64,000 nt of DNA from an uncultured delta proteobacterium (GTDB taxonomy: Bacteria; Desulfobacterota; Desulfobacteria; Desulfobacterales; UBA2156). Numbering within the stretch: position 1 is the first letter of the stretch; each line of letters starts with the position of its first letter. The stretch spans positions 38,521 through 102,520 of the forward strand of contig CAVOQY010000004.1 in the NCBI GenBank assembly GCA_963698465.1. Direction: 5' to 3'. Made by a program: the position numbers and the translations under genes. This document shows positions 1-64,000 of the stretch, in pieces. A model generated the notes under the pieces. The model saw nothing but the letters and a program-made list of their open reading frames with translations, did not search any database and was not told where the DNA came from.

Positions 1-760
1 GGGGACACCCCCTTCCCACTTCGACGAGAAAGGATCTCCCGAAGGGGGTCTCCGGGGTTACAATGACGCTTCGCGCCGGGCGTAGGGAAAGGTCCTTGGA
101 AAATGCCCGGCGGATGGTTTCAGGCACATCGGCAAGGATCCGGAAGGACTCCAGTGTGCCGTCTTTGCGGTAGGAAGGCTCATAGAACCGGGGGACGTAG
201 GCGCCTGGGACTTCCCGTGCGATACGCAAAAGCAGCGACCTTCGGTCCTTTCCGTCCCCGGGACCGAATCCGGAAAAGCATTCAAAAAAGGGCCCCGAGA
301 GTTCCTCCGCCTCTCCGATCAGGAAGCAGTCGATGAAAGGAGCGAGAGGTTCGGGGTTTAAAAAGGTGGCGACTCCCCCTGCGACCACCAAGGGGTGGGG
401 GAAGGATCGCTCGGCGGCACGCAAGGGGAGTCCTGCCATTTGAAGGAGGGCAAGGAGGTTGGGGTAATCGTTTTCGAAGGAAACCGAAAAAGCGATGATA
501 TCGGCATCTGCAATGGGTCTTTGTGATTCAAGGGTTAAAATCCTGCAGGGTTTTTGAGCGTCCGGCTCCGGGAAAAAGGCCCGTTCGCAAGATACGCCTA
601 CAAGGGCATTGAAATGAGCGTAGACGGTCTGAAACCCGAGGCTCGACATTCCCAGGGAATACCGGTTGGGATAGACTAGGGCGACCTTCACCCCTCCGGT
701 GTCGAATTTCCGGATGTCCCCGACTTCCTCGGGGGCAAAGCGTCGTCTCTTTCGGGGCAT
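1..760 (-). CDS. B12-binding-domain (class B) radical SAM protein, N-terminal part; gene continues past the left edge
   Basis: Not in the ORF track because there is no stop inside the window. My manual minus-strand translation from the ATG at 760-758 gives MPRKRRRFAPEEVGDIRKFDTGGVKVALVYPNRYSLGMSSLGFQTVYAHFN...ADIIAFSVSFENDYPNLLALL...PLVVAGGVATFLNPEPLAPFIDCFLIGEAEE...SFLVEVGRGCP at the edge. This is a B12-binding-like layout followed by the start of the radical SAM Cys motif. Confidence 0.6.
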   Translation of the reverse strand, partial: MPRKRRRFAPEEVGDIRKFDTGGVKVALVYPNRYSLGMSSLGFQTVYAHFNALVGVSCERAFFPEPDAQKPCRILTLESQRPIADADIIAFSVSFENDYPNLLALLQMAGLPLRAAERSFPHPLVVAGGVATFLNPEPLAPFIDCFLIGEAEELSGPFFECFSGFGPGDGKDRRSLLLRIAREVPGAYVPRFYEPSYRKDGTLESFRILADVPETIRRAFSKDLSLRPARSVIVTPETPFGRSFLVEVGRGCP

Positions 761-845
761 GCCCGTCGATTCCTCTCCGGTTTTGCATCACCGGCGCCCT
801 CTCCGTCCAGGACCACCCTGTGCACGGCCAGGGAGGCCGGCGTTT

Positions 846-2033
846 TCAATCCGCCTTCTTACGCAAAAACGTGGGGACCTCCAAGTCGCCGTTGTCGATG
901 ATCAGCCCTTTATATCCTCTGTAAACCGCCCCGGAGGATTCCCCGGAGGCCTCCTTCACCCGGAGAAAAGTGGGCCTGTCGAAATCCACGCTATGCTCCA
1001 GGTCGGAGGACGTCAAGTCCCGGACACGACCCTTGGGAAAACGGGTCTCGATCTTTTCCGGCCGGGCAGGGATCACCTCCGCTCCGATCCCGGTGGCGAT
1101 CACCGTCACCCGCATCTCATCTCCCAGGCTGTCGTCCAGAACGGCGCCCCAGATGATCTCCGCGTCTTCGCCGACTTCCTTGTAGATCCGTTCAGAAGCT
1201 TCAGTGGTCTCTTCCATGGTGATATTGCTGGAGGAAGTGATGTTCATCAAAACCCCCTTGGCGCCCGAAATCGAGATGTCCTCCAACAGGGGGTGCGAAA
1301 TGGCGTTTTCCGCCGCAAGAATCGCCCGGTTTTCGCCGCTTGCGAAACCGATCCCCATGATGGCCATCCCGGCCTTGGACATGGTGGTACGGACATCGGC
1401 GAAGTCCAGGTTGATGAGCCCGGGGACCATGATGAGATCCGTGATCCCTTTCACCGAGTGCAAAAGAATTTCGTCGGCCTTTCGGAACATGTCCAGCAGG
1501 GTGGCGTGTCGCGGGGCGATTCCCCTGAGTCGGTCATTGGGGATGGTGATCACCGTGTCGGCGACCCCTTTGAGTTTTTCGATCCCTTCCTCGGCCTGCT
1601 TGGAGCGCTTCTTCCCTTCGAAGGAAAACGGTTTGGTGACTACGGCAACGGTCAATGCGCCGATTTCCTTGCAGATTTCGGCAATCACCGGTGCGGCTCC
1701 CGTTCCGGTTCCGCCTCCGAACCCCGCGGTGATAAAGACCATGTGACTGCCCTCGAGGGTGTTTTTCAGGGTGTCCCAGGTCTCCAAGGCAGCTTCCCGT
1801 CCCAGCTGGGGGTTGGCACCCGCCCCAAGGCCCTCCGTGAGGCATTCCCCCATCTGGATCTTGATGGCGGCCTTGGACACTTCCAGAGCCTGGCAATCGG
1901 TGTTGGCCGCGATGAACTCCACCCCCTGCAGATTGGACGAAATCATGTTGTTGATGGCGTTCCCTCCCCCCCCGCCCACACCGATGACCTTGATCCTGGC
2001 GGACTTCGAACTTTCCACGAACTTGAACATCAT
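846..2033 (-). CDS. ftsZ: cell division GTPase FtsZ
   Basis: Motifs IKVIGVGGGGGNAINNM and FITAGFGGGTGTGAAPV (tubulin signature), plus GLGAGANP. It is the terminal gene of the dcw cluster. Confidence 0.97.
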   Translation of the reverse strand: MMFKFVESSKSARIKVIGVGGGGGNAINNMISSNLQGVEFIAANTDCQALEVSKAAIKIQMGECLTEGLGAGANPQLGREAALETWDTLKNTLEGSHMVFITAGFGGGTGTGAAPVIAEICKEIGALTVAVVTKPFSFEGKKRSKQAEEGIEKLKGVADTVITIPNDRLRGIAPRHATLLDMFRKADEILLHSVKGITDLIMVPGLINLDFADVRTTMSKAGMAIMGIGFASGENRAILAAENAISHPLLEDISISGAKGVLMNITSSSNITMEETTEASERIYKEVGEDAEIIWGAVLDDSLGDEMRVTVIATGIGAEVIPARPEKIETRFPKGRVRDLTSSDLEHSVDFDRPTFLRVKEASGESSGAVYRGYKGLIIDNGDLEVPTFLRKKAD

Positions 2034-2068
2034 TTCCCCACCTCCTTGTTTGGTTTCCGGTTCCTGTG

Positions 2069-3295
2069 TCAGATGACCTCCTTAAACCATCTCCGCATTC
2101 GATCCATGACCCGATTGAAAATATTTTTATCCCGGATTCTGAATTTCTTTCGGTTCGTGCTCTTGGCACCGTATTTCACCAGCCCCACACCGGTGGCGTA
2201 CATGGGATTGTTCACGACATCCGTGAGTCCGCCGATTCCCTGGGGGCGGCCGATCCGAACCGGGGTGTTGAAAATGGATTCCGCGATCTCCACCACATCT
2301 TCCAGGAGTGCCGTGCCGCCGGTGATCACCATTCCCGAAGTGATGGCGTTTTCCATCTCCGCACGGTAGAGTTCCCGCTTGACGATGTTGAAAATCTCTT
2401 CCATCCTTGGTTCGATGATCTCCGCCAGAATCTGCCGCGAAAGTTTCCTCGGCGCGTGGGTTCCGGTCCCCTGAACCTCGATCATCTCGTCGGTTTTCAC
2501 GTTCTTCGCGATGCAGATGCCGTATCTCAGCTTGATCTTTTCCGCCTCTGCCAGGGGTGCCCGCAGACCCACGGCGATATCATTGGTGACGTTGTTGCCT
2601 CCGAGGGCGAGGACAAACGTGTGTCTGACGTTTTTGTCCCTGAAGACCGCCAGGTCCGTGGTTCCTCCCCCCACATCCAGCAAAGCGGCCCCCAGGTCTT
2701 TTTCCTCTTCCGTGAGGACCGACTCGCCCGAGGCCAGAGGCTCCAAAACGATATCGCAGACATCGAGGCCGGCGCGGTTGGCGCATTTGACGATGTTGTG
2801 AGCGGAAGTCACCGCGCCGGTGACGATGTGGATCTTGGTTTCAAGGCGCACCCCCGACATGCCCACCGGATTCTGGATTCCGTTCTGGTCGTCCACGATG
2901 AATTCCTGGGGAATGACGTGAATCACCTCCCGGTCCATGGGGATCGCCACGGCGCGGGCCGCTTCCACCACCCGGTTTACGTCGTGTTGGGTGATTTCGG
3001 GCCCCTTGACGGCGATGATGCCCCGGCTGTTGAAGCCGGTGATGTGACCGCCCGCGATCCCGGCGTAGACCGAGGAAATCTCGCAACCGGCCATCAATTC
3101 GGCTTCCTCAATGGCCTTTTTAATGGAGTCCACCGTGGACTCTATGTTCACGACGACCCCTTTCCTCAGGCCGACGGAGGGATGGGTTCCGATCCCCACG
3201 ATCTGGATCTCCTTCCCTTGGGCTTCCCCCACCACCGCGCAGATCTTGGTGGTCCCGATGTCCAGCCCGACGACGATCTCTTTGTTCCTCTGCAT
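2069..3295 (-). CDS. ftsA: cell division protein FtsA (actin-like ATPase)
   Basis: VVGLDIGTTKICAVVGE and LDVGGGTTDLAVF phosphate-binding motifs. It lies between ftsQ and ftsZ. Confidence 0.95.
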   Translation of the reverse strand: MQRNKEIVVGLDIGTTKICAVVGEAQGKEIQIVGIGTHPSVGLRKGVVVNIESTVDSIKKAIEEAELMAGCEISSVYAGIAGGHITGFNSRGIIAVKGPEITQHDVNRVVEAARAVAIPMDREVIHVIPQEFIVDDQNGIQNPVGMSGVRLETKIHIVTGAVTSAHNIVKCANRAGLDVCDIVLEPLASGESVLTEEEKDLGAALLDVGGGTTDLAVFRDKNVRHTFVLALGGNNVTNDIAVGLRAPLAEAEKIKLRYGICIAKNVKTDEMIEVQGTGTHAPRKLSRQILAEIIEPRMEEIFNIVKRELYRAEMENAITSGMVITGGTALLEDVVEIAESIFNTPVRIGRPQGIGGLTDVVNNPMYATGVGLVKYGAKSTNRKKFRIRDKNIFNRVMDRMRRWFKEVI

Positions 3296-4144
3296 TTAGG
3301 CCTCCCTGCCGGTTTCGGACCCCGGCCTGGTCTGAACCGGGGTCACGATGATCCGGTCCGTCTCCATCACGTCGATGGTGTCGACGTCGGAGATGGTTTC
3401 GATGGCGGTCAGCTGAAAAAGGGCCCGCTTGAACCCCTGCAATTTCGCGGCAAAGTCGCGATATCCCATGCGGACAGCCTTTCCTCCCCCGAAAAGACAC
3501 AGCGTGATTCCGGTCTCGGGATCCGCATTAAGCGCATGCAGTCCATGTTCGAAAAGCTCCGGATCCGAAGTCCGCACCAGGTTCAAAGCGGTCAGGGCTG
3601 ATTCCCAAGCTTCGCCCGCCGGGGAACCTGTCGCATGGATGCTCGAAAAGTCCAGGCCCCGGATCACCGGCAGGTCTTTAGGGTCCTGCGGGGACCACGC
3701 TTTAAAGATTTCCCCTTTGCCATTGACCAAAAAAAGCGTACCGAGGTCCACCAGGGCGAGCGGCTGTTGCTCCTGGATCCGGATTTCCACCGTGTCCGGG
3801 AGCTGTCTTTTCACCGTCGCGTCCACGATCCACGGATGCGCCAGAAGTCTTTTCCGCATCAGGGACAGGTTCATGGCGAGCACGCTTTTCCCTATATCGA
3901 TTTGCGCCTGTTCCAGCACGGCTTCCCTTGAAAGCTGAACGGTGCCTTCCAACGCAATGGTTTTCGCGTTGAAATAAGACGCCTGGGTGACCATGTCATG
4001 GGCGAAAATGAGCCCAGCGCTTAAGGCGAGCAGAAACGACAACCCGAAGACGAGCTTGGAAACGTTCACGAAAAAAAGGCCCGCGCGTTCCTTTTTTCGC
4101 TTCCGATCGGTCTTGTATCGGTTTTTTTTGGACTTAGGATCCAA
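3296..4144 (-). CDS. ftsQ: cell division protein FtsQ/DivIB
   Basis: Basic N-terminus, a single TM helix (LVFGLSFLLALSAGLIF), then a POTRA-like region (TIALEGTVQLSREAVLEQAQI). It lies between murB and ftsA and overlaps the murB stop by 11 nt. Confidence 0.85.
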   Translation of the reverse strand: MDPKSKKNRYKTDRKRKKERAGLFFVNVSKLVFGLSFLLALSAGLIFAHDMVTQASYFNAKTIALEGTVQLSREAVLEQAQIDIGKSVLAMNLSLMRKRLLAHPWIVDATVKRQLPDTVEIRIQEQQPLALVDLGTLFLVNGKGEIFKAWSPQDPKDLPVIRGLDFSSIHATGSPAGEAWESALTALNLVRTSDPELFEHGLHALNADPETGITLCLFGGGKAVRMGYRDFAAKLQGFKRALFQLTAIETISDVDTIDVMETDRIIVTPVQTRPGSETGREA

Positions 4145-5159
4145 TGATTTTCACCTCAGGCTCCAGGTGGACACCAAAAACCTGCGACACCGTCTCCTGC
4201 ACCTGTTTTGCAAGCGCCAGGACATCGGACGCGCTAGCCTTGCCGGTATTCACGAGGAAGTTGGCGTGCCGCCTGGACACACGTGCGCCGCCCATGCTTT
4301 TTCCCTTGAGTCCTGCGGAATCGATGAGCTCCCCTGCACTTTTGGCGCCTGGAGGGTTTTTAAAAAAACACCCCGCGCTGGGTGACCGCCAGGGCTGCTT
4401 TTCCCTGCGTGCCTTGAGAAGCGCATCCGCCTCCGCCTTGAGCAGGTTCGGGTCAGCCCGATGGAGCCGGAAAAACCCGGACAAAAGGACAACCTTATCC
4501 TCCACGGAATCCGACTCGGCTCCCCATTGCAGGCGTCGGCAGGAAAATCTCAGCCGTTCACGGGAGACCGTTTCCGGATCTTTTCCGGGATGAAGGATCT
4601 CGACAGCCTCCACCACGTCCGCCATGCACCCTTGGGGCGTACCGGCATTCATCATCAGTGCCCCTCCGACGGTTCCGGGAATCCCGACGGCGAAATTCAG
4701 TCCGGCAAGACCCGAATCCACGGCAAAGCGGCACAGCATCCGTGTGCGGGCACCCGCCAGGGCACGAACCGTGGCCCCCCCGTTTTCCGCACGGTGGATG
4801 CTTATCGTGCGAAACCCGGAAGCCCAGGTTACCACCACCCCCCGGACCCCTGCATCCGTGACCAGGAGGTTGGTCCCGTCTCCCACCGTGAGAAAGGAAA
4901 TGCCGTTTTCCCTGCAGAAGCTTATGAGCATTTTAAGCTCCCCAATCCCCTTTACCGATACGAAGGCATCGGCCGGACCCCCTATCCGGAAGGAGGTATG
5001 CCGGGACATGGGCTCATCGAATCGAACCGCCTTTCCAAAGCGATGGACAAGCCACTTCCTGTCCTTATGCCCGAGAGCCTGCTTTGCCCGACCTTTGTCG
5101 CGAGGCGGTTTTCGATGCGCTGTCATCCGTTGACTGCTCCGGCTTCCGGAGGCCTTCAT
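4134..5159 (-). CDS. murB: UDP-N-acetylenolpyruvoylglucosamine reductase MurB
   Basis: [36 protein letters not shown] and SAGCFFKNP motifs. I chose the start at 5159 because it forms an ATGA overlap with the murC stop (5156-5158). The ORF-track start at 5195 and an ATG at 5126 are alternatives. Confidence 0.9.
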
Positions 5160-6526
5160 TCTTGTTTTTGTATGAAGCGTTCCCCGGCTTTCCACACATC
5201 CCCCGCTCCCAAGGTGAGCAGGAGATCCCCCGGTTTTAAAATTTTCTCCAGAACCTCGGGAACCGCTTCCAGATCTTCCACATACTGGACATCCTTGTGC
5301 CCGTGCGCCTGGATGCCTTCGTAAAGCCTCCGGCCGCTCACGCCTTCGATTTCCGCTTCGCTGGCGGCATAGATGGGCAGCACCACCAGGACATCGGACT
5401 GGTAAAAAGCCCGGGTAAAATCGTCGAACAGGGCCCGGGTCCGCGTGAAACGATGCGGTTGAAAGACCACGACGGTTCGCCGGTCCGGCCAGCTTTGTTT
5501 GATGGCCTCCAAGGTCGCCTTGATCTCCGTGGGGTGATGCCCGTAATCATCCACAACCGTGACCCCCTGCGCCTCTCCCTTGATTTCCAACCGGCGCTGA
5601 ACCCCTTCCACCGAAGCCATCGCGCCTCGGATTTTGTCGAAGGGGATTCCCAGCTCCATTCCGACGGCGACGGCCGCCAGGGCGTTGGAAACGTTGTGTA
5701 CCCCCGGCAGATTCAAAACCATCCGCCCCAGGTCCTTTTCCTTGAAACTCACCGCAAAACTGCTCCTGAGCCCTTCAAAGGCGACATCCTTTGCCTGGAA
5801 ATCCGCTTGAACGCTCATGCCGTAAGTCGTAAACCGCTTCCCCAGTCGCGGAATCAGCTCCTGAACAGGCTCGTTGTCCAGACAGAGAACCGCCAGGCCG
5901 TAGAAGGGGATGCGTTGGACAAAACCTAAAAACGCCTCCTTGATGGCATCGAGATTCTCATAATAGTCGAGATGCTCCCGATCCATATTGGTGACCACTG
6001 CAATGGTGGGCGACATTTTCAGGAAGGAACCGTCGCTTTCGTCGGCCTCGGCGACGATAAAATCCCCCTTGCCCAGGACGGCGTTGGATCCGATCCCCTT
6101 GAGCTTCCCACCGACAACGACGGTGGGATCGAGGCCACCCGCCGCCAGCACCGACGCCACCAGGGAGGTGGTCGTGGTCTTCCCGTGGGCTCCTGCCACG
6201 GCCACGCTGTACTTCAGGCGCATCAACTCCGCCAGCATCTCCGCCCGCGGGATCACCGGAATCGAGGCCTTTTTGGCTCCCAGGACTTCCGGGTTGTCGA
6301 GTTTCACCGCCGACGAGATCACCACGACGTCGGCCCCCTGAACCTGATCTTCACTGTGTCCTTCGTGGAAGGTGCCGCCCAACCGCTGAAGGCGCCGGGT
6401 CAGATCCGACTCTTTCAGGTCCGATCCCGAAACCTTGTAACCCAGGTTGAGCAGCAGCTCGGCGATGCCGCTCATGCCGATACCCCCGATTCCAACGAAA
6501 TGGATATGATATTTCTTCAGATACAT
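5156..6526 (-). CDS. murC: UDP-N-acetylmuramate--L-alanine ligase MurC
   Basis: [22 protein letters not shown] and [12 protein letters not shown]-loop. The track ORF extends to 6808, but that 5-prime part overlaps murG. The ATG at 6526 ([10 protein letters not shown]) lies just after the murG stop. Confidence 0.93.
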
Positions 6527-6536
6527 CCGGCAGCAG

Positions 6537-7676
6537 TCATCCTTTCTGTCTTCTAGATAAAAACCCGGCCTTTTTTCGATCGCGATCCAAGAGCGCATAG
6601 AGATCGTCGACGATAGTTGCCGCGGCATCCGGTTTCCCGAAAGCCTTCGCCCGCTGAGCCATTCGGGAAAGCGTCTCCGGTCTGTCAGCCAAATGGACGA
6701 TCCTTTGAGCCAGCAGACTTGCATCGAGTTGGTCCTGGGGGAAGGTTTCAGCGGCACCGGCATCCGACAGTTCCCGGGCATTGTGTGTCTGGTGATCGTC
6801 CGCCGCAAAGGGGAAGGGAACGAACAGCGCCGGTTTCCCCAGCGCCGTCAACTCGGCGACGGTGGAGGCGCCCGACCGGCAGAGGACCAGATCGGAGGCA
6901 GCGTATTGTTTGTCCATATCGTCGAAAAAAGGAGCGACGGTGGCCAAAACCCCGGATTCGGCGTACGCCTCGCGGACCCAGGAGGCATCCGCGGATCCTG
7001 TCTGATGGATGAAGCGAAACCTCTCCTTGTCCGGAAGCAGCGGAAGGGCGCGGGTCATCACCCCATTGATGGCGTGGGCCCCCTGACTGCCTCCGATGAC
7101 CAGAACCGTAAACCGGCCCTGCACACGCCCCGCATCCCTGGAAACGGTCAAAATGGATTTACGGACGGGGTTTCCGGTGAAAAGCACCCGATTGCTCTTC
7201 AGGCGATCCCGGGTGCCGGGGAAAGAAACATAGAGCCGGTCCGCCAGATGAAACAGCACGCGGTTGGTCATTCCGGGCAATCGGTTCTGCTCGCAGAGCA
7301 CGATCTTTTTCCCTGAAAGCCAGCCGGCCAGCACCACGACACCTGAGGCATAGCTTCCCAGGCCGACGAGGATGTCCGGACGGAAACGGGAGACGATTCG
7401 GGTGGAATCCCACACCCCTTTGGGCATCTTGGCCATAGAGGCGAGTTTTTCCGAAAGATGCCTCCCTTTGATCCCCTCTGCATGAATCACGGCCCACCGA
7501 AACCCGGCCTTTTCCAAGGCCGCCCGCTCGAAGGGCCTTCCGGTATTGACGAAAAGGATTTCATTTTCCCTGTTTCTCGCCATGAGTTCCTGGGCGACGG
7601 CGATTCCGGGGAAGAGATGCCCTCCCGTTCCCCCTCCTCCGAACAGAACACGTATGCGCTTTGTAACAGCGTTCAT
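6537..7676 (-). CDS. murG: undecaprenyldiphospho-muramoylpentapeptide beta-N-acetylglucosaminyltransferase MurG
   Basis: [21 protein letters not shown]-terminal motif and a GT28 layout. It sits in the dcw cluster. Confidence 0.93.
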
Positions 7677-8842
7677 CGGCCGTTTCTTCCCGCTGCCAGG
7701 AGTTTGTTGGGGGAAGCTTCGATGCTCATCAAAATGCCGATGGACGCCATGTTCAGGAGCAATGACGAGCCCCCGTAGCTGAGGAAAGGAAGCGCCAGTC
7801 CCTTGGTCGGAAGGAGCCCCAGGGTCACCCCCATGTTGACGAAAACCTGCAGGCCGAGGGCCACCGTCAACCCGGCCGCCAGGTACGCGCCGAAAGGATC
7901 AACGGTCTTGAGCGCGATCCGGATACCCCTCCAGACGATCAGGCCGTAAAGCCCTAAGATCGCCAGGACGCCCACCAGACCCAGCTCCTCGCCCACGATG
8001 GAAAAGATGAAATCGGTATGCGGCTCCGGAAGATAGAACAGTTTCTGGTACCCGTTCCCGAGGCCCACGCCCCAAATGCCGCCGCTTCCGAAGGCCAGTA
8101 GGGAATGAATGATCTGGTACCCCTCGTCCCCCGGATAGGCCCAAGGATCCATGAAGCTGATGAGCCGCCGCATCCGGTACTTGGCGTCCATCATGAACAG
8201 AACTGCCGCCGGAAGCAGGAGTAAAAGAGCTGAGCTCAAATGGAGAAGGCGCACCCCTCCGACGAAAAGCATGATCCATGTGACAGCGCCCAGGATCACC
8301 ACCGACCCGAAGTCCGGCTCATACAGGATCAAAAGGGCGAAGGCGGCATACATCACGACATGCGGCACAAACCCGATGCTGAATTCCCGGATGTGATCCG
8401 TTTTTTTGCTCAACGAATAGGCCAGGTAGATCACCAGCGCCAGGCGGGCGAATTCGGAAGGTTGGAAGGAAAAGGCGCCGAACCTCAGCCAGCGCGCGCT
8501 CCCCCCGGCCGAGTAGCCCCATGGAGAGACATGAATCGCCGCCAAAAGAGCCAGGGCTGCAAAAACCAACGGATAGGCCAGGCTTCGGTACCAAGGATAG
8601 GGGACATGGCGGCAGACCACCAGCACCACGATTCCCGCGATCGCGAAGATCCCCTGCTTTTTCAAGAAGAAGTAGTCATTGCCGAATTTCTTCAGGGCCA
8701 AGGCTGAACTCGCGCTGTAGATCATGACGATTCCGATGCCCACCAGAAAGAGCACTGGAAAGAGCAAGGTGACATCGTAACGTGCTTTCTGAGGCCAGGT
8801 GGCTCCATGCGCCGGGATCTGGAGTTGTCGACTCTCGCTCAT
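7673..8842 (-). CDS. ftsW: SEDS-family peptidoglycan polymerase / lipid II flippase FtsW
   Basis: Polytopic membrane protein with PEPHTDFIFSIVGEELG and LPTKGLALPFLSYGGSS motifs. It has 4-nt overlaps with murG and murD. Confidence 0.92.
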   Translation of the reverse strand: MSESRQLQIPAHGATWPQKARYDVTLLFPVLFLVGIGIVMIYSASSALALKKFGNDYFFLKKQGIFAIAGIVVLVVCRHVPYPWYRSLAYPLVFAALALLAAIHVSPWGYSAGGSARWLRFGAFSFQPSEFARLALVIYLAYSLSKKTDHIREFSIGFVPHVVMYAAFALLILYEPDFGSVVILGAVTWIMLFVGGVRLLHLSSALLLLLPAAVLFMMDAKYRMRRLISFMDPWAYPGDEGYQIIHSLLAFGSGGIWGVGLGNGYQKLFYLPEPHTDFIFSIVGEELGLVGVLAILGLYGLIVWRGIRIALKTVDPFGAYLAAGLTVALGLQVFVNMGVTLGLLPTKGLALPFLSYGGSSLLLNMASIGILMSIEASPNKLLAAGRNGR

Positions 8843-10239
8843 GACAAGGCCTCGACCGCTTTCCGAAAAGCTTCACCGCGATGGGCATAGTTGTTGAACA
8901 GGTCAAAACTGGCGCAGGCCGGGGAGAGCAGCACCACATCGCCCGGCGTCGCCGCCCGGAAGGCGGTCACAACCGCCTCTTGCATGGTTTCGACCTCCGT
9001 CATGGAAACTGCGCCTTCCAGTGCCTCTCGAATTTTCCCGGAAGCCTCCCCCAAGAGAATGACTCTGCGGGTGCGGCGCGCCACCGCTTCCCGAAGCAAA
9101 GCGAAATTGCTTCCCTTGTCGCGCCCGCCCAGGATGAGAATCAGGGGGGAGCAATACGCTTCCAGCGCGCAAAGCACCGAATAAACATTGGTGGCCTTGG
9201 AATCGTTGACGAACCGGACATCCCTGACAACCGAAACGGTCTCGAGGCGGTGGGGAAGCCCTTTAAAGTCGTTGAGGGCCGCCTGGATGCCTTCAGGGGA
9301 GGCCCCTGCCGACAGAGCGCCCAGGCAGGCGGCTGCGGCGTTTTCCTTTCCGAACCTTCCGGTGAAATAAGTCCCTTCCAGATCGAAACCGCCTTCGGGA
9401 CCGATGTGCGTCCCGACAACCGCCGCTTCGATCCCGTGAAGAAAAATCCGGTTTCCTGAAAACGTGGTCCCGGATTCTTCCATGGTTTTGCCTGAAAAAT
9501 AAAGTCTCCGGCTCCGGACGGCGCCGGTGACGGACCGGACGATGGAGTCGGCGCCGTTGAGCACGGCGACATCGTGCGCCGTCTGGTTTTGAAAAAGCCT
9601 TCCCTTGGAACGTGCATAGGACATGAGATCCGGATAGCGATCCAGATGGTCAGGGGTCACGTTCAGGAGAAGGCCCACCTCCGGGCGGAAAGTGCTCGCC
9701 GTATCCAGCTGGAAACTGCTCACCTCCAGTACCACCGCATCCACGATTTCGCCCCCGTCCACATGACCGATGAGAGGGTTGCCGATGTTCCCTCCCACAA
9801 AAACCCGCTTCCCGGAATGCTTCAGCATCTCTCCTATCAACGCCGTGGTGGTGGTTTTTCCATTCGTGCCCGTCACCGCCACCATGGGTTTTTCGACATA
9901 CAACGAGGCCAGCTCCATCTCGCCGGTCACCGGAACCCCGGCCTTTTCAGCCGCCGCCACCTCCGGAATCGCCTGGGGGACGCCCGGGCTCAGCACGATG
10001 AGATCCGCACGCCTGAAGGTGGTTTCCCGATGCCCTCCCAGTTCCAGGATGACCCCCATTCTGCGGCACTCCCCGGGATAGGCCCCAAGCCCCACCGCCT
10101 CGGCTTGATCCGTCACGGTCACCCGCGCTTTCCTTTTTGCCAGAAACCGGGCCAAAGCGATTCCCGTAAGCCCCAGCCCCACCACCAGAACCCGCCGGTT
10201 CTCCAGGTCCATGGCCGGGGACGATTTCTTCGCGTCCAT
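8839..10239 (-). CDS. murD: UDP-N-acetylmuramoylalanine--D-glutamate ligase MurD
   Basis: VVGLGLTGIALARFL Rossmann motif and VTGTNGKTTTT P-loop. Confidence 0.92.
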   Translation of the reverse strand: MDAKKSSPAMDLENRRVLVVGLGLTGIALARFLAKRKARVTVTDQAEAVGLGAYPGECRRMGVILELGGHRETTFRRADLIVLSPGVPQAIPEVAAAEKAGVPVTGEMELASLYVEKPMVAVTGTNGKTTTTALIGEMLKHSGKRVFVGGNIGNPLIGHVDGGEIVDAVVLEVSSFQLDTASTFRPEVGLLLNVTPDHLDRYPDLMSYARSKGRLFQNQTAHDVAVLNGADSIVRSVTGAVRSRRLYFSGKTMEESGTTFSGNRIFLHGIEAAVVGTHIGPEGGFDLEGTYFTGRFGKENAAAACLGALSAGASPEGIQAALNDFKGLPHRLETVSVVRDVRFVNDSKATNVYSVLCALEAYCSPLILILGGRDKGSNFALLREAVARRTRRVILLGEASGKIREALEGAVSMTEVETMQEAVVTAFRAATPGDVVLLSPACASFDLFNNYAHRGEAFRKAVEALS

Positions 10240-10267
10240 ATCCGCCTGTTCCGTTTTGCTGCTCCTA

Positions 10268-11347
10268 TCACCGCAGTTTCAACGTGCTCATGGACAAAAG
10301 CGCCAAAGCGATGGCGATGATCCAGAAGCGCACGATGACCTTGGGTTCCGCCCAGCCCTTGAGTTCGAAATGGTGATGCAGGGGCGCCATCCTGAAAATC
10401 CTGCGGCCGTGGGTCATCTTGAAGTAGCCGACCTGAAAAATGACCGAAAGCGCTTCGATGACGAAAAGCCCGCCCACCAGAATCATCAGGATTTCCTGTT
10501 TGGTGATCACCGCCACACCTCCAAGGCCGGCCCCCAGGGAAAGGGACCCTACATCCCCCATGAAGACCTGGGCCGGATAGGTGTTGAACCACAAAAAACC
10601 CAGCCCGGCTCCCACCAGGGCCCCGCAGAAAACCGTCACCTCGCCGCTTCCGAAAACGTATTGGATCTGCAGATAGTCGGCGATCTTCACATGTCCGGCG
10701 ACATAGGAAAAAACCATGTACGTGGCGGCGGCGATGGTGACGGGCCCGATGGCCAACCCGTCCAGCCCGTCCGTAAGGTTCACGGCATTGGATGCTCCGG
10801 AAATAACCAGGGCGGCGAAGAGGATGTACAGCCAACCCAGGTCGGGGGAGATGTTCTTGAAAAAGGGGACGGTCACCCGGGTGTCGAAGCTGGGATTGAG
10901 GTAAATCAGCACCGCGGCGAGCAGAGCCGCGGAAACCTGCAGGACGAGCTTCTGCCTGACGGTCAGACCCTTGTTGAGCTTCTTGATCTGCTTGAGGTAG
11001 TCGTCCCAGAAACCGATGGCGCCGTAAGACAGCGTGATCAGCAAAAGGATCCAGATGTAGTAATTGGTCAGGTTGGCCCAAAGAAGGGTGGAGGAAAAAA
11101 CCGAAAGCAAAACCAGCGTGCCGCCCATGGTGGGGGTTCCGGCTTTTTGATGGTGCATGCGGGGGCCGTCCTCCCGGATGTACTGACCGATTTGGAGACG
11201 GGTAAGCATCCGGATGACATAGGGTCCCAGGATAAAACAGATCAAAAATGCCGTCAGGCTGGCATAGATGGTCCTGAACGTGATGTAGCGGAAGACGTTG
11301 AACGCGGATACGGACGTATGAAAGGCAAAAAAGATGTGGTAAAGCAT
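10268..11347 (-). CDS. mraY: phospho-N-acetylmuramoyl-pentapeptide transferase MraY
   Basis: [22 protein letters not shown] and APLHHHFE motifs in a polytopic membrane protein. Confidence 0.95.
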
Positions 11348-11348
11348 G

Positions 11349-12842
11349 CTATCCGACCCTTTTCCCGCGGATGGAACCTGGAAAGCTCTTCCGGCCTTTC
11401 TCGAGCCGGTCCTTCAATCCCTGCACCACCGTCTCCATGGCCATGCCCCTGGATCCTTTGACGAGAATCCAGTCTTTGGGTTTTAGACTGGAAATCAGAT
11501 TGTCGAGGATGGCTTCCTTGGTCCCGATGAAGACCTTTTTCTTGGGCATTCCCGCGCTCGTGGCGCCCATGGCCGTCGCCGAGGCAAAATTCCCGGTGAG
11601 ATACAGCCGGGAAGCGCCGGCATTTTTCACGTATTCGCCGATGTCCCGGTGCAGCGCTTCGGACTGGTCCCCCAGTTCCAGCATGTCCCCCAGCACGAAC
11701 AGGCACCGGCCTTGTTTTCCCTTGAGGCGCACAAGGGTGTCGATGGCCGCCTTCATGGATCCGGGATTGGCGTTGTAGGTGTCGTCGATGACGCGGACTT
11801 TTCCCTTCAAGGCCTTCACGGCCATGCGCCCCTTTTCCGGGACAAAGGCCCCGAGGCCTTCACGGATCCGTTTGGCGGAGAGTCCCAGAAGGTAACCCAC
11901 CGCGGCAGCGGCCAGGGCATTGGAAACCATGAACTTCCCGGGGGTGTTCAGCACCAGGGGAACTTTGCCTGAACGGGGTTTCGGAATCTGCAGGAAAAAG
12001 CGTACCCCGGCAGGTGTCTCCCGGATCGCCGTTGCCCGGACCTCGGCGCCTTTGCTCAGGCCGAAGAAAAGCACGTCGGTGGCCGCTCGGTCGACGAGTT
12101 TCGAGACGTTCGGGTCATCGGCGTTCAGGACTGCCCTGCCGCCTTTCCGGATATGTTCCAAAAGCTCGGCCTTGGCGTTGGCCACACCTTCCACGGAGCC
12201 CACCCCCTCCAGATGCGCCGGTGCGACGTTCGTGATGACGCCGACATCCGGCTTGCAGATCTTTGCAAGACGACCGATTTCTCCGGGGTGGTTCATCCCG
12301 AGCTCCACGACGGCCCACTGGTGGTGCGGGCAGAGGTTTAACAGGGTCAGCGGAACTCCGATTTCGTTGTTGTAATTGCCGATTGTGGCAAGCGTGGAAA
12401 AGCCCCGGCTGACGATTTCCGCAGTCATTTTTCGGGTCGCCGTCTTGCCGTTGGATCCCGTGATCGCCGCCACTTTTCCGCCCCACCGGCGCCGGTGGTA
12501 AGCCGCCAGGTCCCCGAGGGCCCGGACCGTGTCAGGTACGGACATGCACAGGGTCCCCTGCTCCCTGAACCGCCTCAGCGGAATCCGTCGGACACTTCTC
12601 CTCTCCACCAGCACGCCCGCCGCCCCTTTTTCCACCGCATCGGCAGCAAACCGGTGGCCGTCGAAATTCGGCCCCGTGATGGCGATAAAAAGCCGGCCGG
12701 CCGAGAGAGTGCGCGAATCGGTGGAAACGCCGGTGAGCCGTCGCCCCGGGCTTCCGGACAGGAGCCTGCCGCCGGTGGCCTCCAGGATCCGGGAAGCGGT
12801 CCAGAGGTACCTCGAGGCGGGCTTCGGGTTCTGGTCAGCCAT
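11349..12842 (-). CDS. murF: UDP-N-acetylmuramoyl-tripeptide--D-alanyl-D-alanine ligase MurF
   Basis: [12 protein letters not shown]-loop and DDTYNANP motif. The start is trimmed to the ATG at 12842 ([14 protein letters not shown]...), which overlaps the murE stop by 8 nt. The track ORF start at 12971 lies inside murE. Confidence 0.9.
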
Positions 12843-14385
12843 GGTGCGGGTCCTTGTCGTCTTGGAGGGACAGGGCGGCCCTGGCTTCTTCGAAATCATC
12901 GAAGTGAACTCTCTTTTCCCCCCTGATCTGGTAGGTTTCGTGCCCTTTTCCTGCGATGAGAACCGCGTCACCCGGCCTGGCCGCTATGATCGCGGCACGG
13001 ATGGCTTTTCTGCGATCCGGTTCGATCCAGAAGGCCTTCCCGCCGCCGGGGACTTGCCCGTCAGGCTCCCCTTCCGTGGGACAGGAGCGCAATACTCCCT
13101 GCCGAATCTGCTCGATGATGGCTTCCGGGTCTTCCTTCCGGGGGTTGTCCGAGGTGATGACGATCCGGTCGCTGTATCTTCCGGCGATCTCTCCCATCAT
13201 GGGGCGCTTCTCCCGGTCCCGGTTGCCGCCGCACCCGAAGACGGTGAGGATTCTTTTCGGTTTTAGGTCGCGCACCGCCCTGAGCGCATTTTCCAGGGCA
13301 TCCGGAGTATGGGCGTAGTCCACGATGACATGCCTTCCCCGGGGATCTTCAACCCTGTCCAACCGTCCCGGCACCCTGCGCACCGCTTCGAGGCCCTCGC
13401 GGATGATTTCCGAAGAAAATCCGAGGGCGAATCCCACCCCTGCGGCACAGAGCATGTTTTCCAGGTTGTGCCGGCCAGGAAGGGGGGATTGCACCATAAA
13501 AGCTTCGGACGGGGTGTGAATGCGGGCTTCGATCCCGGACAGGTCCGACCTGAGAGTCTCGGCCCAGATGGCGTTGCCCGGATCGAATCCCACCGCGATG
13601 ACCGAACCGGGAAGGCTGGTCAAAAGCGTACGCACCCTGGGGTCGTTACCGTTGAGAACGGCCCGGGACCGGGTTTTCTTGGGCCCTGAATACAACAGTT
13701 CCGAGAAGAGACGCTTCTTGGACTCCCAGTACCGTTCCATGTCTTTGTGGAAATCGAGGTGGTCCCGGCTCAGATTGGTGAAAACGCCCACATCCATCCA
13801 GCAGTCCTCCACGCGGGAAAGCGAAAGGGCATGAGAGGAGACTTCCATGACCACGTGGGTCGCGCCGCTTGCACGCACATCCGACAGCATCCTCTGGAGT
13901 TCCAGGGATTCCGGCGTGGTCATCGGACTGTCGAGGTTTCTCCCGGCAAAGCGGCAGCAGATCGTCCCTAAAAGACCGGCGGACAGTCCGGCTTGTCTGA
14001 AGATGCTTTCCACCAGGAAGGCCGTGGTGGTCTTTCCGTTGGTCCCGGTGATTCCGACCAACGTCAATTTCTCCGAAGGATTCCCGTAGAATTCAGCGGC
14101 AATTCCTGAAAGGGCCTTTCGCGTATCCTGGACCACCAGGCACGGGACAGGCATGGGAACGAGCCTCTGGGCCACCACCGCAGCCGCCCCGCGCTTCAGG
14201 GCATCGTCGATATAGTCATGTCCGTCGGCGTTCTGCCCCTTAATGGCCACGAACAATCCCCCTTCCTCCACCGCTTGCGCCCGGTAGTGGATGCCCCGAA
14301 TATCGACCTGTCCCTCTATGGACGGCGGCACCACGTCCACCGCCTGGACCGATGCCATCCTCTGGATCAAAAGGGAGAGTTTCAT
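12835..14385 (-). CDS. murE: UDP-N-acetylmuramoyl-L-alanyl-D-glutamate--2,6-diaminopimelate ligase MurE
   Basis: GITGTNGKTTT P-loop, DYAHTPDAL, and a DNPR motif (TSDNPRKEDP) typical of meso-DAP-adding MurE. Confidence 0.93.
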   Translation of the reverse strand: MKLSLLIQRMASVQAVDVVPPSIEGQVDIRGIHYRAQAVEEGGLFVAIKGQNADGHDYIDDALKRGAAAVVAQRLVPMPVPCLVVQDTRKALSGIAAEFYGNPSEKLTLVGITGTNGKTTTAFLVESIFRQAGLSAGLLGTICCRFAGRNLDSPMTTPESLELQRMLSDVRASGATHVVMEVSSHALSLSRVEDCWMDVGVFTNLSRDHLDFHKDMERYWESKKRLFSELLYSGPKKTRSRAVLNGNDPRVRTLLTSLPGSVIAVGFDPGNAIWAETLRSDLSGIEARIHTPSEAFMVQSPLPGRHNLENMLCAAGVGFALGFSSEIIREGLEAVRRVPGRLDRVEDPRGRHVIVDYAHTPDALENALRAVRDLKPKRILTVFGCGGNRDREKRPMMGEIAGRYSDRIVITSDNPRKEDPEAIIEQIRQGVLRSCPTEGEPDGQVPGGGKAFWIEPDRRKAIRAAIIAARPGDAVLIAGKGHETYQIRGEKRVHFDDFEEARAALSLQDDKDPHHG

Positions 14386-16121
14386 GCCTTCTCCTGGAGC
14401 CCGTTCCGGGCGGTCACCTTGTCCTCCGGCCCCTCCTCCGGAGGCACATTCAGGTATCCCAGGGTTTCCTGGGCGATCCGCCGGAACGCCGGCGCCGCCA
14501 CCGTGCCGCCGTAGTGGGCGCCCACCGGCTCATCCACGACGACCAAAACGGAAATCCGGGGGTTTTCCACCGGGGCGAATCCTACAAAAGAGGAAACATA
14601 TTTGCCCCTCGCGTACGACCCTTGGTCATCCACCTTCTGCGCCGTTCCGGTCTTTCCGGCGGCGGAATAGCCGTCCAGGGCGGCCTTCGTCCCGGTCCCG
14701 CCCTTTTCGATGACGGCCCGCAGCATCTCTTTGACTTCCAGGGCGGTCTTGGTAGAAATCGCGTTTCGAACCTTTTTAGGCCCGAACGCGGTTAAAATGC
14801 GGCCGTTTTTATCCGTGATCCCCAGAACCAGAAACGGTTTCATGAGAGCTCCGTTGTTGGCGATGGCCGAAACCGCCGTGATCAGCTGCATGGCGGAAAC
14901 GGACAGGCCCTGGCCGAAAGCAATAACCGCCGAATCGATTCGCTTCCATCTTTCGAAGGGCGCCAGGCTCCCTGGGGTCTCGCCGGGACAGTCGATGTCG
15001 GTTTTCTCTCCGAAGCCGAACGCGCGGAGGGTGCGATGCAGGGTTTCGGCTCCAATGGACTGGCTCACCTTGACCGCCCCGATGTTGCTCGAATACTTGA
15101 CCACCTCTTTCAGGGTCATCCACCCGTGGGGATGGGTATCGTGAATGACATGCCGACCCACGGGATAGGCGCCGTTTTCACCGAAGAAGATGGAAGATCC
15201 GGACAGGCTTCCGCTCTCCAGGGCCGCGGCCGCGGTGAAGATTTTCATGGTGGACCCGGGCTCGAAGGCATCGGTCACCGCACGGTTCCGCCAGGTCTGC
15301 CGGCTGAAAGACTGGAAATCGTTAGGGTTGAGAAAAGGATAGTGGGCCAAGGCCAGAACCGCTCCGGTCCCGGTCTCCATGACAATGGCAATCCCTGATT
15401 TGGCCGAAAAAGTTTCCACGGCCTCCCTCAAGGCACTGTCCACGATATATTGAATGGTCCGGTCGAGGGTCAGGACCAGGTTGTTCCCGTTGAAATCCCT
15501 TTCCCCTGAAGTGCCGTCATCCAAGTCGCGGCCCAGGGCATCCTTGACCACCATAAATTCACCGGCTTCCCCCCGCAAATACCGGTCGTAATAAAACTCG
15601 ATCCCTTCCAGCCCCCTTCCGTCAATCCCTGAAAAACCGATGACTTGGGCGCCCAACGTCCGGTTCGGATAAAACCGGCTGTGCTCGGGAATGAAGTCGA
15701 TGCCTTCGATTTGAAGCGCCTTGACATTCACGGTTTCCCTGGGAGTGACTTGTTTTTTTACCCAAACGAAATTCTTCTTGGCGGACAGCTTCCGGATCAA
15801 CTCCTTCCTTTCGATCTGAAGTTCCTTGGCGAGCGCCTTCACACGCTGGGGTGTTTCCTGGATCTGCCCCGGGTACGCCGCGATGGACGGCAATTCGTTG
15901 GTCACCGCCATTTCGCTGTAGTTGCGGTCGTAGATGGTTCCCCGCTTCCCCCGGGATACCAGGGATTTCCGGTACTGGTCGGAGGCCTTTTCAGACAAGA
16001 CGGAATTGCAGAAGACCTGGAGATACACAGCCTTGGCCCCAATGGCGCCCATAACGACGCCGAAGAAAAGGCCGACTGCTGTGATGCGCATCCCCACTTT
16101 GTTTCGAGTTTTCCTGCTCAT
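14382..16121 (-). CDS. ftsI: peptidoglycan D,D-transpeptidase FtsI (PBP3)
   Basis: N-terminal TM anchor and the class B PBP motifs STMK (PGSTMKIF), SSN (YSSNIGAVK) and KTGT (GKTGTAQK). Confidence 0.92.
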   Translation of the reverse strand: MSRKTRNKVGMRITAVGLFFGVVMGAIGAKAVYLQVFCNSVLSEKASDQYRKSLVSRGKRGTIYDRNYSEMAVTNELPSIAAYPGQIQETPQRVKALAKELQIERKELIRKLSAKKNFVWVKKQVTPRETVNVKALQIEGIDFIPEHSRFYPNRTLGAQVIGFSGIDGRGLEGIEFYYDRYLRGEAGEFMVVKDALGRDLDDGTSGERDFNGNNLVLTLDRTIQYIVDSALREAVETFSAKSGIAIVMETGTGAVLALAHYPFLNPNDFQSFSRQTWRNRAVTDAFEPGSTMKIFTAAAALESGSLSGSSIFFGENGAYPVGRHVIHDTHPHGWMTLKEVVKYSSNIGAVKVSQSIGAETLHRTLRAFGFGEKTDIDCPGETPGSLAPFERWKRIDSAVIAFGQGLSVSAMQLITAVSAIANNGALMKPFLVLGITDKNGRILTAFGPKKVRNAISTKTALEVKEMLRAVIEKGGTGTKAALDGYSAAGKTGTAQKVDDQGSYARGKYVSSFVGFAPVENPRISVLVVVDEPVGAHYGGTVAAPAFRRIAQETLGYLNVPPEEGPEDKVTARNGLQEKA

Positions 16122-16414
16122 GGAATCGTCACGACCTGTTCGGGTGCCGGCATCTTCAAATCGAACTGCTTTTTTGCCATCTCGGAAAGGCGGTGGGGCG
16201 CACGGAGAAGGGCAAGCTCGATGGTCAGGTCCTTTTCGAGTTTGACGAGTTCCTTCTGCCGGCCCATGGCCCTTGAAATTTCATAGCTGATCTTCATGGA
16301 TTGCACGCGGCACCAGGTATAAAAAAAAAGCTCTGCAACGAAGAGGCTCAAGATCAAGAGCCAGGAAACAACGGCGGCACGTTTTCCCCGTCTATTCCCG
16401 CTGACTGCTTCCAT
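16118..16414 (-). CDS. ftsL: cell division protein FtsL (small bitopic protein)
   Basis: Position between rsmH and ftsI. It has a single TM helix (VVSWLLILSLFVAELFFYTW) followed by a coiled-coil-like segment. I chose the start at MEAVSG (16414) because the track start at 16480 overlaps rsmH. Confidence 0.7.
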   Translation of the reverse strand: MEAVSGNRRGKRAAVVSWLLILSLFVAELFFYTWCRVQSMKISYEISRAMGRQKELVKLEKDLTIELALLRAPHRLSEMAKKQFDLKMPAPEQVVTIP

Positions 16415-16451
16415 GGGCCCTTCTCTCGCTTTCTTCCCTTTGGACCGAAAA

Positions 16452-17399
16452 TCAGGCGCCCGGAAGCCTGACAGCTGCACGCAGCCTCGCGCTTCGGGCC
16501 ATGGGGTTTCGTTTGATCTCCGATTCCGAAGGCCTCAAAGGCTTCGGAGTGGACACTTGCATCATGGGCTTGCGCCCGCACGTGCACCGGGGAAAATCCG
16601 GAGGGCAGGTGCACGGGTTTGCAAACTCTTTGAATCGGTTTTTGACGATCCGGTCTTCCAGGGAGTGAAACGACAGGACGCAAAGACGGCCCAGGGGATT
16701 GAGTCGTTCCACGGCGAAGCCCAGAAAAGCGTTCAGATTTTCCAATTCGTGATTGACGGCGATCCGCAGAGCCATGAACGTTCGGGTTGCCGGATGGATC
16801 CGCCTCGAAGCGGATGCGCGGGATAAAACAGCCCTGGAAACGAGATCTGCAAGCTCGAGGCTGGTATGGATGCGGCGGCGCTTTCTGGCGTGAACCAGGT
16901 TTCGGGCGATCTTTCTGGCGAAGCGTTCTTCACCGAAGGACCTGAAAATGGCCGCAAGCTGGTTTTCTTCCAGCTCGTTGACCAGGTCTTCGGCGCGCAC
17001 CCGTGTTCGTTCGTCCATCCGCATGTCCAAGGGCTCGTCTTTCTTGAAACTGAAGCCCCGCCCTCCGTATTCAAGTTGCTGAAAGGAGACGCCCAGATCG
17101 AGGAGGATCCCGTCAACAGCAGGGACATTCAGTTGCTGGAGGTAGTCGGGGAGTTGGGTGAAATTGCCGTGAAACAGGTGCACACGGCGTGCATGAGGTT
17201 TCAGGATCTGTTTGGCGTGGGTGATGGCTTCCCGGTCCCAATCGATGCCGATCAGGATCCCATCCGCTGGAAGGGTTTCCAAAATTGCCTTTGCATGTCC
17301 TCCGCCGCCAAGGGTACAGTCTGCAAATATTTTCCCCTGACCGGGTTTCAGGTGGTCCAGGACTTCTCGCGTCATGACGGGAACATGATGAAACGGCAT
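16452..17399 (-). CDS. rsmH: 16S rRNA (cytosine1402-N4)-methyltransferase RsmH/MraW
   Basis: HVPVMTREVL, DCTLGGGGHA, DLGVSFQQL and SFHSLEDRIVK motifs. Confidence 0.95.
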   Translation of the reverse strand: MPFHHVPVMTREVLDHLKPGQGKIFADCTLGGGGHAKAILETLPADGILIGIDWDREAITHAKQILKPHARRVHLFHGNFTQLPDYLQQLNVPAVDGILLDLGVSFQQLEYGGRGFSFKKDEPLDMRMDERTRVRAEDLVNELEENQLAAIFRSFGEERFARKIARNLVHARKRRRIHTSLELADLVSRAVLSRASASRRIHPATRTFMALRIAVNHELENLNAFLGFAVERLNPLGRLCVLSFHSLEDRIVKNRFKEFANPCTCPPDFPRCTCGRKPMMQVSTPKPLRPSESEIKRNPMARSARLRAAVRLPGA

Positions 17400-17402
17400 C
17401 GA

Positions 17403-17849
17403 TCATATTCCTAGCTTGGCAATTTCGTTCCGGACATCCTCCTTTTTCATATCCTGTTCCATTTCGATATTTTCGTTTTCCCAGTTCTCTCGAGACCAGA
17501 TCTCGAAGTGGTCGAGCACGCCCACCAGGACGACCTCCTTTTCGATCTCCGCGTACTGTCTTAAGAGGGGCGGAATCAACATGCGCCCCTGCTTGTCAAA
17601 GGGACAGTCTGAGGCCCCTCCGATGAACACCCGCCTGAAACGACGCATGTTGTCGCTCTTTTCCGCCAGTGAAAGGATCTTGGCTTCCACCTTCTTCCAC
17701 TCCTCGAAGCTGTAGGCATAAAGGCCCTTGTCCAGCCTCGAAAGCATCAGGCGATCGGCCCCGCTGTTTCCGAACACTTCCCGGAAACGGGCGGGGATAA
17801 CCAGCCGTCCCTTGTCGTCAATGGTGTGAAAAGAGCTTCCCCTGAACAT
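17403..17849 (-). CDS. mraZ: transcriptional regulator MraZ
   Basis: Two SpoVT/AbrB-like repeats carrying the DxxxR motif (IDDKGRLVIPARFR and FDKQGRMLIPPLLR). The start is trimmed to the ATG at 17849 (MFRGSSFHTIDDKGR). Confidence 0.93.
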   Translation of the reverse strand: MFRGSSFHTIDDKGRLVIPARFREVFGNSGADRLMLSRLDKGLYAYSFEEWKKVEAKILSLAEKSDNMRRFRRVFIGGASDCPFDKQGRMLIPPLLRQYAEIEKEVVLVGVLDHFEIWSRENWENENIEMEQDMKKEDVRNEIAKLGI

Positions 17850-17854
17850 ATTTA

Positions 17855-17918
17855 AACCCTTTTTTACCACTTTATACCACTTGAAGCGCATAAAAACCGA
17901 TTTTACCCTGCATGTCAA
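17855..17918 (-). promoter_or_regulatory. Pmra-like sigma70 promoter plus three phased MraZ-box direct repeats
   Basis: The minus strand reads TTGACA (17918-17913), 17 nt, TTTTAT (17895-17890), then CAAGTGGTAT-AAAGTGGTAA-AAAAGGGTTT (about 17884-17855). That is, three G/A-T/G-GGT cores at 10-nt spacing immediately upstream of the mraZ ATG. Confidence 0.55.
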
Positions 17919-18147
17919 GGAAAAAATGCGGTTTCAACTATTATTTTTATAATAAATTCGATGAAGTCAAAACCCTATTCCATAAGCGAAAAGGGTGGAG
18001 TGATGTGGTGGATTTGGAAAAAAATGCCGCCTCAAAAGGGATGTCGGAGGCTGAAGTGCCTGGACATTTACAGAGCCTCCGGATCTTGCTAAAGAGATTG
18101 GGATTAAAGGTCGCCTTTGAAAAACATCGTGGAGCAAGGGGGAAGCT

Positions 18148-18492
18148 TTGGAAGAAAACGAAAAAATCCTATCCCAAAAAGATCTGGATTGGGAAAACCG
18201 CCGACTTTGTGTGGATGAAGCCTGCATCGGCGTCATCGGCCCCGATGGCCGCTGCAAAGAATGCGGCAAACCCGAAGATCTAAAAAACCGGAAAACCCCT
18301 GATACCGCGCCGGTTGTTGCCGATGACGAGGCCTCCCTTCCCTCCGATCCCGAACCCCAGGACAGGGAAGCGGCGACGGGCCCGGAGGCCTACTGGGAAG
18401 ACCGCCGGCTTTGTGTGGATGAAGCCTGCATCGGCGTCATCGGCCCCGATGGCCGCTGTAAAGAATGCGGCAAATCCGAAGACGGGTCGTGA
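18148..18492 (+). CDS. small acidic protein with two copies of a C-x4-C-x9-C-x2-C (zinc-ribbon-like) module
   Basis: The 114-aa ORF has a TTG start preceded by AAGGGGGAAG. The module W(E)xRRLCVDEACIGVIGPDGRCKECGK occurs twice, joined by a Pro/Asp/Glu-rich linker. I do not recognise the family. Confidence 0.5.
   Translation: MEENEKILSQKDLDWENRRLCVDEACIGVIGPDGRCKECGKPEDLKNRKTPDTAPVVADDEASLPSDPEPQDREAATGPEAYWEDRRLCVDEACIGVIGPDGRCKECGKSEDGS
18190..18483 (+). repeat. two ~90-nt direct repeats (18190-18279 and 18394-18483), period 204 nt
   Basis: By my manual alignment the two copies differ at about 5 positions over an 87-nt core inside these spans. The period is a multiple of 3 and the repeats encode the duplicated Cys4 module. 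Confidence 0.9.
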
Positions 18493-18628
18493 AATCGCAT
18501 GGAAAAGGAGCGCGTCGTGGAAAAAATCGAAATCGAGCATCAACCCGATGAACACCGCCTCAAAGAGGCCGGCATTTTGGTGAAAAAAAGCGTCAAAAAA
18601 CATTACCGGTTCGAATGAGTCTTTTCCC

Positions 18629-19084
18629 ATGAGACGAAAAGAAAAAGAGATCACCGATTCATCAGAGATCGAATCGGTCATTCAAAAGGCCCGGATCTGC
18701 CGTGTCGGGATGGTGGATGGCGACCGGCCTTACGTCGTCCCCATGTGCTTCGGATACGAAACGGGAACCATCTATCTCCATTCCGCCCAAGCAGGCCGGA
18801 AGATAACGGTTTTCAAGAAAAACGCGAACGTGTGCGTGGAATTCGACACGGATCAGGTTTTGGTGGAAAACGAGAAGGCCTGTCGTTTCGGAATGCGGTA
18901 TGCCAGCGTCCTGGCCTTCGGAAAGATCCGTTTCGTTAAGGACCCCGACTCCAAGCGACACGCCCTGGACCTCATCATCGGTCACTACCGTGAGGGTTCT
19001 TTCGACTATCCGGATGACAGCCTCGCCCAAACGGCCGTCCTTGAGGTGGACGTGGAAACCCTGACCGGAAAACGGTCGAGGTAA
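18629..19084 (+). CDS. pyridoxamine 5'-phosphate oxidase family (NimA-like, FMN-binding split barrel) protein
   Basis: The 151-aa protein has MRRKEKEITDSSEIESVIQKARICRVGMVDGDRPYVVPMCFGY...IYLHSAQAGRK, typical of the Pyridox_ox_2/Nim family. Confidence 0.8.
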   Translation: MRRKEKEITDSSEIESVIQKARICRVGMVDGDRPYVVPMCFGYETGTIYLHSAQAGRKITVFKKNANVCVEFDTDQVLVENEKACRFGMRYASVLAFGKIRFVKDPDSKRHALDLIIGHYREGSFDYPDDSLAQTAVLEVDVETLTGKRSR

Positions 19085-19095
19085 GGAACCCCCGT

Positions 19096-19797
19096 ATGGG
19101 ATCCCCAGAAATCCAGGCGCCGGGTGACCGGCTTTCTTCGAAAAAACCACGAGCCATCCGCCCCTCGCGGAAGCCCATCGCCGCCCTGGCAAAACGGCTT
19201 TTCAAAGGGGCCCGGGCCAGCCACGACTGGGAGCACACGTTGCGGGTCTGCCGCCTTTGTCGGGGCATGGGTCCACTCGAAGGGGCGGACATGGAAATCC
19301 TCCTCACGGCCGCATACCTGCACGACATCGGTCGAAACTGCCAGGATGCTTCCAACGGTGTCCTCTGCCATGCGCAAAAAGGGGCCCGGATGGCCGAACC
19401 CATCGTCGCTTCCCTGGGGCTTTCCCGGAACCGTCAGGAAAACATTCTCCACTGCATCCGATCCCATCGATTTCGAGGCAATTGTCGGCCCAAGACCATC
19501 GAAGCCAAAGTTCTGTTCGACGCCGACAAGCTGGACGCCATCGGAGCCGTGGGGATCGCACGGGCTTATCTTTTCGCCGGCGAAGTCGGGGCGCGACTCC
19601 ACAATCCCTTCGTTAAAATCGAAGCGACCCGGCCCTACTCCAACAACGACACCGGTTACCGTGAATACAGGGTCAAGCTTTCCAAGATCCGCGATCGGAT
19701 GCAAACAAAAACCGGGAAGCGTCTGGCGGAGGACCGCCATCGCTTCATGGAAGCTTTCTTCAAACGATTTCAAGAAGAACATGCTGGAAAGAGGTGA
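19096..19797 (+). CDS. HD-domain metal-dependent phosphohydrolase
   Basis: WEHTLRV...AAYLHDIGR (the H...HD motif) and a downstream FDADKLDAIG. Confidence 0.8.
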   Translation: MGSPEIQAPGDRLSSKKPRAIRPSRKPIAALAKRLFKGARASHDWEHTLRVCRLCRGMGPLEGADMEILLTAAYLHDIGRNCQDASNGVLCHAQKGARMAEPIVASLGLSRNRQENILHCIRSHRFRGNCRPKTIEAKVLFDADKLDAIGAVGIARAYLFAGEVGARLHNPFVKIEATRPYSNNDTGYREYRVKLSKIRDRMQTKTGKRLAEDRHRFMEAFFKRFQEEHAGKR

Positions 19798-19802
19798 AGC
19801 CA

Positions 19803-20486
19803 ATGAGCATCAATGTGGTGGAAAAAATCGACGATCGGGTCAAGGTCAATCACGTTCTGATCAGCGTTTCGGACAAATCGAACCTGGAGACTTTCGTCGG
19901 ACGTCTCACCGACATCTGCCCTGCCGTCCGGATCTTTTCAACGGGCGGCACCTTCAGTCGGATCCGGGAAATCCTCGGCAAGAGGGCGGACGGGGTCCTG
20001 CGCCAGGTTTCCGAATATACCGGACAGCCGGAAACCCAGGGCGGCCTGGTGAAAACACTCGATTTCAAGATCTATCTCGGGCTTCTGACAGAGACTTATA
20101 ATGAAGCACACCAGGGGGATCTGAAACGCACGTCGAGCGTTCCCATCGACATGGTGGTCGTGAACCTCTATCCTTTCGCCACCACGGTTTCCAAGCCCGA
20201 AGCCACCGTGGAAACGGCCCGGGGCAACATCGACATCGGCGGCCCCTGCATGATTCGGGCGGCCGCCAAGAATTTCATCCGGGTGGCTTCCGTGGTGAAT
20301 CCGGAGGACTACCCGGGTCTCATCGAAGAACTGGAAAAAAACAGGGGGGCCACGACGCTTCGGCAACGGTTCCACCTGGCCCGGAAAGCCTTTGCCCATA
20401 CGGCCGCCTACGACGGCGCCATCGCCGAGTATCTTTCAGGCAGGTCCTTCGAGGACGTTTTGCCCTGCTACTCGTTTCAGTCATGA
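19803..20486 (+). CDS. stand-alone IMP cyclohydrolase (PurH N-terminal MGS-like domain only)
   Basis: ISVSDKSN, STGGT, VKTLDFKIYLGLL, DMVVVNLYPF, NIDIGGPCMIRAAAKNF and NPEDY are colinear with the IMPCH half of PurH. The ORF stops in the interdomain linker and no AICAR formyltransferase domain follows. ATG at 19803; the track start at 19794 is GTG. Confidence 0.8.
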   Translation: MSINVVEKIDDRVKVNHVLISVSDKSNLETFVGRLTDICPAVRIFSTGGTFSRIREILGKRADGVLRQVSEYTGQPETQGGLVKTLDFKIYLGLLTETYNEAHQGDLKRTSSVPIDMVVVNLYPFATTVSKPEATVETARGNIDIGGPCMIRAAAKNFIRVASVVNPEDYPGLIEELEKNRGATTLRQRFHLARKAFAHTAAYDGAIAEYLSGRSFEDVLPCYSFQS

Positions 20487-20538
20487 TCGCACCCCGTCAT
20501 TGAATTCAGGCTCACTGCCGCCCCAGGAAGGGACTGTC

Positions 20539-20769
20539 ATGCCTCATGTGATCGTAAAGCTTTATCCGGGGAGATCGGAAGAACAGAAGATCCGTCTTGC
20601 CGAAGAAATCGTCAAAGACGTCGTGGCCATCGCAAAATGCGAAGAAAAATCCGTCTCGGTCGCTTTCGAGGAGATCCCGCCGGAAAAATGGGCAGACCAG
20701 GTCTACAGGCCCGACATCCTTGATAACCCGAATCTTACCAAGAAACCGGGGTACAACCCGTTGGAATAA
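20539..20769 (+). CDS. 4-oxalocrotonate tautomerase family protein
   Basis: The 76-aa protein starts MPHVIVKLYPGRSEEQKIRLAEEIVKDV, with the catalytic Pro1 after Met removal. The ATG at 20539 is internal to the longer track ORF. Confidence 0.8.
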   Translation: MPHVIVKLYPGRSEEQKIRLAEEIVKDVVAIAKCEEKSVSVAFEEIPPEKWADQVYRPDILDNPNLTKKPGYNPLE

Positions 20770-20911
20770 AGAAAGCCGGGCCTTGGCAGCCATCGGTGCA
20801 GCCCTCAGGGCCGTTCGATACCGCGCCAAGGGCCATGGCTCTCACAATGCTTGAAATTTCATCGACATCCTGTAAAATGAACTGGAAACCCTCTGCGAAA
20901 GGAAAGCGCTT

Positions 20912-21418
20912 ATGAAACTGCTGGTGGCGTATCATTCGGACACGGGAAATACGGAAAAAATCGCAAAAGCCATTTTTGAAGCCCTCGGACAGACTGAAAA
21001 GGAAATGGCAACCCTTCAGGAGGCAAAAGGGAAGGATCTTAGACAATACGACCTTATTTTCTTTGGTTTCCCGGTGAACGCAAGCAGTGTACCGACCAAG
21101 GCACAACCGTTTTTAAAGGGCCTTCCCGACGGGGCGAAACTCGCCCTCTACTCCACCCACGGATCCTTTCGCGGCGGTCCCCTTGCCATCACGGGAATTT
21201 ACAACGCAATTTCCCTGGCCAAACACACCACCCTTCTTGGGACTTTTTGCTGTCAAGGCAGTGTCAAGATGAGCCTGCTGGAAGCCCTGAAAGCAAAACC
21301 GGAACACAAGCAGTGGGTGGAAGAAGCCCAAGCCGCTTCAGGGCATCCGGATGCCCATGATCTCGAGGATGCCAGGGACTTCGCCCATAAAATGTTCCGA
21401 AAAGCAAGGGCCTACTGA
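20912..21418 (+). CDS. flavodoxin-family protein
   Basis: MKLLVAYHSDTGNTEKIAKAI FMN-phosphate-binding loop; 168 aa. Confidence 0.75.
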   Translation: MKLLVAYHSDTGNTEKIAKAIFEALGQTEKEMATLQEAKGKDLRQYDLIFFGFPVNASSVPTKAQPFLKGLPDGAKLALYSTHGSFRGGPLAITGIYNAISLAKHTTLLGTFCCQGSVKMSLLEALKAKPEHKQWVEEAQAASGHPDAHDLEDARDFAHKMFRKARAY

Positions 21419-21451
21419 AAGGCTTCCCAAGGCAAATCGACGCCCGAGGGA

Positions 21452-22105
21452 TCACTCGTACCATTTCAGGATTTCTGAAAAGTTCTCTCTGGGAATCTTG
21501 AAGGCGTTGACCGGTGAGTCCGGGTCCGCATACCCCATGGCGATTCCCAGCAGAACTTCTTTTTCCGAAGCGATGTTGAGGGCGTCCTTGATTTCTCCGG
21601 CATAGGCCGTGATCAGGCCGATGGGGCAGGTGGCAAGACCCCTGGCATGGGCGGCCAGGAGCAGATACGCGACACTTAGGCCCACATCCAGGTATCGGAT
21701 GGCGGGGAAGACCCGGTCCAGAGTTACGATGACGGCTACGGGTGCACCGTAGAAAGAGCAGCTGCCCTCCTCGATGAACTGATCGAAGGACTTGTCGAGT
21801 GCGTCGATAAACGGGCGCATGGCCTGGATGGACGAACGGCTCCTCTCGGCGAAACGCCGGGGAAGCGGCCGCGCGGTTCCAGGACCGCAGGAAACCTGTT
21901 TTTCCGACCGGGCTTTCAAAAGCCTTCTGACCAGGCGGTCTTTTTCCTGGCCGTAGGTCACCACGTATTCCCAGGGCTGGAGATTGATGGCGGAGGGCGC
22001 CATGCCCGCGAAAGCGATGATCTCCTGGATCTCTTTCCTGGAGACGGGCTTGTCCACGTAGGCCCTTGCACTTCTGCGTTCCCTCATCGACCGAAAAACA
22101 TCCAT
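21452..22105 (-). CDS. nitroreductase-family FMN oxidoreductase
   Basis: MDVFRSMRERRSARAYVDKPVSRKEIQEII...PSAINLQPWEYVV. The start at 22105 has an AGGAAA about 7 nt upstream. The track start at 22234 is probably too long. Confidence 0.8.
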   Translation of the reverse strand: MDVFRSMRERRSARAYVDKPVSRKEIQEIIAFAGMAPSAINLQPWEYVVTYGQEKDRLVRRLLKARSEKQVSCGPGTARPLPRRFAERSRSSIQAMRPFIDALDKSFDQFIEEGSCSFYGAPVAVIVTLDRVFPAIRYLDVGLSVAYLLLAAHARGLATCPIGLITAYAGEIKDALNIASEKEVLLGIAMGYADPDSPVNAFKIPRENFSEILKWYE

Positions 22106-22326
22106 GTCCGGTTTTCCTATCATCAACGGGTTAAACGGCCTTAGCGGCTGTGGGCGGCCCTGCCGCAGGTTGCAGGGAGCACGCCGCCCCTGCGATTTTG
22201 TTTTTGCCCTACCATGAAAGCCTCGCCCATACAACCACCGCTGTTCTATTGACTTCCGGGGGTGTCCCTTCTATGGTTTTGCAGTCCGTAACCTTATCTT
22301 GGAACCGCTGCCAGGAGGAAAAGATC

Positions 22327-22683
22327 ATGGAACGTGCCCTGTTGTGGTTCAAGTGCGCCGCCGTCCACGATCCGGTGAGGCCGGTGCTCAAGAGACAGGC
22401 AGTCATCGGCTGGGAAGCCAAGCACCGGAAGATCGATCTCGTCATTGAGCGCCCGTTCAAAGGAGAAGAACTTCTGCGCCGCATGAAGGGGTGGTTCACC
22501 GTGGACGTGGAGCAGGCGCTTACCCTCTTCCATCAGCATGGCAGGCTGAAAATACTCGATGACGTGGACCTCGTGGTGGAAACCGAGGACGCACACCAAA
22601 TGAAAGCCCTTTCCGAAGCGCTTTCACAGGCTTTCGGCGGGGAAGCCTGGATCGAGCCCGTGGAAAAGAAAAGGCTCACGTAA
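22327..22683 (+). CDS. hypothetical protein (118 aa)
   Basis: The ATG at 22327 is preceded by AGGAGGAAAAG. I recognise no motif, and the call rests on the RBS and ORF length only. Confidence 0.4.
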   Translation: MERALLWFKCAAVHDPVRPVLKRQAVIGWEAKHRKIDLVIERPFKGEELLRRMKGWFTVDVEQALTLFHQHGRLKILDDVDLVVETEDAHQMKALSEALSQAFGGEAWIEPVEKKRLT

Positions 22684-22688
22684 GCGGG

Positions 22689-23987
22689 TCAACTTTCGGC
22701 GGGCGGGAGTTCCTGGACGTCCTTGAGTTGTCTCTCGATGGCCCTTGTGCGGACCTCGGCCTGGTCGATGGTGTTGGCGGCTTCCTGGAGCTTCTTCTTC
22801 GTCCGGGTCAGCACCTCCCCGAACTTTGCGAATTCGTTTTTCACGCCCCCCAGAACCCGCCACACTTCGCTGGACCGCTTCTCGATGGCCAGGGTTCGAA
22901 ACCCGATTTGGAGGCTGTTCAAGAGTGCGGAAAGCGTCGTGGGGCCGCAGATGACGATCCGGTATTCCCGCTGCAGCGTGTCGCACAGCCCGGGGAGGCG
23001 AAGGACCTCGGCATACAGACCCTCCACCGGTAAAAACAGGATTCCGAAATCGGTGGTGTAAGGCGGGTCGATGTACTTGTCCCGGATCCACCGCGCCTCC
23101 TGCTTGATCCGGTTTTCGAGGCTCTTCAGGTGGCTGTCCACCGCGGCTTTGTCGGCCTGCTCCTGGGCGTCCAGGAGCCGCTGATAATCTTCCTGGGGAA
23201 ACTTGGAGTCGATGGGAAGGTAGACCACTTCTTCCCGATTGGCATCCCTCCCCGGGAGCTTGACGGCGAACTCCACCCTTTCGTTGCTGCCCTTTTTGGT
23301 GGCCACGTTCACGCCGTACTGCTCCGGCGTAAGAATGTCTTCCAGGATGCCGGCAAGGCGCACCTCCCCCCACGTCCCCCGGGTCTTCACGTTGGTGAGG
23401 ACCTTTTTCAAGTCCCCGACCCCCACGGCCAGCGTCTGCATCTCTCCCAGCCCTCGATAGACCTGCTCGAGGCGGTCGCTCACCTGCCGGAAAGATTCGC
23501 CGAGCCGTTTCTCCAGGCTGGTCTGAAGTTTTTCGTCCACCGTCTGCCGCATCTGTTCCAGTTTCCGGCTGTTGTCTTCCTGCAGGCCTTGGATGCGGTC
23601 TTCGACGGTCTTGCGCATCGATTCCAGCTTCTCCTGGTTCAAACGGGTCATCTCCCCCAGGATACGGGCAAAGGAGTCGAGCTGGTCCTTCTGCATGCCG
23701 GCATTTTCGGCCAACCGCTGGAGGAGGGAATCGGCGGTTTCCTTGAGGGAGCCCCTCAGTTCAAAACGGGCCTCACGGGCGCCCGAGGCAGTCTCCTCGC
23801 GGTTCTTGGCGATCTCGTCACGGATCCTGCGCCAGGTTTCTTCCTGTTCTTCCGTCAGATCCCGCAGGGCCTCTCTGAGACGATCGTTCTCTTTTTTGGA
23901 CCTGCCCAAAAGCAGGAAGAGCAACACTGCGATCAAGGCCCAAAAAAGGAGTAACGCAGCAGCAAGAAGGTCGCTTAAAGGGATCAC
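22689..23987 (-). CDS. rmuC: DNA recombination protein RmuC
   Basis: N-terminal TM helix, a long coiled coil, then the RmuC nuclease-like core (GDLKKVLTNVKTRGTWGEVRLAGILEDILTPEQY...VYLPIDSKFP...PTTL). The start is GTG. Confidence 0.85.
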   Translation of the reverse strand: MIPLSDLLAAALLLFWALIAVLLFLLLGRSKKENDRLREALRDLTEEQEETWRRIRDEIAKNREETASGAREARFELRGSLKETADSLLQRLAENAGMQKDQLDSFARILGEMTRLNQEKLESMRKTVEDRIQGLQEDNSRKLEQMRQTVDEKLQTSLEKRLGESFRQVSDRLEQVYRGLGEMQTLAVGVGDLKKVLTNVKTRGTWGEVRLAGILEDILTPEQYGVNVATKKGSNERVEFAVKLPGRDANREEVVYLPIDSKFPQEDYQRLLDAQEQADKAAVDSHLKSLENRIKQEARWIRDKYIDPPYTTDFGILFLPVEGLYAEVLRLPGLCDTLQREYRIVICGPTTLSALLNSLQIGFRTLAIEKRSSEVWRVLGGVKNEFAKFGEVLTRTKKKLQEAANTIDQAEVRTRAIERQLKDVQELPPAES

Positions 23988-24040
23988 GGATTCTTTCTCA
24001 AACGTTCGCTTAACAAACGGCTCGCGCCTTGGCGGTTTCG

Positions 24041-24871
24041 TCAGTCGATTCCAAGCAGGTCTCTGGCGTCTTGGCAGGTTGCCGGTTCAAAGCCCACTTG
24101 TCGGACCAGGGCCACCAGCCGGGCGACGAGTTCGGCATTCTGCCTTGCCGCTTTTCCCGGGGAAAAATAGACGCTGTCTTCGAATCCCACCCGAACGAGG
24201 GTTGCCCCCATGCCCAGGGCCGTGGCCAAAAGCGAGAGGTCCGTCATTCCATCGTGGATGACTCCCCACAGGATGTCTCTTTCCGCCAGGTGGGTCAAGA
24301 AGGAAAGGCTTGCCGGATGCGCCGGGAGGGCCCATTGAAATCCAAGACAAAAATTGAAGTGATAGGGAAAGCTCAACGTCCCCTCTTCAACCAGTTGGCC
24401 CGCCACCGGAAGCATGCCGGCCTCAAAAACCTCCAGCTCCGGCACCACGCCGGCTTCCTTCATCCGTCCGGCCCAGTAGCGGATGTCCGGAAGGGTGTTG
24501 ATATAAACCGTATCTCCGAAATTGACGGAGCCCATGTTGAGGGAAGCCACTTCCACCCGGGAATCGTTCAATGCGACACACCGCTCTTCCTGGGAAAGCG
24601 TGGACACCCCTCCCGTGGACCCTTGGATGACGATGTCCGAAGAATCCCGGATCCTATCCAACGTTTTTGAAAAGGCCGCCAGGTCTCCCGTCTGCTCTCC
24701 ACGCTCGTCCCTGACGTGCAAATGAACCATGGAAGCGCCAGCTTTTTCGCAGGAAACGACTTCACGGGCCACCGCTTCCGGAGAGAGGGGGTTTTCGATA
24801 TGCTCGGGAACCTGCCTGCCCACCGGGGCAACCGCCACAATAATTTTCCGCTTCGACCACATAACCGTCAT
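24041..24871 (-). CDS. 3-keto-5-aminohexanoate cleavage enzyme family (BKACE/DUF849) protein
   Basis: IIVAVAPVG...NPLSPEAVAREVVSCEKAGASMVHLHVRDERG is typical of the BKACE TIM barrel. There is an AGGAG RBS. Confidence 0.75.
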   Translation of the reverse strand: MTVMWSKRKIIVAVAPVGRQVPEHIENPLSPEAVAREVVSCEKAGASMVHLHVRDERGEQTGDLAAFSKTLDRIRDSSDIVIQGSTGGVSTLSQEERCVALNDSRVEVASLNMGSVNFGDTVYINTLPDIRYWAGRMKEAGVVPELEVFEAGMLPVAGQLVEEGTLSFPYHFNFCLGFQWALPAHPASLSFLTHLAERDILWGVIHDGMTDLSLLATALGMGATLVRVGFEDSVYFSPGKAARQNAELVARLVALVRQVGFEPATCQDARDLLGID

Positions 24872-24881
24872 GACGTCTCCT

Positions 24882-25409
24882 TCACCTTACGACCCGGGTG
24901 ATCCTGACGATTTCCGGGTCCGTGAACCGGTCCAAAGCGTCCCGGGCGACTGTTGAAAAACTGTACATCACGGCGCCGGTTTCCAGCGTCTGGAACCAGT
25001 GCTTTTCCCCCGGCTTCAAGGTGATCTGGTCCCCGGGCTGCATCAGGATTTCATGGCGCAGCGTGTACGCCTTTTCCTTTCCCTCGGGAATGAAACCCGC
25101 CTTCAAAGTATCTTTCCCTTCCACATAAAACAGGACTGTCCCGGAAACGATCCGGACCGTTTCTTCTTTGCCTGGATCCTCGCCTACGGGTGGATGCCAG
25201 TGTTCGGGTTCGGTCTGGTTCGGAAAAAGGACCAGCACTTTGACGCTGATCCTCTCCGTTTGAATCAGCGTCAAGACCTGAACGCCTTCCTGTTCCAGTC
25301 GGCTCAGGCCGAAATCGACCACTTCGATGCTTTCGGCTTCTTGATCGGTGATCCGGATCCCGGCGCGGCGGATGCTTTCCGCAGCCGCGGCACGGGCCGA
25401 TGCCTGCAC
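24882..25409 (-). CDS. D-lyxose/D-mannose family sugar isomerase (cupin)
   Basis: VVDFGLSRLEQEGVQVLTLIQTERISVKVLVLFPNQTEPEHWHPPVGEDPGKEETVRIVSGTVLFYVEG matches the D-lyxose ketol-isomerase cupin core as I remember it. Confidence 0.7.
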   Translation of the reverse strand: MQASARAAAAESIRRAGIRITDQEAESIEVVDFGLSRLEQEGVQVLTLIQTERISVKVLVLFPNQTEPEHWHPPVGEDPGKEETVRIVSGTVLFYVEGKDTLKAGFIPEGKEKAYTLRHEILMQPGDQITLKPGEKHWFQTLETGAVMYSFSTVARDALDRFTDPEIVRITRVVR

Positions 25410-25646
25410 TTCCTGTCGTGATCATCTCTTGTCCCGATTTCTTTTCAAATCCATCGCCTGATTCGATGGATAAACCGGAATTTGACCGACTGTCAATACC
25501 CTTGCCTTCGCTTCAAAAGGCTTGCACTTCAAAGAATTGGAGTTGCCCGACGGGCAGAAGGTGGGATATATTCGTCAAGATGGCGCCACAGGAATCCGTA
25601 CCTCTTTTAACGTTTACCGTTTTCGTCGACCCGACCTAGAGAGAAA

Positions 25647-26622
25647 ATGTCCAGGTTTGCCTTTTCATTCGGGATTATCCTGTTCGGTCTTTCCTCCGGT
25701 TATGCGATCCAGCAACTTCACCGGCATCATCGAATCCGGCTCCCCATTCCCATCGATTCCCTCAGGAAATTACTTCAGCAGATCGCGCTTTTGTTTCTCA
25801 ACCCCGTGGCCATTGTCGGCGCCGTTTGGACTGTGAAACTCAAGGATCCTGAGCTGATGGCCCTCCCTTTTATCGGCCTCTTTGCGCTGGTGGCCGGCGG
25901 CCTCCTTGCCCTGGCGGCCGCCCGCATCCTCCATCTGGAACCCCGGAAAACAGGAGCCCTCTTCGGGTGCGGGTCCTTCACCAACATCGGCTCCATCGGC
26001 GCCTTGGTCTGTTTTGTTTTTAGGCGAGGCCGGTTTCGCTCTGGTCCCGATTTACAAGCTCTTTGAAGAAATATCGTATTATTCCATCGGCTTTCCCATT
26101 GCCAAGTATTTCAGTGGGGCCGAGTCCGGGGATATACGCCTCGCCGATCGCCTGAAGCGCTTCACCCGGGATCCCTTCATCCTTGTGGCACTGACCAGCA
26201 TCATCGCCGGTGCTTTGCTGAACGCAGGCGGTTTTCATCGACCCGAAGGGTACGCCGGCGTCATTGCGATCTTCGTTCCCCTGGCAACGGTGCTGCTTTT
26301 GGCCTCCATCGGATTGGCACTGCGCTTTTCACGGGTCGGAAACTACCTGAGAGAGTGCCTGAGCGTCTCCTTCATCAAGTTCCTCCTGGTCCCGTCGGCC
26401 GCCACGACATTGGCCTATTTTCTCGGTTTGGGAGGCATCGACGAGGCCCTGCCGCTCAAAGTGGTCCTGATCCTGTCCTCCATGCCGGTGGCTTTCAACG
26501 CGCTCATTCCGCCTTCCCTTTACGACCTGGATGTCGATCTCGCCAACTCCTGCTGGCTGGTGACGACGGCCCTTTTGGGAATCGTCTTGCCTTTGCTTTT
26601 GACCGTTATCCAGCTTTTTTAA
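25647..26622 (+). pseudogene. AEC-family (auxin efflux carrier-like) transporter interrupted by a +1 frame change
   Basis: The N-terminal half is in one frame (25647-about 26021, MSRFAFSFGIILFGLSSG...GSFTNIGSIGALVCFV). The C-terminal half is in the +1 frame (about 26020-26622, LGEAGFALVPIYKLFEEISYYSIGFPI...LLTVIQLF). The junction is the T5 run at 26017-26021. Confidence 0.65.
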
Positions 26623-26672
26623 ATGAATCCTGTTTTCCGATCTTCAAAATCGCCCCTCTTTCTGGGCTCGAT

Positions 26673-28289
26673 ATGAGCACCCAAAGCCTCACCGCCGTCC
26701 TCATCGATCCCGTCCGCGGGGACCTGCAGGCCCGTTCGGTGCACTTCGATTCAAAGTATCCGGCCTATGGGACCGAAAACGGTGTGCTCCGGGCGCCCGA
26801 CCCCCAGATCGTGCACGCCGATCCACGCATGTGGGTCGAAGCCCTGGACGATATGTGCGCCTGGCTCAAGAAACAGCGCCTCTCAGGAAAGATTCGGGGG
26901 ATCGGCGTTTCGGCGCAGCAACACGGAACGGTCTATCTGAAGCCCGGTGCCTTCGAAGTTCATAGCAGGCGTCACTCCCGCACGACCCCTTTCCGGGCAG
27001 ATCCACGGTATTTTTTCCCGGCAGCACCAGCCCGGTCTGGATGGATTCCAGCACGTTCAAGGAATGTGAAGAAATCACCGTTGCTCTCGGCGGTGACAAA
27101 GAGGTGGCGGCACGGACCGGGTCCATCGCCACCGAGCGCTTTGCCGGACCCCAGATTCGCAAGTTCTGGAAGCAAGAGTCCGATGCGTATGAGAACACCG
27201 CCCACATCGCCCTCATCAGCTCTTTCATCACCTCGATTCTGATCGGCCGGCCCGCTCCCGTGGATGCCGGGGACGGCTATGGAACCAATTTGGCCGACAT
27301 CCGGACCGGATCCTGGAGCCGGCAAGTCCTTGAACGGGTCGCCCCCGATTTGCAAAAACGGTTGCCCGAGCTGAAAACTTCCGACGAAGTCGCAGGCCCG
27401 GTGTCCGCTTACCTGGTCCGTCGCCATGGCTTTTCCCCAGAGGCGAAAGTCGTCATCGGTTCGGGGGACAATCCTTCCAGCCTGGTCGGACTGGGCTTGC
27501 TGGGGAAAACGGCCATCCATGCCATCAGCCTGGGAACCAGCGACACCTATTTCGGCTACCTTCCCCGGCCTGCGCCCAGGACGGGAAGAAACGGCACACC
27601 TCTTCGGTACCGCTGACGGAAAGTACATGTTCTTGATCTGCTTCCAAAATGGAAGCCTGGCCCGAAAACGGATAAAAGACGCCTACGGCCTGGACTGGCG
27701 GACGTTTTCCGACATCCTGCTCCGGACGCCGACCGGGAACGGGGGCCGGATTCTCCTGCCTTATTTTTTCCCGGAGATCACGCCGAAGGTGACGAATCCG
27801 TGTGTCCGCCGATACGGCGGACTCGATCCGTCGGATCCGGAAGGCAATGTCCGCGCCGTCATCGAGGCCCAGGCCATGGCCATGTATCTTCACTCCTTTT
27901 GGATCGGCATCCGACCCCAAGAGATTCTAGTGACCGCCGGTGGATCCCAAAACCCGGGCCTGATCCAGGTGCTGGCGGACGTTTTCGGCATACCTGTTCA
28001 TGCCTGCTCGGTCAGGGAGAGCGCCGCACTCGGAGCGGCATTCCGGGCTGCCCGGGCGTGCCGCCAGAAAGATGAACATCCCCTTGAATTCGAGGATCTT
28101 TACCGGATCTTTCTGAGCATGCAGGTCCTTCTGACTTCCCATCCTTCTCCCCGGGCCGCCGCGCTCTATCGCGGAAAGGAAGGACTGTTGGAAATTTACC
28201 GGGACTGTGAAAGACATGCCCTTCGTGCCGGAGATCCCCCTTTTCAGCGGATCAAGGCTTTCCAAAAACGCCTCTCAAGTCTTCCCTGA
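26673..28289 (+). pseudogene. xylB: FGGY-family D-xylulokinase (eukaryote-like XylB type) with three +1 frame changes
   Basis: Colinear segments lie in three frames. Segment 1, 26673-about 26960: MSTQSLTAVLIDP...GVSAQQHGTVYLKPGAFEV. Segment 2, about 26962-27031: IAGVTPARPLSGQIHGIFSRQHQP (my translation). Segment 3, about 27033-27580: VWMDSSTFKECEEI...GDNPSSLVG...LGTSDTYFGYLPRPAP. Segment 4, about 27582-28289: EETAHLFGTADGKYMFLICFQNGSLARKRI...TAGGSQNPGLIQVLADVFG. Confidence 0.75.
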
Positions 28290-28342
28290 CCGCGTGAATT
28301 TTCTGTCCTGGCAGGGTCGGCCCCTTACGATCCATTTCTTTC

Positions 28343-28389
28343 TTGACATCGGGTTTTTCCCTTGGTATTGAGTTTTGTATACAAAATTC
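28343..28389 (+). promoter_or_regulatory. sigma70-like promoter with overlapping GntR-type palindromic operator
   Basis: TTGACA (28343-28348), 17 nt, TATTGA (28366-28371). The palindrome GAGTTTTGTATACAAAATTC (28370-28389) is symmetric at 18 of 20 positions, has a T.GT...AC.A core, and lies about 65 nt upstream of the GntR start. Confidence 0.6.
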
Positions 28390-28454
28390 AATGACCAAAA
28401 AAGAGGCCCCCGCACCCACTTCGTCTTCGCCTGCGGGAAAAAAGAGGAAAGTCC

Positions 28455-29123
28455 ATGCCCAACCTGGGGGCGCAACATAAAAATCTGGACCAAAAAGCCT
28501 ATCAGATCCTCAAAACCATGATCATCGAGAGACGGCTGCTCCCCGGCGAGAAAATACAGCAGGAAAAACTCGCCCAGGAGCTGGGCATCAGCCGGACGCC
28601 CTTGATCAGCGCCCTGAAATACCTGGAAAAGGAGAAGCTGGTCGAGGCTCTCCCCAGAAGGGGCTTTTTCGTGCGCCTCTTCTCGAAAAGGGAGATGGTG
28701 TACATCTTCGAACTCAGGGAAGTTCTCGAAGGCCTGGCCGCCCGACGGGCTGCCGCGCACATCACCGACGCGCAGATCTCCCGGCTGCAGACCTTCTTTA
28801 ATCCATTCGACCCCCGTGTGGAAATCGCGGATCTCAAGGCCTATTCCCGTGAAGACCGCCGATTTCACAACTTCGTCATCGAAGTGGGTTCGAAGGAATT
28901 TCTTCAAAGCATTCTCGAAAATTACAACATCATCAGCTACAGCTACCAGATCGTGACGTCAGAAGGCCTGATTCGCCCTCCGGATCAGACCCTCCCCGAA
29001 CATCTGGCGGTCATCGAGGCCATCAGCCGCCGGGATGAAGAAGCGGCCGAAGAGCTGATGAGGCTTCACCTGAAAAAGACCATCGCTTTCCTGAAAACGG
29101 ACATGGAGAAAGCAGACGTCTGA
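28455..29123 (+). CDS. GntR-family transcriptional regulator (FadR/FCD subfamily)
   Basis: The winged-HTH region is LPGEKIQQEKLAQELGISRTPLISALKYLEKEKLVEALPRRGFFV. It is followed by a helical FCD-like C-terminal domain. Confidence 0.88.
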   Translation: MPNLGAQHKNLDQKAYQILKTMIIERRLLPGEKIQQEKLAQELGISRTPLISALKYLEKEKLVEALPRRGFFVRLFSKREMVYIFELREVLEGLAARRAAAHITDAQISRLQTFFNPFDPRVEIADLKAYSREDRRFHNFVIEVGSKEFLQSILENYNIISYSYQIVTSEGLIRPPDQTLPEHLAVIEAISRRDEEAAEELMRLHLKKTIAFLKTDMEKADV

Positions 29124-29135
29124 AAGGGATTTGAC

Positions 29136-30140
29136 ATGGAATACCGCCGATTGGGACGCTCCGGGCTGAAACTGTCCAGCCTCGTTCTGGGCACCATGAA
29201 TTTCGGAAGCCCCACATCCGAAAAAGCCTCCCGAAGCATTCTAGAGGCCGCCTTCGAAGCCGGGGTCAACTGCATTGACTGCGCCGACGTCTATGCCGGC
29301 GGGAAGAGCGAGCAGATACTGGGAAATTCCCTGAAGGCCATGGGTGCAAGAAAAGAGGTCATCCTGACGACCAAAGTCTTTTGGCCCACCGGAGAAGGCC
29401 CCAATGACCGGGGGCTTTCCCGCGCTCACATCCTCGATTCCTGTGAAAAAAGCCTCAGGAACCTAAAGACCGACCACATCGACCTTTATTTTCTGCATCG
29501 TGCGGACTTCCAAGTACCCCTGGAAGAAACTTTAAGCGCCATGGACCTTTTGGTCCGGCAGGGAAAGGTCCGGTACCTCGGATGCTCCACCTTTCCCCCC
29601 TGGAAAACGGTGGAGGCCCTGTGGGTGGCCGACCGGTACGGCTATCCCGTGATCGTTTGCGAGCAACCCCCGTACAACCTTCTGGACCGTCGTTTTGAAA
29701 ACGAAATTCTTCCCATGTGCCGCGCTTTTGATTTGGGGGTCATCACGTGGTCCCCCCTGGCGCAGGGCGTGTTGGCCGGACGATATGCCGACGCCGGGGC
29801 TCTTCCGCCGGGCAGTCGGGGATCGCAGAAAAAAATCTTCGCCGAGCGGATTACACGCGAGGGAATCGAAGCGGCGCGGAAACTGGCGTTAAGGGCAGAG
29901 GAAAAAGGGTGTTCCCCGGCTCAGTTTGCAACCGCCTGGGTCCTGCATCAACCCGGAGTTACGGCAACCCTCGTGGGGCCGCGCACCCTGAACCACTTGA
30001 AGGAAAGCCTTAAGTCCTGCTCGTTGGAGCTGGACCCTTCGGACCTCGCGTTCTGCGATGCCCTGGTGGCTCCCGGAACCCATTTGTCCGACCACTTCAA
30101 CACGGCGAAGTGGAATCCGTTGCGCGAATCCGAACTCTGA
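29136..30140 (+). CDS. aldo/keto reductase
   Basis: MEYRRLGRSGLKLSSLVLGTMNFG...GVNCIDCADVYAGGKSEQILG...IDLYFLHRAD is the canonical AKR pattern. Confidence 0.9.
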   Translation: MEYRRLGRSGLKLSSLVLGTMNFGSPTSEKASRSILEAAFEAGVNCIDCADVYAGGKSEQILGNSLKAMGARKEVILTTKVFWPTGEGPNDRGLSRAHILDSCEKSLRNLKTDHIDLYFLHRADFQVPLEETLSAMDLLVRQGKVRYLGCSTFPPWKTVEALWVADRYGYPVIVCEQPPYNLLDRRFENEILPMCRAFDLGVITWSPLAQGVLAGRYADAGALPPGSRGSQKKIFAERITREGIEAARKLALRAEEKGCSPAQFATAWVLHQPGVTATLVGPRTLNHLKESLKSCSLELDPSDLAFCDALVAPGTHLSDHFNTAKWNPLRESEL

Positions 30141-30338
30141 TCGAAAACGAAACCAGGGCACGGCCATCTGCGGCGAGTTGAAAAAGAGCCTGTTTTGCAG
30201 GGAAAGGAGGGGATCAAGACTTCCGTAGCGGTTTTAGCTTCCGAAAGAACCCCGCCGCTCATAGGGTGAGGGCTTCCGGAAACCTCGGCGGTTCCACCAG
30301 TTGAGAAGAACGAACAAAGCACAAGAAGGAGGAAGGCC

Positions 30339-31352
30339 ATGAGAAAGATTTTAACGATTAGCTTGGTAGTGGTTCTGGCGTCGGCCATCGGAGTCTACGC
30401 GGCGGCAAAGGCATTTCCGAAACGGGATATCACCAATGTCGTTGTCTGGTCCGCCGGCGGCGGCACAGATGTCTGCAACCGCATGATCAGTGCCGAAATG
30501 GCTAAAGTCTTGGGCGTCAACATCAATGTGGTCAACAAAACCGGCGGTGTCGGAGGGTCCGTGGGGATGAGTTACGCCTATACCCAGGCCCATGACGGCT
30601 ACACCCTTTGCGGCCTCTCGGAGTCTTGTGTAACGGCCGGTGTCCAGGGCGGATGGGACAAGAGAATGGATTCCTGGGACTACTTTATCGTAGGAGGATC
30701 TCCGGACCTCATCTCGGTCACCCCCAACACCCCGTATAAAACCCTCAACGAACTGATAGAAGCCGCCAAGAAAGCACCGGGTTCCATCAAGGCCGGCGCC
30801 AGTGCCTCAGGCTCCATTCACCACCTGAACCTGCTGGCCTTGGAAAAAGGATCCGGCACCAAGTTCAACTACATCCCCTATCCCGGTTCTGCCCCCGCCC
30901 AGAATGCGGCCATGACCGGCGAGGTCTCCCTCGTGGTCACTTCCCTGGCCGAACAGCAGCAGCTCATCCGCGGCGGTAAATTGCGGCCCCTGGCCATGCT
31001 CATCCCGAGCGCCTTCGACGTTGCGGACGTGGGAAAAATCCCCTCCGCATTTGACGGGTACCCCGGACTGAAACAGTATCTCCCCATATCCCAAGCCATC
31101 GGATTCGCGGTTCCTGCGGATACCCCGGCAGAAGTCAAGGCCGTGATCGAGGCCGCTTTCAAGAAGGCGATGGCCACCGATACCATCCAGAAGTGGGGCA
31201 AGGAAAATTACTATCTGCTCTCTGCGAAAACGGGCGCCGACGCCAAGGCGGAGTTCAACAACCTGGAATCCCTCTTTGCCTGGACGCTCTGGGAGCTCGG
31301 TGCGGCCAAAGTCGATCCGGCGACCTTGAACATCCCCAAACCGGCCAAGTAA
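30339..31352 (+). CDS. tctC: tripartite tricarboxylate transporter substrate-binding protein (TctC/Bug family)
   Basis: Signal peptide, then VVWSAGGGTDVCNRMISAEMAKVLGVNINVVNKTGGVGGSVG and YIPYPGSAPAQNAAMTGEV. Confidence 0.88.
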   Translation: MRKILTISLVVVLASAIGVYAAAKAFPKRDITNVVVWSAGGGTDVCNRMISAEMAKVLGVNINVVNKTGGVGGSVGMSYAYTQAHDGYTLCGLSESCVTAGVQGGWDKRMDSWDYFIVGGSPDLISVTPNTPYKTLNELIEAAKKAPGSIKAGASASGSIHHLNLLALEKGSGTKFNYIPYPGSAPAQNAAMTGEVSLVVTSLAEQQQLIRGGKLRPLAMLIPSAFDVADVGKIPSAFDGYPGLKQYLPISQAIGFAVPADTPAEVKAVIEAAFKKAMATDTIQKWGKENYYLLSAKTGADAKAEFNNLESLFAWTLWELGAAKVDPATLNIPKPAK

Positions 31353-31428
31353 ATCGCTTCAAATCCAAAGGGGCGGGCGTGATTCCCCGTCCGCCCCGAT
31401 CCACCCTTTCTTCTGGAGCAGGGCTGCC

Positions 31429-32198
31429 ATGCTGGACAAGGAAAAACTAAGAAAAGCGGACGTGTTTTCGGGAATTGTCTTCTTTTTGTTCGGTCTCTGG
31501 ATCGTCTATCAAGCCTTCAAGATGCCCATGAAAGACAGTTGGGGAGGCGTCATGAATGTCTGGTATGTCTCTCCCGCCCTCATGCCGCTTTTCATCGGTT
31601 TCACGATCATGCTTCTGGGCGCCATGCTGTGCCGGGTTGCCCTCAAAAGCATCGGATGGAAAACGTTCTAGAGACGTTAAGATGGCTTGCCGGCCCAAAA
31701 ATGCTTCTAACCCTTAAAGGCGATGAGACCTGTCGTTTTTATGCCATCGCCGTCCTTTTTGTAACCCTGGTCTATGTTCACATTCCGCGGATCGATTTTT
31801 TCCTGTGTGCGGTTTTCTTTTTATTTTCTTTCATCATGATGTTTTATTTCATGGACGATCTTTTGTTGCGCTCCTTTCTGACTTTTTATCTGGTTTGCGA
31901 AGCAGCCCTGCTCGCGTATTTCGCCTTTGGGCTCCACCGTTTTACAAAGGATTTTTTTCCCTATTTCAACGATCTTTTCATGATTCTATTGACTCTATCT
32001 TTTATGGCTTTTGTCTGGAAGCAGGTGCGCCCGCGACCGGATCTCAAACAGAAATTCCGCATCGGCATGACGCTCGCCATCGTGACGCCTTTCGTGATCG
32101 GTCCGATCTTCAAATACTTTCTGATGGTGCCGCTCCCCAAAGAGGGGCTGATCGTCAGAGCCTTGGATTACCTCTGGTATCTGGAATTCATGCCATGA
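31429..32198 (+). CDS. tctB: TctB-family small membrane component, read in two frames (31429-31671 and 31656-32198)
   Basis: Hydrophobic TM-rich products lie in both segments, positioned between tctC and tctA. The frames switch at the A4 run 31660-31663. With one more A it would read ...SIGWKNVLETLRWLAGPK... continuously. Alternatively these are two overlapping small ORFs. Confidence 0.5.
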
Positions 32199-32224
32199 CT
32201 TTAAGCGCTTAAGGGAAACCTCCG

Positions 32225-33781
32225 ATGACCGTCATCGACACCTTCGGGATTTACCTCCAAAGCCTCGGCAACGTGGTCAGCAGTCCGGTGCACCTGGCCA
32301 TCCTCTTCGGGTCGGTTCTTCTGGGGATTATCTTCGGGGCGCTTCCCGGGTTGACTTCGACTTTGGGTGTGGCCCTGCTTACGGCCGTCACCTATGGGAT
32401 GGATGCCCCCACGGCAATGGTCTGCCTGTTGGCCATTTACGTCGGCGGCACCTATGGCGGATGCTATTCTTCCATCCTGATCAACATCCCCGGGACGGCC
32501 GCCTCGGCCGCCACGGCTCTCGACGGCTATCCGCTGGCCATGAAAGGACAGGCCGGTCGAACCATCGGGCTTTCCACCACCGCATCCGCCATCGGGACCA
32601 TCATCAGCATGCTCTTCCTGGTGACAGTTTCCCCCATCATCCTGCACTTCGCCCTGCAGTTCACCTCCTTCGAATTTTTCCTCCTGGCCTTTTTCGGAAT
32701 TCTGATCAGCGGGACGCTCACCACCCCGGATCTGGTCATCAAGGGCTGGATCGCGGGTTTCTTGGGGCTCTTCCTGGCCATGGTGGGGAGAGACCGCCTG
32801 CAATTCTATCCGCGCTTCACGTTCGGATTCCCGGAACTGGATGCCGGTATCGAAGTGGTCCCGGTCCTGATCGGCGCCTTCGGCATCCCCCAGATCATTC
32901 AAGTCCTCAAAGACCGGATTCAGGTCGGAGACGTTCAAAAACTCCAGCGTATTCTCCCGGAATTCGGGACCATCGTCAGGAACATACCCAAGATCATCCG
33001 CTCCGCGCTCATCGGCGTGGGAGTGGGTTGCGTCCCCGGCATCGGAGAAGACATCGCCGCCTGGGTGTCTTACGGCGCCGCGAAAAACACGTCCAAGAAC
33101 CCGGAAAATTTCGGAAAAGGAGAGATCACCGCGGTTCTCTCCACGGAGGTGGCCAACAATGCCTGCGTTGGAGGCGCCATTATCCCCTTGTTGAACCTGG
33201 GCATTCCCGGGAGCCCGCCGGCGGCCATGCTCCTGGGGGCCCTCATGCTGCACGGCGTCACGCCGGGACCCATGATCACCTTCGAACACCCCAAGTTCAT
33301 CATCGAATGCGCCGCTATCCTGCTTTTGGCGTCCATGAGCATGTGGATCGTCGGCATCACCCTGGCCAAGCAGGTGGTGAAGGTGCTGCGTATCCCCGCC
33401 CCCCTGTTTATGCCCGTCGTCGGGATCCTTTGCATCATCGGATCCTACTCTCTCGGGCTGGACATCACCAATCTTTACCTGATGATTCCCGTTGGGATCG
33501 TCAGCTATTTTCTGGCGGAAATGGGGTACCCCATCGCGCCGCTGGTCATCGGGGTCATTCTCGGACCCATGGCGGATGAAAATCTTCGCAGGGCGCTGAT
33601 GGTATCCCAGGGAAGCTTCTGGCCGGTCTTCACCCGGCCGGTATCGCTGAGTCTCGTTTTAATCATCGTCTGGCTCGTGCTGGTCCAGATCCCGGCGGTG
33701 AAAGCCTTTAAAAATACCTGGGTCGAGAAGCTGTTCGGCAGACTGAAACCGAACCGTTCCCGTGCACCGAGGATTCAATAA
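32225..33781 (+). CDS. tctA: tripartite tricarboxylate transporter permease TctA
   Basis: The 518-aa polytopic protein has GALPGLTSTLGVALL, GTAASAATALDGYP and GIPGSPPAAMLLGA motifs. Confidence 0.9.
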   Translation: MTVIDTFGIYLQSLGNVVSSPVHLAILFGSVLLGIIFGALPGLTSTLGVALLTAVTYGMDAPTAMVCLLAIYVGGTYGGCYSSILINIPGTAASAATALDGYPLAMKGQAGRTIGLSTTASAIGTIISMLFLVTVSPIILHFALQFTSFEFFLLAFFGILISGTLTTPDLVIKGWIAGFLGLFLAMVGRDRLQFYPRFTFGFPELDAGIEVVPVLIGAFGIPQIIQVLKDRIQVGDVQKLQRILPEFGTIVRNIPKIIRSALIGVGVGCVPGIGEDIAAWVSYGAAKNTSKNPENFGKGEITAVLSTEVANNACVGGAIIPLLNLGIPGSPPAAMLLGALMLHGVTPGPMITFEHPKFIIECAAILLLASMSMWIVGITLAKQVVKVLRIPAPLFMPVVGILCIIGSYSLGLDITNLYLMIPVGIVSYFLAEMGYPIAPLVIGVILGPMADENLRRALMVSQGSFWPVFTRPVSLSLVLIIVWLVLVQIPAVKAFKNTWVEKLFGRLKPNRSRAPRIQ

Positions 33782-33794
33782 AAAGGAGCCATGA

Positions 33795-34761
33795 ATGCTG
33801 AAGATGGCCATTATCACCGGCTTTTTATCCCGCACCAAGGACCGCTTTCACGATTACAACGAACCGCTGGAGTTGGAGCAGAAGTTTAAACTCATGACCG
33901 AAATAAAAGGGTACGACGGGGTTGAAATCGTCTTTCCCTACGAGGTCAGGGACCCGGAACCGACCCGTGCGCTTCCTGGAGAAATACGGGCTGAAAGTGG
34001 CGGCGGTCAATGTCAATGTCAAGGCCGAACCCGAGTTCCGAAACGGCGGGCTGACGTCCCTTAAAAAACAGACCCGGGAAAAGGCGGTTCGCTTCATCAA
34101 GGAAGCCAAAGACTTCGCCCAGGCTTTGGGGGCGGACAAGGTGACCTGTTGCCCGCTGGGGGACGGGTACGAATTTGCGTTCCAATATGACTACGCCAAA
34201 GCGTGGAAACACCTCGTGGAAACCTTCGGGGAAGCCGGAAGCCACAAACCGGATGTTCCGCTTTTTATCGAGTATAAACCCAGCGAAACCCGAGGACGAT
34301 GCTTTATCGATACCGCCGCCAAAACGCTGTGCCTGCTCAACGATATCCAGATCAAAGCCATGGGCGTCACGCTCGATTTCGGTCATTCCGTTTATGGAGG
34401 TGAAAATCCGGCGGAAGCCCTGGCGCTGTTGGCCGGAAGTCCCTATCCCTACTACATTCACATCAATGACAACGACGGCCGGTGGGACTGGGATTATTTC
34501 TGCGGAACCAAGCACTTTTTGGAATACGTGGAATTTCTGTATTACCTGAAGAAATACAAATACAAGGACTACCTCACTTCCGACACCTCTCCCACCCGGT
34601 GGGACATCAAAGGTACTTTCGAGGCCAACAGCAGGATCACCGGCAGGATCTGGTCCCTGCTGGACCGGGTGAGCGTGGGAAAGATCTCCCGGAGGACCGC
34701 CAAGGGGGATTACCTTGAAACCTGGCGCTTCATCGAGTCCGAGCTTTTCGGACTGAAATAA
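33795..34761 (+). pseudogene. sugar phosphate isomerase/epimerase (xylose isomerase-like TIM barrel) with a +1 frame change
   Basis: The N-terminal 57 codons are in one frame (MLKMAIITGFLSRTKDRF...GYDGVEIVFPYEVRDPEPT). The remainder is in the +1 frame from about 33967 (VRFLEKYGLKVAAVNVNV...IEYKPSETR...LDFGHSVYGGENP...HINDNDG). The junction is at the C3 run 33964-33966. Confidence 0.65.
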
Positions 34762-34788
34762 ATTTTTCTTCAAAGGAGGCCGATCCAG

Positions 34789-35637
34789 ATGCCCGAACCG
34801 GAAACCCCAAATACCGTGGAAGCGCTCAAGCGGATTGCGGCCAGCATCCGGTGCGCCATCATCGACATGATCTGCACTGCCGGCGCCGGTCATCCAGGCG
34901 GATCCCTTTCCGCCGCAGACCTCGTCACGGCCCTGTATTTCCGCGTCATGCGGATCGATCCCGAGAACCCGAACTGGCCGGACCGGGATCGCTTCATCCT
35001 TTCCAAGGGCCATGCCTGCCCGGTCTGGTATGCCGCCCTTGCTGAAAGAGGGTTTTTCGACAAATCCCACCTCTCCACGCTGCGCCGCCTGAACAGCATC
35101 CTTCAGGGGCATCCGGACATGCTGAAAACCCCCGGGATCGACATGACCGCCGGGTCTCTCGGACATGGTCTTTCCGTGGGGGTTGGCATGGCGCTTTCCG
35201 GAAAACTGCGAAAAAAAGATTACCACGTCTGGATCGTGATCGGCGACGGGGAGGTTCAGGAAGGTTCCATTTGGGAAGCCGCCATGTCCGGAGCCAAATG
35301 GAAGCTGGACAACCTCACGGCCATTTTGGATCGAAACCATCTCCAAAACGACGCCTGTGTCGACGTCCTGATGCCCATCGAACCCCTTGCGGACAAATGG
35401 CGCGCCTTCGGCTGGAGGGTCGTTGAAATCGATGGGCACAAGATGGAAGAAATTGTTCCGGCCCTCGAAGAAGCCAGGAGCTCCAAAGGGGCCCCCACAC
35501 TCCTCTTAGCGCACACGGTCAAGGGGAAAGGCGTCTCCTTCATGGAAAATGTCGCGGAATGGCATGGCAAGGCCCCCTGCGCCAAGGAAGCGCGGCAGGC
35601 CCTGGAAGAAATCAGGAGGTGCGCCTGTGAAATCTAA
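34789..35637 (+). CDS. transketolase, N-terminal (TPP-binding) subunit
   Basis: AGAGHPGGSLSAADLVTALYF...DRDRFILSKGHACPVWYAAL...GDGEVQEGSIWEA is the split-transketolase pattern. Confidence 0.92.
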   Translation: MPEPETPNTVEALKRIAASIRCAIIDMICTAGAGHPGGSLSAADLVTALYFRVMRIDPENPNWPDRDRFILSKGHACPVWYAALAERGFFDKSHLSTLRRLNSILQGHPDMLKTPGIDMTAGSLGHGLSVGVGMALSGKLRKKDYHVWIVIGDGEVQEGSIWEAAMSGAKWKLDNLTAILDRNHLQNDACVDVLMPIEPLADKWRAFGWRVVEIDGHKMEEIVPALEEARSSKGAPTLLLAHTVKGKGVSFMENVAEWHGKAPCAKEARQALEEIRRCACEI

Positions 35638-36667
35638 CACTGGATCCCCCTATCGGTATGTTCTGCCCGAGATCGTTGAAAGCCTCGCTTCGACGGATTT
35701 TTTCTCGAAGGCCCCCCAGCAGCCCACCCGCTACGCCTATGCGGAAGCCGTCATCGAACTCGGAGAAAAGAACCCGGCCGTGGTGGTCCTGGATGCGGAT
35801 GTCTCCAAGTCCATAAAAACCCACGAATTTGCTGAGAAATTTCCGGACCGGTCCTTCAATTTCGGTATCGCCGAGCAGAACATGATGGCCGCCGCGGCTG
35901 GGATGGCCACCACCGGGCTCATCCCCTTCGCCACGACCTATGCCGTCTTTGCCAGCATGCGGGCCCTGGACATGGTGCGCAACAGCATCCACTACCCCAA
36001 GTTGAACGTGAAGATCGCCGCCAGCCACGGCGGCATCACCCCGGGGCCGGACGGGGTGACCCACCAGGGACAGGAAGACCTTTCCATCCTCCGCGCCGTC
36101 GCCAACTCCACGGTGATCGCACCGGCGGATCCGGTCTCCACCCGGATGGCCGTTTGGGCTGCAGCCGAATTCCAGGGTCCGGTTTATCTGAGCTTCACCC
36201 GGGATCCCGTCCCCATACTCTATGGCACGGACTATCCTTTTAAGATCGGAAAAGCCGTGACGATCCGCGCAGGGAAAGATGCCTCCATCATCGCCAACCG
36301 TGATCTGGTGGTTCAGGCTCTCATCGCGGCAAAACGCCTTGCCGAAAAAGGGATCGACACCCGCGTCATCGACTGCCACACCTTAAAACCCCTGGATACC
36401 GAAACCCTCCTTGCAGCCGCCAGAGACACGGGAGCGATCGTCACCGCCGAGAACAATGTCTGGTTCGGGGGCCTGGGAAGCGCGGTCGCCGAGCTTTTGG
36501 TGGAGAACGATCCCATCCCCATGAAGCGCGTCGGCGTTCAGGACCTCTTTACAGAGTCCGGGCCTTACCTGGAGCTTCTGGAAAAATACGGCCTATCCGC
36601 AGGGCATATCGCTTCAGCCGTTGAAGAAGTCGTGCGAAGAAAAGGCCGGAAATCCAAAGGGAGTTGA
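35627..36667 (+). CDS. transketolase, C-terminal (pyrimidine-binding) subunit
   Basis: TRYAYAEAVIELGEKNPAVVVLDADVSKS...FNFGIAEQNMMAAAAGMA. The GTG at 35627 is preceded by AGGAGG and overlaps the upstream stop by 11 nt. The track start at 35549 is probably too long. Confidence 0.9.
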   Translation: MKSNTGSPYRYVLPEIVESLASTDFFSKAPQQPTRYAYAEAVIELGEKNPAVVVLDADVSKSIKTHEFAEKFPDRSFNFGIAEQNMMAAAAGMATTGLIPFATTYAVFASMRALDMVRNSIHYPKLNVKIAASHGGITPGPDGVTHQGQEDLSILRAVANSTVIAPADPVSTRMAVWAAAEFQGPVYLSFTRDPVPILYGTDYPFKIGKAVTIRAGKDASIIANRDLVVQALIAAKRLAEKGIDTRVIDCHTLKPLDTETLLAAARDTGAIVTAENNVWFGGLGSAVAELLVENDPIPMKRVGVQDLFTESGPYLELLEKYGLSAGHIASAVEEVVRRKGRKSKGS

Positions 36668-36669
36668 CC

Positions 36670-37794
36670 ATGGAATGGAAGACCGTCAATGCCTCCGGGG
36701 GCAACCGGGTCATCGTCACCAAGACGCTTCCGGGAACCCGATGGCTGGAGATCTTGAAGGATGCCGACTGCCGAGTCGAAATCTGCCAGTCGGATCGGGT
36801 GCTTGGCCTGGACGACATCCGGGCCGCCATCGGCTCCCGGTGCGAGGGAACCATCGGTCAGCTGACGGAAACATGGGGAGAGGCTTTGTTTGCCGCGCTC
36901 AAGGCGGCCGGCGGCAGAGTCTACAGCAACTACGCGGTGGGCTTCAACAACGTCGACTTGGCAGCGGCCACCCGTCACGGTATCCCCGTGGGAAACACTC
37001 CCGGCGTCCTGACGGAGACCACCGCAGAGATGGCCGTGGCGCTCACCTTTGCCGCCGCACGGCGCGTGGGGGAAGCGGAGCGTTTCTTAAGGGCCGGAAA
37101 GTTCAACGGGTGGCTTCCCACGCTTTTTCTGGGGGAGCGGCTCTGGCGCAAAACCGTGGGGATCCTCGGCGCCGGCCGCATCGGCGAAGCCTATGCCCGT
37201 ATGATGGCCGAGGGGTTCAAGATGAACGTCCTCTATCACGATTTGCACCCCAACCCCGGCCTGGAGGCGTACCTCCGGGACTACGGGCGATTCCTGGAAT
37301 CCCAGGGTCAGGCCCCGGTGGCCTGCCGAAGGGCGGAAGGCATAGAAGAGCTTCTGCGAAAAGCCGATTGCGTGAGCGTCCACACGGTCCTCAATGCGTC
37401 TACGCACCACCTCATCGACGCTGCGCGGCTTTCGATGATGAAGGCAAACGCCCTGTTAATCAACACCAGCCGGGGACCCGTCATCGACGAGGCGGCGCTG
37501 GTGGATCACTGCAAAAGCTACCCCGATTTTCGGGCAGCGCTGGATGTCTTCGAAGAGGAACCCGCCCTCAAGCCGGGGCTGGCGGATCTGGATAACGTCG
37601 TGATCGTCCCTCACATCGCTTCGGCCACCGGGTGGACGCGGCAGGGGATGGCCGTCCTCGCGGCGGCCAACGTGGCCGCCGTCCTTCGGAAAGATCCGGT
37701 ATGGTCAAGAACCGACATGGCCCCGTTTTTCGGGGAAAAGCCCCCCAGGGCCGCCCCCAGCATTCTCAACGCCCGGGAGCTGGGTCTTCCTTGA
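36670..37794 (+). CDS. D-isomer-specific 2-hydroxyacid dehydrogenase (glycerate dehydrogenase/hydroxypyruvate reductase-like)
   Basis: NADH-binding motif VGILGAGRIGEAYARMM, then NTSRGPVIDEAAL and PHIASAT. The ATG at 36670 follows AAGGGAG. Confidence 0.88.
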   Translation: MEWKTVNASGGNRVIVTKTLPGTRWLEILKDADCRVEICQSDRVLGLDDIRAAIGSRCEGTIGQLTETWGEALFAALKAAGGRVYSNYAVGFNNVDLAAATRHGIPVGNTPGVLTETTAEMAVALTFAAARRVGEAERFLRAGKFNGWLPTLFLGERLWRKTVGILGAGRIGEAYARMMAEGFKMNVLYHDLHPNPGLEAYLRDYGRFLESQGQAPVACRRAEGIEELLRKADCVSVHTVLNASTHHLIDAARLSMMKANALLINTSRGPVIDEAALVDHCKSYPDFRAALDVFEEEPALKPGLADLDNVVIVPHIASATGWTRQGMAVLAAANVAAVLRKDPVWSRTDMAPFFGEKPPRAAPSILNARELGLP

Positions 37795-37829
37795 CCAAGT
37801 AACAAGCCTGAGGGTCCGCGTTTCCTTTT

Positions 37830-38342
37830 CTATGCCGGCTCCGGCAGTCGGATGATCAAGACCGGTTTTTTGCACCGCCGCAGCACCCGGCGGGAAGTGC
37901 TTCCCATGGTGACGTCGGACAGCACGCCCTGCCCCCGGGAGCCCATGACGACGAGGTCGGCGTTCAATTCACCTGCCAGCCGGAGAATCTGATCCACCGG
38001 GTGGCCCCTCTTGACGAAGATGCTTTCCACGACGAAAGGGCAGTCCGGGAACCGGTCCTGGGCCTCCTGGCAGAAGCGCTCCAGGCGCTTTTGAATCATG
38101 GCTGCGGCCTGGGTTTCCTTATCCTTCTTGATCTCGGCAAGTCGTTTTTCGCCGACGGCTTCTTCCACCATGGACCACGCAAACGCCGAGGGTTCTTCGA
38201 TGACATGCAACACGACGATCTTGGCGCCAAGCCGGTAGGCGAGCGTTACGGCGTACCCGAAGGCCTGCCGCGCGTTCTCCGACAGGTCCGTGGCATAGAG
38301 GATCTTTTGAATTTCGGGAATGGAATCGCTCATTTCAGACAC
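37830..38342 (-). CDS. universal stress protein (UspA family)
   Basis: KILYATDLSENARQAFGYAV...ADLVVMGSRGQGVLSDVTMGSTSRRVLRRCKKPVLII. Confidence 0.88.
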   Translation of the reverse strand: MSEMSDSIPEIQKILYATDLSENARQAFGYAVTLAYRLGAKIVVLHVIEEPSAFAWSMVEEAVGEKRLAEIKKDKETQAAAMIQKRLERFCQEAQDRFPDCPFVVESIFVKRGHPVDQILRLAGELNADLVVMGSRGQGVLSDVTMGSTSRRVLRRCKKPVLIIRLPEPA

Positions 38343-38381
38343 CCCGTTTGACTTTTGGCCTTTTGAACCGTTTTCAAGACA

Positions 38382-38416
38382 GAATCGCCGGCCGTAAGAG
38401 CGCCGGCCGGCGATTC
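38382..38416 (-). terminator. GC-rich 13-bp stem hairpin between the TRAP dctP-like gene and usp
   Basis: GAATCGCCGGCCG, a 9-nt loop, then CGGCCGGCGATTC. There is no clear U-tract on either strand, so it could be a terminator, attenuator or mRNA-stability element. Confidence 0.45.
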
Positions 38417-38452
38417 GAAGCCCGATGAAATTTCTTCATCAGCGATAAAGAT

Positions 38453-39553
38453 CTATGCCTTCAGCGGAAAATCCTGCTGAATGATGTCGTAGTAGGTTTT
38501 CTCGGAAATGCTTCCCCAGGTTCCGACGATCTTCTGGAACTTTTTGAAGGACTCGTTGACCTTTTTGGCAATGGGCGTCTTGGCGGCTTCTTCCTCGACC
38601 ACCTCGGCGGCCATCTTGCGCAGGGCATTGAGGACCTCGTCCGGGAACCTGACGAGCTGCACCTTGTGCTTGGTAATCAACTCCTGGAGGGCCGCGCCGT
38701 TTTGAAAATCGAACTGATTCAATACCCACAGCTCGTTTTCCATGCAGGCGCAGTCGATGATGTGCTTGAGGTCCTTGGGAAGGGCATCGTAGGCTTTCTT
38801 GTTGAAAAAATACTCCAGGTAGGTGCCGGGCTCGTGCCAGCCTGGATAGTAGTAAAACTTAGCCGCCTGGTGGAAACCCATCCGCAGGTCGTGCAGGGGG
38901 CCCACCCACTCGGTGGCGTCGATGACCCCGCGCTCCAGGTTCGTGAAGATCTCGCCCCCGGCGGTTAACACGACCGTACCGCCGGCCTTGGCCACCACCT
39001 TGCCGCCCAGGCCCGGAATCCGCATCTTGAGGCCCTTGAAGTCGTCGATGGTGTTGATCTTCTTGTTGAACCAGCCCCCCATCTGCACGCCGGTGGACCC
39101 TCCGGGACGGGGGACCAGGTTGAACGGGGCATAGGTCTCCTCCCAGAGCTTCAGGCCGTCGCCGCTGTGAAACCACGCGGCCATGCCCTGGGCGTTCAGG
39201 CCGAAGGGAACCGCCGAAAACCACTGGGTGGCCGGTTCCTTCCCCGCCCAGTAATAAGCCGCCCCGCTCCCCACCTGCACCGTCCCGTCGGATACGGCCT
39301 GGAAGCTCTCCATGGGCGGCACCAGTTCGCCCGCAGCAAAGACCTGGATCTTGATCCGGCCGTCGGACAGCTCATCGATACGTTTGGCCAGTCGCTCGCA
39401 CCCTTCCTGGAGCACCGGCATCTTGGGCGGCCAGGTGGTCACCATCTTCCATAGGTGCTTCTTCTGGGCCATCACCGCCGGCGCGTTCACGGCAGTCGCC
39501 GCCACGGCAGCCGCACCCATCCCCGCCTTTTTCAGGAAATCCCGTCTTTTCAT
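38453..39553 (-). CDS. TRAP transporter substrate-binding protein (DctP family) with Tat-type signal
   Basis: MKRRDFLKKAGMGAAAVAATAVNAPAVMA signal. It has DctP-like length and is adjacent to the DctM and DctQ genes. Confidence 0.85.
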   Translation of the reverse strand: MKRRDFLKKAGMGAAAVAATAVNAPAVMAQKKHLWKMVTTWPPKMPVLQEGCERLAKRIDELSDGRIKIQVFAAGELVPPMESFQAVSDGTVQVGSGAAYYWAGKEPATQWFSAVPFGLNAQGMAAWFHSGDGLKLWEETYAPFNLVPRPGGSTGVQMGGWFNKKINTIDDFKGLKMRIPGLGGKVVAKAGGTVVLTAGGEIFTNLERGVIDATEWVGPLHDLRMGFHQAAKFYYYPGWHEPGTYLEYFFNKKAYDALPKDLKHIIDCACMENELWVLNQFDFQNGAALQELITKHKVQLVRFPDEVLNALRKMAAEVVEEEAAKTPIAKKVNESFKKFQKIVGTWGSISEKTYYDIIQQDFPLKA

Positions 39554-39621
39554 AAAACCTCCTTTGTTAATTTTTTAGAGCGTTTAACTATAGATAAACC
39601 GCAAGTAAGTCAACGTGTTTT

Positions 39622-40944
39622 TCAGCCGAAGACCAGCCTGGGAAGCCAGGTGGCCAGTTTCGGAAAAAAGACCACCATGGCCAGCCCGATGAGCTGAACC
39701 AGGACAAAGGGGATGATCCCCCGGTAGATGTGCCCCGTGGTGATCTCGGGCGGCGTCACCGCCTTGAGGTAAAACAGCGAAAACCCGAAGGGCGGCGTGA
39801 GAAACGACGTCTGGAGGTTGACCGCCAAAAGGATGCAAAACCAGATCGGGTCAAAGCCGAACTCGATCATGATGGGGGCCAGAACGGGGACATGGATGAA
39901 GGTGATCTCGATGAAATCGAGGAAAAACCCGATGAGAAAAATCAACCCCATGACGATGGCCAGCACCGCATAGTGGCTGTATTTATCCGCCAATCCCCCC
40001 AAAAACTCCCGCACCAGCCCGTCGCCCCCGAGCCCCCTGAAGACCAGCCCGAAGGCGGCCGCACCGCACAGGATGATGAACACCATGCAGGTCAGGCGCA
40101 CTGTGGTGTGCATGACCTCCTTGAGAATGGTCATGGAAAATTTCTTGTTGATCACCGTCAAAAAAGTGGATCCCACGGCCCCGACGGCGGCGGCTTCCGT
40201 GGGGGAGGCGATTCCCGCAAAGATCGACCCCAGGACAGCAAGCATCAGGAACAAGGGAGGGACAAGCGCCCTTCCCACCCGTCTGGCCATCTCCCGTGAG
40301 GTGATGGACGCCAGTTCGGCCCTGGAAATGGGGGGTGCGACTTTGGGTTTAACAAGGGATATGATGAGGATATAAGCGATGAACAGGCCGACCAGGAGAA
40401 ACCCCGGCAATATGGCGCCGATGAACAGGTCCCCCACGGACACCCCCACGATGTCGCCGATGAGCACCAGAACGATGCTGGGCGGAATGATCTGGCCCAG
40501 CGTCCCGGATGCGGCCACAGTGCCGGTGGCAAGCTCCCTGCTGTAGTTGCGTCGCATCATGGTGGGAACGGCCAGAAGCCCCATGGTAACGACCGTGGCC
40601 CCCACGATCCCTGTGCTGGCCCCCAAAAGCGCCCCGACGATGACCACGGAGATGGCCAGCCCGCCCCTCAGCCGGCCGAAGAGGAGGCCCATGGTGTCCA
40701 GAAGCTCTTCCGCCAGACCGCTGCGCTCCAGCATGACCCCCATGAAGACGAAAAGGGGAACGGCCAGAAGCGTCACATTGATCATCACGCCCCAGATGCG
40801 AAGGGGCAGGAGGTTGAAAAAAGACCACCCGAAACCGATGAGCCCGAAACAAAGGGCCGTCCCCATGAGGGTGAAGGTCACCGGAAACCCGGCCATCAAG
40901 AGGATGGTCAGGGCCAGAAACATCCATGCGGGCAAATATTCCAT
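39622..40944 (-). CDS. TRAP transporter large permease (DctM family)
   Basis: A 440-aa polytopic protein with the typical DctM N-terminus MEYLPAWMFLALTILLMAGFPV and FGWSFFNLLP. Confidence 0.9.
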   Translation of the reverse strand: MEYLPAWMFLALTILLMAGFPVTFTLMGTALCFGLIGFGWSFFNLLPLRIWGVMINVTLLAVPLFVFMGVMLERSGLAEELLDTMGLLFGRLRGGLAISVVIVGALLGASTGIVGATVVTMGLLAVPTMMRRNYSRELATGTVAASGTLGQIIPPSIVLVLIGDIVGVSVGDLFIGAILPGFLLVGLFIAYILIISLVKPKVAPPISRAELASITSREMARRVGRALVPPLFLMLAVLGSIFAGIASPTEAAAVGAVGSTFLTVINKKFSMTILKEVMHTTVRLTCMVFIILCGAAAFGLVFRGLGGDGLVREFLGGLADKYSHYAVLAIVMGLIFLIGFFLDFIEITFIHVPVLAPIMIEFGFDPIWFCILLAVNLQTSFLTPPFGFSLFYLKAVTPPEITTGHIYRGIIPFVLVQLIGLAMVVFFPKLATWLPRLVFG

Positions 40945-41474
40945 CAGCGGGGGCCCTCCTGTGCATCACCGCGGCCCAACACCTCAAGGAGGCTTTTCAA
41001 TCCCAGGGAAATTCCCTGGAGAAGCAGGAGCGCAAAGCCCACGGGGATGCACCCTTTGACGATAAATCGGAAAGGAATGCCGCCGGGGTCCGGGGACCCC
41101 TCCATGATGGACCAGGAATTGACGACGAATTTCCAGGAAGTCGTGATCACCATGAGACAGCCCGGGATCAGGAAAAGAAGGACGCCCAAAAGGTTCACCC
41201 AGGCCCTCCCCTTGGCGTTCAGGCGCTGATAGACGATGTCCACCCGCACGTGCCCGTCATGGAAAAGAGTGTACCCGGCGCCGATGAGGAAAATGAAGGC
41301 AAAGAGGTGCCACTCCAGCTCCTGGGTGAAAACGAAGCTGGTATTGAACGCGTAGCGCATCACCACGTCCACGAAGACTACCGCCACCAGCCCGAGAGCC
41401 ACCCAGGCCACCCCTTTGCCCACCCACTCGTTCAACTGATCGATCCCGTGCGCAACGGCTTTCAATGTTTTCAT
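40944..41474 (-). CDS. TRAP transporter small permease (DctQ family)
   Basis: A 176-aa, four-TM protein. Its stop shares one base with the DctM start (TGATG). Confidence 0.85.
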   Translation of the reverse strand: MKTLKAVAHGIDQLNEWVGKGVAWVALGLVAVVFVDVVMRYAFNTSFVFTQELEWHLFAFIFLIGAGYTLFHDGHVRVDIVYQRLNAKGRAWVNLLGVLLFLIPGCLMVITTSWKFVVNSWSIMEGSPDPGGIPFRFIVKGCIPVGFALLLLQGISLGLKSLLEVLGRGDAQEGPR

Positions 41475-41731
41475 CGTCTTCCCTTAATTGACGCTTTTCC
41501 TTCAGTGGTTCGGTTGTATAGGAAAAATGTCAGCAGGAGTCAAGGTCATTTCCGTCAGATCCCCTATTTTATAAGGATTCCGGAAAGCCGCCTCCAGGGA
41601 CCCGTTCCTCCTTTTTCCGGTTATCCTTGATCCCCGAGCCGGTTTGTTATACGAAGGGTTCTTCGAGGGAGGGGCGTTGGCGTTTCCTGCAGGCCCCTCA
41701 TGGAAAAACCCCCAACCATTGGAAGCCTGAA

Positions 41732-43606
41732 ATGCCAACGAGAGCTTACTGGGCCGACACTTACGTGGAAAAACGACGTCAAGGCCGGGATGCCATCCGG
41801 AAGATCCGGCCGGGCCAGAGAGTCTTCATCTCGTCTTCCAGCGGAGAACCCCAGCACCTGGTCCGCCTGCTGGCGGAGGAAACCAACCGCTTCCCGGACA
41901 TCGAGATCGTCAGGCTCTTCAGCACGGAGAGCGTCCCGCTGAGCCTGATCGCCAACAAGGGGCAAGGCCAGAGCCTCACCATCCGATCTTTTTATCTGGG
42001 ATCGGCCAAGGCGAAAGGGATCCAGCGAAACAAGCGCTTTATCACGCCCATCAACCTTTCCGCCATCCCACGGCTCTTTAAAACGCGGAGAATGCCCATC
42101 CATGTGGCCTTGATTCAGACCACCCCCCCCGACGATTTCGGCTGGATGAGCCTCGGCGTTTCCGTGGACATCACCCTGGCAGCGGCCACCTCCGCCGATC
42201 TCGTCATCGCCCAGATCAATTCCAAAATGCCCAGGGTCCTGGGAAGAAGCTTCATCCACGTCAACGATGTGGACGTGATTGTGGAATACGACGAAAATCT
42301 CCTCACCCTCGGCCCCCAACCGGAGCTGGAATCGGCCAATATCATCGGCAGGCAGGTGGCCCGCCTCGTGGATGACGGATCGACCATCCACGTCAGCCTC
42401 GGAGCCACCCACCAGGCCACCCTTCTGGGCCTTTCCAAAAAAAACGATCTCGGCGTACATTCCCAATACCTCACAGACGACATTTTGCACCTGTTTTCCA
42501 TGGGGGTCATCACCAACCAGAAAAAAGGATTCAACGAGGGAAAACTGGTGGCCAGCAGCGCCGTGGGATCCGAAAACCTTTACGAATTTTTAAACGACAA
42601 TCCTGCCATCGATTTCCAGCCGTCCGATTACGTCAACGATCCGGCCATCATTTCCCGGCATCATAAAATGGTCTCCATGCACGTCGCCATGACCATGGAT
42701 CTCACCGGCCAGGTCTCCGCCGACGCCCTCCCACACAACAACTTTTCAGGGGTCAACGGCATGCTCGACTTTGTCAGAGGGTCGGCCCTGTCCGAGGGAG
42801 GAAAATCGATTCTCATGCTGACCTCTACGTCCAGGGATGGGAAGAAAAGCCGCATCGTTCCCTTTCTGTCCGACGAAGCCGTGGTGGTCCCCAGGGGGGA
42901 TGTCCAATACGTCATCACCGAGTATGGGGCGGTGAATCTGTTCGGCAAAAGCCTCCAGGAAAGGGCCATGGCCATGATCAGCATCGCTCACCCCGATTTC
43001 AGGGACGAACTGTTCTTCGCGGCCAAAAAGCTGGGGATCCTCGACGCCGGGAGAAAGCGCCCCGACTTCTCCCGCGGCGTCTACCCGCTCAAGCTCGAGG
43101 AGACCCGGATCATCGACGATCAGGAAGTGGTCATCCGTCCGGCAAAACCGGTGGATGAAAGGCGGATCCAGGAGCACTTCTATACCCTGGAAAAAGACGA
43201 CGTGGTTTCAAGGTTTTTCCACGAGAAATCGGCCTTCATGCGGGATGAAATCGAAGGGCTTTCCCAGATCGATTATATCAACGACCTCACCCTCGTGGCG
43301 GTGGTGGGCGAATTCGGGTTCGGCCGGGTCGTGGGCATCGGGGAATACCTGTTGGACCCGGCGAAAAACATCGCGGAGGTGGCCTTTTCCATCAGCAAGG
43401 ATTTCCAGGGAAAAGGCATGGGAAAAATCCTGCTTTCCAAGCTGGCCGAGGCCGCCCGGGAAAACGGGATTACCGGCTTCATCGCCTACACGTCCCCCCA
43501 AAACCGCGGCATGATCAACCTGTTTAAAACTTTGCCTTTCAAGACCCAAACCACCTTCGACAGCGATGTCCTCATGTTGACCTGCCGGTTCGACGAAAAG
43601 CGATAA
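41732..43606 (+). CDS. acetyl-CoA hydrolase/transferase-family domain fused to a C-terminal Pat-type GNAT acetyltransferase domain
   Basis: Residues 1 to about 450 have FISSSSGEPQHLV and FSGVNGMLDFVRGSALSEGGKSILMLTSTSRDGKKSRIVP (CoA-transferase family). Residues about 460-624 have VVIRPAKPVDERRIQEHFYTL...SRFF...LSQIDYINDLTLVAVV...AEVAFSISKDFQGKGMGKILL (GNAT). ATG at 41732. Confidence 0.85.
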   Translation: MPTRAYWADTYVEKRRQGRDAIRKIRPGQRVFISSSSGEPQHLVRLLAEETNRFPDIEIVRLFSTESVPLSLIANKGQGQSLTIRSFYLGSAKAKGIQRNKRFITPINLSAIPRLFKTRRMPIHVALIQTTPPDDFGWMSLGVSVDITLAAATSADLVIAQINSKMPRVLGRSFIHVNDVDVIVEYDENLLTLGPQPELESANIIGRQVARLVDDGSTIHVSLGATHQATLLGLSKKNDLGVHSQYLTDDILHLFSMGVITNQKKGFNEGKLVASSAVGSENLYEFLNDNPAIDFQPSDYVNDPAIISRHHKMVSMHVAMTMDLTGQVSADALPHNNFSGVNGMLDFVRGSALSEGGKSILMLTSTSRDGKKSRIVPFLSDEAVVVPRGDVQYVITEYGAVNLFGKSLQERAMAMISIAHPDFRDELFFAAKKLGILDAGRKRPDFSRGVYPLKLEETRIIDDQEVVIRPAKPVDERRIQEHFYTLEKDDVVSRFFHEKSAFMRDEIEGLSQIDYINDLTLVAVVGEFGFGRVVGIGEYLLDPAKNIAEVAFSISKDFQGKGMGKILLSKLAEAARENGITGFIAYTSPQNRGMINLFKTLPFKTQTTFDSDVLMLTCRFDEKR

Positions 43607-43654
43607 GCGGTTTTGGGCTGTCGGGCCCCATCCGATACGGAGCAAGAAATCCCT

Positions 43655-45604
43655 ATGCACAAAATTCTTTTTTTACCCCATCAGAAGGAAGTCCAGGTCC
43701 AGGACGGGGAAAATCTCATCCGGGCGGCCCTGGAAGCCGGCGTTCACATCAACGCCTCCTGCGGCGGTGCGGGCATCTGCGGCAAGTGCCGGGTGATCCT
43801 CGAAAAGGGACAGGTGGAAGGAGGCCTCTCCGAAAAATTGACCCGGGAAGACATTGAAAAAGGATACCGTCAGGCCTGTCTGGCCTCCGTCGTGGACGAC
43901 CTGGTGGTCCGGGTTCCGGTGGAATCCGAAATCGATGTCAGTGTCCTCAATGCGCAAAGCATCCCCCGGAAAACCGCCCGTATCCAGGAAATGAACCTGG
44001 AGGAGCTCAGGGAAAAGGGCCTTTTCGTCCCCCCGGTGGAAAAGAAATACCTGGAACTGGCGCCGCCTTCGGTCCAGGACAACCTGCCGGATGCTTCCCG
44101 CCTTCTCGGCTTCCTCAATCTGGCCCATGACGAACACCGGCTGGAGGTGGACCTGTCGGTGCTGCGAAAGATCCCGGACGTCCTGAGGGATGGGGATTTC
44201 AAGGTCACCGCCACCCTGGCCCGCCCGGTCCGAGAAATCGACGGACGCACCCGAATCGTCAACGTCCAACCCGGGGACACCACCGCCCGCAATTACGCCA
44301 TCGCCATGGACATCGGGACCACGACGCTTTACGGTCAGCTCCTTGACCTGAGAAGCGGCGAGGTATTGGCCCAGTACGGCGATTTCAACGGGCAGATCAG
44401 CTACGGAGAGGATGTCATCAGCCGGATCGTCTATGCGGAAAAACCCGGGGGGCTGGAGAAGCTGCACCAGGTGGTGGTCGATACCATCAACAGGATCATC
44501 CAAAAGCTTTTCCGGCATGCCCGGATCGAACGGGATGAGGTTTCCACCATCACGTTGGCCGGCAATACCACCATGACCCAGCTTTTGTTGAAGATCAATC
44601 CCAAGTATATCCGGCGCTCCCCCTACGTCCCCGCCTCCACCCTTTTCCCTCCCATCCGGGCCGTGGACCTGGGGATCGACGTGGGGGACCCTGTGACCGC
44701 CCTGTTCTATCCGGCGGTCTCCAGCTATGTGGGAGGAGACATCGTTTCGGGCGTCATGGGCTCCGGGATGTACCGCTCGGAAGCCCTGTGCCTGTTCATG
44801 GACATCGGAACCAATGCGGAAATCGTCATCGGAAACAAGGACTGGCTCGCCTGCGCAGCCTGTTCCGCAGGGCCTGCATTCGAAGGGGGCGGCATCCAGT
44901 TCGGCATGCGGGCGACCAAGGGCGCCATCGAGGACTTCTCCATCGACCCTGTCACCCTGGAGCCCATGATCCTCACCATCGGCAACGTAAGGCCCAAAGG
45001 GATCTGCGGCTCCGGATTGATCTCCGCGGTGGCCACCCTTTTCGAAACAGGGGTCATCAGCAACTCCGGGAAATTCGACCGGAGCCTGGGCTCCCTCCGG
45101 ATTCGGGAAACCGACGGGGTGGCGGAGTTCGTCCTGGCCTTTGCCGACGAAACCCAGATCGGCCGCGACGTGACCCTGACGGAACCGGACATCGACAATC
45201 TCATCCGGGCAAAAGGGGCCCTGTTCAGCGGCTGCATGACGCTTTTGGAAGAGGTCGGCCTGAGCCTGGCCGACGTGGAACGGATCTATCTCGCCGGCGG
45301 TTTCGGAAGCTACGTGGACCTGGAAAAGGCCATGACCATCGGCCTCTTGCCGGAAGCGGACCCGGAAAAGGTCGTCTACGTGGGAAACGGCTCCCTCATG
45401 GGGGCCAAAATGAGTTCCCTGACCAACCGCATCCGGCGTGACGTGGTGGAAGTGACCCGGAAGATGACCAACTTCGAGCTCAGCGAAACCTCTTCCTACA
45501 TGAACCACTACATCGCCGCGCTTTTCCTGCCCCATACGGACATGGAACGCTTCCCTCGGCTTCAAGAGCGCCTGAGGGCCCGAAACGCGCTTCAAAAACA
45601 ATAA
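43655..45604 (+). CDS. acsV: corrinoid activation/regeneration protein (RACo/AcsV-type: [2Fe-2S] ferredoxin + ASKHA ATPase)
   Basis: The N-terminal plant-type ferredoxin motif is SCGGAGICGKCRV. The ASKHA phosphate loop is AMDIGTTTLYGQL, followed by FMDIGTNAEIV. It lies next to the CFeSP genes. Confidence 0.85.
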   Translation: MHKILFLPHQKEVQVQDGENLIRAALEAGVHINASCGGAGICGKCRVILEKGQVEGGLSEKLTREDIEKGYRQACLASVVDDLVVRVPVESEIDVSVLNAQSIPRKTARIQEMNLEELREKGLFVPPVEKKYLELAPPSVQDNLPDASRLLGFLNLAHDEHRLEVDLSVLRKIPDVLRDGDFKVTATLARPVREIDGRTRIVNVQPGDTTARNYAIAMDIGTTTLYGQLLDLRSGEVLAQYGDFNGQISYGEDVISRIVYAEKPGGLEKLHQVVVDTINRIIQKLFRHARIERDEVSTITLAGNTTMTQLLLKINPKYIRRSPYVPASTLFPPIRAVDLGIDVGDPVTALFYPAVSSYVGGDIVSGVMGSGMYRSEALCLFMDIGTNAEIVIGNKDWLACAACSAGPAFEGGGIQFGMRATKGAIEDFSIDPVTLEPMILTIGNVRPKGICGSGLISAVATLFETGVISNSGKFDRSLGSLRIRETDGVAEFVLAFADETQIGRDVTLTEPDIDNLIRAKGALFSGCMTLLEEVGLSLADVERIYLAGGFGSYVDLEKAMTIGLLPEADPEKVVYVGNGSLMGAKMSSLTNRIRRDVVEVTRKMTNFELSETSSYMNHYIAALFLPHTDMERFPRLQERLRARNALQKQ

Positions 45605-45646
45605 AGGGGAGAAAAAAATTAAATTCCATTCAGTTTGCCTAACCTG

Positions 45647-45673
45647 TTGACAAGCCGGAACTCCAACTATAAA
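45647..45673 (+). promoter_or_regulatory. candidate sigma70 promoter for the acsD-cooS-acsB-acsC-acsE operon
   Basis: TTGACA (45647-45652), 15 nt, TATAAA (45668-45673), in the AT-richer 297-nt gap. The spacing is shorter than the 17-nt optimum, so this is tentative. Confidence 0.3.
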
Positions 45674-45901
45674 AGGTATCCTTTGTGTCAGAATCCTGAA
45701 AAATCGCTTTAAAACCCTCAAAAGAAAGACTTTCGACAGGCGCCACGGCCAGCCGAGGAGCATGAAATCGCCCGGTAAAGGGCATAAGCATATCGAAATC
45801 CACATCTGGAAAGGAGGCGGTTGAGCGCGAAAAGGAAAACAAGCGTGACAGAGGGATTGATCATCCACAAAAACCTTAACACTGTGATTTAGGAGGGAAC
45901 A

Positions 45902-47224
45902 TTGGGCTTTGCATTTTATAAAGAGAGTTACACCGGCAAAATCAAGGAGATCACCATCGGCAAAGGCGATACGTCGGTGAAGGTGGGAGGGCAGAATTGC
46001 TATCCCTTCTACCTGTTCGAGGGGGAGATGCCCAATAGGCCCAAGATCGCCATGGAGGTCTGGGACATGGAACCCGAAGATTGGCCGGAATCCGTTCTTT
46101 GCCACTTCAAGGACGTGGTCTCGGACCCGGCTGCCTGGGCTAAAAAATGCGTGGAAACCTTCGGTGCCGAAATCATCGTCCTCCAGCTCAAGAGCACGGA
46201 CCCAAACGGCAAGAACGCCGGAGCCGCCGAGGCGACCCAGACGGTGAAAAAAGTGAGCGCAGCCGTCAAGGTGCCGCTGATCGTCTGGGGATCGGCCAAC
46301 CCGCAAAAGGACGAGGAAGTCTTCAAGAAAGTGGCCGAAGATTGCCAGGGTAAAAACATCACCCTCGGGCCTGTTGAAGATAAAAACCACAAGGGGATCG
46401 GTGCGGCGGCCATGGGCTACGGACAAACCTTGATCGCCTCCTCTCCCATCGATGTGAACCTGGCCAAACAGGTCAACATCCTTCTGGAAAACCTGGGCGT
46501 GCCCACGGACAAGATGCTCATCGACCCCACCACCGGGGGTCTGGGATACGGCCTGGAATATTCCTATTCCGTCATGGACCGGATCCGGATGGCGGCTTTG
46601 ACCCAGGGCGACGACAAGCTCCAGCTGCCCATCATCAACAACCTCGGAAACGAGGTTTGGAAATGCAAGGAAGCCAAGGAGTCGGCGGAATCGGCTCCTA
46701 CCCTTGGAGACCCCGAAAAGCGGGGCGTGCTCATGGAAGCCGTCGGGGCCGTCAGCTACCTCATGGCAGGATCCGACATCCTCATCATGCGGCATCCCGA
46801 AGCCATCCGGATGGTCAAGGCTTTCATCGGGTTGGCCATGGAGGGAGGATCCGCCCAGAAGGCCACTGCCATAGAAAAAGCACTTCCCGCCGCTGACATC
46901 GATTATGCGGCACTGGCGCCGGCTCCCGATCTGAGCATCCAGGCGGAAAAAGAGAAAAAAGCGGTACCGGCGGAAAAGAAAGCCCCTCCCAAGGCGGCCG
47001 AAGCTCCCAAAGCCGCACCCAAGAAAGCCGCACCGGCACCGCCGAAACCCGCAGAAAAGGAAGCGGTAAAGCCCGCAGCGGAAGCCAAGCCTGTGGACAA
47101 GGAAGCCGAAGCCAAGGCCCAAGCCGAGGCACAAAGCCCAAGCCGAGGCTGCGGCCAAGGCCAAGGCAGAGGCGGAAGCCAAAGCCAAGGCCCAAGCCGA
47201 GGCCAAAGCCAAAGCCGACGCTGA
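45902..47224 (+). CDS. acsD: corrinoid iron-sulfur protein small subunit AcsD/CdhD-type, with a low-complexity C-terminal extension
   Basis: The TTG start follows AGGAGGG. The core of about 316 aa is colinear with AcsD as I remember it ([21 protein letters not shown]...[24 protein letters not shown]...[14 protein letters not shown]). It is followed by a Pro/Ala/Lys/Glu-rich tail. The annotated stop at 47222 lies inside a repeat, after an apparent frame break near 47135. Confidence 0.85.
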
Positions 47225-47462
47225 AGCAAAGGCCCAAGCGGAAGCCAAAGCCAAAGCCGACGCTGAAGCCAAAGCCCAGGCCGAAAGGGAGGCACGGGAA
47301 GAGGCCATCCGGGCCCAGAGGGCCAAGGAAAGGGAAGCTCTTGCGGCGAAGCGGTCCACCGTGAAAAAAGCGAAAGTCCCGGCAACAGCGGCCGCCGAGC
47401 AGAAATCCATGGCGGACAAGCTCATCGATCGTCTGAACCGGATCCACAGAAGGATCGCGTGA
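47136..47462 (+). other. +1-frame continuation of the AcsD tail (108 codons with no start codon of its own)
   Basis: My translation of frame 0 from 47136 is [108 protein letters not shown], then stop (TGA 47460-47462). It continues the [11 protein letters not shown] motif that the acsD frame carries up to 47134. Confidence 0.6.
47154..47285 (+). repeat. GCC-AAR-rich coding tandem repeat; two 42-nt units at 47202-47243 and 47244-47285
   Basis: The units are gccaaagccaaagccgacgctgaagcaaaggcccaagcggaa and gccaaagccaaagccgacgctgaagccaaagcccaggccgaa. They differ at 4 synonymous-looking positions. A more degenerate copy sits at 47154-47201. Confidence 0.85.
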
Positions 47463-47538
47463 TGGGTGGCTCCCAACAGAATAAAACCCGATTATTTTCA
47501 ATCTGAAAGCATATTTTAATAACGAGGAGGAACCTCTG

Positions 47539-49563
47539 ATGGCAGAAGAAATCAAGGAAAAAGTTAAAAAACTTGCAGACCCGATTGCGTCTTCGATCGA
47601 TCCAGGCACTCAGGAGATGATTGCCCGGGCGCAGCAGTTGGGCATCGACACCGTATTCGACCGTGCGGCCGCCATGAAGCCCTGCAACATCGGGATTCAA
47701 GGCATCTGTTGCAAAAACTGCGCCATGGGTCCTTGTCGGCTCCCGCTCACCAAGGACGTGGATCCGGAAAACGACACCCGGAAAGGGCTTTGCGGCGCCA
47801 CCGCCAACACCATCGCAGCCCGCAATTTCGCCCGTATGGTGGCCTCCGGCGCCGCCGCACATTCGGACCACGGCCGCTGCGTGGCCGAGGTATTCCTATC
47901 CGTGGCCCGCAAGGAAACCGATGCTTACAAGATCAAGGATCCGGTTAAACTGCTCTCCATCGCACCGCACCTCGACGTCGCCACTACCATTGAAGTGGAT
48001 GGAGAGACCCAGGATCGCAACATTGATGAGATCGCCCTGGAAGTGGCCGAAAAGGCCCTAAACGAATGGGGCAAGGCCGAAGGCAACCTCTACTATCTGA
48101 AGCGGGCTCCCGTGCCGCTCCAGGAGAAGTGGGAAAAAGCCGGGGTGCTGCCGCGGAATATCGACCGCGAAGTCGTGGAAATCATGCATCGAACCCACAT
48201 GGGCGTGGATCAAGACTACAAGAACATCATCAAGCAATGTACCCGCTGCTCCCTGGCCGATGGTTGGGGAGGATCCATGCTCGCCACCGACCTGCAGGAT
48301 GTGATGTTCGGCACGCCTTATCCGCTGCAGGCCGAAGCCAATCTGGGCGTGATGAAGGCTGATCACGTCAACATCATCGTGCATGGACACGAACCGGTGC
48401 TTTCGGAGATGATCGTTGCCACCGCCCAGCGCAAGGATATGATCGAGTACGCCAAATCCAAGGGCGCCAAGGGAATCCAGCTTGGCGGCATCTGCTGCAC
48501 GGCCAATGAAATTTTCCAGCGCCACGGTGTACCCCAGGCAGGAACTTACCTGCAGCAGGAGTTGGCCATCATCACCGGCGCCTGCGACGCTATGGTGGTA
48601 GACATCCAGTGTATCTTCCAGAATCTCGCCAACGTGGCCAAATGCTTCCACACCAAACTGATCACCACGCACCCGATTGCCAAGATGGAACAGGATAACG
48701 TAGTACACATCGAATTCGACGAACACCATGCTGTAGAAGATGCGGAAAAGATCGTCCGGATGGCCATTGACAATTTCCAGAATCGCGGCGCCGATGTGAT
48801 GATCCCGCCCTACAAATCTCAGGCTGTGGGGGGCTTTGGCGTGGAGTCGATCCAGTACCACCTGGGCGGCACCTTCCGTGGCACGTATTATACCCTGAAC
48901 GACAACATCATCAACGGCCGCATCCGGGGCGTAGCCGGTGTTGTGGGCTGCAACAACGCCCGCACGCGCCACAACGAAGCACACATTATGGTCGTCAAGG
49001 AGTTGATTAAAAACGACGTGATCGTCCTGACCACCGGCTGCAACGGAATCGCCTGCGCCATGGAAGGACTGCTAACACCCGAATCCGCCGCCGTGTTCTG
49101 CGGGCCGGGCCTTAAAGAGGTGTGCGAAACCGTCGGCATCCCGCCGGTGCTGCACCTGGGTTCCTGTGTGGACAACAGCCGCATCCTGCTGGCGGCCACG
49201 GAAGTGGTCAATGCCGGCGGCCTGGGCAAAGACCTCTGTGACCTGCCTGCTGCCGGGAGCGCCCCCGAATGGATGAGCGAAAAAGCCATCAGCATCGGGC
49301 AATATTTTGTCAGCTCCGGTGTCTACACGATATTCGGGTTGCACCTGCCTACTTCCGGAGCCCCGATATTCCATAACTACCTTTCCAAGGAGATGGAAAA
49401 GCTTTACGGCGGCAAGTGGGATCTGGAAGCAGACCCCATCAAGCATGCCCAGAAGATGATCGCCCATATCGACGCCAAACGAAAAGCCCTGGGTATCGAC
49501 AAGGCCCGGGAACGGCAGCTCATGGATATGGCGGACCGCCAGAAGCTGGAAGCCAGCGCTTAA
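47539..49563 (+). CDS. cooS: anaerobic Ni,Fe carbon monoxide dehydrogenase catalytic subunit
   Basis: A 674-aa protein with N-terminal Cys clusters (KPCNIGIQGICCKNCAMGPCRL, GLCGATANTIAARNF) and AAHSDHGR. It is adjacent to acsB. Confidence 0.95.
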   Translation: MAEEIKEKVKKLADPIASSIDPGTQEMIARAQQLGIDTVFDRAAAMKPCNIGIQGICCKNCAMGPCRLPLTKDVDPENDTRKGLCGATANTIAARNFARMVASGAAAHSDHGRCVAEVFLSVARKETDAYKIKDPVKLLSIAPHLDVATTIEVDGETQDRNIDEIALEVAEKALNEWGKAEGNLYYLKRAPVPLQEKWEKAGVLPRNIDREVVEIMHRTHMGVDQDYKNIIKQCTRCSLADGWGGSMLATDLQDVMFGTPYPLQAEANLGVMKADHVNIIVHGHEPVLSEMIVATAQRKDMIEYAKSKGAKGIQLGGICCTANEIFQRHGVPQAGTYLQQELAIITGACDAMVVDIQCIFQNLANVAKCFHTKLITTHPIAKMEQDNVVHIEFDEHHAVEDAEKIVRMAIDNFQNRGADVMIPPYKSQAVGGFGVESIQYHLGGTFRGTYYTLNDNIINGRIRGVAGVVGCNNARTRHNEAHIMVVKELIKNDVIVLTTGCNGIACAMEGLLTPESAAVFCGPGLKEVCETVGIPPVLHLGSCVDNSRILLAATEVVNAGGLGKDLCDLPAAGSAPEWMSEKAISIGQYFVSSGVYTIFGLHLPTSGAPIFHNYLSKEMEKLYGGKWDLEADPIKHAQKMIAHIDAKRKALGIDKARERQLMDMADRQKLEASA

Positions 49564-49614
49564 TGGGAAGCATAAACTTGAATCCAACAGTCTCAACGAA
49601 GGAGGATTGAAAGC

Positions 49615-51831
49615 ATGTCTAGACTCGTTGCATTTGCCGCCATTCAGGGTGGCTACAATATTGTTTCCAAGGTCGAAGGTAAGTACAAGAGGGCGCTTCA
49701 GACTCATGATGCGTCTACCAAGGTGGGATTCCCCAACACGGCCTACTTCCTACCGGTCATCTATTCTCTCCTGGGAATGAAGGTGGAAACCCTCGAGGAC
49801 ATCCAGAAGCCGCTGGCGTTTGTCCGCAAGCTGCTTCCGCCCCACGTGAAGGGACAAAACCATCTCCCCTACCTGGGGCCCCTTTTGGATGCCGGCATGG
49901 CGGCCCTGTTCGCCTTTGAGATCGAAGAGGCGCTCCGGTACCTGGAAAACCCGGACTTCTACCTGCACTCCGAGGATATCGACGAGGAGGCGGGAAAGAT
50001 CTGGCTCGGCGCGGCCGATGACACCGTGTTCCGGAAACGGGGCGTGGAGTTCGTGGACGGATCGGCCCCCGGCTTCGCCGCCATGGTGGGCGCGGCGCCG
50101 GACCCGGAAACCGCCAAAATGATCGTGGAAGAGTATCAGCGCCGGAGCCTTTATATCTTCTGCGCCGCCAATCAGAACGGCACCACCATCATCGAGCAGC
50201 TTCTCGAGGCAGGGGTTCAGGTGGGCTGGAACACCCGGATCGTCCCCTTCGGCCCGGACATTTCCTCGGCCATCTTCGCCCTGGGCTTCGCCAATCGGGC
50301 GGCCATGGCTTTCGGCGGCATCCAGCCCGGCGACTACAAGCGGATGCTGCTGTACAACAAGAACCGGATTTTCGCCTTCGTCAACGCCCTGGGCGACGTG
50401 AACGCCGAATGGGCCGCGGCAGCGGCGGGCTGTGTCAACTGGGGCTTCCCGACGCTGGCCGACACGGACATTCCGGAAGTCCTTCCCACCGGGATCTGTA
50501 CCTACGAGCACGTGGTGGCCAATGTCCCCCATAGCGAAATGGTGCAGCGTTCCGTGGAGGTCCGGGGTCTCAAGACGACGGTTTCCACCATCGACATCCC
50601 CTGCTCCTTCGGTCCGGCCTACGAGGGCGAACGAGTCCGCGGCGGCGATCTTTACTGCCAGATGGGCGGGGGCAAGACCCAGGCTACCGAACTGGTGAAA
50701 ATGGCGGACATGAAAGAGATCGAAGACGGCAAAGTGACGGTGGTCGGCAAAGACCTCGACGAGGTTAAAGAAGGGGAAAACCTTCCCCTGGGCATCTACG
50801 TCCAGATCGCAGGACGTCAGATGCAGACCGACTTCGAGCCCATTCTGGAGCGCCAGATCCACCACCTGATCAACTATATCCAAGGGGTCATGCACATCGG
50901 GCAGCGCGACATCGCCTGGATCCGTGTGGGCAAGCCGGCGGTGGAAAAAGGCTTCCGCCTCAAGCATATCGGGGTCGTCCTGCACGCCAAGTTCCATCAG
51001 GACTTCGGGAGCATCCTGGACAAGGTTCAGGTCACCCTGTACACCAACAAGAAGGACGTGGATGCCCTCACCAAACGGGCCCGTCAGGAATACAAGACCC
51101 GGGACGAGCGGGTGGAAAACATGACGGACGAGGATGTGGAAATTTACTACTCCTGCACCCTTTGCCAGTCCTTCGCCCCCACCCATGTCTGCACCGTCAG
51201 CCCGGAACGCACCGGCCTCTGCGGCGCCTACAACTGGATGGACTGCAAGGCTTCTTTCGAAATCAACCCCACCGGCCCGAACCAGCCCATCGAAAAAGGA
51301 GAGTGCCTGGATCCGAAGCTGGGCCAGTGGAAGGGCGTCAACGACTTCATCAAAAAGGCCTCCCGGGGCGCCGTCACCCAGTACAATTTCTACTCCATGG
51401 TCAAGGAACCCATGACCACCTGCGGGTGCTGCGAATGCATCGCCGCCATGCTGCCTTCGTGCAACGGCATCATGACGGTGGGCCGGGACTACACCGGGGA
51501 AACGCCGTGCGGAATGAAGTTCACCACCCTGGCAGGCGTCATGGGAGGCGGGGCTTCCTCTCCGGGATTCGTCGGACATTCCAAGTTCAACATCACCCAG
51601 CGAAAATTCGTGAAAGGCGACGGCGGTCTCCTGCGCATGGTCTGGATGCCCAAGATCCTCAAAGAGGAGATCAAAGAGCGCATCATGAAACGGGGCGAGG
51701 AACTGGGGGTTCCCAATCTCTACGACATGATCGCTGACGAGACGGTGGGAACGACGGAAGAGGAGATTCTTCCCTTCCTCCAGGAAAAGGGGCACCCGGC
51801 CCTTTCCATGGACCCGATCATTTCCGAATAA
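49615..51831 (+). CDS. acsB: acetyl-CoA synthase (CO-methylating acetyl-CoA synthase, A-cluster subunit)
   Basis: A 738-aa protein with the Cys-Gly-Cys Ni-binding region (MTTCGCCECIAAM) and upstream Cys ligands (YSCTLCQSFAPTHVCTVSPERTGLCG). Confidence 0.95.
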   Translation: MSRLVAFAAIQGGYNIVSKVEGKYKRALQTHDASTKVGFPNTAYFLPVIYSLLGMKVETLEDIQKPLAFVRKLLPPHVKGQNHLPYLGPLLDAGMAALFAFEIEEALRYLENPDFYLHSEDIDEEAGKIWLGAADDTVFRKRGVEFVDGSAPGFAAMVGAAPDPETAKMIVEEYQRRSLYIFCAANQNGTTIIEQLLEAGVQVGWNTRIVPFGPDISSAIFALGFANRAAMAFGGIQPGDYKRMLLYNKNRIFAFVNALGDVNAEWAAAAAGCVNWGFPTLADTDIPEVLPTGICTYEHVVANVPHSEMVQRSVEVRGLKTTVSTIDIPCSFGPAYEGERVRGGDLYCQMGGGKTQATELVKMADMKEIEDGKVTVVGKDLDEVKEGENLPLGIYVQIAGRQMQTDFEPILERQIHHLINYIQGVMHIGQRDIAWIRVGKPAVEKGFRLKHIGVVLHAKFHQDFGSILDKVQVTLYTNKKDVDALTKRARQEYKTRDERVENMTDEDVEIYYSCTLCQSFAPTHVCTVSPERTGLCGAYNWMDCKASFEINPTGPNQPIEKGECLDPKLGQWKGVNDFIKKASRGAVTQYNFYSMVKEPMTTCGCCECIAAMLPSCNGIMTVGRDYTGETPCGMKFTTLAGVMGGGASSPGFVGHSKFNITQRKFVKGDGGLLRMVWMPKILKEEIKERIMKRGEELGVPNLYDMIADETVGTTEEEILPFLQEKGHPALSMDPIISE

Positions 51832-51841
51832 AACAAGCCGT

Positions 51842-51878
51842 CGGGGCGGGGGATCTCCTTTTCAGACCCCCTGCCCCG
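51842..51878 (+). other. intercistronic GC-rich hairpin between acsB and acsC
   Basis: CGGGGCGGGGG, a 14-nt loop, then CCCCCTGCCCCG (one bulged T), located 11 nt after the acsB stop. No U-tract follows, so it is more likely an mRNA-stability or processing element than a terminator. Confidence 0.45.
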
Positions 51879-51911
51879 AATCGGGTTATCATTTAGAACA
51901 AGGAGAAAAAA

Positions 51912-53252
51912 ATGGCATTAACCGGTATTCAGATCTTCAAACTCCTGCCGAAAACCAACTGCAAGGAGTGCGGCGTTCCCACCTGCCTTGCGTTTGCCAT
52001 GAATCTGGCCTCGGGGAAGGCGGAACTCGACAGCTGTCCCTACGTCTCCGAGGAAGCCAAGGCCCAGCTGGCGGAAGCCTCCGCGCCCCCCATCCGCCCG
52101 GTCGCCATCGGGAAAGGGGTCCGGGCGTTCACGGTGGGAGGCGAAACGGTGCTGTACCGTCACGAAAAGACCTTCTTCAACAAACCGGCCTTTGCGGCCC
52201 TGGTGAAATCCGATATGGACGATGCCGAACTGGAAACAAAACTGAAGATATGGAATGCCTTCCAGTACGAGCGGGTCGGGTTGAACCTGCGCCCCGAACT
52301 GATCGCGCTGAAAGATGTCAACGGCGATGCGGCAGCCTTTTCGAAAAAGGCCAAGACCATCGCCGAGACCTCGGAATTCAACCTGGTTTTGATGACGGAA
52401 GATCCTAAGGTCATGAAAGCGGGGATCGAGGCCTGCGGCTTCAAGCGGCCCCTCCTGTACGGCGCCACCGCGGCCAACGTGGAGGATTTCGGCGCCCTGG
52501 CAAAAGAAAGCGACCTGCCCCTGGCTGTCAAGTCGGATTCCATCGAGGGGCTCGTCCCGCTCACCGACAAGCTTTCGGGAATGGGTCTCAAGGACCTCGT
52601 CCTGGATCCCGGTGCCCGGGAGATCAAAAAGGCCCTCGAGGATCAGGTGGCCCTGCGCCGGGCGGCCCTGAAGGATGGAAACCGCAAGGTGGGATTCCCC
52701 ACCATCGTCTTCCCCTGCGAAATGGCCGCCAACCTTGACGTGGAGACCCTGATCGCAGCCATGTTCGTGTCCAAGTACGGAGGAATCATCGTCCTTTCCG
52801 ACTTCGCGGGAGAGACGCTGTTCCCGTTGCTTTTGGAGCGGCTCAACATCTACACCGATCCTCAGCGTCCCATGACCGTGACCCAGGGTATTTACGAGAT
52901 CGGCAAACCCGATGCCGATTCTCCCGTGCTGGTCACCACCAACTTCGCCCTGACGTACTTCATTGTTTCCGGCGAAGTGGAAGGGAGCAAGATCCCTTGC
53001 TGGCTTTTGATCAAGGACTCCGAGGGGCTTTCGGTCATGACCGCCTGGGCGGCCGGGAAGTTTGCCGGAGACGACGTGGGCATATTCGTGAAAAAAAGCG
53101 GCATCGAGGAGAAAATCAGCAAGAAGGAAATCATCATACCCGGTTACGCAGCGGCCATTGCGGGCGATATGGAAGAAGAGCTGCCGGGGTGGACCGTAAC
53201 CGTGGGTCCGAGGGAAGCGGCACACATTCCAGGCTTTCTCCGGTCCCGGTAA
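51912..53252 (+). CDS. acsC: corrinoid iron-sulfur protein large subunit AcsC/CdhE-type
   Basis: N-terminal [4Fe-4S] motif LPKTNCKECGVPTCLAFAMNLASGKAELDSCPY, followed by TIM-barrel and B12-binding regions. Confidence 0.92.
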   Translation: MALTGIQIFKLLPKTNCKECGVPTCLAFAMNLASGKAELDSCPYVSEEAKAQLAEASAPPIRPVAIGKGVRAFTVGGETVLYRHEKTFFNKPAFAALVKSDMDDAELETKLKIWNAFQYERVGLNLRPELIALKDVNGDAAAFSKKAKTIAETSEFNLVLMTEDPKVMKAGIEACGFKRPLLYGATAANVEDFGALAKESDLPLAVKSDSIEGLVPLTDKLSGMGLKDLVLDPGAREIKKALEDQVALRRAALKDGNRKVGFPTIVFPCEMAANLDVETLIAAMFVSKYGGIIVLSDFAGETLFPLLLERLNIYTDPQRPMTVTQGIYEIGKPDADSPVLVTTNFALTYFIVSGEVEGSKIPCWLLIKDSEGLSVMTAWAAGKFAGDDVGIFVKKSGIEEKISKKEIIIPGYAAAIAGDMEEELPGWTVTVGPREAAHIPGFLRSR

Positions 53253-53313
53253 AGGGGGGCTGAAGCCGACGGAAATCCGGTCGGCCGTCATTTGTCAACC
53301 CAAAGGAGGCGAC

Positions 53314-54195
53314 ATGTTACTGATTGGTGAAAGCTTAAACGTCATCTCGAGGAAGATCGGCCGGGCGTTTAAGGAACGCGATCCGAAGCCGATCCAGGAG
53401 GAAGCCCTCTTCCAGCGGGAAAAGGGCATGGATTACATCGACATCAACCTGGGCCCGGCGAAGAAGGACGGTCACGAGCTCATGCCATGGGTGGTCCAAA
53501 CGGTTCAGGAGGTCGTCGACGACGTCCCCCTGGCCCTGGACACTTCGAACATCGACGCCATCGCGGCGGCTCTGAAGGTCTGTAAGCTTCCTCCCCTCAT
53601 CAACTCCATCATGGTTCGACCGGAGCGCTACGAGCGGATGGTTCCTCTGGCCGCCGAATCCAATGCGGACTTCATCGCCCTTATGTGGGGCCCCGAGGGG
53701 TTGCCCAGGGACGAAAACGAACGGGCCGCCCTCTGCGTCGAGCTGATCTATTTCGCCAATGAGGCCGGAATCCCGAACGAGAAGATCTGGGTGGACGGCA
53801 TCGTCACGCCGCTCAACATCCAACAGCCGCAGCTCATGAGCCTTTTGGCGTTCCAGCAGATGCTCCAGGACATTGCTCCGGGGGTCAAGAGCACCTGCGG
53901 GCTCTCCAATATCTCCAACGGTCCCCCGGAACACCTCCGGCCCATCTTGAACCAGACCTACATGGTCATGCTGGAAAAATACGGGATGTATTCGGTTATT
54001 TCGGATCCCCGTGACGACACGTTGACCCAAATCGCCAAGGGGAAGCGGCCGGACATCGTCGAGCTGATAAATAAGATGATGGACGGCGAGGAACCGGAAA
54101 TCGCCAGCCTTTCCAAAGAGATGCAGGATTATGCAAAGACGGTCAACGTCATCCTCGGAAAGACGCTGTATTCCGATTCCTGGCTCGAGATATAG
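53314..54195 (+). CDS. acsE: methyltetrahydrofolate:corrinoid/iron-sulfur protein methyltransferase
   Basis: Pterin-binding (DHPS-like) barrel with MLLIGESLNV...YIDINLGPA...LALDTSN...INSI...GLSNISNG. Confidence 0.9.
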   Translation: MLLIGESLNVISRKIGRAFKERDPKPIQEEALFQREKGMDYIDINLGPAKKDGHELMPWVVQTVQEVVDDVPLALDTSNIDAIAAALKVCKLPPLINSIMVRPERYERMVPLAAESNADFIALMWGPEGLPRDENERAALCVELIYFANEAGIPNEKIWVDGIVTPLNIQQPQLMSLLAFQQMLQDIAPGVKSTCGLSNISNGPPEHLRPILNQTYMVMLEKYGMYSVISDPRDDTLTQIAKGKRPDIVELINKMMDGEEPEIASLSKEMQDYAKTVNVILGKTLYSDSWLEI

Positions 54196-54207
54196 GCGGT
54201 TATTCTC

Positions 54208-54349
54208 TTAAGGGTTGGATGCCGGCCTTCCATTGGAGCCGGCGCTGAAGCTGAGCAGATTCTCAGAAAATGACTGGATACGGACGGAGCGAAGACCGCA
54301 GAAGGAGCGGTCGACACTGGGCGGTTTCGCCGGCATCCCAAACCCTTAA
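54208..54349 (+). other. 142-nt structured element: 19-bp long-range inverted repeat enclosing three short hairpins (cis-RNA element or MITE-like insertion)
   Basis: TTAAGGGTTGGATGCCGGC (54208-54226) pairs with GCCGGCATCCCAAACCCTTAA (54329-54349), leaving a 2-nt bulge. Internal hairpins are GCCGGCCTTCCATTGGAGCCGGC, CTGAGcagattCTCAG and GACCGCagaaggaGCGGTC. The self-complementary GCCGGC occurs three times, which allows alternative pairings. Confidence 0.5.
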
Positions 54350-54360
54350 AGACAAAGTCC

Positions 54361-54975
54361 ATGCCCCGCATCGACGACTACATCGCCTCCCGAAACCTCG
54401 CGGCTGCCGCGCTGGCGGCACAGCCCATTGCGGACATCTCAAGCCGCACAGGATTTCCCGAGGAAAAAGAGAACACCTTCACCGTTTCCTTCCTCAACCG
54501 GACCTACCGTGTCGATTTCCCGGGCCTTTCCTTCCAGGACAAGGGGGCACCGGAAAAAGAGGTGCCCATCCAGGAACAGGTCCTGATTCTCCATTACATG
54601 ATGGGAAGCAAAGCCGGGCACCCCGAGGGCCGCTGGATCTCCTACCGGGAAATTCCGGGGGCCTCGTTTTATTACAGCGCCTTTGTCCAGAGGGCCGTTG
54701 AGCCGCTGAAGAAAGCTTTCGGAACCCGTATCGACGGCTTGAAGGCCGCTGCCGAAAAGCTTGGCGGGACCCAAGTCCCGGAAGGCGACGGCGCCTGGGA
54801 GTTGACCCCCTTCCCCAAGGTTCCGCTTCGGCTCATCCTGTGGGCCGGGGATGAGGACTTCCCTCCGGAGGCCAACATCCTCTTCGACCGCAGTATCGGA
54901 ACAATCCTATCCCCCGAAGACACGGCCTGGCTGGCCGGCATGGTGGTCTACCGGCTCATCGCCCTTTCCCGCTGA
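54361..54975 (+). CDS. uncharacterised protein, DUF3786-like, last gene of the acs cluster
   Basis: A 204-aa protein with VLILHYMMGSKAGHPEGRWISYREIPGASFYYSAFVQRAVEPLKKAFG and DEDFPPEANILFD. From memory it resembles the DUF3786 family, which tends to sit in acs/cdh clusters. I cannot verify this here. Confidence 0.55.
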   Translation: MPRIDDYIASRNLAAAALAAQPIADISSRTGFPEEKENTFTVSFLNRTYRVDFPGLSFQDKGAPEKEVPIQEQVLILHYMMGSKAGHPEGRWISYREIPGASFYYSAFVQRAVEPLKKAFGTRIDGLKAAAEKLGGTQVPEGDGAWELTPFPKVPLRLILWAGDEDFPPEANILFDRSIGTILSPEDTAWLAGMVVYRLIALSR

Positions 54976-55044
54976 TCTGTCTCGCCGACTCCAGACCCTC
55001 CGAGCCCTCTTCACGGGCAGCATCGGGCACGTGAAAGATCCGCC

Positions 55045-55968
55045 CTAGTGCACGAAAAGCGATAGGACCGCGGAAAGAGACAGCATGGAGACCAGCGTCG
55101 AGATGCAAATGGTCTGAGCCGCCAGGTCCGCATCGCTTCCCAGTTGAGCGGACAGGATATAGGCGGCGGCTGACGTGGGGAGGGCGAAAAACAGCATTCC
55201 AACCTGGAAGGCGGACCCGGATACCTGAAAAACCTTAAGAAAGGCCAGTCCGGCCACGGGCAGCAGCAGGTTTTTAAATGCCGTTGACACCAGGGAAAGG
55301 CGCAACCTTCCTTTCAACTCCCGGAAACGAAGGGAACCTCCCACTGCAATCAGGGCCATGGGCAGAGTCACCATGGAAAGCAGATAGAGCGTCTTGTCCA
55401 CGAATCCGGGAAGGGACAGGCCCATCATGGAATAAAGGATTCCGGAAACGCATGATAGAATCAGGGGGTTGGAAACCGTGGCGCGGATGAGGTGCAAGAG
55501 GCGACTTGCCGGCGAAAGGGCCGAACCCGAATACCAGATCAGGGTGGAAACGGCCAAAACGTTGATGAAAGGGATGGTGAGTCCGATCATCACTGAAAAA
55601 CTCCTGACGGCCTCATCTCCCATGGCCATGAGAACCACGGCCATGCCGACGTAGGTGTTGAACCGGTAGCAGCACTGGGAAAAGGCGCCCACTTGAAACA
55701 CCTGCATCCGGATGACCCGGGCAAACGCCAAGCTTGTCAGGAACACGGTGAGCACCGCTGAAAACACCGCGGACAAAAGGGGGACTTCAAAATCGGGAGG
55801 CGTGGAAGAACCGCCGATCTTGTAAAACAGGAGCGCCGGAAAGAAGAGGTAATAAACCAGACGGTCTGAGGTCTTCAGGAAATGAGGGTCGACGACGCCC
55901 AGTCGGCGCAGGAAGGCCCCCAGACCTATCAGGGCGAAAATGGGGACAATGGATTCGAGGGCGATCAT
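55045..55968 (-). CDS. AEC-family (auxin efflux carrier-like) transporter
   Basis: A 307-aa polytopic protein with the N-terminus MIALESIVPIFALIGLGAFLRRLGVV, typical of the AEC family. Confidence 0.8.
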   Translation of the reverse strand: MIALESIVPIFALIGLGAFLRRLGVVDPHFLKTSDRLVYYLFFPALLFYKIGGSSTPPDFEVPLLSAVFSAVLTVFLTSLAFARVIRMQVFQVGAFSQCCYRFNTYVGMAVVLMAMGDEAVRSFSVMIGLTIPFINVLAVSTLIWYSGSALSPASRLLHLIRATVSNPLILSCVSGILYSMMGLSLPGFVDKTLYLLSMVTLPMALIAVGGSLRFRELKGRLRLSLVSTAFKNLLLPVAGLAFLKVFQVSGSAFQVGMLFFALPTSAAAYILSAQLGSDADLAAQTICISTLVSMLSLSAVLSLFVH

Positions 55969-56033
55969 GACCGTGACATCAACAGTTCCGGAGCAAGCTT
56001 CGCCCCGCGCCCGAACCCGCCGTGTTCCGCATT

Positions 56034-56972
56034 TTACCTTCCGTCTTCTGTCCGTTCCAGATCCGTTTCCTGGGATCCTTTGACCAGGAGCACGCTCGAC
56101 TCTGCCCTCTTGATGACCTCCAGGGAAAAGCTTCCCAGCATCCGGCGATAGAGATCATGCCGGAGGCTCGCCCCCACGACGATGACGGAATCGGATCCCG
56201 CCAGATCCAAGACCGTTTCCACAGGGTTCCTTTTCCGGGGCTCCAAGAGCCGCGGCCGGCGCCCGTGAGCCTTGATCCATTCCATCACCCGGCCCAGCGC
56301 ATCGCGCACCTCCCGGGACGCCGCCTCATCCTGTTCCGGGCTTCTGACCCAAACCAGGTCCAAAGGATCTGCGATGGCGGGGAACAACTCTTTTAAAAGG
56401 GGGAATATCCGTCTGGCGGAAGGAGAAGCATCCGCACACACCCGGTACCGACCCTCCGAGGTCCCCCCGCGAACCACGAGAAAAGAAGCATGCAGGTCCA
56501 AGGCCAAAAGACGCGCCGTATCTCCCAGCACGAACCGGCCCAGACGGCTGCGCCGGGGAATGGAAAGGATCAACAGATCATAATGATTCTCGGTCACCTC
56601 CCGGTTGAGCACTTCGATAAAGCTCCCGTAACGCTCATAAAAAGGAATCGGATTTCCTTCCAACGTATTGCAAACGAAAAGATAGCCGTTGATCCCATAG
56701 CGGACTTGGATGCTGTCCCGGTGTTCCAGGACACCGTATTCGAGCAGATCATTGGCTGCACGAACCAGGACTTGGATCCCCGGCGGCAGGGACTGGATGT
56801 CCTTCAAAGGGCATTCGACCCCGATGGGGGGGGCGTTTTCCTCGGGCGGGGTCTGAGACCTCACCGTCACCACCCCCAGTTCGGCCTTCAAGTGACGCAA
56901 GAGGCCCGCTGCAAAGGCAAGGGCTTTGCTCGAATCCGGCTTCCCGTTCGTGTAAACAAGGATCTTGAGCAT
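56034..56972 (-). CDS. tandem universal-stress-protein-domain protein
   Basis: It has two Usp-like halves. One is MLKILVYTNGKPDSSKALAFA...DLLILSIPRRSRLGRFVLGDTARLLALDLHASFLVV. The other is YRVCADASPSARR...DSVIVVGASLRHDLYRRMLGSFSLEVIKRAESSVLLV. Confidence 0.55.
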   Translation of the reverse strand: MLKILVYTNGKPDSSKALAFAAGLLRHLKAELGVVTVRSQTPPEENAPPIGVECPLKDIQSLPPGIQVLVRAANDLLEYGVLEHRDSIQVRYGINGYLFVCNTLEGNPIPFYERYGSFIEVLNREVTENHYDLLILSIPRRSRLGRFVLGDTARLLALDLHASFLVVRGGTSEGRYRVCADASPSARRIFPLLKELFPAIADPLDLVWVRSPEQDEAASREVRDALGRVMEWIKAHGRRPRLLEPRKRNPVETVLDLAGSDSVIVVGASLRHDLYRRMLGSFSLEVIKRAESSVLLVKGSQETDLERTEDGR

Positions 56973-56975
56973 CTT

Positions 56976-58850
56976 TCAGGTCATCCTTTTGTGGAGTTCG
57001 GTGGTTTTTTCCGAATCCTTTTTAACGATGTGAGGGGCAGGGCAAGTTGCATCGCCGGTCAGCGACCCAAACTCCCGGGGCCAACCCTTTTTCCCCAGGA
57101 TTTCCCAATTCCCCTTCTTCAACTCCGGGCATTCTCTGAAAACGATAACCTTGCATGCGGCGCAGACATCCGGGCGGAAAGACTCCCACATGGCCTGCCG
57201 AATGCCCGATCCCGTCGTATGCCGAAAGTGCGTCTCACCGATCTCTTTGAGGAGTCCGGAATTTTTAAACACCTCGAACACACGACTGTTCACACCGGAA
57301 AAATAGAGTCCGCCGCACCTGCGCCTGACATCGTCTAAAACAATCTCCATGACGTGGACTCCGCTTGCATCCATGACATTGACCTGACGCATCCGGATCA
57401 GCAGGTTCGCCATATCGGGATGATGTCCCAGACGAAACCGGAGCTCTTCCTGCACGTAAGTCGCCGAACCGAAAAAAAGCGACCCTTCGATTTGAACGAT
57501 ATCCATTTGACAGCATTGAGGCCCCACGGCAGAAGGAACCATAACCCCGGTCTTCAAGTCGGGGATAAAAGATTGAATGCGGGGATGGGCGGTCTTGGCC
57601 AAGTGAAGGGCGACCGAGAAGAGCGCACCCACATAGACGGCGAATTCGATATTGACAAACAACGTGGTCAGGAAAGTGACGACCACCACGGAGGCATCGC
57701 CGCGAGTGGCCATCACCGCCCGACGGAGATCCGCCTTTCGGATCATTTCATAAGAAACCACAAGCAGGACGCCGGCCAAAGCGGACAGTGGTAAATGGGA
57801 TGCCAGCGGAGCGGCCAGCAAAATCAGGACCGCCACGGCCACGGCCGAAACGGCGCCGCTGACCGGCGTCCGTCCGCCGGATTTGAAGTTGACGGCGGAA
57901 CGGGTGAAGGATCCGCTTCCGGGATAGCCGCTGAAGAGGGAAGCCGAAACATTGGCAAGCCCCTGACCGATGAACTCCCTGTTCACATTCAACCTTTGAC
58001 GGGTTTGAGCGGCGATGGTCTTGGCGATGGAAACGGCTTCGACGAGACCCAAGATGGCGATGGCAAGGGCCCCGGAAGCGAGGTCGCCCAACTCCCCGCC
58101 GGTGGGCATCGACGGCAGATGGAACGGGGGAAGGCTCCTGGGAACAGTCCCGACCACGGCCACCCCCCGGTTGCCGAGGTCAAACAGAGCCACCGGAATC
58201 CCGACGAAGACCATGGCGATCAGCGTGCCCGGCCATGCCGGACGCACTTTTTTGAAGATCAGGATCATGCCGAGGGTGGCGGCGCCGAGCATCAAGGGGA
58301 TCGGCTGTATCCGGCCGAGGTGGGTCACAACATTCACCAGAGTCTCGTAGAAATGGGGGCTCTTTTTAAGCTCCAGGCCCAGGAGAGCCGGCAGCTGGTT
58401 GAAACCGATCAAAACCGCAGCTCCGGCGCTGAAACCGAGAATCACGGAATGCGAAATGTAGTTGAGCAGGTTTCCAAGCCGCGCCATGCCCATGACCACC
58501 TGAATCAAGCCCACCATCAAGGCCAGCGAAAGGGCCAATTCCACGTAATGGGCGCTGCCAGGCGCCGCCAAGCGCGTCAGGGCACTGAAAACGACCAGGG
58601 AGATGGCCGTGGTGGGGCCGGTGATAAGATGCGCGGAGCTGCCCCACAAGCATCCCACAAGGGTGGGCAGAATCGAGGCATACAGTCCATACTGAACCGG
58701 CAGGCCGGCGATCAGGGCGTAGGCCATGGATTGGGGAACGGCCACAACGGCGACCGTGAGGCCCGAGACCAGATCCGCCTTGAAAAGAAGCCGGTTGTAC
58801 CGATGAATCCACCCCGCGAGGGGCAGCATGCCCTGCCACTGGAGATGCAT
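56976..58850 (-). CDS. SulP-family anion transporter with C-terminal STAS domain and a Cys-containing tail
   Basis: FKADLVSGLTVAVVAVPQSMAYALIAGLP and GLANVSASLFSGYPGSGSFTRSAVN (SulP signature region), then a STAS-like segment (VQIEGSLFFGSATYVQEEL...LYFSGVNSRVFEVFKNSGLLKEIG). Confidence 0.88.
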   Translation of the reverse strand: MHLQWQGMLPLAGWIHRYNRLLFKADLVSGLTVAVVAVPQSMAYALIAGLPVQYGLYASILPTLVGCLWGSSAHLITGPTTAISLVVFSALTRLAAPGSAHYVELALSLALMVGLIQVVMGMARLGNLLNYISHSVILGFSAGAAVLIGFNQLPALLGLELKKSPHFYETLVNVVTHLGRIQPIPLMLGAATLGMILIFKKVRPAWPGTLIAMVFVGIPVALFDLGNRGVAVVGTVPRSLPPFHLPSMPTGGELGDLASGALAIAILGLVEAVSIAKTIAAQTRQRLNVNREFIGQGLANVSASLFSGYPGSGSFTRSAVNFKSGGRTPVSGAVSAVAVAVLILLAAPLASHLPLSALAGVLLVVSYEMIRKADLRRAVMATRGDASVVVVTFLTTLFVNIEFAVYVGALFSVALHLAKTAHPRIQSFIPDLKTGVMVPSAVGPQCCQMDIVQIEGSLFFGSATYVQEELRFRLGHHPDMANLLIRMRQVNVMDASGVHVMEIVLDDVRRRCGGLYFSGVNSRVFEVFKNSGLLKEIGETHFRHTTGSGIRQAMWESFRPDVCAACKVIVFRECPELKKGNWEILGKKGWPREFGSLTGDATCPAPHIVKKDSEKTTELHKRMT

Positions 58851-58915
58851 GGTTTGTGGAGAGATCCCCTTTCGACCCTGGATGGGGGTTTGAAAAAAAA
58901 CCGGGCAGATCCGGA

Positions 58916-59269
58916 TTAATTACCGGACAACCCATCGACATTGTGCCCGGCCTTGTGGTAATTTTCCACAGCCCGGGTCTTCAGATCCGCATCTTTTGCT
59001 TTTTCGGCAAGGGTATCCGCCAGTTCGGCCGCATGGCTCCACATTCCGGATTGCTCATAGTCCCGGATCTGTCTGACGGCCCGTTTCGTTTCTTCCGGGG
59101 TCTCGACCACGACGCCAGCGCACCGGGATATGATTTTTTTCACCCGAATCCCACAGGCCGGGCATCGTACAAGCGGGGCTTCCTTCAGGTCCTGAATGAC
59201 CTCAAACGGAATTCGGCAGCGCAGGCATCCCTCACCCGGTTTCAGTTCCTGGTATTCATAGATCGGCAT
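58916..59269 (-). CDS. FmdB-family zinc-ribbon protein with extended C-terminus
   Basis: MPIYEYQELKPGEGCLRCRIPFEVIQDLKEAPLVRCPACG is the CxxC...CxxC pattern of the FmdB/CxxC_CxxC_SSSS family. The ATG at 59269 is internal to the track ORF. Confidence 0.75.
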   Translation of the reverse strand: MPIYEYQELKPGEGCLRCRIPFEVIQDLKEAPLVRCPACGIRVKKIISRCAGVVVETPEETKRAVRQIRDYEQSGMWSHAAELADTLAEKAKDADLKTRAVENYHKAGHNVDGLSGN

Positions 59270-59534
59270 GGTCGGTTTCCCCCGGCATTCCGGCTGAAAC
59301 CCCCCATGTTCTTGCCGCCGGTTTCGATGCCCAAGCAAGGCCGGAATAGCCGCAGTTTTAATTGGACTATAGCCCAGGGAAACCCTGGGATCAAGGCCCC
59401 TTGCCCACCTTTTCCGGGGGCGCTCAAGGACTCCTTGAGCCTGAATCTCCTTGAAAAATCAAGCCGAACTTGTTACTTTAAATCAGCCGTGAGTGCTGAG
59501 AAGCCCCCTCTATCCCTCGAACCAGGAGCCCGCG

Positions 59535-62500
59535 ATGGTCCAATCCAAGGCGCTCGAAGTCAATCTGGCCGACTACCACGTCGATGTGAAGATGGATGCC
59601 AAATTTCGGCTCATCCTGGAGATCATGGAGCGGTATTTCGGCCTGGCGGAAGGGCTGCACACGTTTTTAAAAGAAATCTCCCATCCATACCGGAATTGGC
59701 AGTTCATCGTCATCGAGGCAAGGACGTACGCCCTCGACTATTTCCATGTTTTCAAGAAGCATCCTAAAGGGGAGCAAGGGGTCTTACTTTTCGTCGAGAT
59801 CTTCCTTGATGCCCTTGGACAGGCCACAGACCCCCGCATCCGGCAAGACGCCGCGGACAATCTGCTCTTGTATTTGCAAAAAATCCTCAGGGAGGCCGAA
59901 ACGGAACGGTCGCGTTTTTTTCCGGTGGTTCAAGACGCGTTCAAAACGATCCGGCACTTGGATGACGAGGCTTTTTTCTTCTTCGTGAAAAGCTTTTATT
60001 CCCTAAAGAAGCATGCGGAACTCTTGCTCCTTTATCCGGAAAATTCGGCAACCGATTTGAAGGAAACCTACCTCCTGCTGCACCGGTGTTTTGAGCGGAC
60101 CTTTGTTTTTTGGCTGAGCGAACCCGACCCGAATACCCGTTTTCAAAAAGAGCTTCAGGAAGACCCGCCCTCAAAAAACCTTTCCCCTCTCTTTGACGGA
60201 ATCTCCCATGAACGCCTCCAAGAGCGTCTCGATCTCCTTATCTCCATTGACGGTCCGGATTTTCCCGGCTTTCGGGAGGGCATCGGGAAATTGTTGGGGC
60301 TGCCCGGGTTTAACCAGATCGTGGACACTTACCGGAACATTCCGACAAAGCTGCAGGAAGCCGGCGCTTCGAGCGGGTGGGGAAAGCGGTGGAAACTGAT
60401 CTTTTTATTTCAAATCATGAATCTGCCGGGGCTTTCCATCATCCATGAAGAAACCCTCCGGGACATCAATCAGACCGTGGGATATCTGATCCAGCACGAA
60501 AAGGGATGGAATCTCGAAAAACTCATCCGCCAGACTTTCGCACTTTTGAAAGACAGCATCCAAAAGTATCCTTCCGCGGCCCTCAACGGCATCTTGAACA
60601 TGGGAAAAGGGGTCTATCAGACCGAATCGTCTGAACTCATCCGGTACTTTGTCGATTCCGTCATCGATCTGGGATTTCAGGCCCCCGGAATCACGGGCGT
60701 GGGAAACGACTGGCAAGTCCACTCCAACAAGGCCCATCTTCTCAATATCCGGACTTGGCTTCAGTTGATCGAACTCAACCCGAAAAGATCGGTCAAGCTG
60801 CTTTCCTGCCTGGTGATCCACATGGCCCTCAGCGGTGTTTTCATCAAGGACACCGATCTTTTTCCCCGGGATGTCACCCGGCTCTTAAACAGCGACATTC
60901 GGCCGGTATACAATCTTGTGAAGCAATTGGCGAGGTTGATGCCGGTTTTTTTCAACGACATCGGCGCGGAAGGGCTCCTCAGGGACATCTCCACGGAAAT
61001 CGATGAACTCTCCCACCGAAAAGATGTCCTGGTGCATTTTTTAAGGAAACAAAGCCATGTGGAAAGCAGCAACCAGATCATCGATTTCATCAAAGCGGTA
61101 TTCGAATTCTGGGCAACCCGAGAAAAAAATTGCCTGAAGCCGTTTCTTCCTCCCAGCATCTTCGAGCAGATCGAGCCCGAAGGACCCTACATCGACGACA
61201 TCAACCGCATCATGGTAGCCCTTGGAAAGGAAGGGATCGCCGCGCCCGAAGATCTCCTCGTCATGGAAGATGACCGGATGGAGGAACTTCTGAAAAAAGT
61301 GCCCCGGGTGACTGACCCAGACCGTCGGCGCATCCGCCTGGCCGTGAACTTCTTCCGCCTGTTAAACCAAAAATACAGCATCAATTTCATCGAATTCAAT
61401 CGCTACCTGTCCCATCTCAACGACGAAGCGCTTCCCGATTTCAACCGTTTGAAGACCGCGCTGGCGGAAGTGAACCTGAAAAAAAAGCTCTTCGGCCTCC
61501 TGGATTATCTCGAAGGGCTCAAGGGGATCATTGTGTCTCCCAAAATCTACGAGGTTAAGGAGGACATCTATAAAAAACGGCACATCACGGTGGACATTCC
61601 TTCCACCTACGGCAGCTACCGAGAGCCGAAATTCGACGCCTTGGGCCTTTCCCTGCGGGTGGAAAGCCTGGTCAACGCGCTTTTTGAAGAAATCATTCAA
61701 CAATTCAACTTCAGCCTCATCACCAAGGCCACTTTCCACCAGATCTACGATGTGCTGCTTCTCTTTGAAAAGGCCCTCAAATTGGACGGCATCTCTTCAC
61801 TGGAAATCGAGCGGCATCTGGACCTTCTCTCCCATTCCCTGGAAGTAAAAGGGTTTACCTTCACCCAGTACCTGGACATCTTCAAGGGGCTTGCCCAGAC
61901 GGTTTCCAATGTCATTCACGATTATTTCAATACCCTATACGATCAGAATCTGACCCTCGTCCTTTCCCGGCTGCCGATGGAACAGATCCTTTCCAAATAC
62001 CTGCCCCGCATCGGGCAGCCGATCCCTGAAAACGTCCGACACCGGGCATCGGAAATCTTTTTTCGGGATCGAATCGCACTATCCCTCGGCCTTCAGCAGC
62101 TGGACCTTTTTCTCAGTCGCATCCTGAACACCTTGTTTCAACAGGCGAACCAGCTGCCCAAAGAAAAGCTGCATCAACTGCTCCTTTACGACCCGGAACG
62201 GGCCATGATGTCCATCAACAAGGCCAAGAGTCGGGTCCTGGGGGTGATTTATTTGGGAAACAAGGGGTTTAACCTGGTCAAACTCCACAATTTCGGCTTT
62301 CCGGTCCCTCCGGGATTCATCGTCACCACCGAGGCCTTCCGTTTCCGGGAGGTCGTGGAAGGGTTTTCGCCGGCAGCCAAAAACTTGAAGGAACAACTCC
62401 GTCTGCAACTCAGGTATTTGCAGCGACTGACAGGAAAAACCTACGGGGATCCGAAAAATCCGCTTCTCCTTTCCGTGAGAAGCGGTTCCTCCATCTCGCA

Positions 62501-63749
62501 GCCCGGAATGATGGACACCTTTTTGGATGTGGGCATGAACGAGGAGATCACGGAAGGCATCGCAAAAAGCTCGAAAAACCCCTGGTTTGCCTGGGACAAC
62601 TATCGGCGTTTCCTGCAGTGTTACGGCATGTCCTTCGGCATGGACCGGGATGACTTCGACGCCATCATTCAAAGCTTTAAGTCTTATCTGGGTATTCCTT
62701 TTAAACGCAATTTCAGCGGAGACCAAATGCGTTCGGTGGCCCTGGCCTACAAGAAATCCATCATGGACATCGGCATTGAAATTGTCGACGACCCGTTCGA
62801 CCAGTTGATGGTGACGATCCAGCGGGTGTTCGATTCCTGGGATTCCCACAAGGCCAAGTCGTATCGAAAAATCCTCGGGATCTCAGATGATTGGGGAACC
62901 GCCGTCACCCTCCAGGCCATGGTTTTCGGGAACTTGTCCGAAAAATCCGGAAGCGGCGTCCTGTTCACTCACAATCCTCGGTGGTCCGGAGAAACGCTGG
63001 GCCTGTGGGGCGATTTTACGACCCAGAATCAAGGCGAGGATGTGGCTCTGGGCCTGGTGAGAACGCTCCCCATTTCCATCCGCCAGCAGGATATGGAGCT
63101 TCGGGACACCGACATCACCCTGGAAACCCATTTTCCGGAAATTTACCAGACCCTGGAGCAATGGGCCAACGATTTGATCTATAAAAAGGGCTGGGGACCC
63201 CAGGAGATCGAATTCACCTTTGAATCCCCCTTTCCGAAGGATCTCTTTCTCTTGCAGGCACGGGACATGTTCGTCCGTGAACGCCAGGAGGTCTTCTCCC
63301 TTGACCTGTCCCAGGTCGCCGAAGAAAGATATCTGGGGCATGGCCTGGGTGCCGGGGGGGGTGCCATGGCGGGGCGTGCAGTCTTCAGTCTGGAGGAGAT
63401 CGACCACTGGAGACATTTGGAACCGGACACCCACCTGATTCTGATCCGTTCCGATACCGTTCCCGACGATATCCGCGAAATTCACGCAGCCGACGGCCTG
63501 CTGACGGCCCGTGGAGGCGTAAGTTCCCACGCTGCCGTGGTGGCTTATCGCCTCGGGAAAACCTGCGTCGTGGGGTGTGATGCCCTGGTCTGTCAAGAAA
63601 AGGAAAAACAGTGCCGATTGAACCGGACCGTCATCCATTCCGGGGATTTCATCAGCATTGACGGCAGGGAGGGTTCCGTATATGAAGGTTTGATCCCTGT
63701 GATGGAAAATGGGTCCGGCTCAAGAGAATCGGATCGGAAAACCGCCTAA
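59535..63749 (+). CDS. 1404-aa protein: unassigned ~890-aa N-terminal region + PPDK-type ATP-grasp (PPDK_N) + phospho-histidine swivel domain; no PEP/pyruvate TIM barrel
   Basis: ATG at 59535 after AGGAG. From about V904 it reads VIYLGNKGFNLVKLHNFGFPVPPGFIVTTEAF, LLLSVRSGSSISQPGMMDTFLDVGMNEE, NPWFAWDNYRRFLQCYG, SWDSHKAKSYRKILGISDDWGTAVTLQAMVFGN, SGSGVLFTHNP, QNQGEDVALGLVRT, and TARGGVSSHAAVVAYRLGKTCVVGC (His codon 63528-63530, His1332). The ORF ends about 70 aa later. Confidence 0.85.
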   Translation: MVQSKALEVNLADYHVDVKMDAKFRLILEIMERYFGLAEGLHTFLKEISHPYRNWQFIVIEARTYALDYFHVFKKHPKGEQGVLLFVEIFLDALGQATDPRIRQDAADNLLLYLQKILREAETERSRFFPVVQDAFKTIRHLDDEAFFFFVKSFYSLKKHAELLLLYPENSATDLKETYLLLHRCFERTFVFWLSEPDPNTRFQKELQEDPPSKNLSPLFDGISHERLQERLDLLISIDGPDFPGFREGIGKLLGLPGFNQIVDTYRNIPTKLQEAGASSGWGKRWKLIFLFQIMNLPGLSIIHEETLRDINQTVGYLIQHEKGWNLEKLIRQTFALLKDSIQKYPSAALNGILNMGKGVYQTESSELIRYFVDSVIDLGFQAPGITGVGNDWQVHSNKAHLLNIRTWLQLIELNPKRSVKLLSCLVIHMALSGVFIKDTDLFPRDVTRLLNSDIRPVYNLVKQLARLMPVFFNDIGAEGLLRDISTEIDELSHRKDVLVHFLRKQSHVESSNQIIDFIKAVFEFWATREKNCLKPFLPPSIFEQIEPEGPYIDDINRIMVALGKEGIAAPEDLLVMEDDRMEELLKKVPRVTDPDRRRIRLAVNFFRLLNQKYSINFIEFNRYLSHLNDEALPDFNRLKTALAEVNLKKKLFGLLDYLEGLKGIIVSPKIYEVKEDIYKKRHITVDIPSTYGSYREPKFDALGLSLRVESLVNALFEEIIQQFNFSLITKATFHQIYDVLLLFEKALKLDGISSLEIERHLDLLSHSLEVKGFTFTQYLDIFKGLAQTVSNVIHDYFNTLYDQNLTLVLSRLPMEQILSKYLPRIGQPIPENVRHRASEIFFRDRIALSLGLQQLDLFLSRILNTLFQQANQLPKEKLHQLLLYDPERAMMSINKAKSRVLGVIYLGNKGFNLVKLHNFGFPVPPGFIVTTEAFRFREVVEGFSPAAKNLKEQLRLQLRYLQRLTGKTYGDPKNPLLLSVRSGSSISQPGMMDTFLDVGMNEEITEGIAKSSKNPWFAWDNYRRFLQCYGMSFGMDRDDFDAIIQSFKSYLGIPFKRNFSGDQMRSVALAYKKSIMDIGIEIVDDPFDQLMVTIQRVFDSWDSHKAKSYRKILGISDDWGTAVTLQAMVFGNLSEKSGSGVLFTHNPRWSGETLGLWGDFTTQNQGEDVALGLVRTLPISIRQQDMELRDTDITLETHFPEIYQTLEQWANDLIYKKGWGPQEIEFTFESPFPKDLFLLQARDMFVRERQEVFSLDLSQVAEERYLGHGLGAGGGAMAGRAVFSLEEIDHWRHLEPDTHLILIRSDTVPDDIREIHAADGLLTARGGVSSHAAVVAYRLGKTCVVGCDALVCQEKEKQCRLNRTVIHSGDFISIDGREGSVYEGLIPVMENGSGSRESDRKTA

Positions 63750-63772
63750 CCATGCAACGAAAAAGGAATGCC

Positions 63773-64000
63773 ATGACCATGGATGAAGGCGATAGGACTC
63801 TGAAACTCGGCATCAACGGCCTCGGAAGAATCGGAAAGCTGACGCTTTGGGATCAGGTGGCCCGCAAACGCTTCAGCGAAATTGTTGTCAATATCGGGAG
63901 ACCGGCCGGAACCTCAATGGAGGACATCGCCCATTACATCGAGCGGGATTCCGCCTATGGAAGGCTTCACACTCGGCTTTACGGTCTGGATTCCAAACCC
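63773..64000 (+). CDS. glyceraldehyde-3-phosphate dehydrogenase-like protein, N-terminal fragment (runs off the right edge)
   Basis: My manual translation from the ATG at 63773 is MTMDEGDRTLKLGINGLGRIGKLTLWDQVARKRFSEIVVNIGRPAGTSMEDIAHYIERDSAYGRLHT..., with the GINGxGRIG NAD-binding motif. It starts 24 nt after the 1404-aa gene. Confidence 0.6.
   Translation, partial: MTMDEGDRTLKLGINGLGRIGKLTLWDQVARKRFSEIVVNIGRPAGTSMEDIAHYIERDSAYGRLHTRLYGLDSKP

Follow-up and report, generated by a model that had tools for sequence, protein, structure and literature searches.

A conserved C-terminal tail of fixed length on the CFeSP small subunit AcsD of Desulfobacterales, and a frame break within it that is most probably a one-base sequencing or assembly error

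The window (the whole 64-kb stretch of DNA that was analysed) carries a Wood-Ljungdahl cluster in the order acetyl-CoA hydrolase/transferase-GNAT, RACo, AcsD, CooS, AcsB, AcsC, AcsE and DUF3786, and the gene order around acsD is common to the orthologous loci L001-L003. The features of this cluster to which reference is made below are:

43613-45604: RACo
45891-45897, + strand: Shine-Dalgarno-like AGGAGGG, 5' of the acsD TTG start (direct sequence reading)
45902-47224, + strand: acsD, open reading frame with TTG start, 440 aa as annotated
45902-46849, + strand: acsD/cdhD catalytic core, residues 1-316, a TIM barrel (Pfam CdhD, E=8e-47)
47539-49563: CooS
49615-51831: AcsB
51912-53252: AcsC
53314-54195: AcsE

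The Pfam CdhD match spans residues 16-301, with a score against PF03599 of 160 bits (cut-off 24.8), and residues ~5-311 align with the solved small subunits 4DJD_D, 2H9A_B, 4C1N_B and 9FZY_E at E-values of 1e-82 to 2.5e-77. After repair of its reading frame (see below), the protein also passes the curated NCBIfam subfamily NF003377 (PRK04452.1-3, acetyl-CoA decarbonylase/synthase complex subunit delta) (653 bits, cut-off 527); the match covers profile positions 1-408 of 432, extends to residue 422 and so takes in the linker beyond the core. This model names the protein and is silent on the role of the tail. A non-ATG start is found at the equivalent position in several orthologues (P0001, P0003 and P0006, which begin LGFEFYKE). 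The acsD gene is thus an ordinary CFeSP small subunit gene of the Desulfobacterales subfamily in a canonical Wood-Ljungdahl cluster. Pfam and NCBIfam scans revealed no other domain in the tail, and an Rfam scan over the whole window gave no match.

The core ends in ...FIGLAMEGG316 and is followed by 124 more codons in the annotated frame, as the first-pass annotation had described (core end near residue 316, then about 125 codons). The same annotation had reported a jump to the +1 frame near 47132-47136 and a repaired protein of about 519 aa with a ~200-aa extension, and both observations were reproduced: the Ala/Lys/Glu register is lost from frame 0 at 47131-47135, the +1 frame beyond the break is open for 108 codons up to a stop at 47460-47462, and removal of any one base at 47131-47135 yields a protein of 519 aa with a tail of ~205 aa. 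Removal of A47131 or C47132 regains a perfect 18-nt register (AKAQAE twice), and a frame-switch scan puts the frame change at 47129. The window therefore holds no uninterrupted frame of the subfamily length (~520 aa), the protein being 440 aa as annotated and 519 aa as repaired. The features around the break are:

47131-47135, + strand: ACAAA, within which one extra base lies (deletion scan)
47133-47224, + strand: out-of-frame read-through of the annotated 440-aa AcsD, ending ...SRR, with its stop at 47222-47224
47182-47284, + strand: 42-nt tandem repeat, 2.5 copies, coding in the +1 frame (Tandem Repeats Finder score 171, 88% matches, 0% indels)

Across 47102-47285, Tandem Repeats Finder identified periods of 6, 18, 24 and 42 nt. 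The +1 frame contains no start codon able to yield a separate open reading frame of at least 50 aa. As the +1-frame continuation matches the C-termini of AcsD orthologues residue for residue, its openness is not due to chance. The out-of-frame ending of the annotated protein, on the other hand, was seen in no orthologue; the database protein P0005 is the annotated 440-aa product of the source genome, and is the sole member of its own cluster.

The first-pass annotation had named orthologues that end at the core as evidence against its reading; the opposite was found, as orthologues continue through the tail in one frame. All 118 aligned full-length sequences in a survey of the closest homologues (best 120 matches) are 509-562 aa long, and almost all homologues among the matches listed measure 504-562 aa, P0005 being the only 440-aa entry. 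Similarly, 76 of the 78 complete Desulfobacterales acsD loci encode proteins of 507-545 aa with the same terminal motif at their end (80 GTDB representative loci returned, from genomes other than the source, the best at 73% identity). In 119 sequences with ~68-87% identity to the query, the tail measures 205 +/- 4 aa. Cultured relatives that possess it include Desulfonema magnum, Desulfoluna spongiiphila and Desulfobacterium autotrophicum. Furthermore, dN/dS of the +1-frame part was 0.059 and 0.063 against L001 and L002, compared with 0.056 and 0.065 for the core, all in comparisons where dS exceeds 1; a value of ~0.06, as in the core, indicates that this part was coded in the +1 frame until very recently or still is. 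These comparisons demonstrate, at the level of sequence, that a tail of ~205 residues is the norm in Desulfobacterales, is fixed in length and is under purifying selection. The extension had been called unusual for a CFeSP subunit, which holds against the acetogen proteins of solved structure and does not hold within Desulfobacterales. The AcsD proteins of Moorella thermoacetica (4DJD_D), Carboxydothermus hydrogenoformans (2H9A_B/4C1N_B) and Clostridium autoethanogenum (9FZY_E) share with the Desulfobacterales protein the TIM-barrel core and a neighbourhood with AcsC, AcsB, CooS, AcsE and RACo, whereas they comprise the core only (309-323 aa), to which the Desulfobacterales subfamily adds ~205 residues. 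Among the complete-oxidising sulfate reducers, Desulfobacterales are the principal group in marine sediments, and an order of globally important sulfate reducers therefore possesses a CFeSP small subunit with a conserved appendage of tightly held length.

A profile of the C-terminus searched against 1.84 billion representatives found only AcsD tails or fragments of them, all listed matches ending at the protein C-terminus or a few residues short of it, and had no match in the PDB even at E<=1. No function of the AcsD tail of Desulfobacterales was found to be described in the literature searched. Apparent fusions of the tail to Maf, exonuclease III, Hsp20, NadA and DivIVA were rejected as real domain fusions, since the junctions all lie exactly in the AEAKAK repeat, which indicates chimeric assemblies. 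A second type of tail on a near-identical core (P0127), for which a single relative, a 112-aa aMBF1-like protein, was retrieved among 5.8 billion proteins, was likewise set aside as a probable chimera. Public assemblies are often broken or chimeric at the repeat of the AcsD tail.

The architecture of the tail was assessed with an AF2 model of AcsD built from a 119-sequence alignment, in which the core reaches a pLDDT of 85-97 (an earlier run with 11 sequences had given a poor core, mean pLDDT 52.7). In this model an ordered wrap is followed by a disordered linker, an Ala/Glu/Lys helix, a motif-bearing loop and a basic amphipathic terminal helix:

46850-46945, + strand: post-core segment (wrap), residues 317-348, predicted ordered (pLDDT ~64-85)
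46946-47107, + strand: Pro/Ala/Lys-rich disordered linker, residues 349-402 (AF2 pLDDT 30-37, without secondary structure)
47108-47360, + strand: Ala/Glu/Lys spacer (residues 403-486 after repair), one continuous helix in AF2
47361-47408, + strand: loop with the motif V-x-x-T-[PA]-A-A-x-Q-K-S, residues 487-502, in the +1 frame
47409-47462, + strand: terminal amphipathic basic helix, residues 503-519 (AF2 helix 503-515), with the true stop at 47460-47462

The post-core segment, with a column conservation of 2.8-3.5 bits, is missing from the solved small subunits, whose ends fall near residue 310-323. Together with the linker it has a joint length of 89 +/- 4 aa and, over the orthologues, a composition of 28% A, 15.5% K and 14.6% P. 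The stretch coding for the helical spacer (pLDDT 53-85) is the one into which the frame break falls. This block measures 83.4 +/- 2.4 aa in the 119 sequences; charged residues make up 51% of it, Ala 40% and bulky hydrophobic residues 4.6%. Opposite-charge pairs at i/i+4 occur at 0.34 per residue versus 0.12 in shuffles, and like-charge pairs at 0.035 versus 0.12. It combines the charge pairing of a single alpha-helix (ER/K-like) with the absence of a hydrophobic heptad seam, while the hydrophobic a/d positions that run throughout a canonical coiled coil were not found in the 84-residue block, an a/d-like seam being confined to the last 15 residues of AcsD (504, 507, 511, 514 and 518). The charge pattern thus fits a predicted single alpha-helix and not a coiled coil; if fully helical, as modelled, it would extend over ~12-13 nm. 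Dense i/i+4 opposite-charge pairing with few bulky hydrophobics is a feature that the predicted helix has in common with ER/K-type spacers and (EAAAK)n linkers, although it is richer in Ala and less charged than classical ER/K helices. The loop is non-helical in the model (pLDDT <50) and strongly conserved among the 119 sequences (T495 97%, A497 97%, Q500 99%), as is the terminal helix (L511 97%, H515 99%, R517 100%), which ends H-[RK]-R and has a hydrophobic moment of 0.79 versus 0.53 in shuffles.

The interpretation that we favour, with a probability of roughly 0.65 for the explanation as a whole, is that of a normal AcsD of its subfamily with a tether-type tail, in which the frame break is an artefact. 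The break is one inserted base private to this assembly and most probably an error of the consensus within low-complexity repeat sequence; a sequencing error had been among the options listed in the first-pass annotation, and is the one preferred here. It was absent from every orthologue examined, and the repaired helix block has the length of the family (84 versus 83.4 aa), which counts in favour of an artefact. Additionally, the window contains five frame breaks, that of acsD among them, and each is mended by deleting one base, which points to systematic insertion errors. The other four are:

~26017: frame break in an AEC-type transporter
26958: frame break in an FGGY kinase
27028: frame break in the FGGY kinase
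27563: frame break in the FGGY kinase

These four lie within 1.6 kb (26.0-27.6 kb) and could be true pseudogenes and not the mark of a generally error-prone assembly. Gaps in the gene map of the window were also considered as possible hidden broken genes; inspection revealed intact genes, and the count of frame breaks stays at five. Examples of these intact genes are:

4144-5156: MurB, within this interval
elsewhere in the window: MurG, MurE/F and transketolase

A further point against an artefact is that the base inserted in acsD may lie outside any homopolymer. In its favour, breaks in this tail were also seen in two other assemblies, both of which retain the canonical end in a different frame: L032, which judging by its MFD isolate name may be a long-read MAG, has two frame changes (0 to 1 and back), and L084 has a 1-nt deletion.

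Alternatively, the extra base may be a genuine and recent frameshift, such that the organism makes a 440-aa AcsD consisting of the core, the linker, eight helix residues and 30 nonsense residues, without most of the spacer and without the docking end. The base stands in the deposited sequence, the 440-aa product is recorded in NCBI/ENA, the catalytic core is untouched, and a different 1-nt change, the deletion just mentioned, is present in the tail of L084, so that tail-disrupted alleles may circulate. Against this, 108 downstream codons without a stop and a dN/dS of 0.06 would require the event to be extremely recent, the tail is kept in 76 of 78 complete orthologues, and each of the five breaks is an insertion of one base, whereas natural gene decay is expected to mix insertions and deletions. 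We consider a genuine frameshift unlikely, though it is the most probable of the alternatives; if genuine, the break is a mutation of very recent date. Programmed +1 ribosomal frameshifting, or phase variation that governs production of the tail, is hardly credible: full-length AcsD does require a +1 shift and a Shine-Dalgarno-like GAGG lies just 5' of the site (47126-47129), yet GAGG recurs across the tandem repeat because Glu-Ala is encoded by GAG-GCN, the orthologues all lack the break and are in one frame, the site has neither a slippery codon nor an in-frame stop (the next frame-0 stop is ~90 nt away), and the slippery codon with a stop or hungry codon at a conserved site that marks prfB-type +1 frameshifts was not found, nor was the long homopolymer or non-3n repeat of a phase-variable contingency locus, no homopolymer at the site exceeding 3 nt (AAA or CCC). 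Moreover, since the tandem periods are all multiples of 3, slippage by repeat units keeps the frame; the suggestions of a repeat-mediated indel and of a phase-variable site made in the first-pass annotation are both unlikely on these grounds. In terms of annotation, the 440-aa AcsD of the window is to be corrected to a protein of 519 aa or marked as frameshifted, and reads would be needed before the break is interpreted as regulation or gene decay.

With regard to the role of the tail, its composition, the conservation of its length and the monomer AF2 model lead us to infer that it may act as a tether of fixed length, the terminal motif of which would bind either a partner protein or further copies of the tail, and thereby keep the methyl-carrying CFeSP near CODH/ACS and other partners. 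The first-pass annotation had proposed a tether or scaffold, which is a reasonable reading of these data. Such a tether would be functionally comparable to the archaeal CdhD scaffold, composed of a disordered region and a coiled coil. In Methanosarcina acetivorans, the N-terminal disordered region and coiled coil of CdhD oligomerise CoFeSP and have been proposed as a CODH/ACS scaffold (bioRxiv 10.64898/2026.07.07.736967), hexamers to octamers of CoFeSP being formed through the extension (PMC13370988); according to this July 2026 preprint, the archaeal extension builds the 2-MDa ACDS complex, and such a region is generally absent in bacteria, for which no comparable arrangement is known (bioRxiv 10.64898/2026.07.07.736967). 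The two appendages are alike in belonging to one subunit of one enzyme system and in being conserved disordered extensions that end in a short helix with a hydrophobic seam. Conversely, the archaeal extension is located at the opposite terminus, lacks sequence similarity to the bacterial tail and has no counterpart of its long rigid helix. No N-terminal extension of archaeal type is present on the AcsD studied here, whose alignment to the archaeal model NF003375 starts at profile position 109 and that to TIGR00381 at position 64. It is possible, and is put forward tentatively, that the ACDS scaffold of archaea has a bacterial equivalent, evolved in Desulfobacterales in the form of this C-terminal tether (~205 aa, a ~12 nm rigid helix plus a flexible linker), which would oligomerise CFeSP or dock it onto CODH/ACS through its invariant motif (T-x-A-A-x-Q-K-S ... 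L-N-R-I-H-R-R). If true, this would imply a tethered supercomplex for acetyl-CoA cleavage, and the tail is in any case a testable candidate for the organisation of the bacterial acetyl-CoA-cleaving machinery in Desulfobacterales.

The terminal helix could instead bind the cytoplasmic membrane, with the tail holding CFeSP ~20 nm away near respiratory complexes. It is amphipathic by its hydrophobic moment, basic and situated at the extreme C-terminus, it may resemble the membrane-targeting helices of MinD and FtsA, and position 513 is occupied by Trp in place of Arg in 29% of sequences. Nevertheless, the near-invariance of T495, A497, Q500, H515 and R517 suggests specific protein recognition over generic lipid binding, and a literature search turned up no membrane-association data for AcsD; a membrane tether thus appears doubtful. 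Far less probable still is a histone-like, polyanion-binding appendage (AlgP/H1-like) or a functionless low-complexity expansion. The Lys/Ala/Pro composition of the linker (349-402) is like that of AlgP and H1 tails, which consist of Lys/Ala/Pro repeats, but the tail is not strongly basic (mean net charge over orthologues ~-1 in the linker region, +1 in the helix block and +2 at the end), and a length held within +/- 4 aa at a dN/dS of 0.06 excludes a functionless expansion. The description of the tail as TolA/AlgP-like accordingly stands for its composition, the AEAKAK-type composition being shared with TolA domain II, and fails for family membership: the match to the TolA profile TIGR02794 (34.2 bits, cut-off 59.45, E=1.6e-8) is confined to the biased region, no TolA family scored above cut-off for AcsD in the Pfam and NCBIfam scans, and the tail here is the C-terminal part of a cytoplasmic enzyme of the acetyl-CoA pathway. 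A further parallel to the favoured tether with a docking end is offered by the E2 chains of 2-oxo-acid dehydrogenases, in which Ala/Pro-rich linkers are combined with a peripheral-subunit-binding domain. While no sequence or profile relationship to these chains was found, the AcsD tail similarly places a small basic helical element after a Pro/Ala/Lys linker, the AcsD core has a mean net charge of ~-16 over orthologues, and by analogy this element might dock on an acidic partner.

Direct reading of the region and listing of its open reading frames (ORFs) placed the start of acsD as follows:

45902, + strand, TTG start codon of acsD, with AGGAGGG ahead of it at 45891-45897

Frame 0 from this codon reaches a stop at 47222-47224 and yields 440 aa, of which residues 16-301 match Pfam CdhD; the core, that of an ordinary CFeSP small subunit, ends at ...FIGLAMEGG316. 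Beyond it, the translation leaves an Ala/Lys/Glu pattern and turns into 29 other residues before the stop, and the pattern goes on in the +1 frame for 108 codons up to a stop at 47460-47462. If one base is taken out at any position from 47131 to 47135, the product has 519 aa (the repaired protein, to which residue numbers refer). The core end, frame jump, both stops (47222 and 47460) and 519-aa repair described in the first-pass annotation were thus all confirmed by direct reading, ORFs and deletions. By the ORF listing, no start codon within the +1 stretch would open an independent ORF of at least 50 aa. Tandem Repeats Finder identified periods of 6, 18, 24 and 42 nt at 47102-47285, and omission of A47131 or C47132 brings two 18-nt units into perfect register (GCN-AAR-GCC-CAA-GCC-GAG x2, i.e. 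AKAQAE x2). Judged from sequence, one inserted base is the simplest event at the break, since the helix block of the repaired protein (84 aa) then matches the family mean of 83.4 aa. A 1267-aa open frame antisense to RACo and acsD (43673-47476, − strand) is taken not as a gene but as a shadow ORF arising from GC-rich coding sequence.

When the repaired 519-aa protein was used as query in a homologue search, almost all of the best 120 homologues were 504-562 aa long. One 440-aa entry among the matches listed, P0005 (100% identity over 77% of the query, encoded on a 540-kb NCBI/ENA contig, alone in its cluster), is the annotated AcsD product of the window's own genome. Twelve homologues examined in full share a common plan, namely ...PAPDLSI-EKEKKA, a Pro/Ala/Lys stretch, (AEAKAK)n, a 19-residue segment and a C-terminal motif. 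A GTDB scan (one genome per species) returned 575 confirmed relatives, from which 80 loci were taken; the named genomes among these are all Desulfobacterales or unclassified 'delta' MAGs, including Desulfonema magnum, Desulfatitalea, Desulfosarcina, Desulfatibacillum, Desulfatirhabdium and Olavius symbionts. The encoded protein measures 507-545 aa in 76 of the 78 loci that lie complete on their contigs, and thus orthologues do not generally terminate at the core, as solved small subunits (all 309-323 aa) do. Furthermore, the repaired protein scores 653 bits against the curated subfamily NCBIfam NF003377 (cut-off 527), the match running through residue 422 and so including the linker. AcsD is therefore a member of a known subfamily, and its tail, initially regarded as unusual for a CFeSP subunit, is normal in this clade rather than special to this genome.

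Aligned over 119 sequences, the tail measures 205 ± 4 aa (range 193-214), made up of wrap plus linker (89 ± 4), helix block (83.4 ± 2.4) and end (32 ± 1.7 aa). This spread is very narrow for repetitive DNA that is free to expand or contract in frame, which argues for selection on length. Codon alignments of repaired acsD with its orthologues at L001 and L002 (86% and 81% aa identity, respectively) gave dN/dS values of 0.059 and 0.063 for the 109 codons past the break, compared with 0.056 and 0.065 for the core, with dS above 1. The similarity of these values indicates, at the level of codon comparison, that the part past the break is under selection in the +1 frame and that the tail was coding in this frame over practically the whole divergence.

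On indirect evidence, we consider the frame break to be an artefact, with a probability of roughly 70%. The break is common to no orthologue compared, and two further genes of the window are broken:

25647-26622, + strand, AEC-type transporter broken at a T run near 26017-26021, split into overlapping ORFs 25647..26066 and 25882..26622
26673-28290, + strand, FGGY-family sugar kinase with three single-base insertions, at ~26958, 27028 and 27563

Removal of one T restores a 324-aa transporter ORF with a weak Mem_trans match across the junction, while the kinase without its three extra bases has 537 aa and FGGY_N and FGGY_C domains. A frame-switch scan of the whole 64-kb window found no further switch except at gene boundaries, and apparent gaps in the crude gene map hold intact genes such as that of MurB. 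All five breaks, acsD included, are single-base insertions, and such uniformity of direction fits a systematic error of the consensus better than natural decay. Four of them lie within 1.6 kb, which could reflect a local problem (poor consensus) or true pseudogenes. That the acsD break is a genuine, very recent mutation is a distinctly less probable reading, and a programmed event is highly improbable: the site has no slippery codon, homopolymer longer than 3 nt or frame-0 stop and orthologues lack the break, so that programmed frameshifting and phase variation are unsupported. Repeat-unit slippage cannot explain a change of frame because all tandem periods are multiples of three. Among the causes initially proposed, sequencing error is therefore retained, whereas a phase-variable site and a repeat-mediated indel are not.

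The tail is also broken in assemblies of relatives. The orthologous acsD at L032:3001-4557 (isolate MFD02979.bin.2.74, a name that suggests a long-read MAG) loses frame 0 just past the core and regains it just ahead of REAEEDAIRQQRAKE..., two frame changes that leave the canonical C-terminal motif intact. At L084:1501-3015 (JGI 3300033143; P0006, 504 aa), a 1-nt deletion in the tail (CCGGCC to CCGCC) creates the false end PPPPRRNKNP, the true end being intact in another frame. Six database proteins (P0133, P0136, P0139, P0153, P0163 and P0202) carry unrelated N-termini (by sequence reading Maf, exonuclease III, Hsp20, helicase, NadA and DivIVA) followed by an AcsD-type tail, the switch falling at the AEAKAK repeat or immediately ahead of it; chimeric assembly of metagenomes, seeded by this low-complexity repeat, is their probable origin. 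The AEAKAK stretch is evidently hard to assemble, since many motif-bearing proteins are chimeras joined within it. P0127 (441 aa, in the same 90% cluster as P0001) has a near-identical core and linker and then a different end (...EIDKVAKAIGLDLDKLLAAKKCTREDIEHTAKQHNLTLEQTLKKLGGIK). In a set of 5.8 billion proteins this end has a single relative, an aMBF1-like protein of 112 aa, and P0127 is probably a chimera or an isolated fusion.

AlphaFold2 (AF2) modelling on the 119-sequence alignment (mean pLDDT 74.7; core 85-97) divided the tail into:

residues 317-348, post-core segment (wrap), ordered and conserved, pLDDT ~64-85
residues 349-399, linker, disordered, pLDDT 30-37
residues 403-486, helix block, one continuous helix, pLDDT 53 rising to 85
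residues 488-500, loop, low confidence
residues 503-515, terminal helix, pLDDT ~71

On the question of coiled coil or disorder raised in the first-pass annotation, the model predicts a disordered linker plus a continuous helix. The helix block is 51% charged and 40% Ala, with only 4.6% bulky hydrophobic residues; opposite-charge i/i+4 pairs occur at 0.34 per residue (0.12 in shuffles) and like-charge pairs at 0.035 (0.12 in shuffles). This pattern is the sequence signature of a single alpha-helix spacer and not of a coiled coil, with a predicted length of ~12-13 nm at 1.5 Å per residue. By conservation, the C-terminal end is the most specific part: 97-100% of sequences keep each of T495, A497, Q500, L511, H515 and R517. 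The terminal helix is amphipathic (moment 0.79 versus 0.53 in shuffles), with an a/d-like seam at 504, 507, 511, 514 and 518. A profile built from the final 58 residues matched 84 representatives among 1.84 billion proteins, and every match reaches the C-terminus or lies no more than a few residues from it. The matches inspected over their whole length proved to be fragments of AcsD, apparent chimeras or, in one case, a weak repeat protein (E ~5e-4); the same profile found no relative in the PDB.

In line with the 'tether or scaffold' first suggested, we infer from the documented conservation, selection and architecture a fixed-length tether whose terminal motif would dock on a partner or on itself; docking, partner and purpose are all putative. 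The closest functional parallel is the N-terminal extension of archaeal CdhD, a conserved disordered region plus short coiled coil through which CoFeSP forms hexamers to octamers and which has been proposed as scaffold of the ACDS complex (PMC13370988, preprint July 2026). The preprint describes a region of this kind as generally absent from bacteria. The Desulfobacterales tail, however, is C-terminal, lacks sequence similarity to this extension and carries an extra rigid helix; it is at most an analogue and does not belong to that class. The suggested TolA/AlgP-like character proved, for TolA, to be compositional only (34 bits versus a cut-off of 59). Searchable papers on Desulfobacteraceae genomes and proteomes mention the tail nowhere, and its interest lies in being a strongly conserved feature of the NF003377 subfamily without description in that literature.

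Among the neighbouring genes, a 204-aa DUF3786 protein (54361-54975, + strand), which follows AcsE as the last member of the acs cluster, could be a candidate for the partner of the tail. Directly upstream of RACo, 41627-43606 (+ strand) encodes a 659-aa fusion of acetyl-CoA hydrolase/transferase with a GNAT acetyltransferase domain; L001 has two separate genes instead, of 477 and 75 aa. A division and cell-wall cluster, intact wherever checked, occupies 846-17918 (− strand):

5156-6808 and 12835-14529, − strand, Mur ligases (Pfam)
6537-7898, − strand, glycosyltransferase 28/MurG (Pfam)
7673-8842, − strand, FtsW (Pfam)
~4144-5156, − strand, MurB, read from translation and missed by the crude gene caller
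within 846-17918, − strand, FtsZ, FtsA, FtsI, RsmH and MraZ, guessed solely from the sizes and order of the genes
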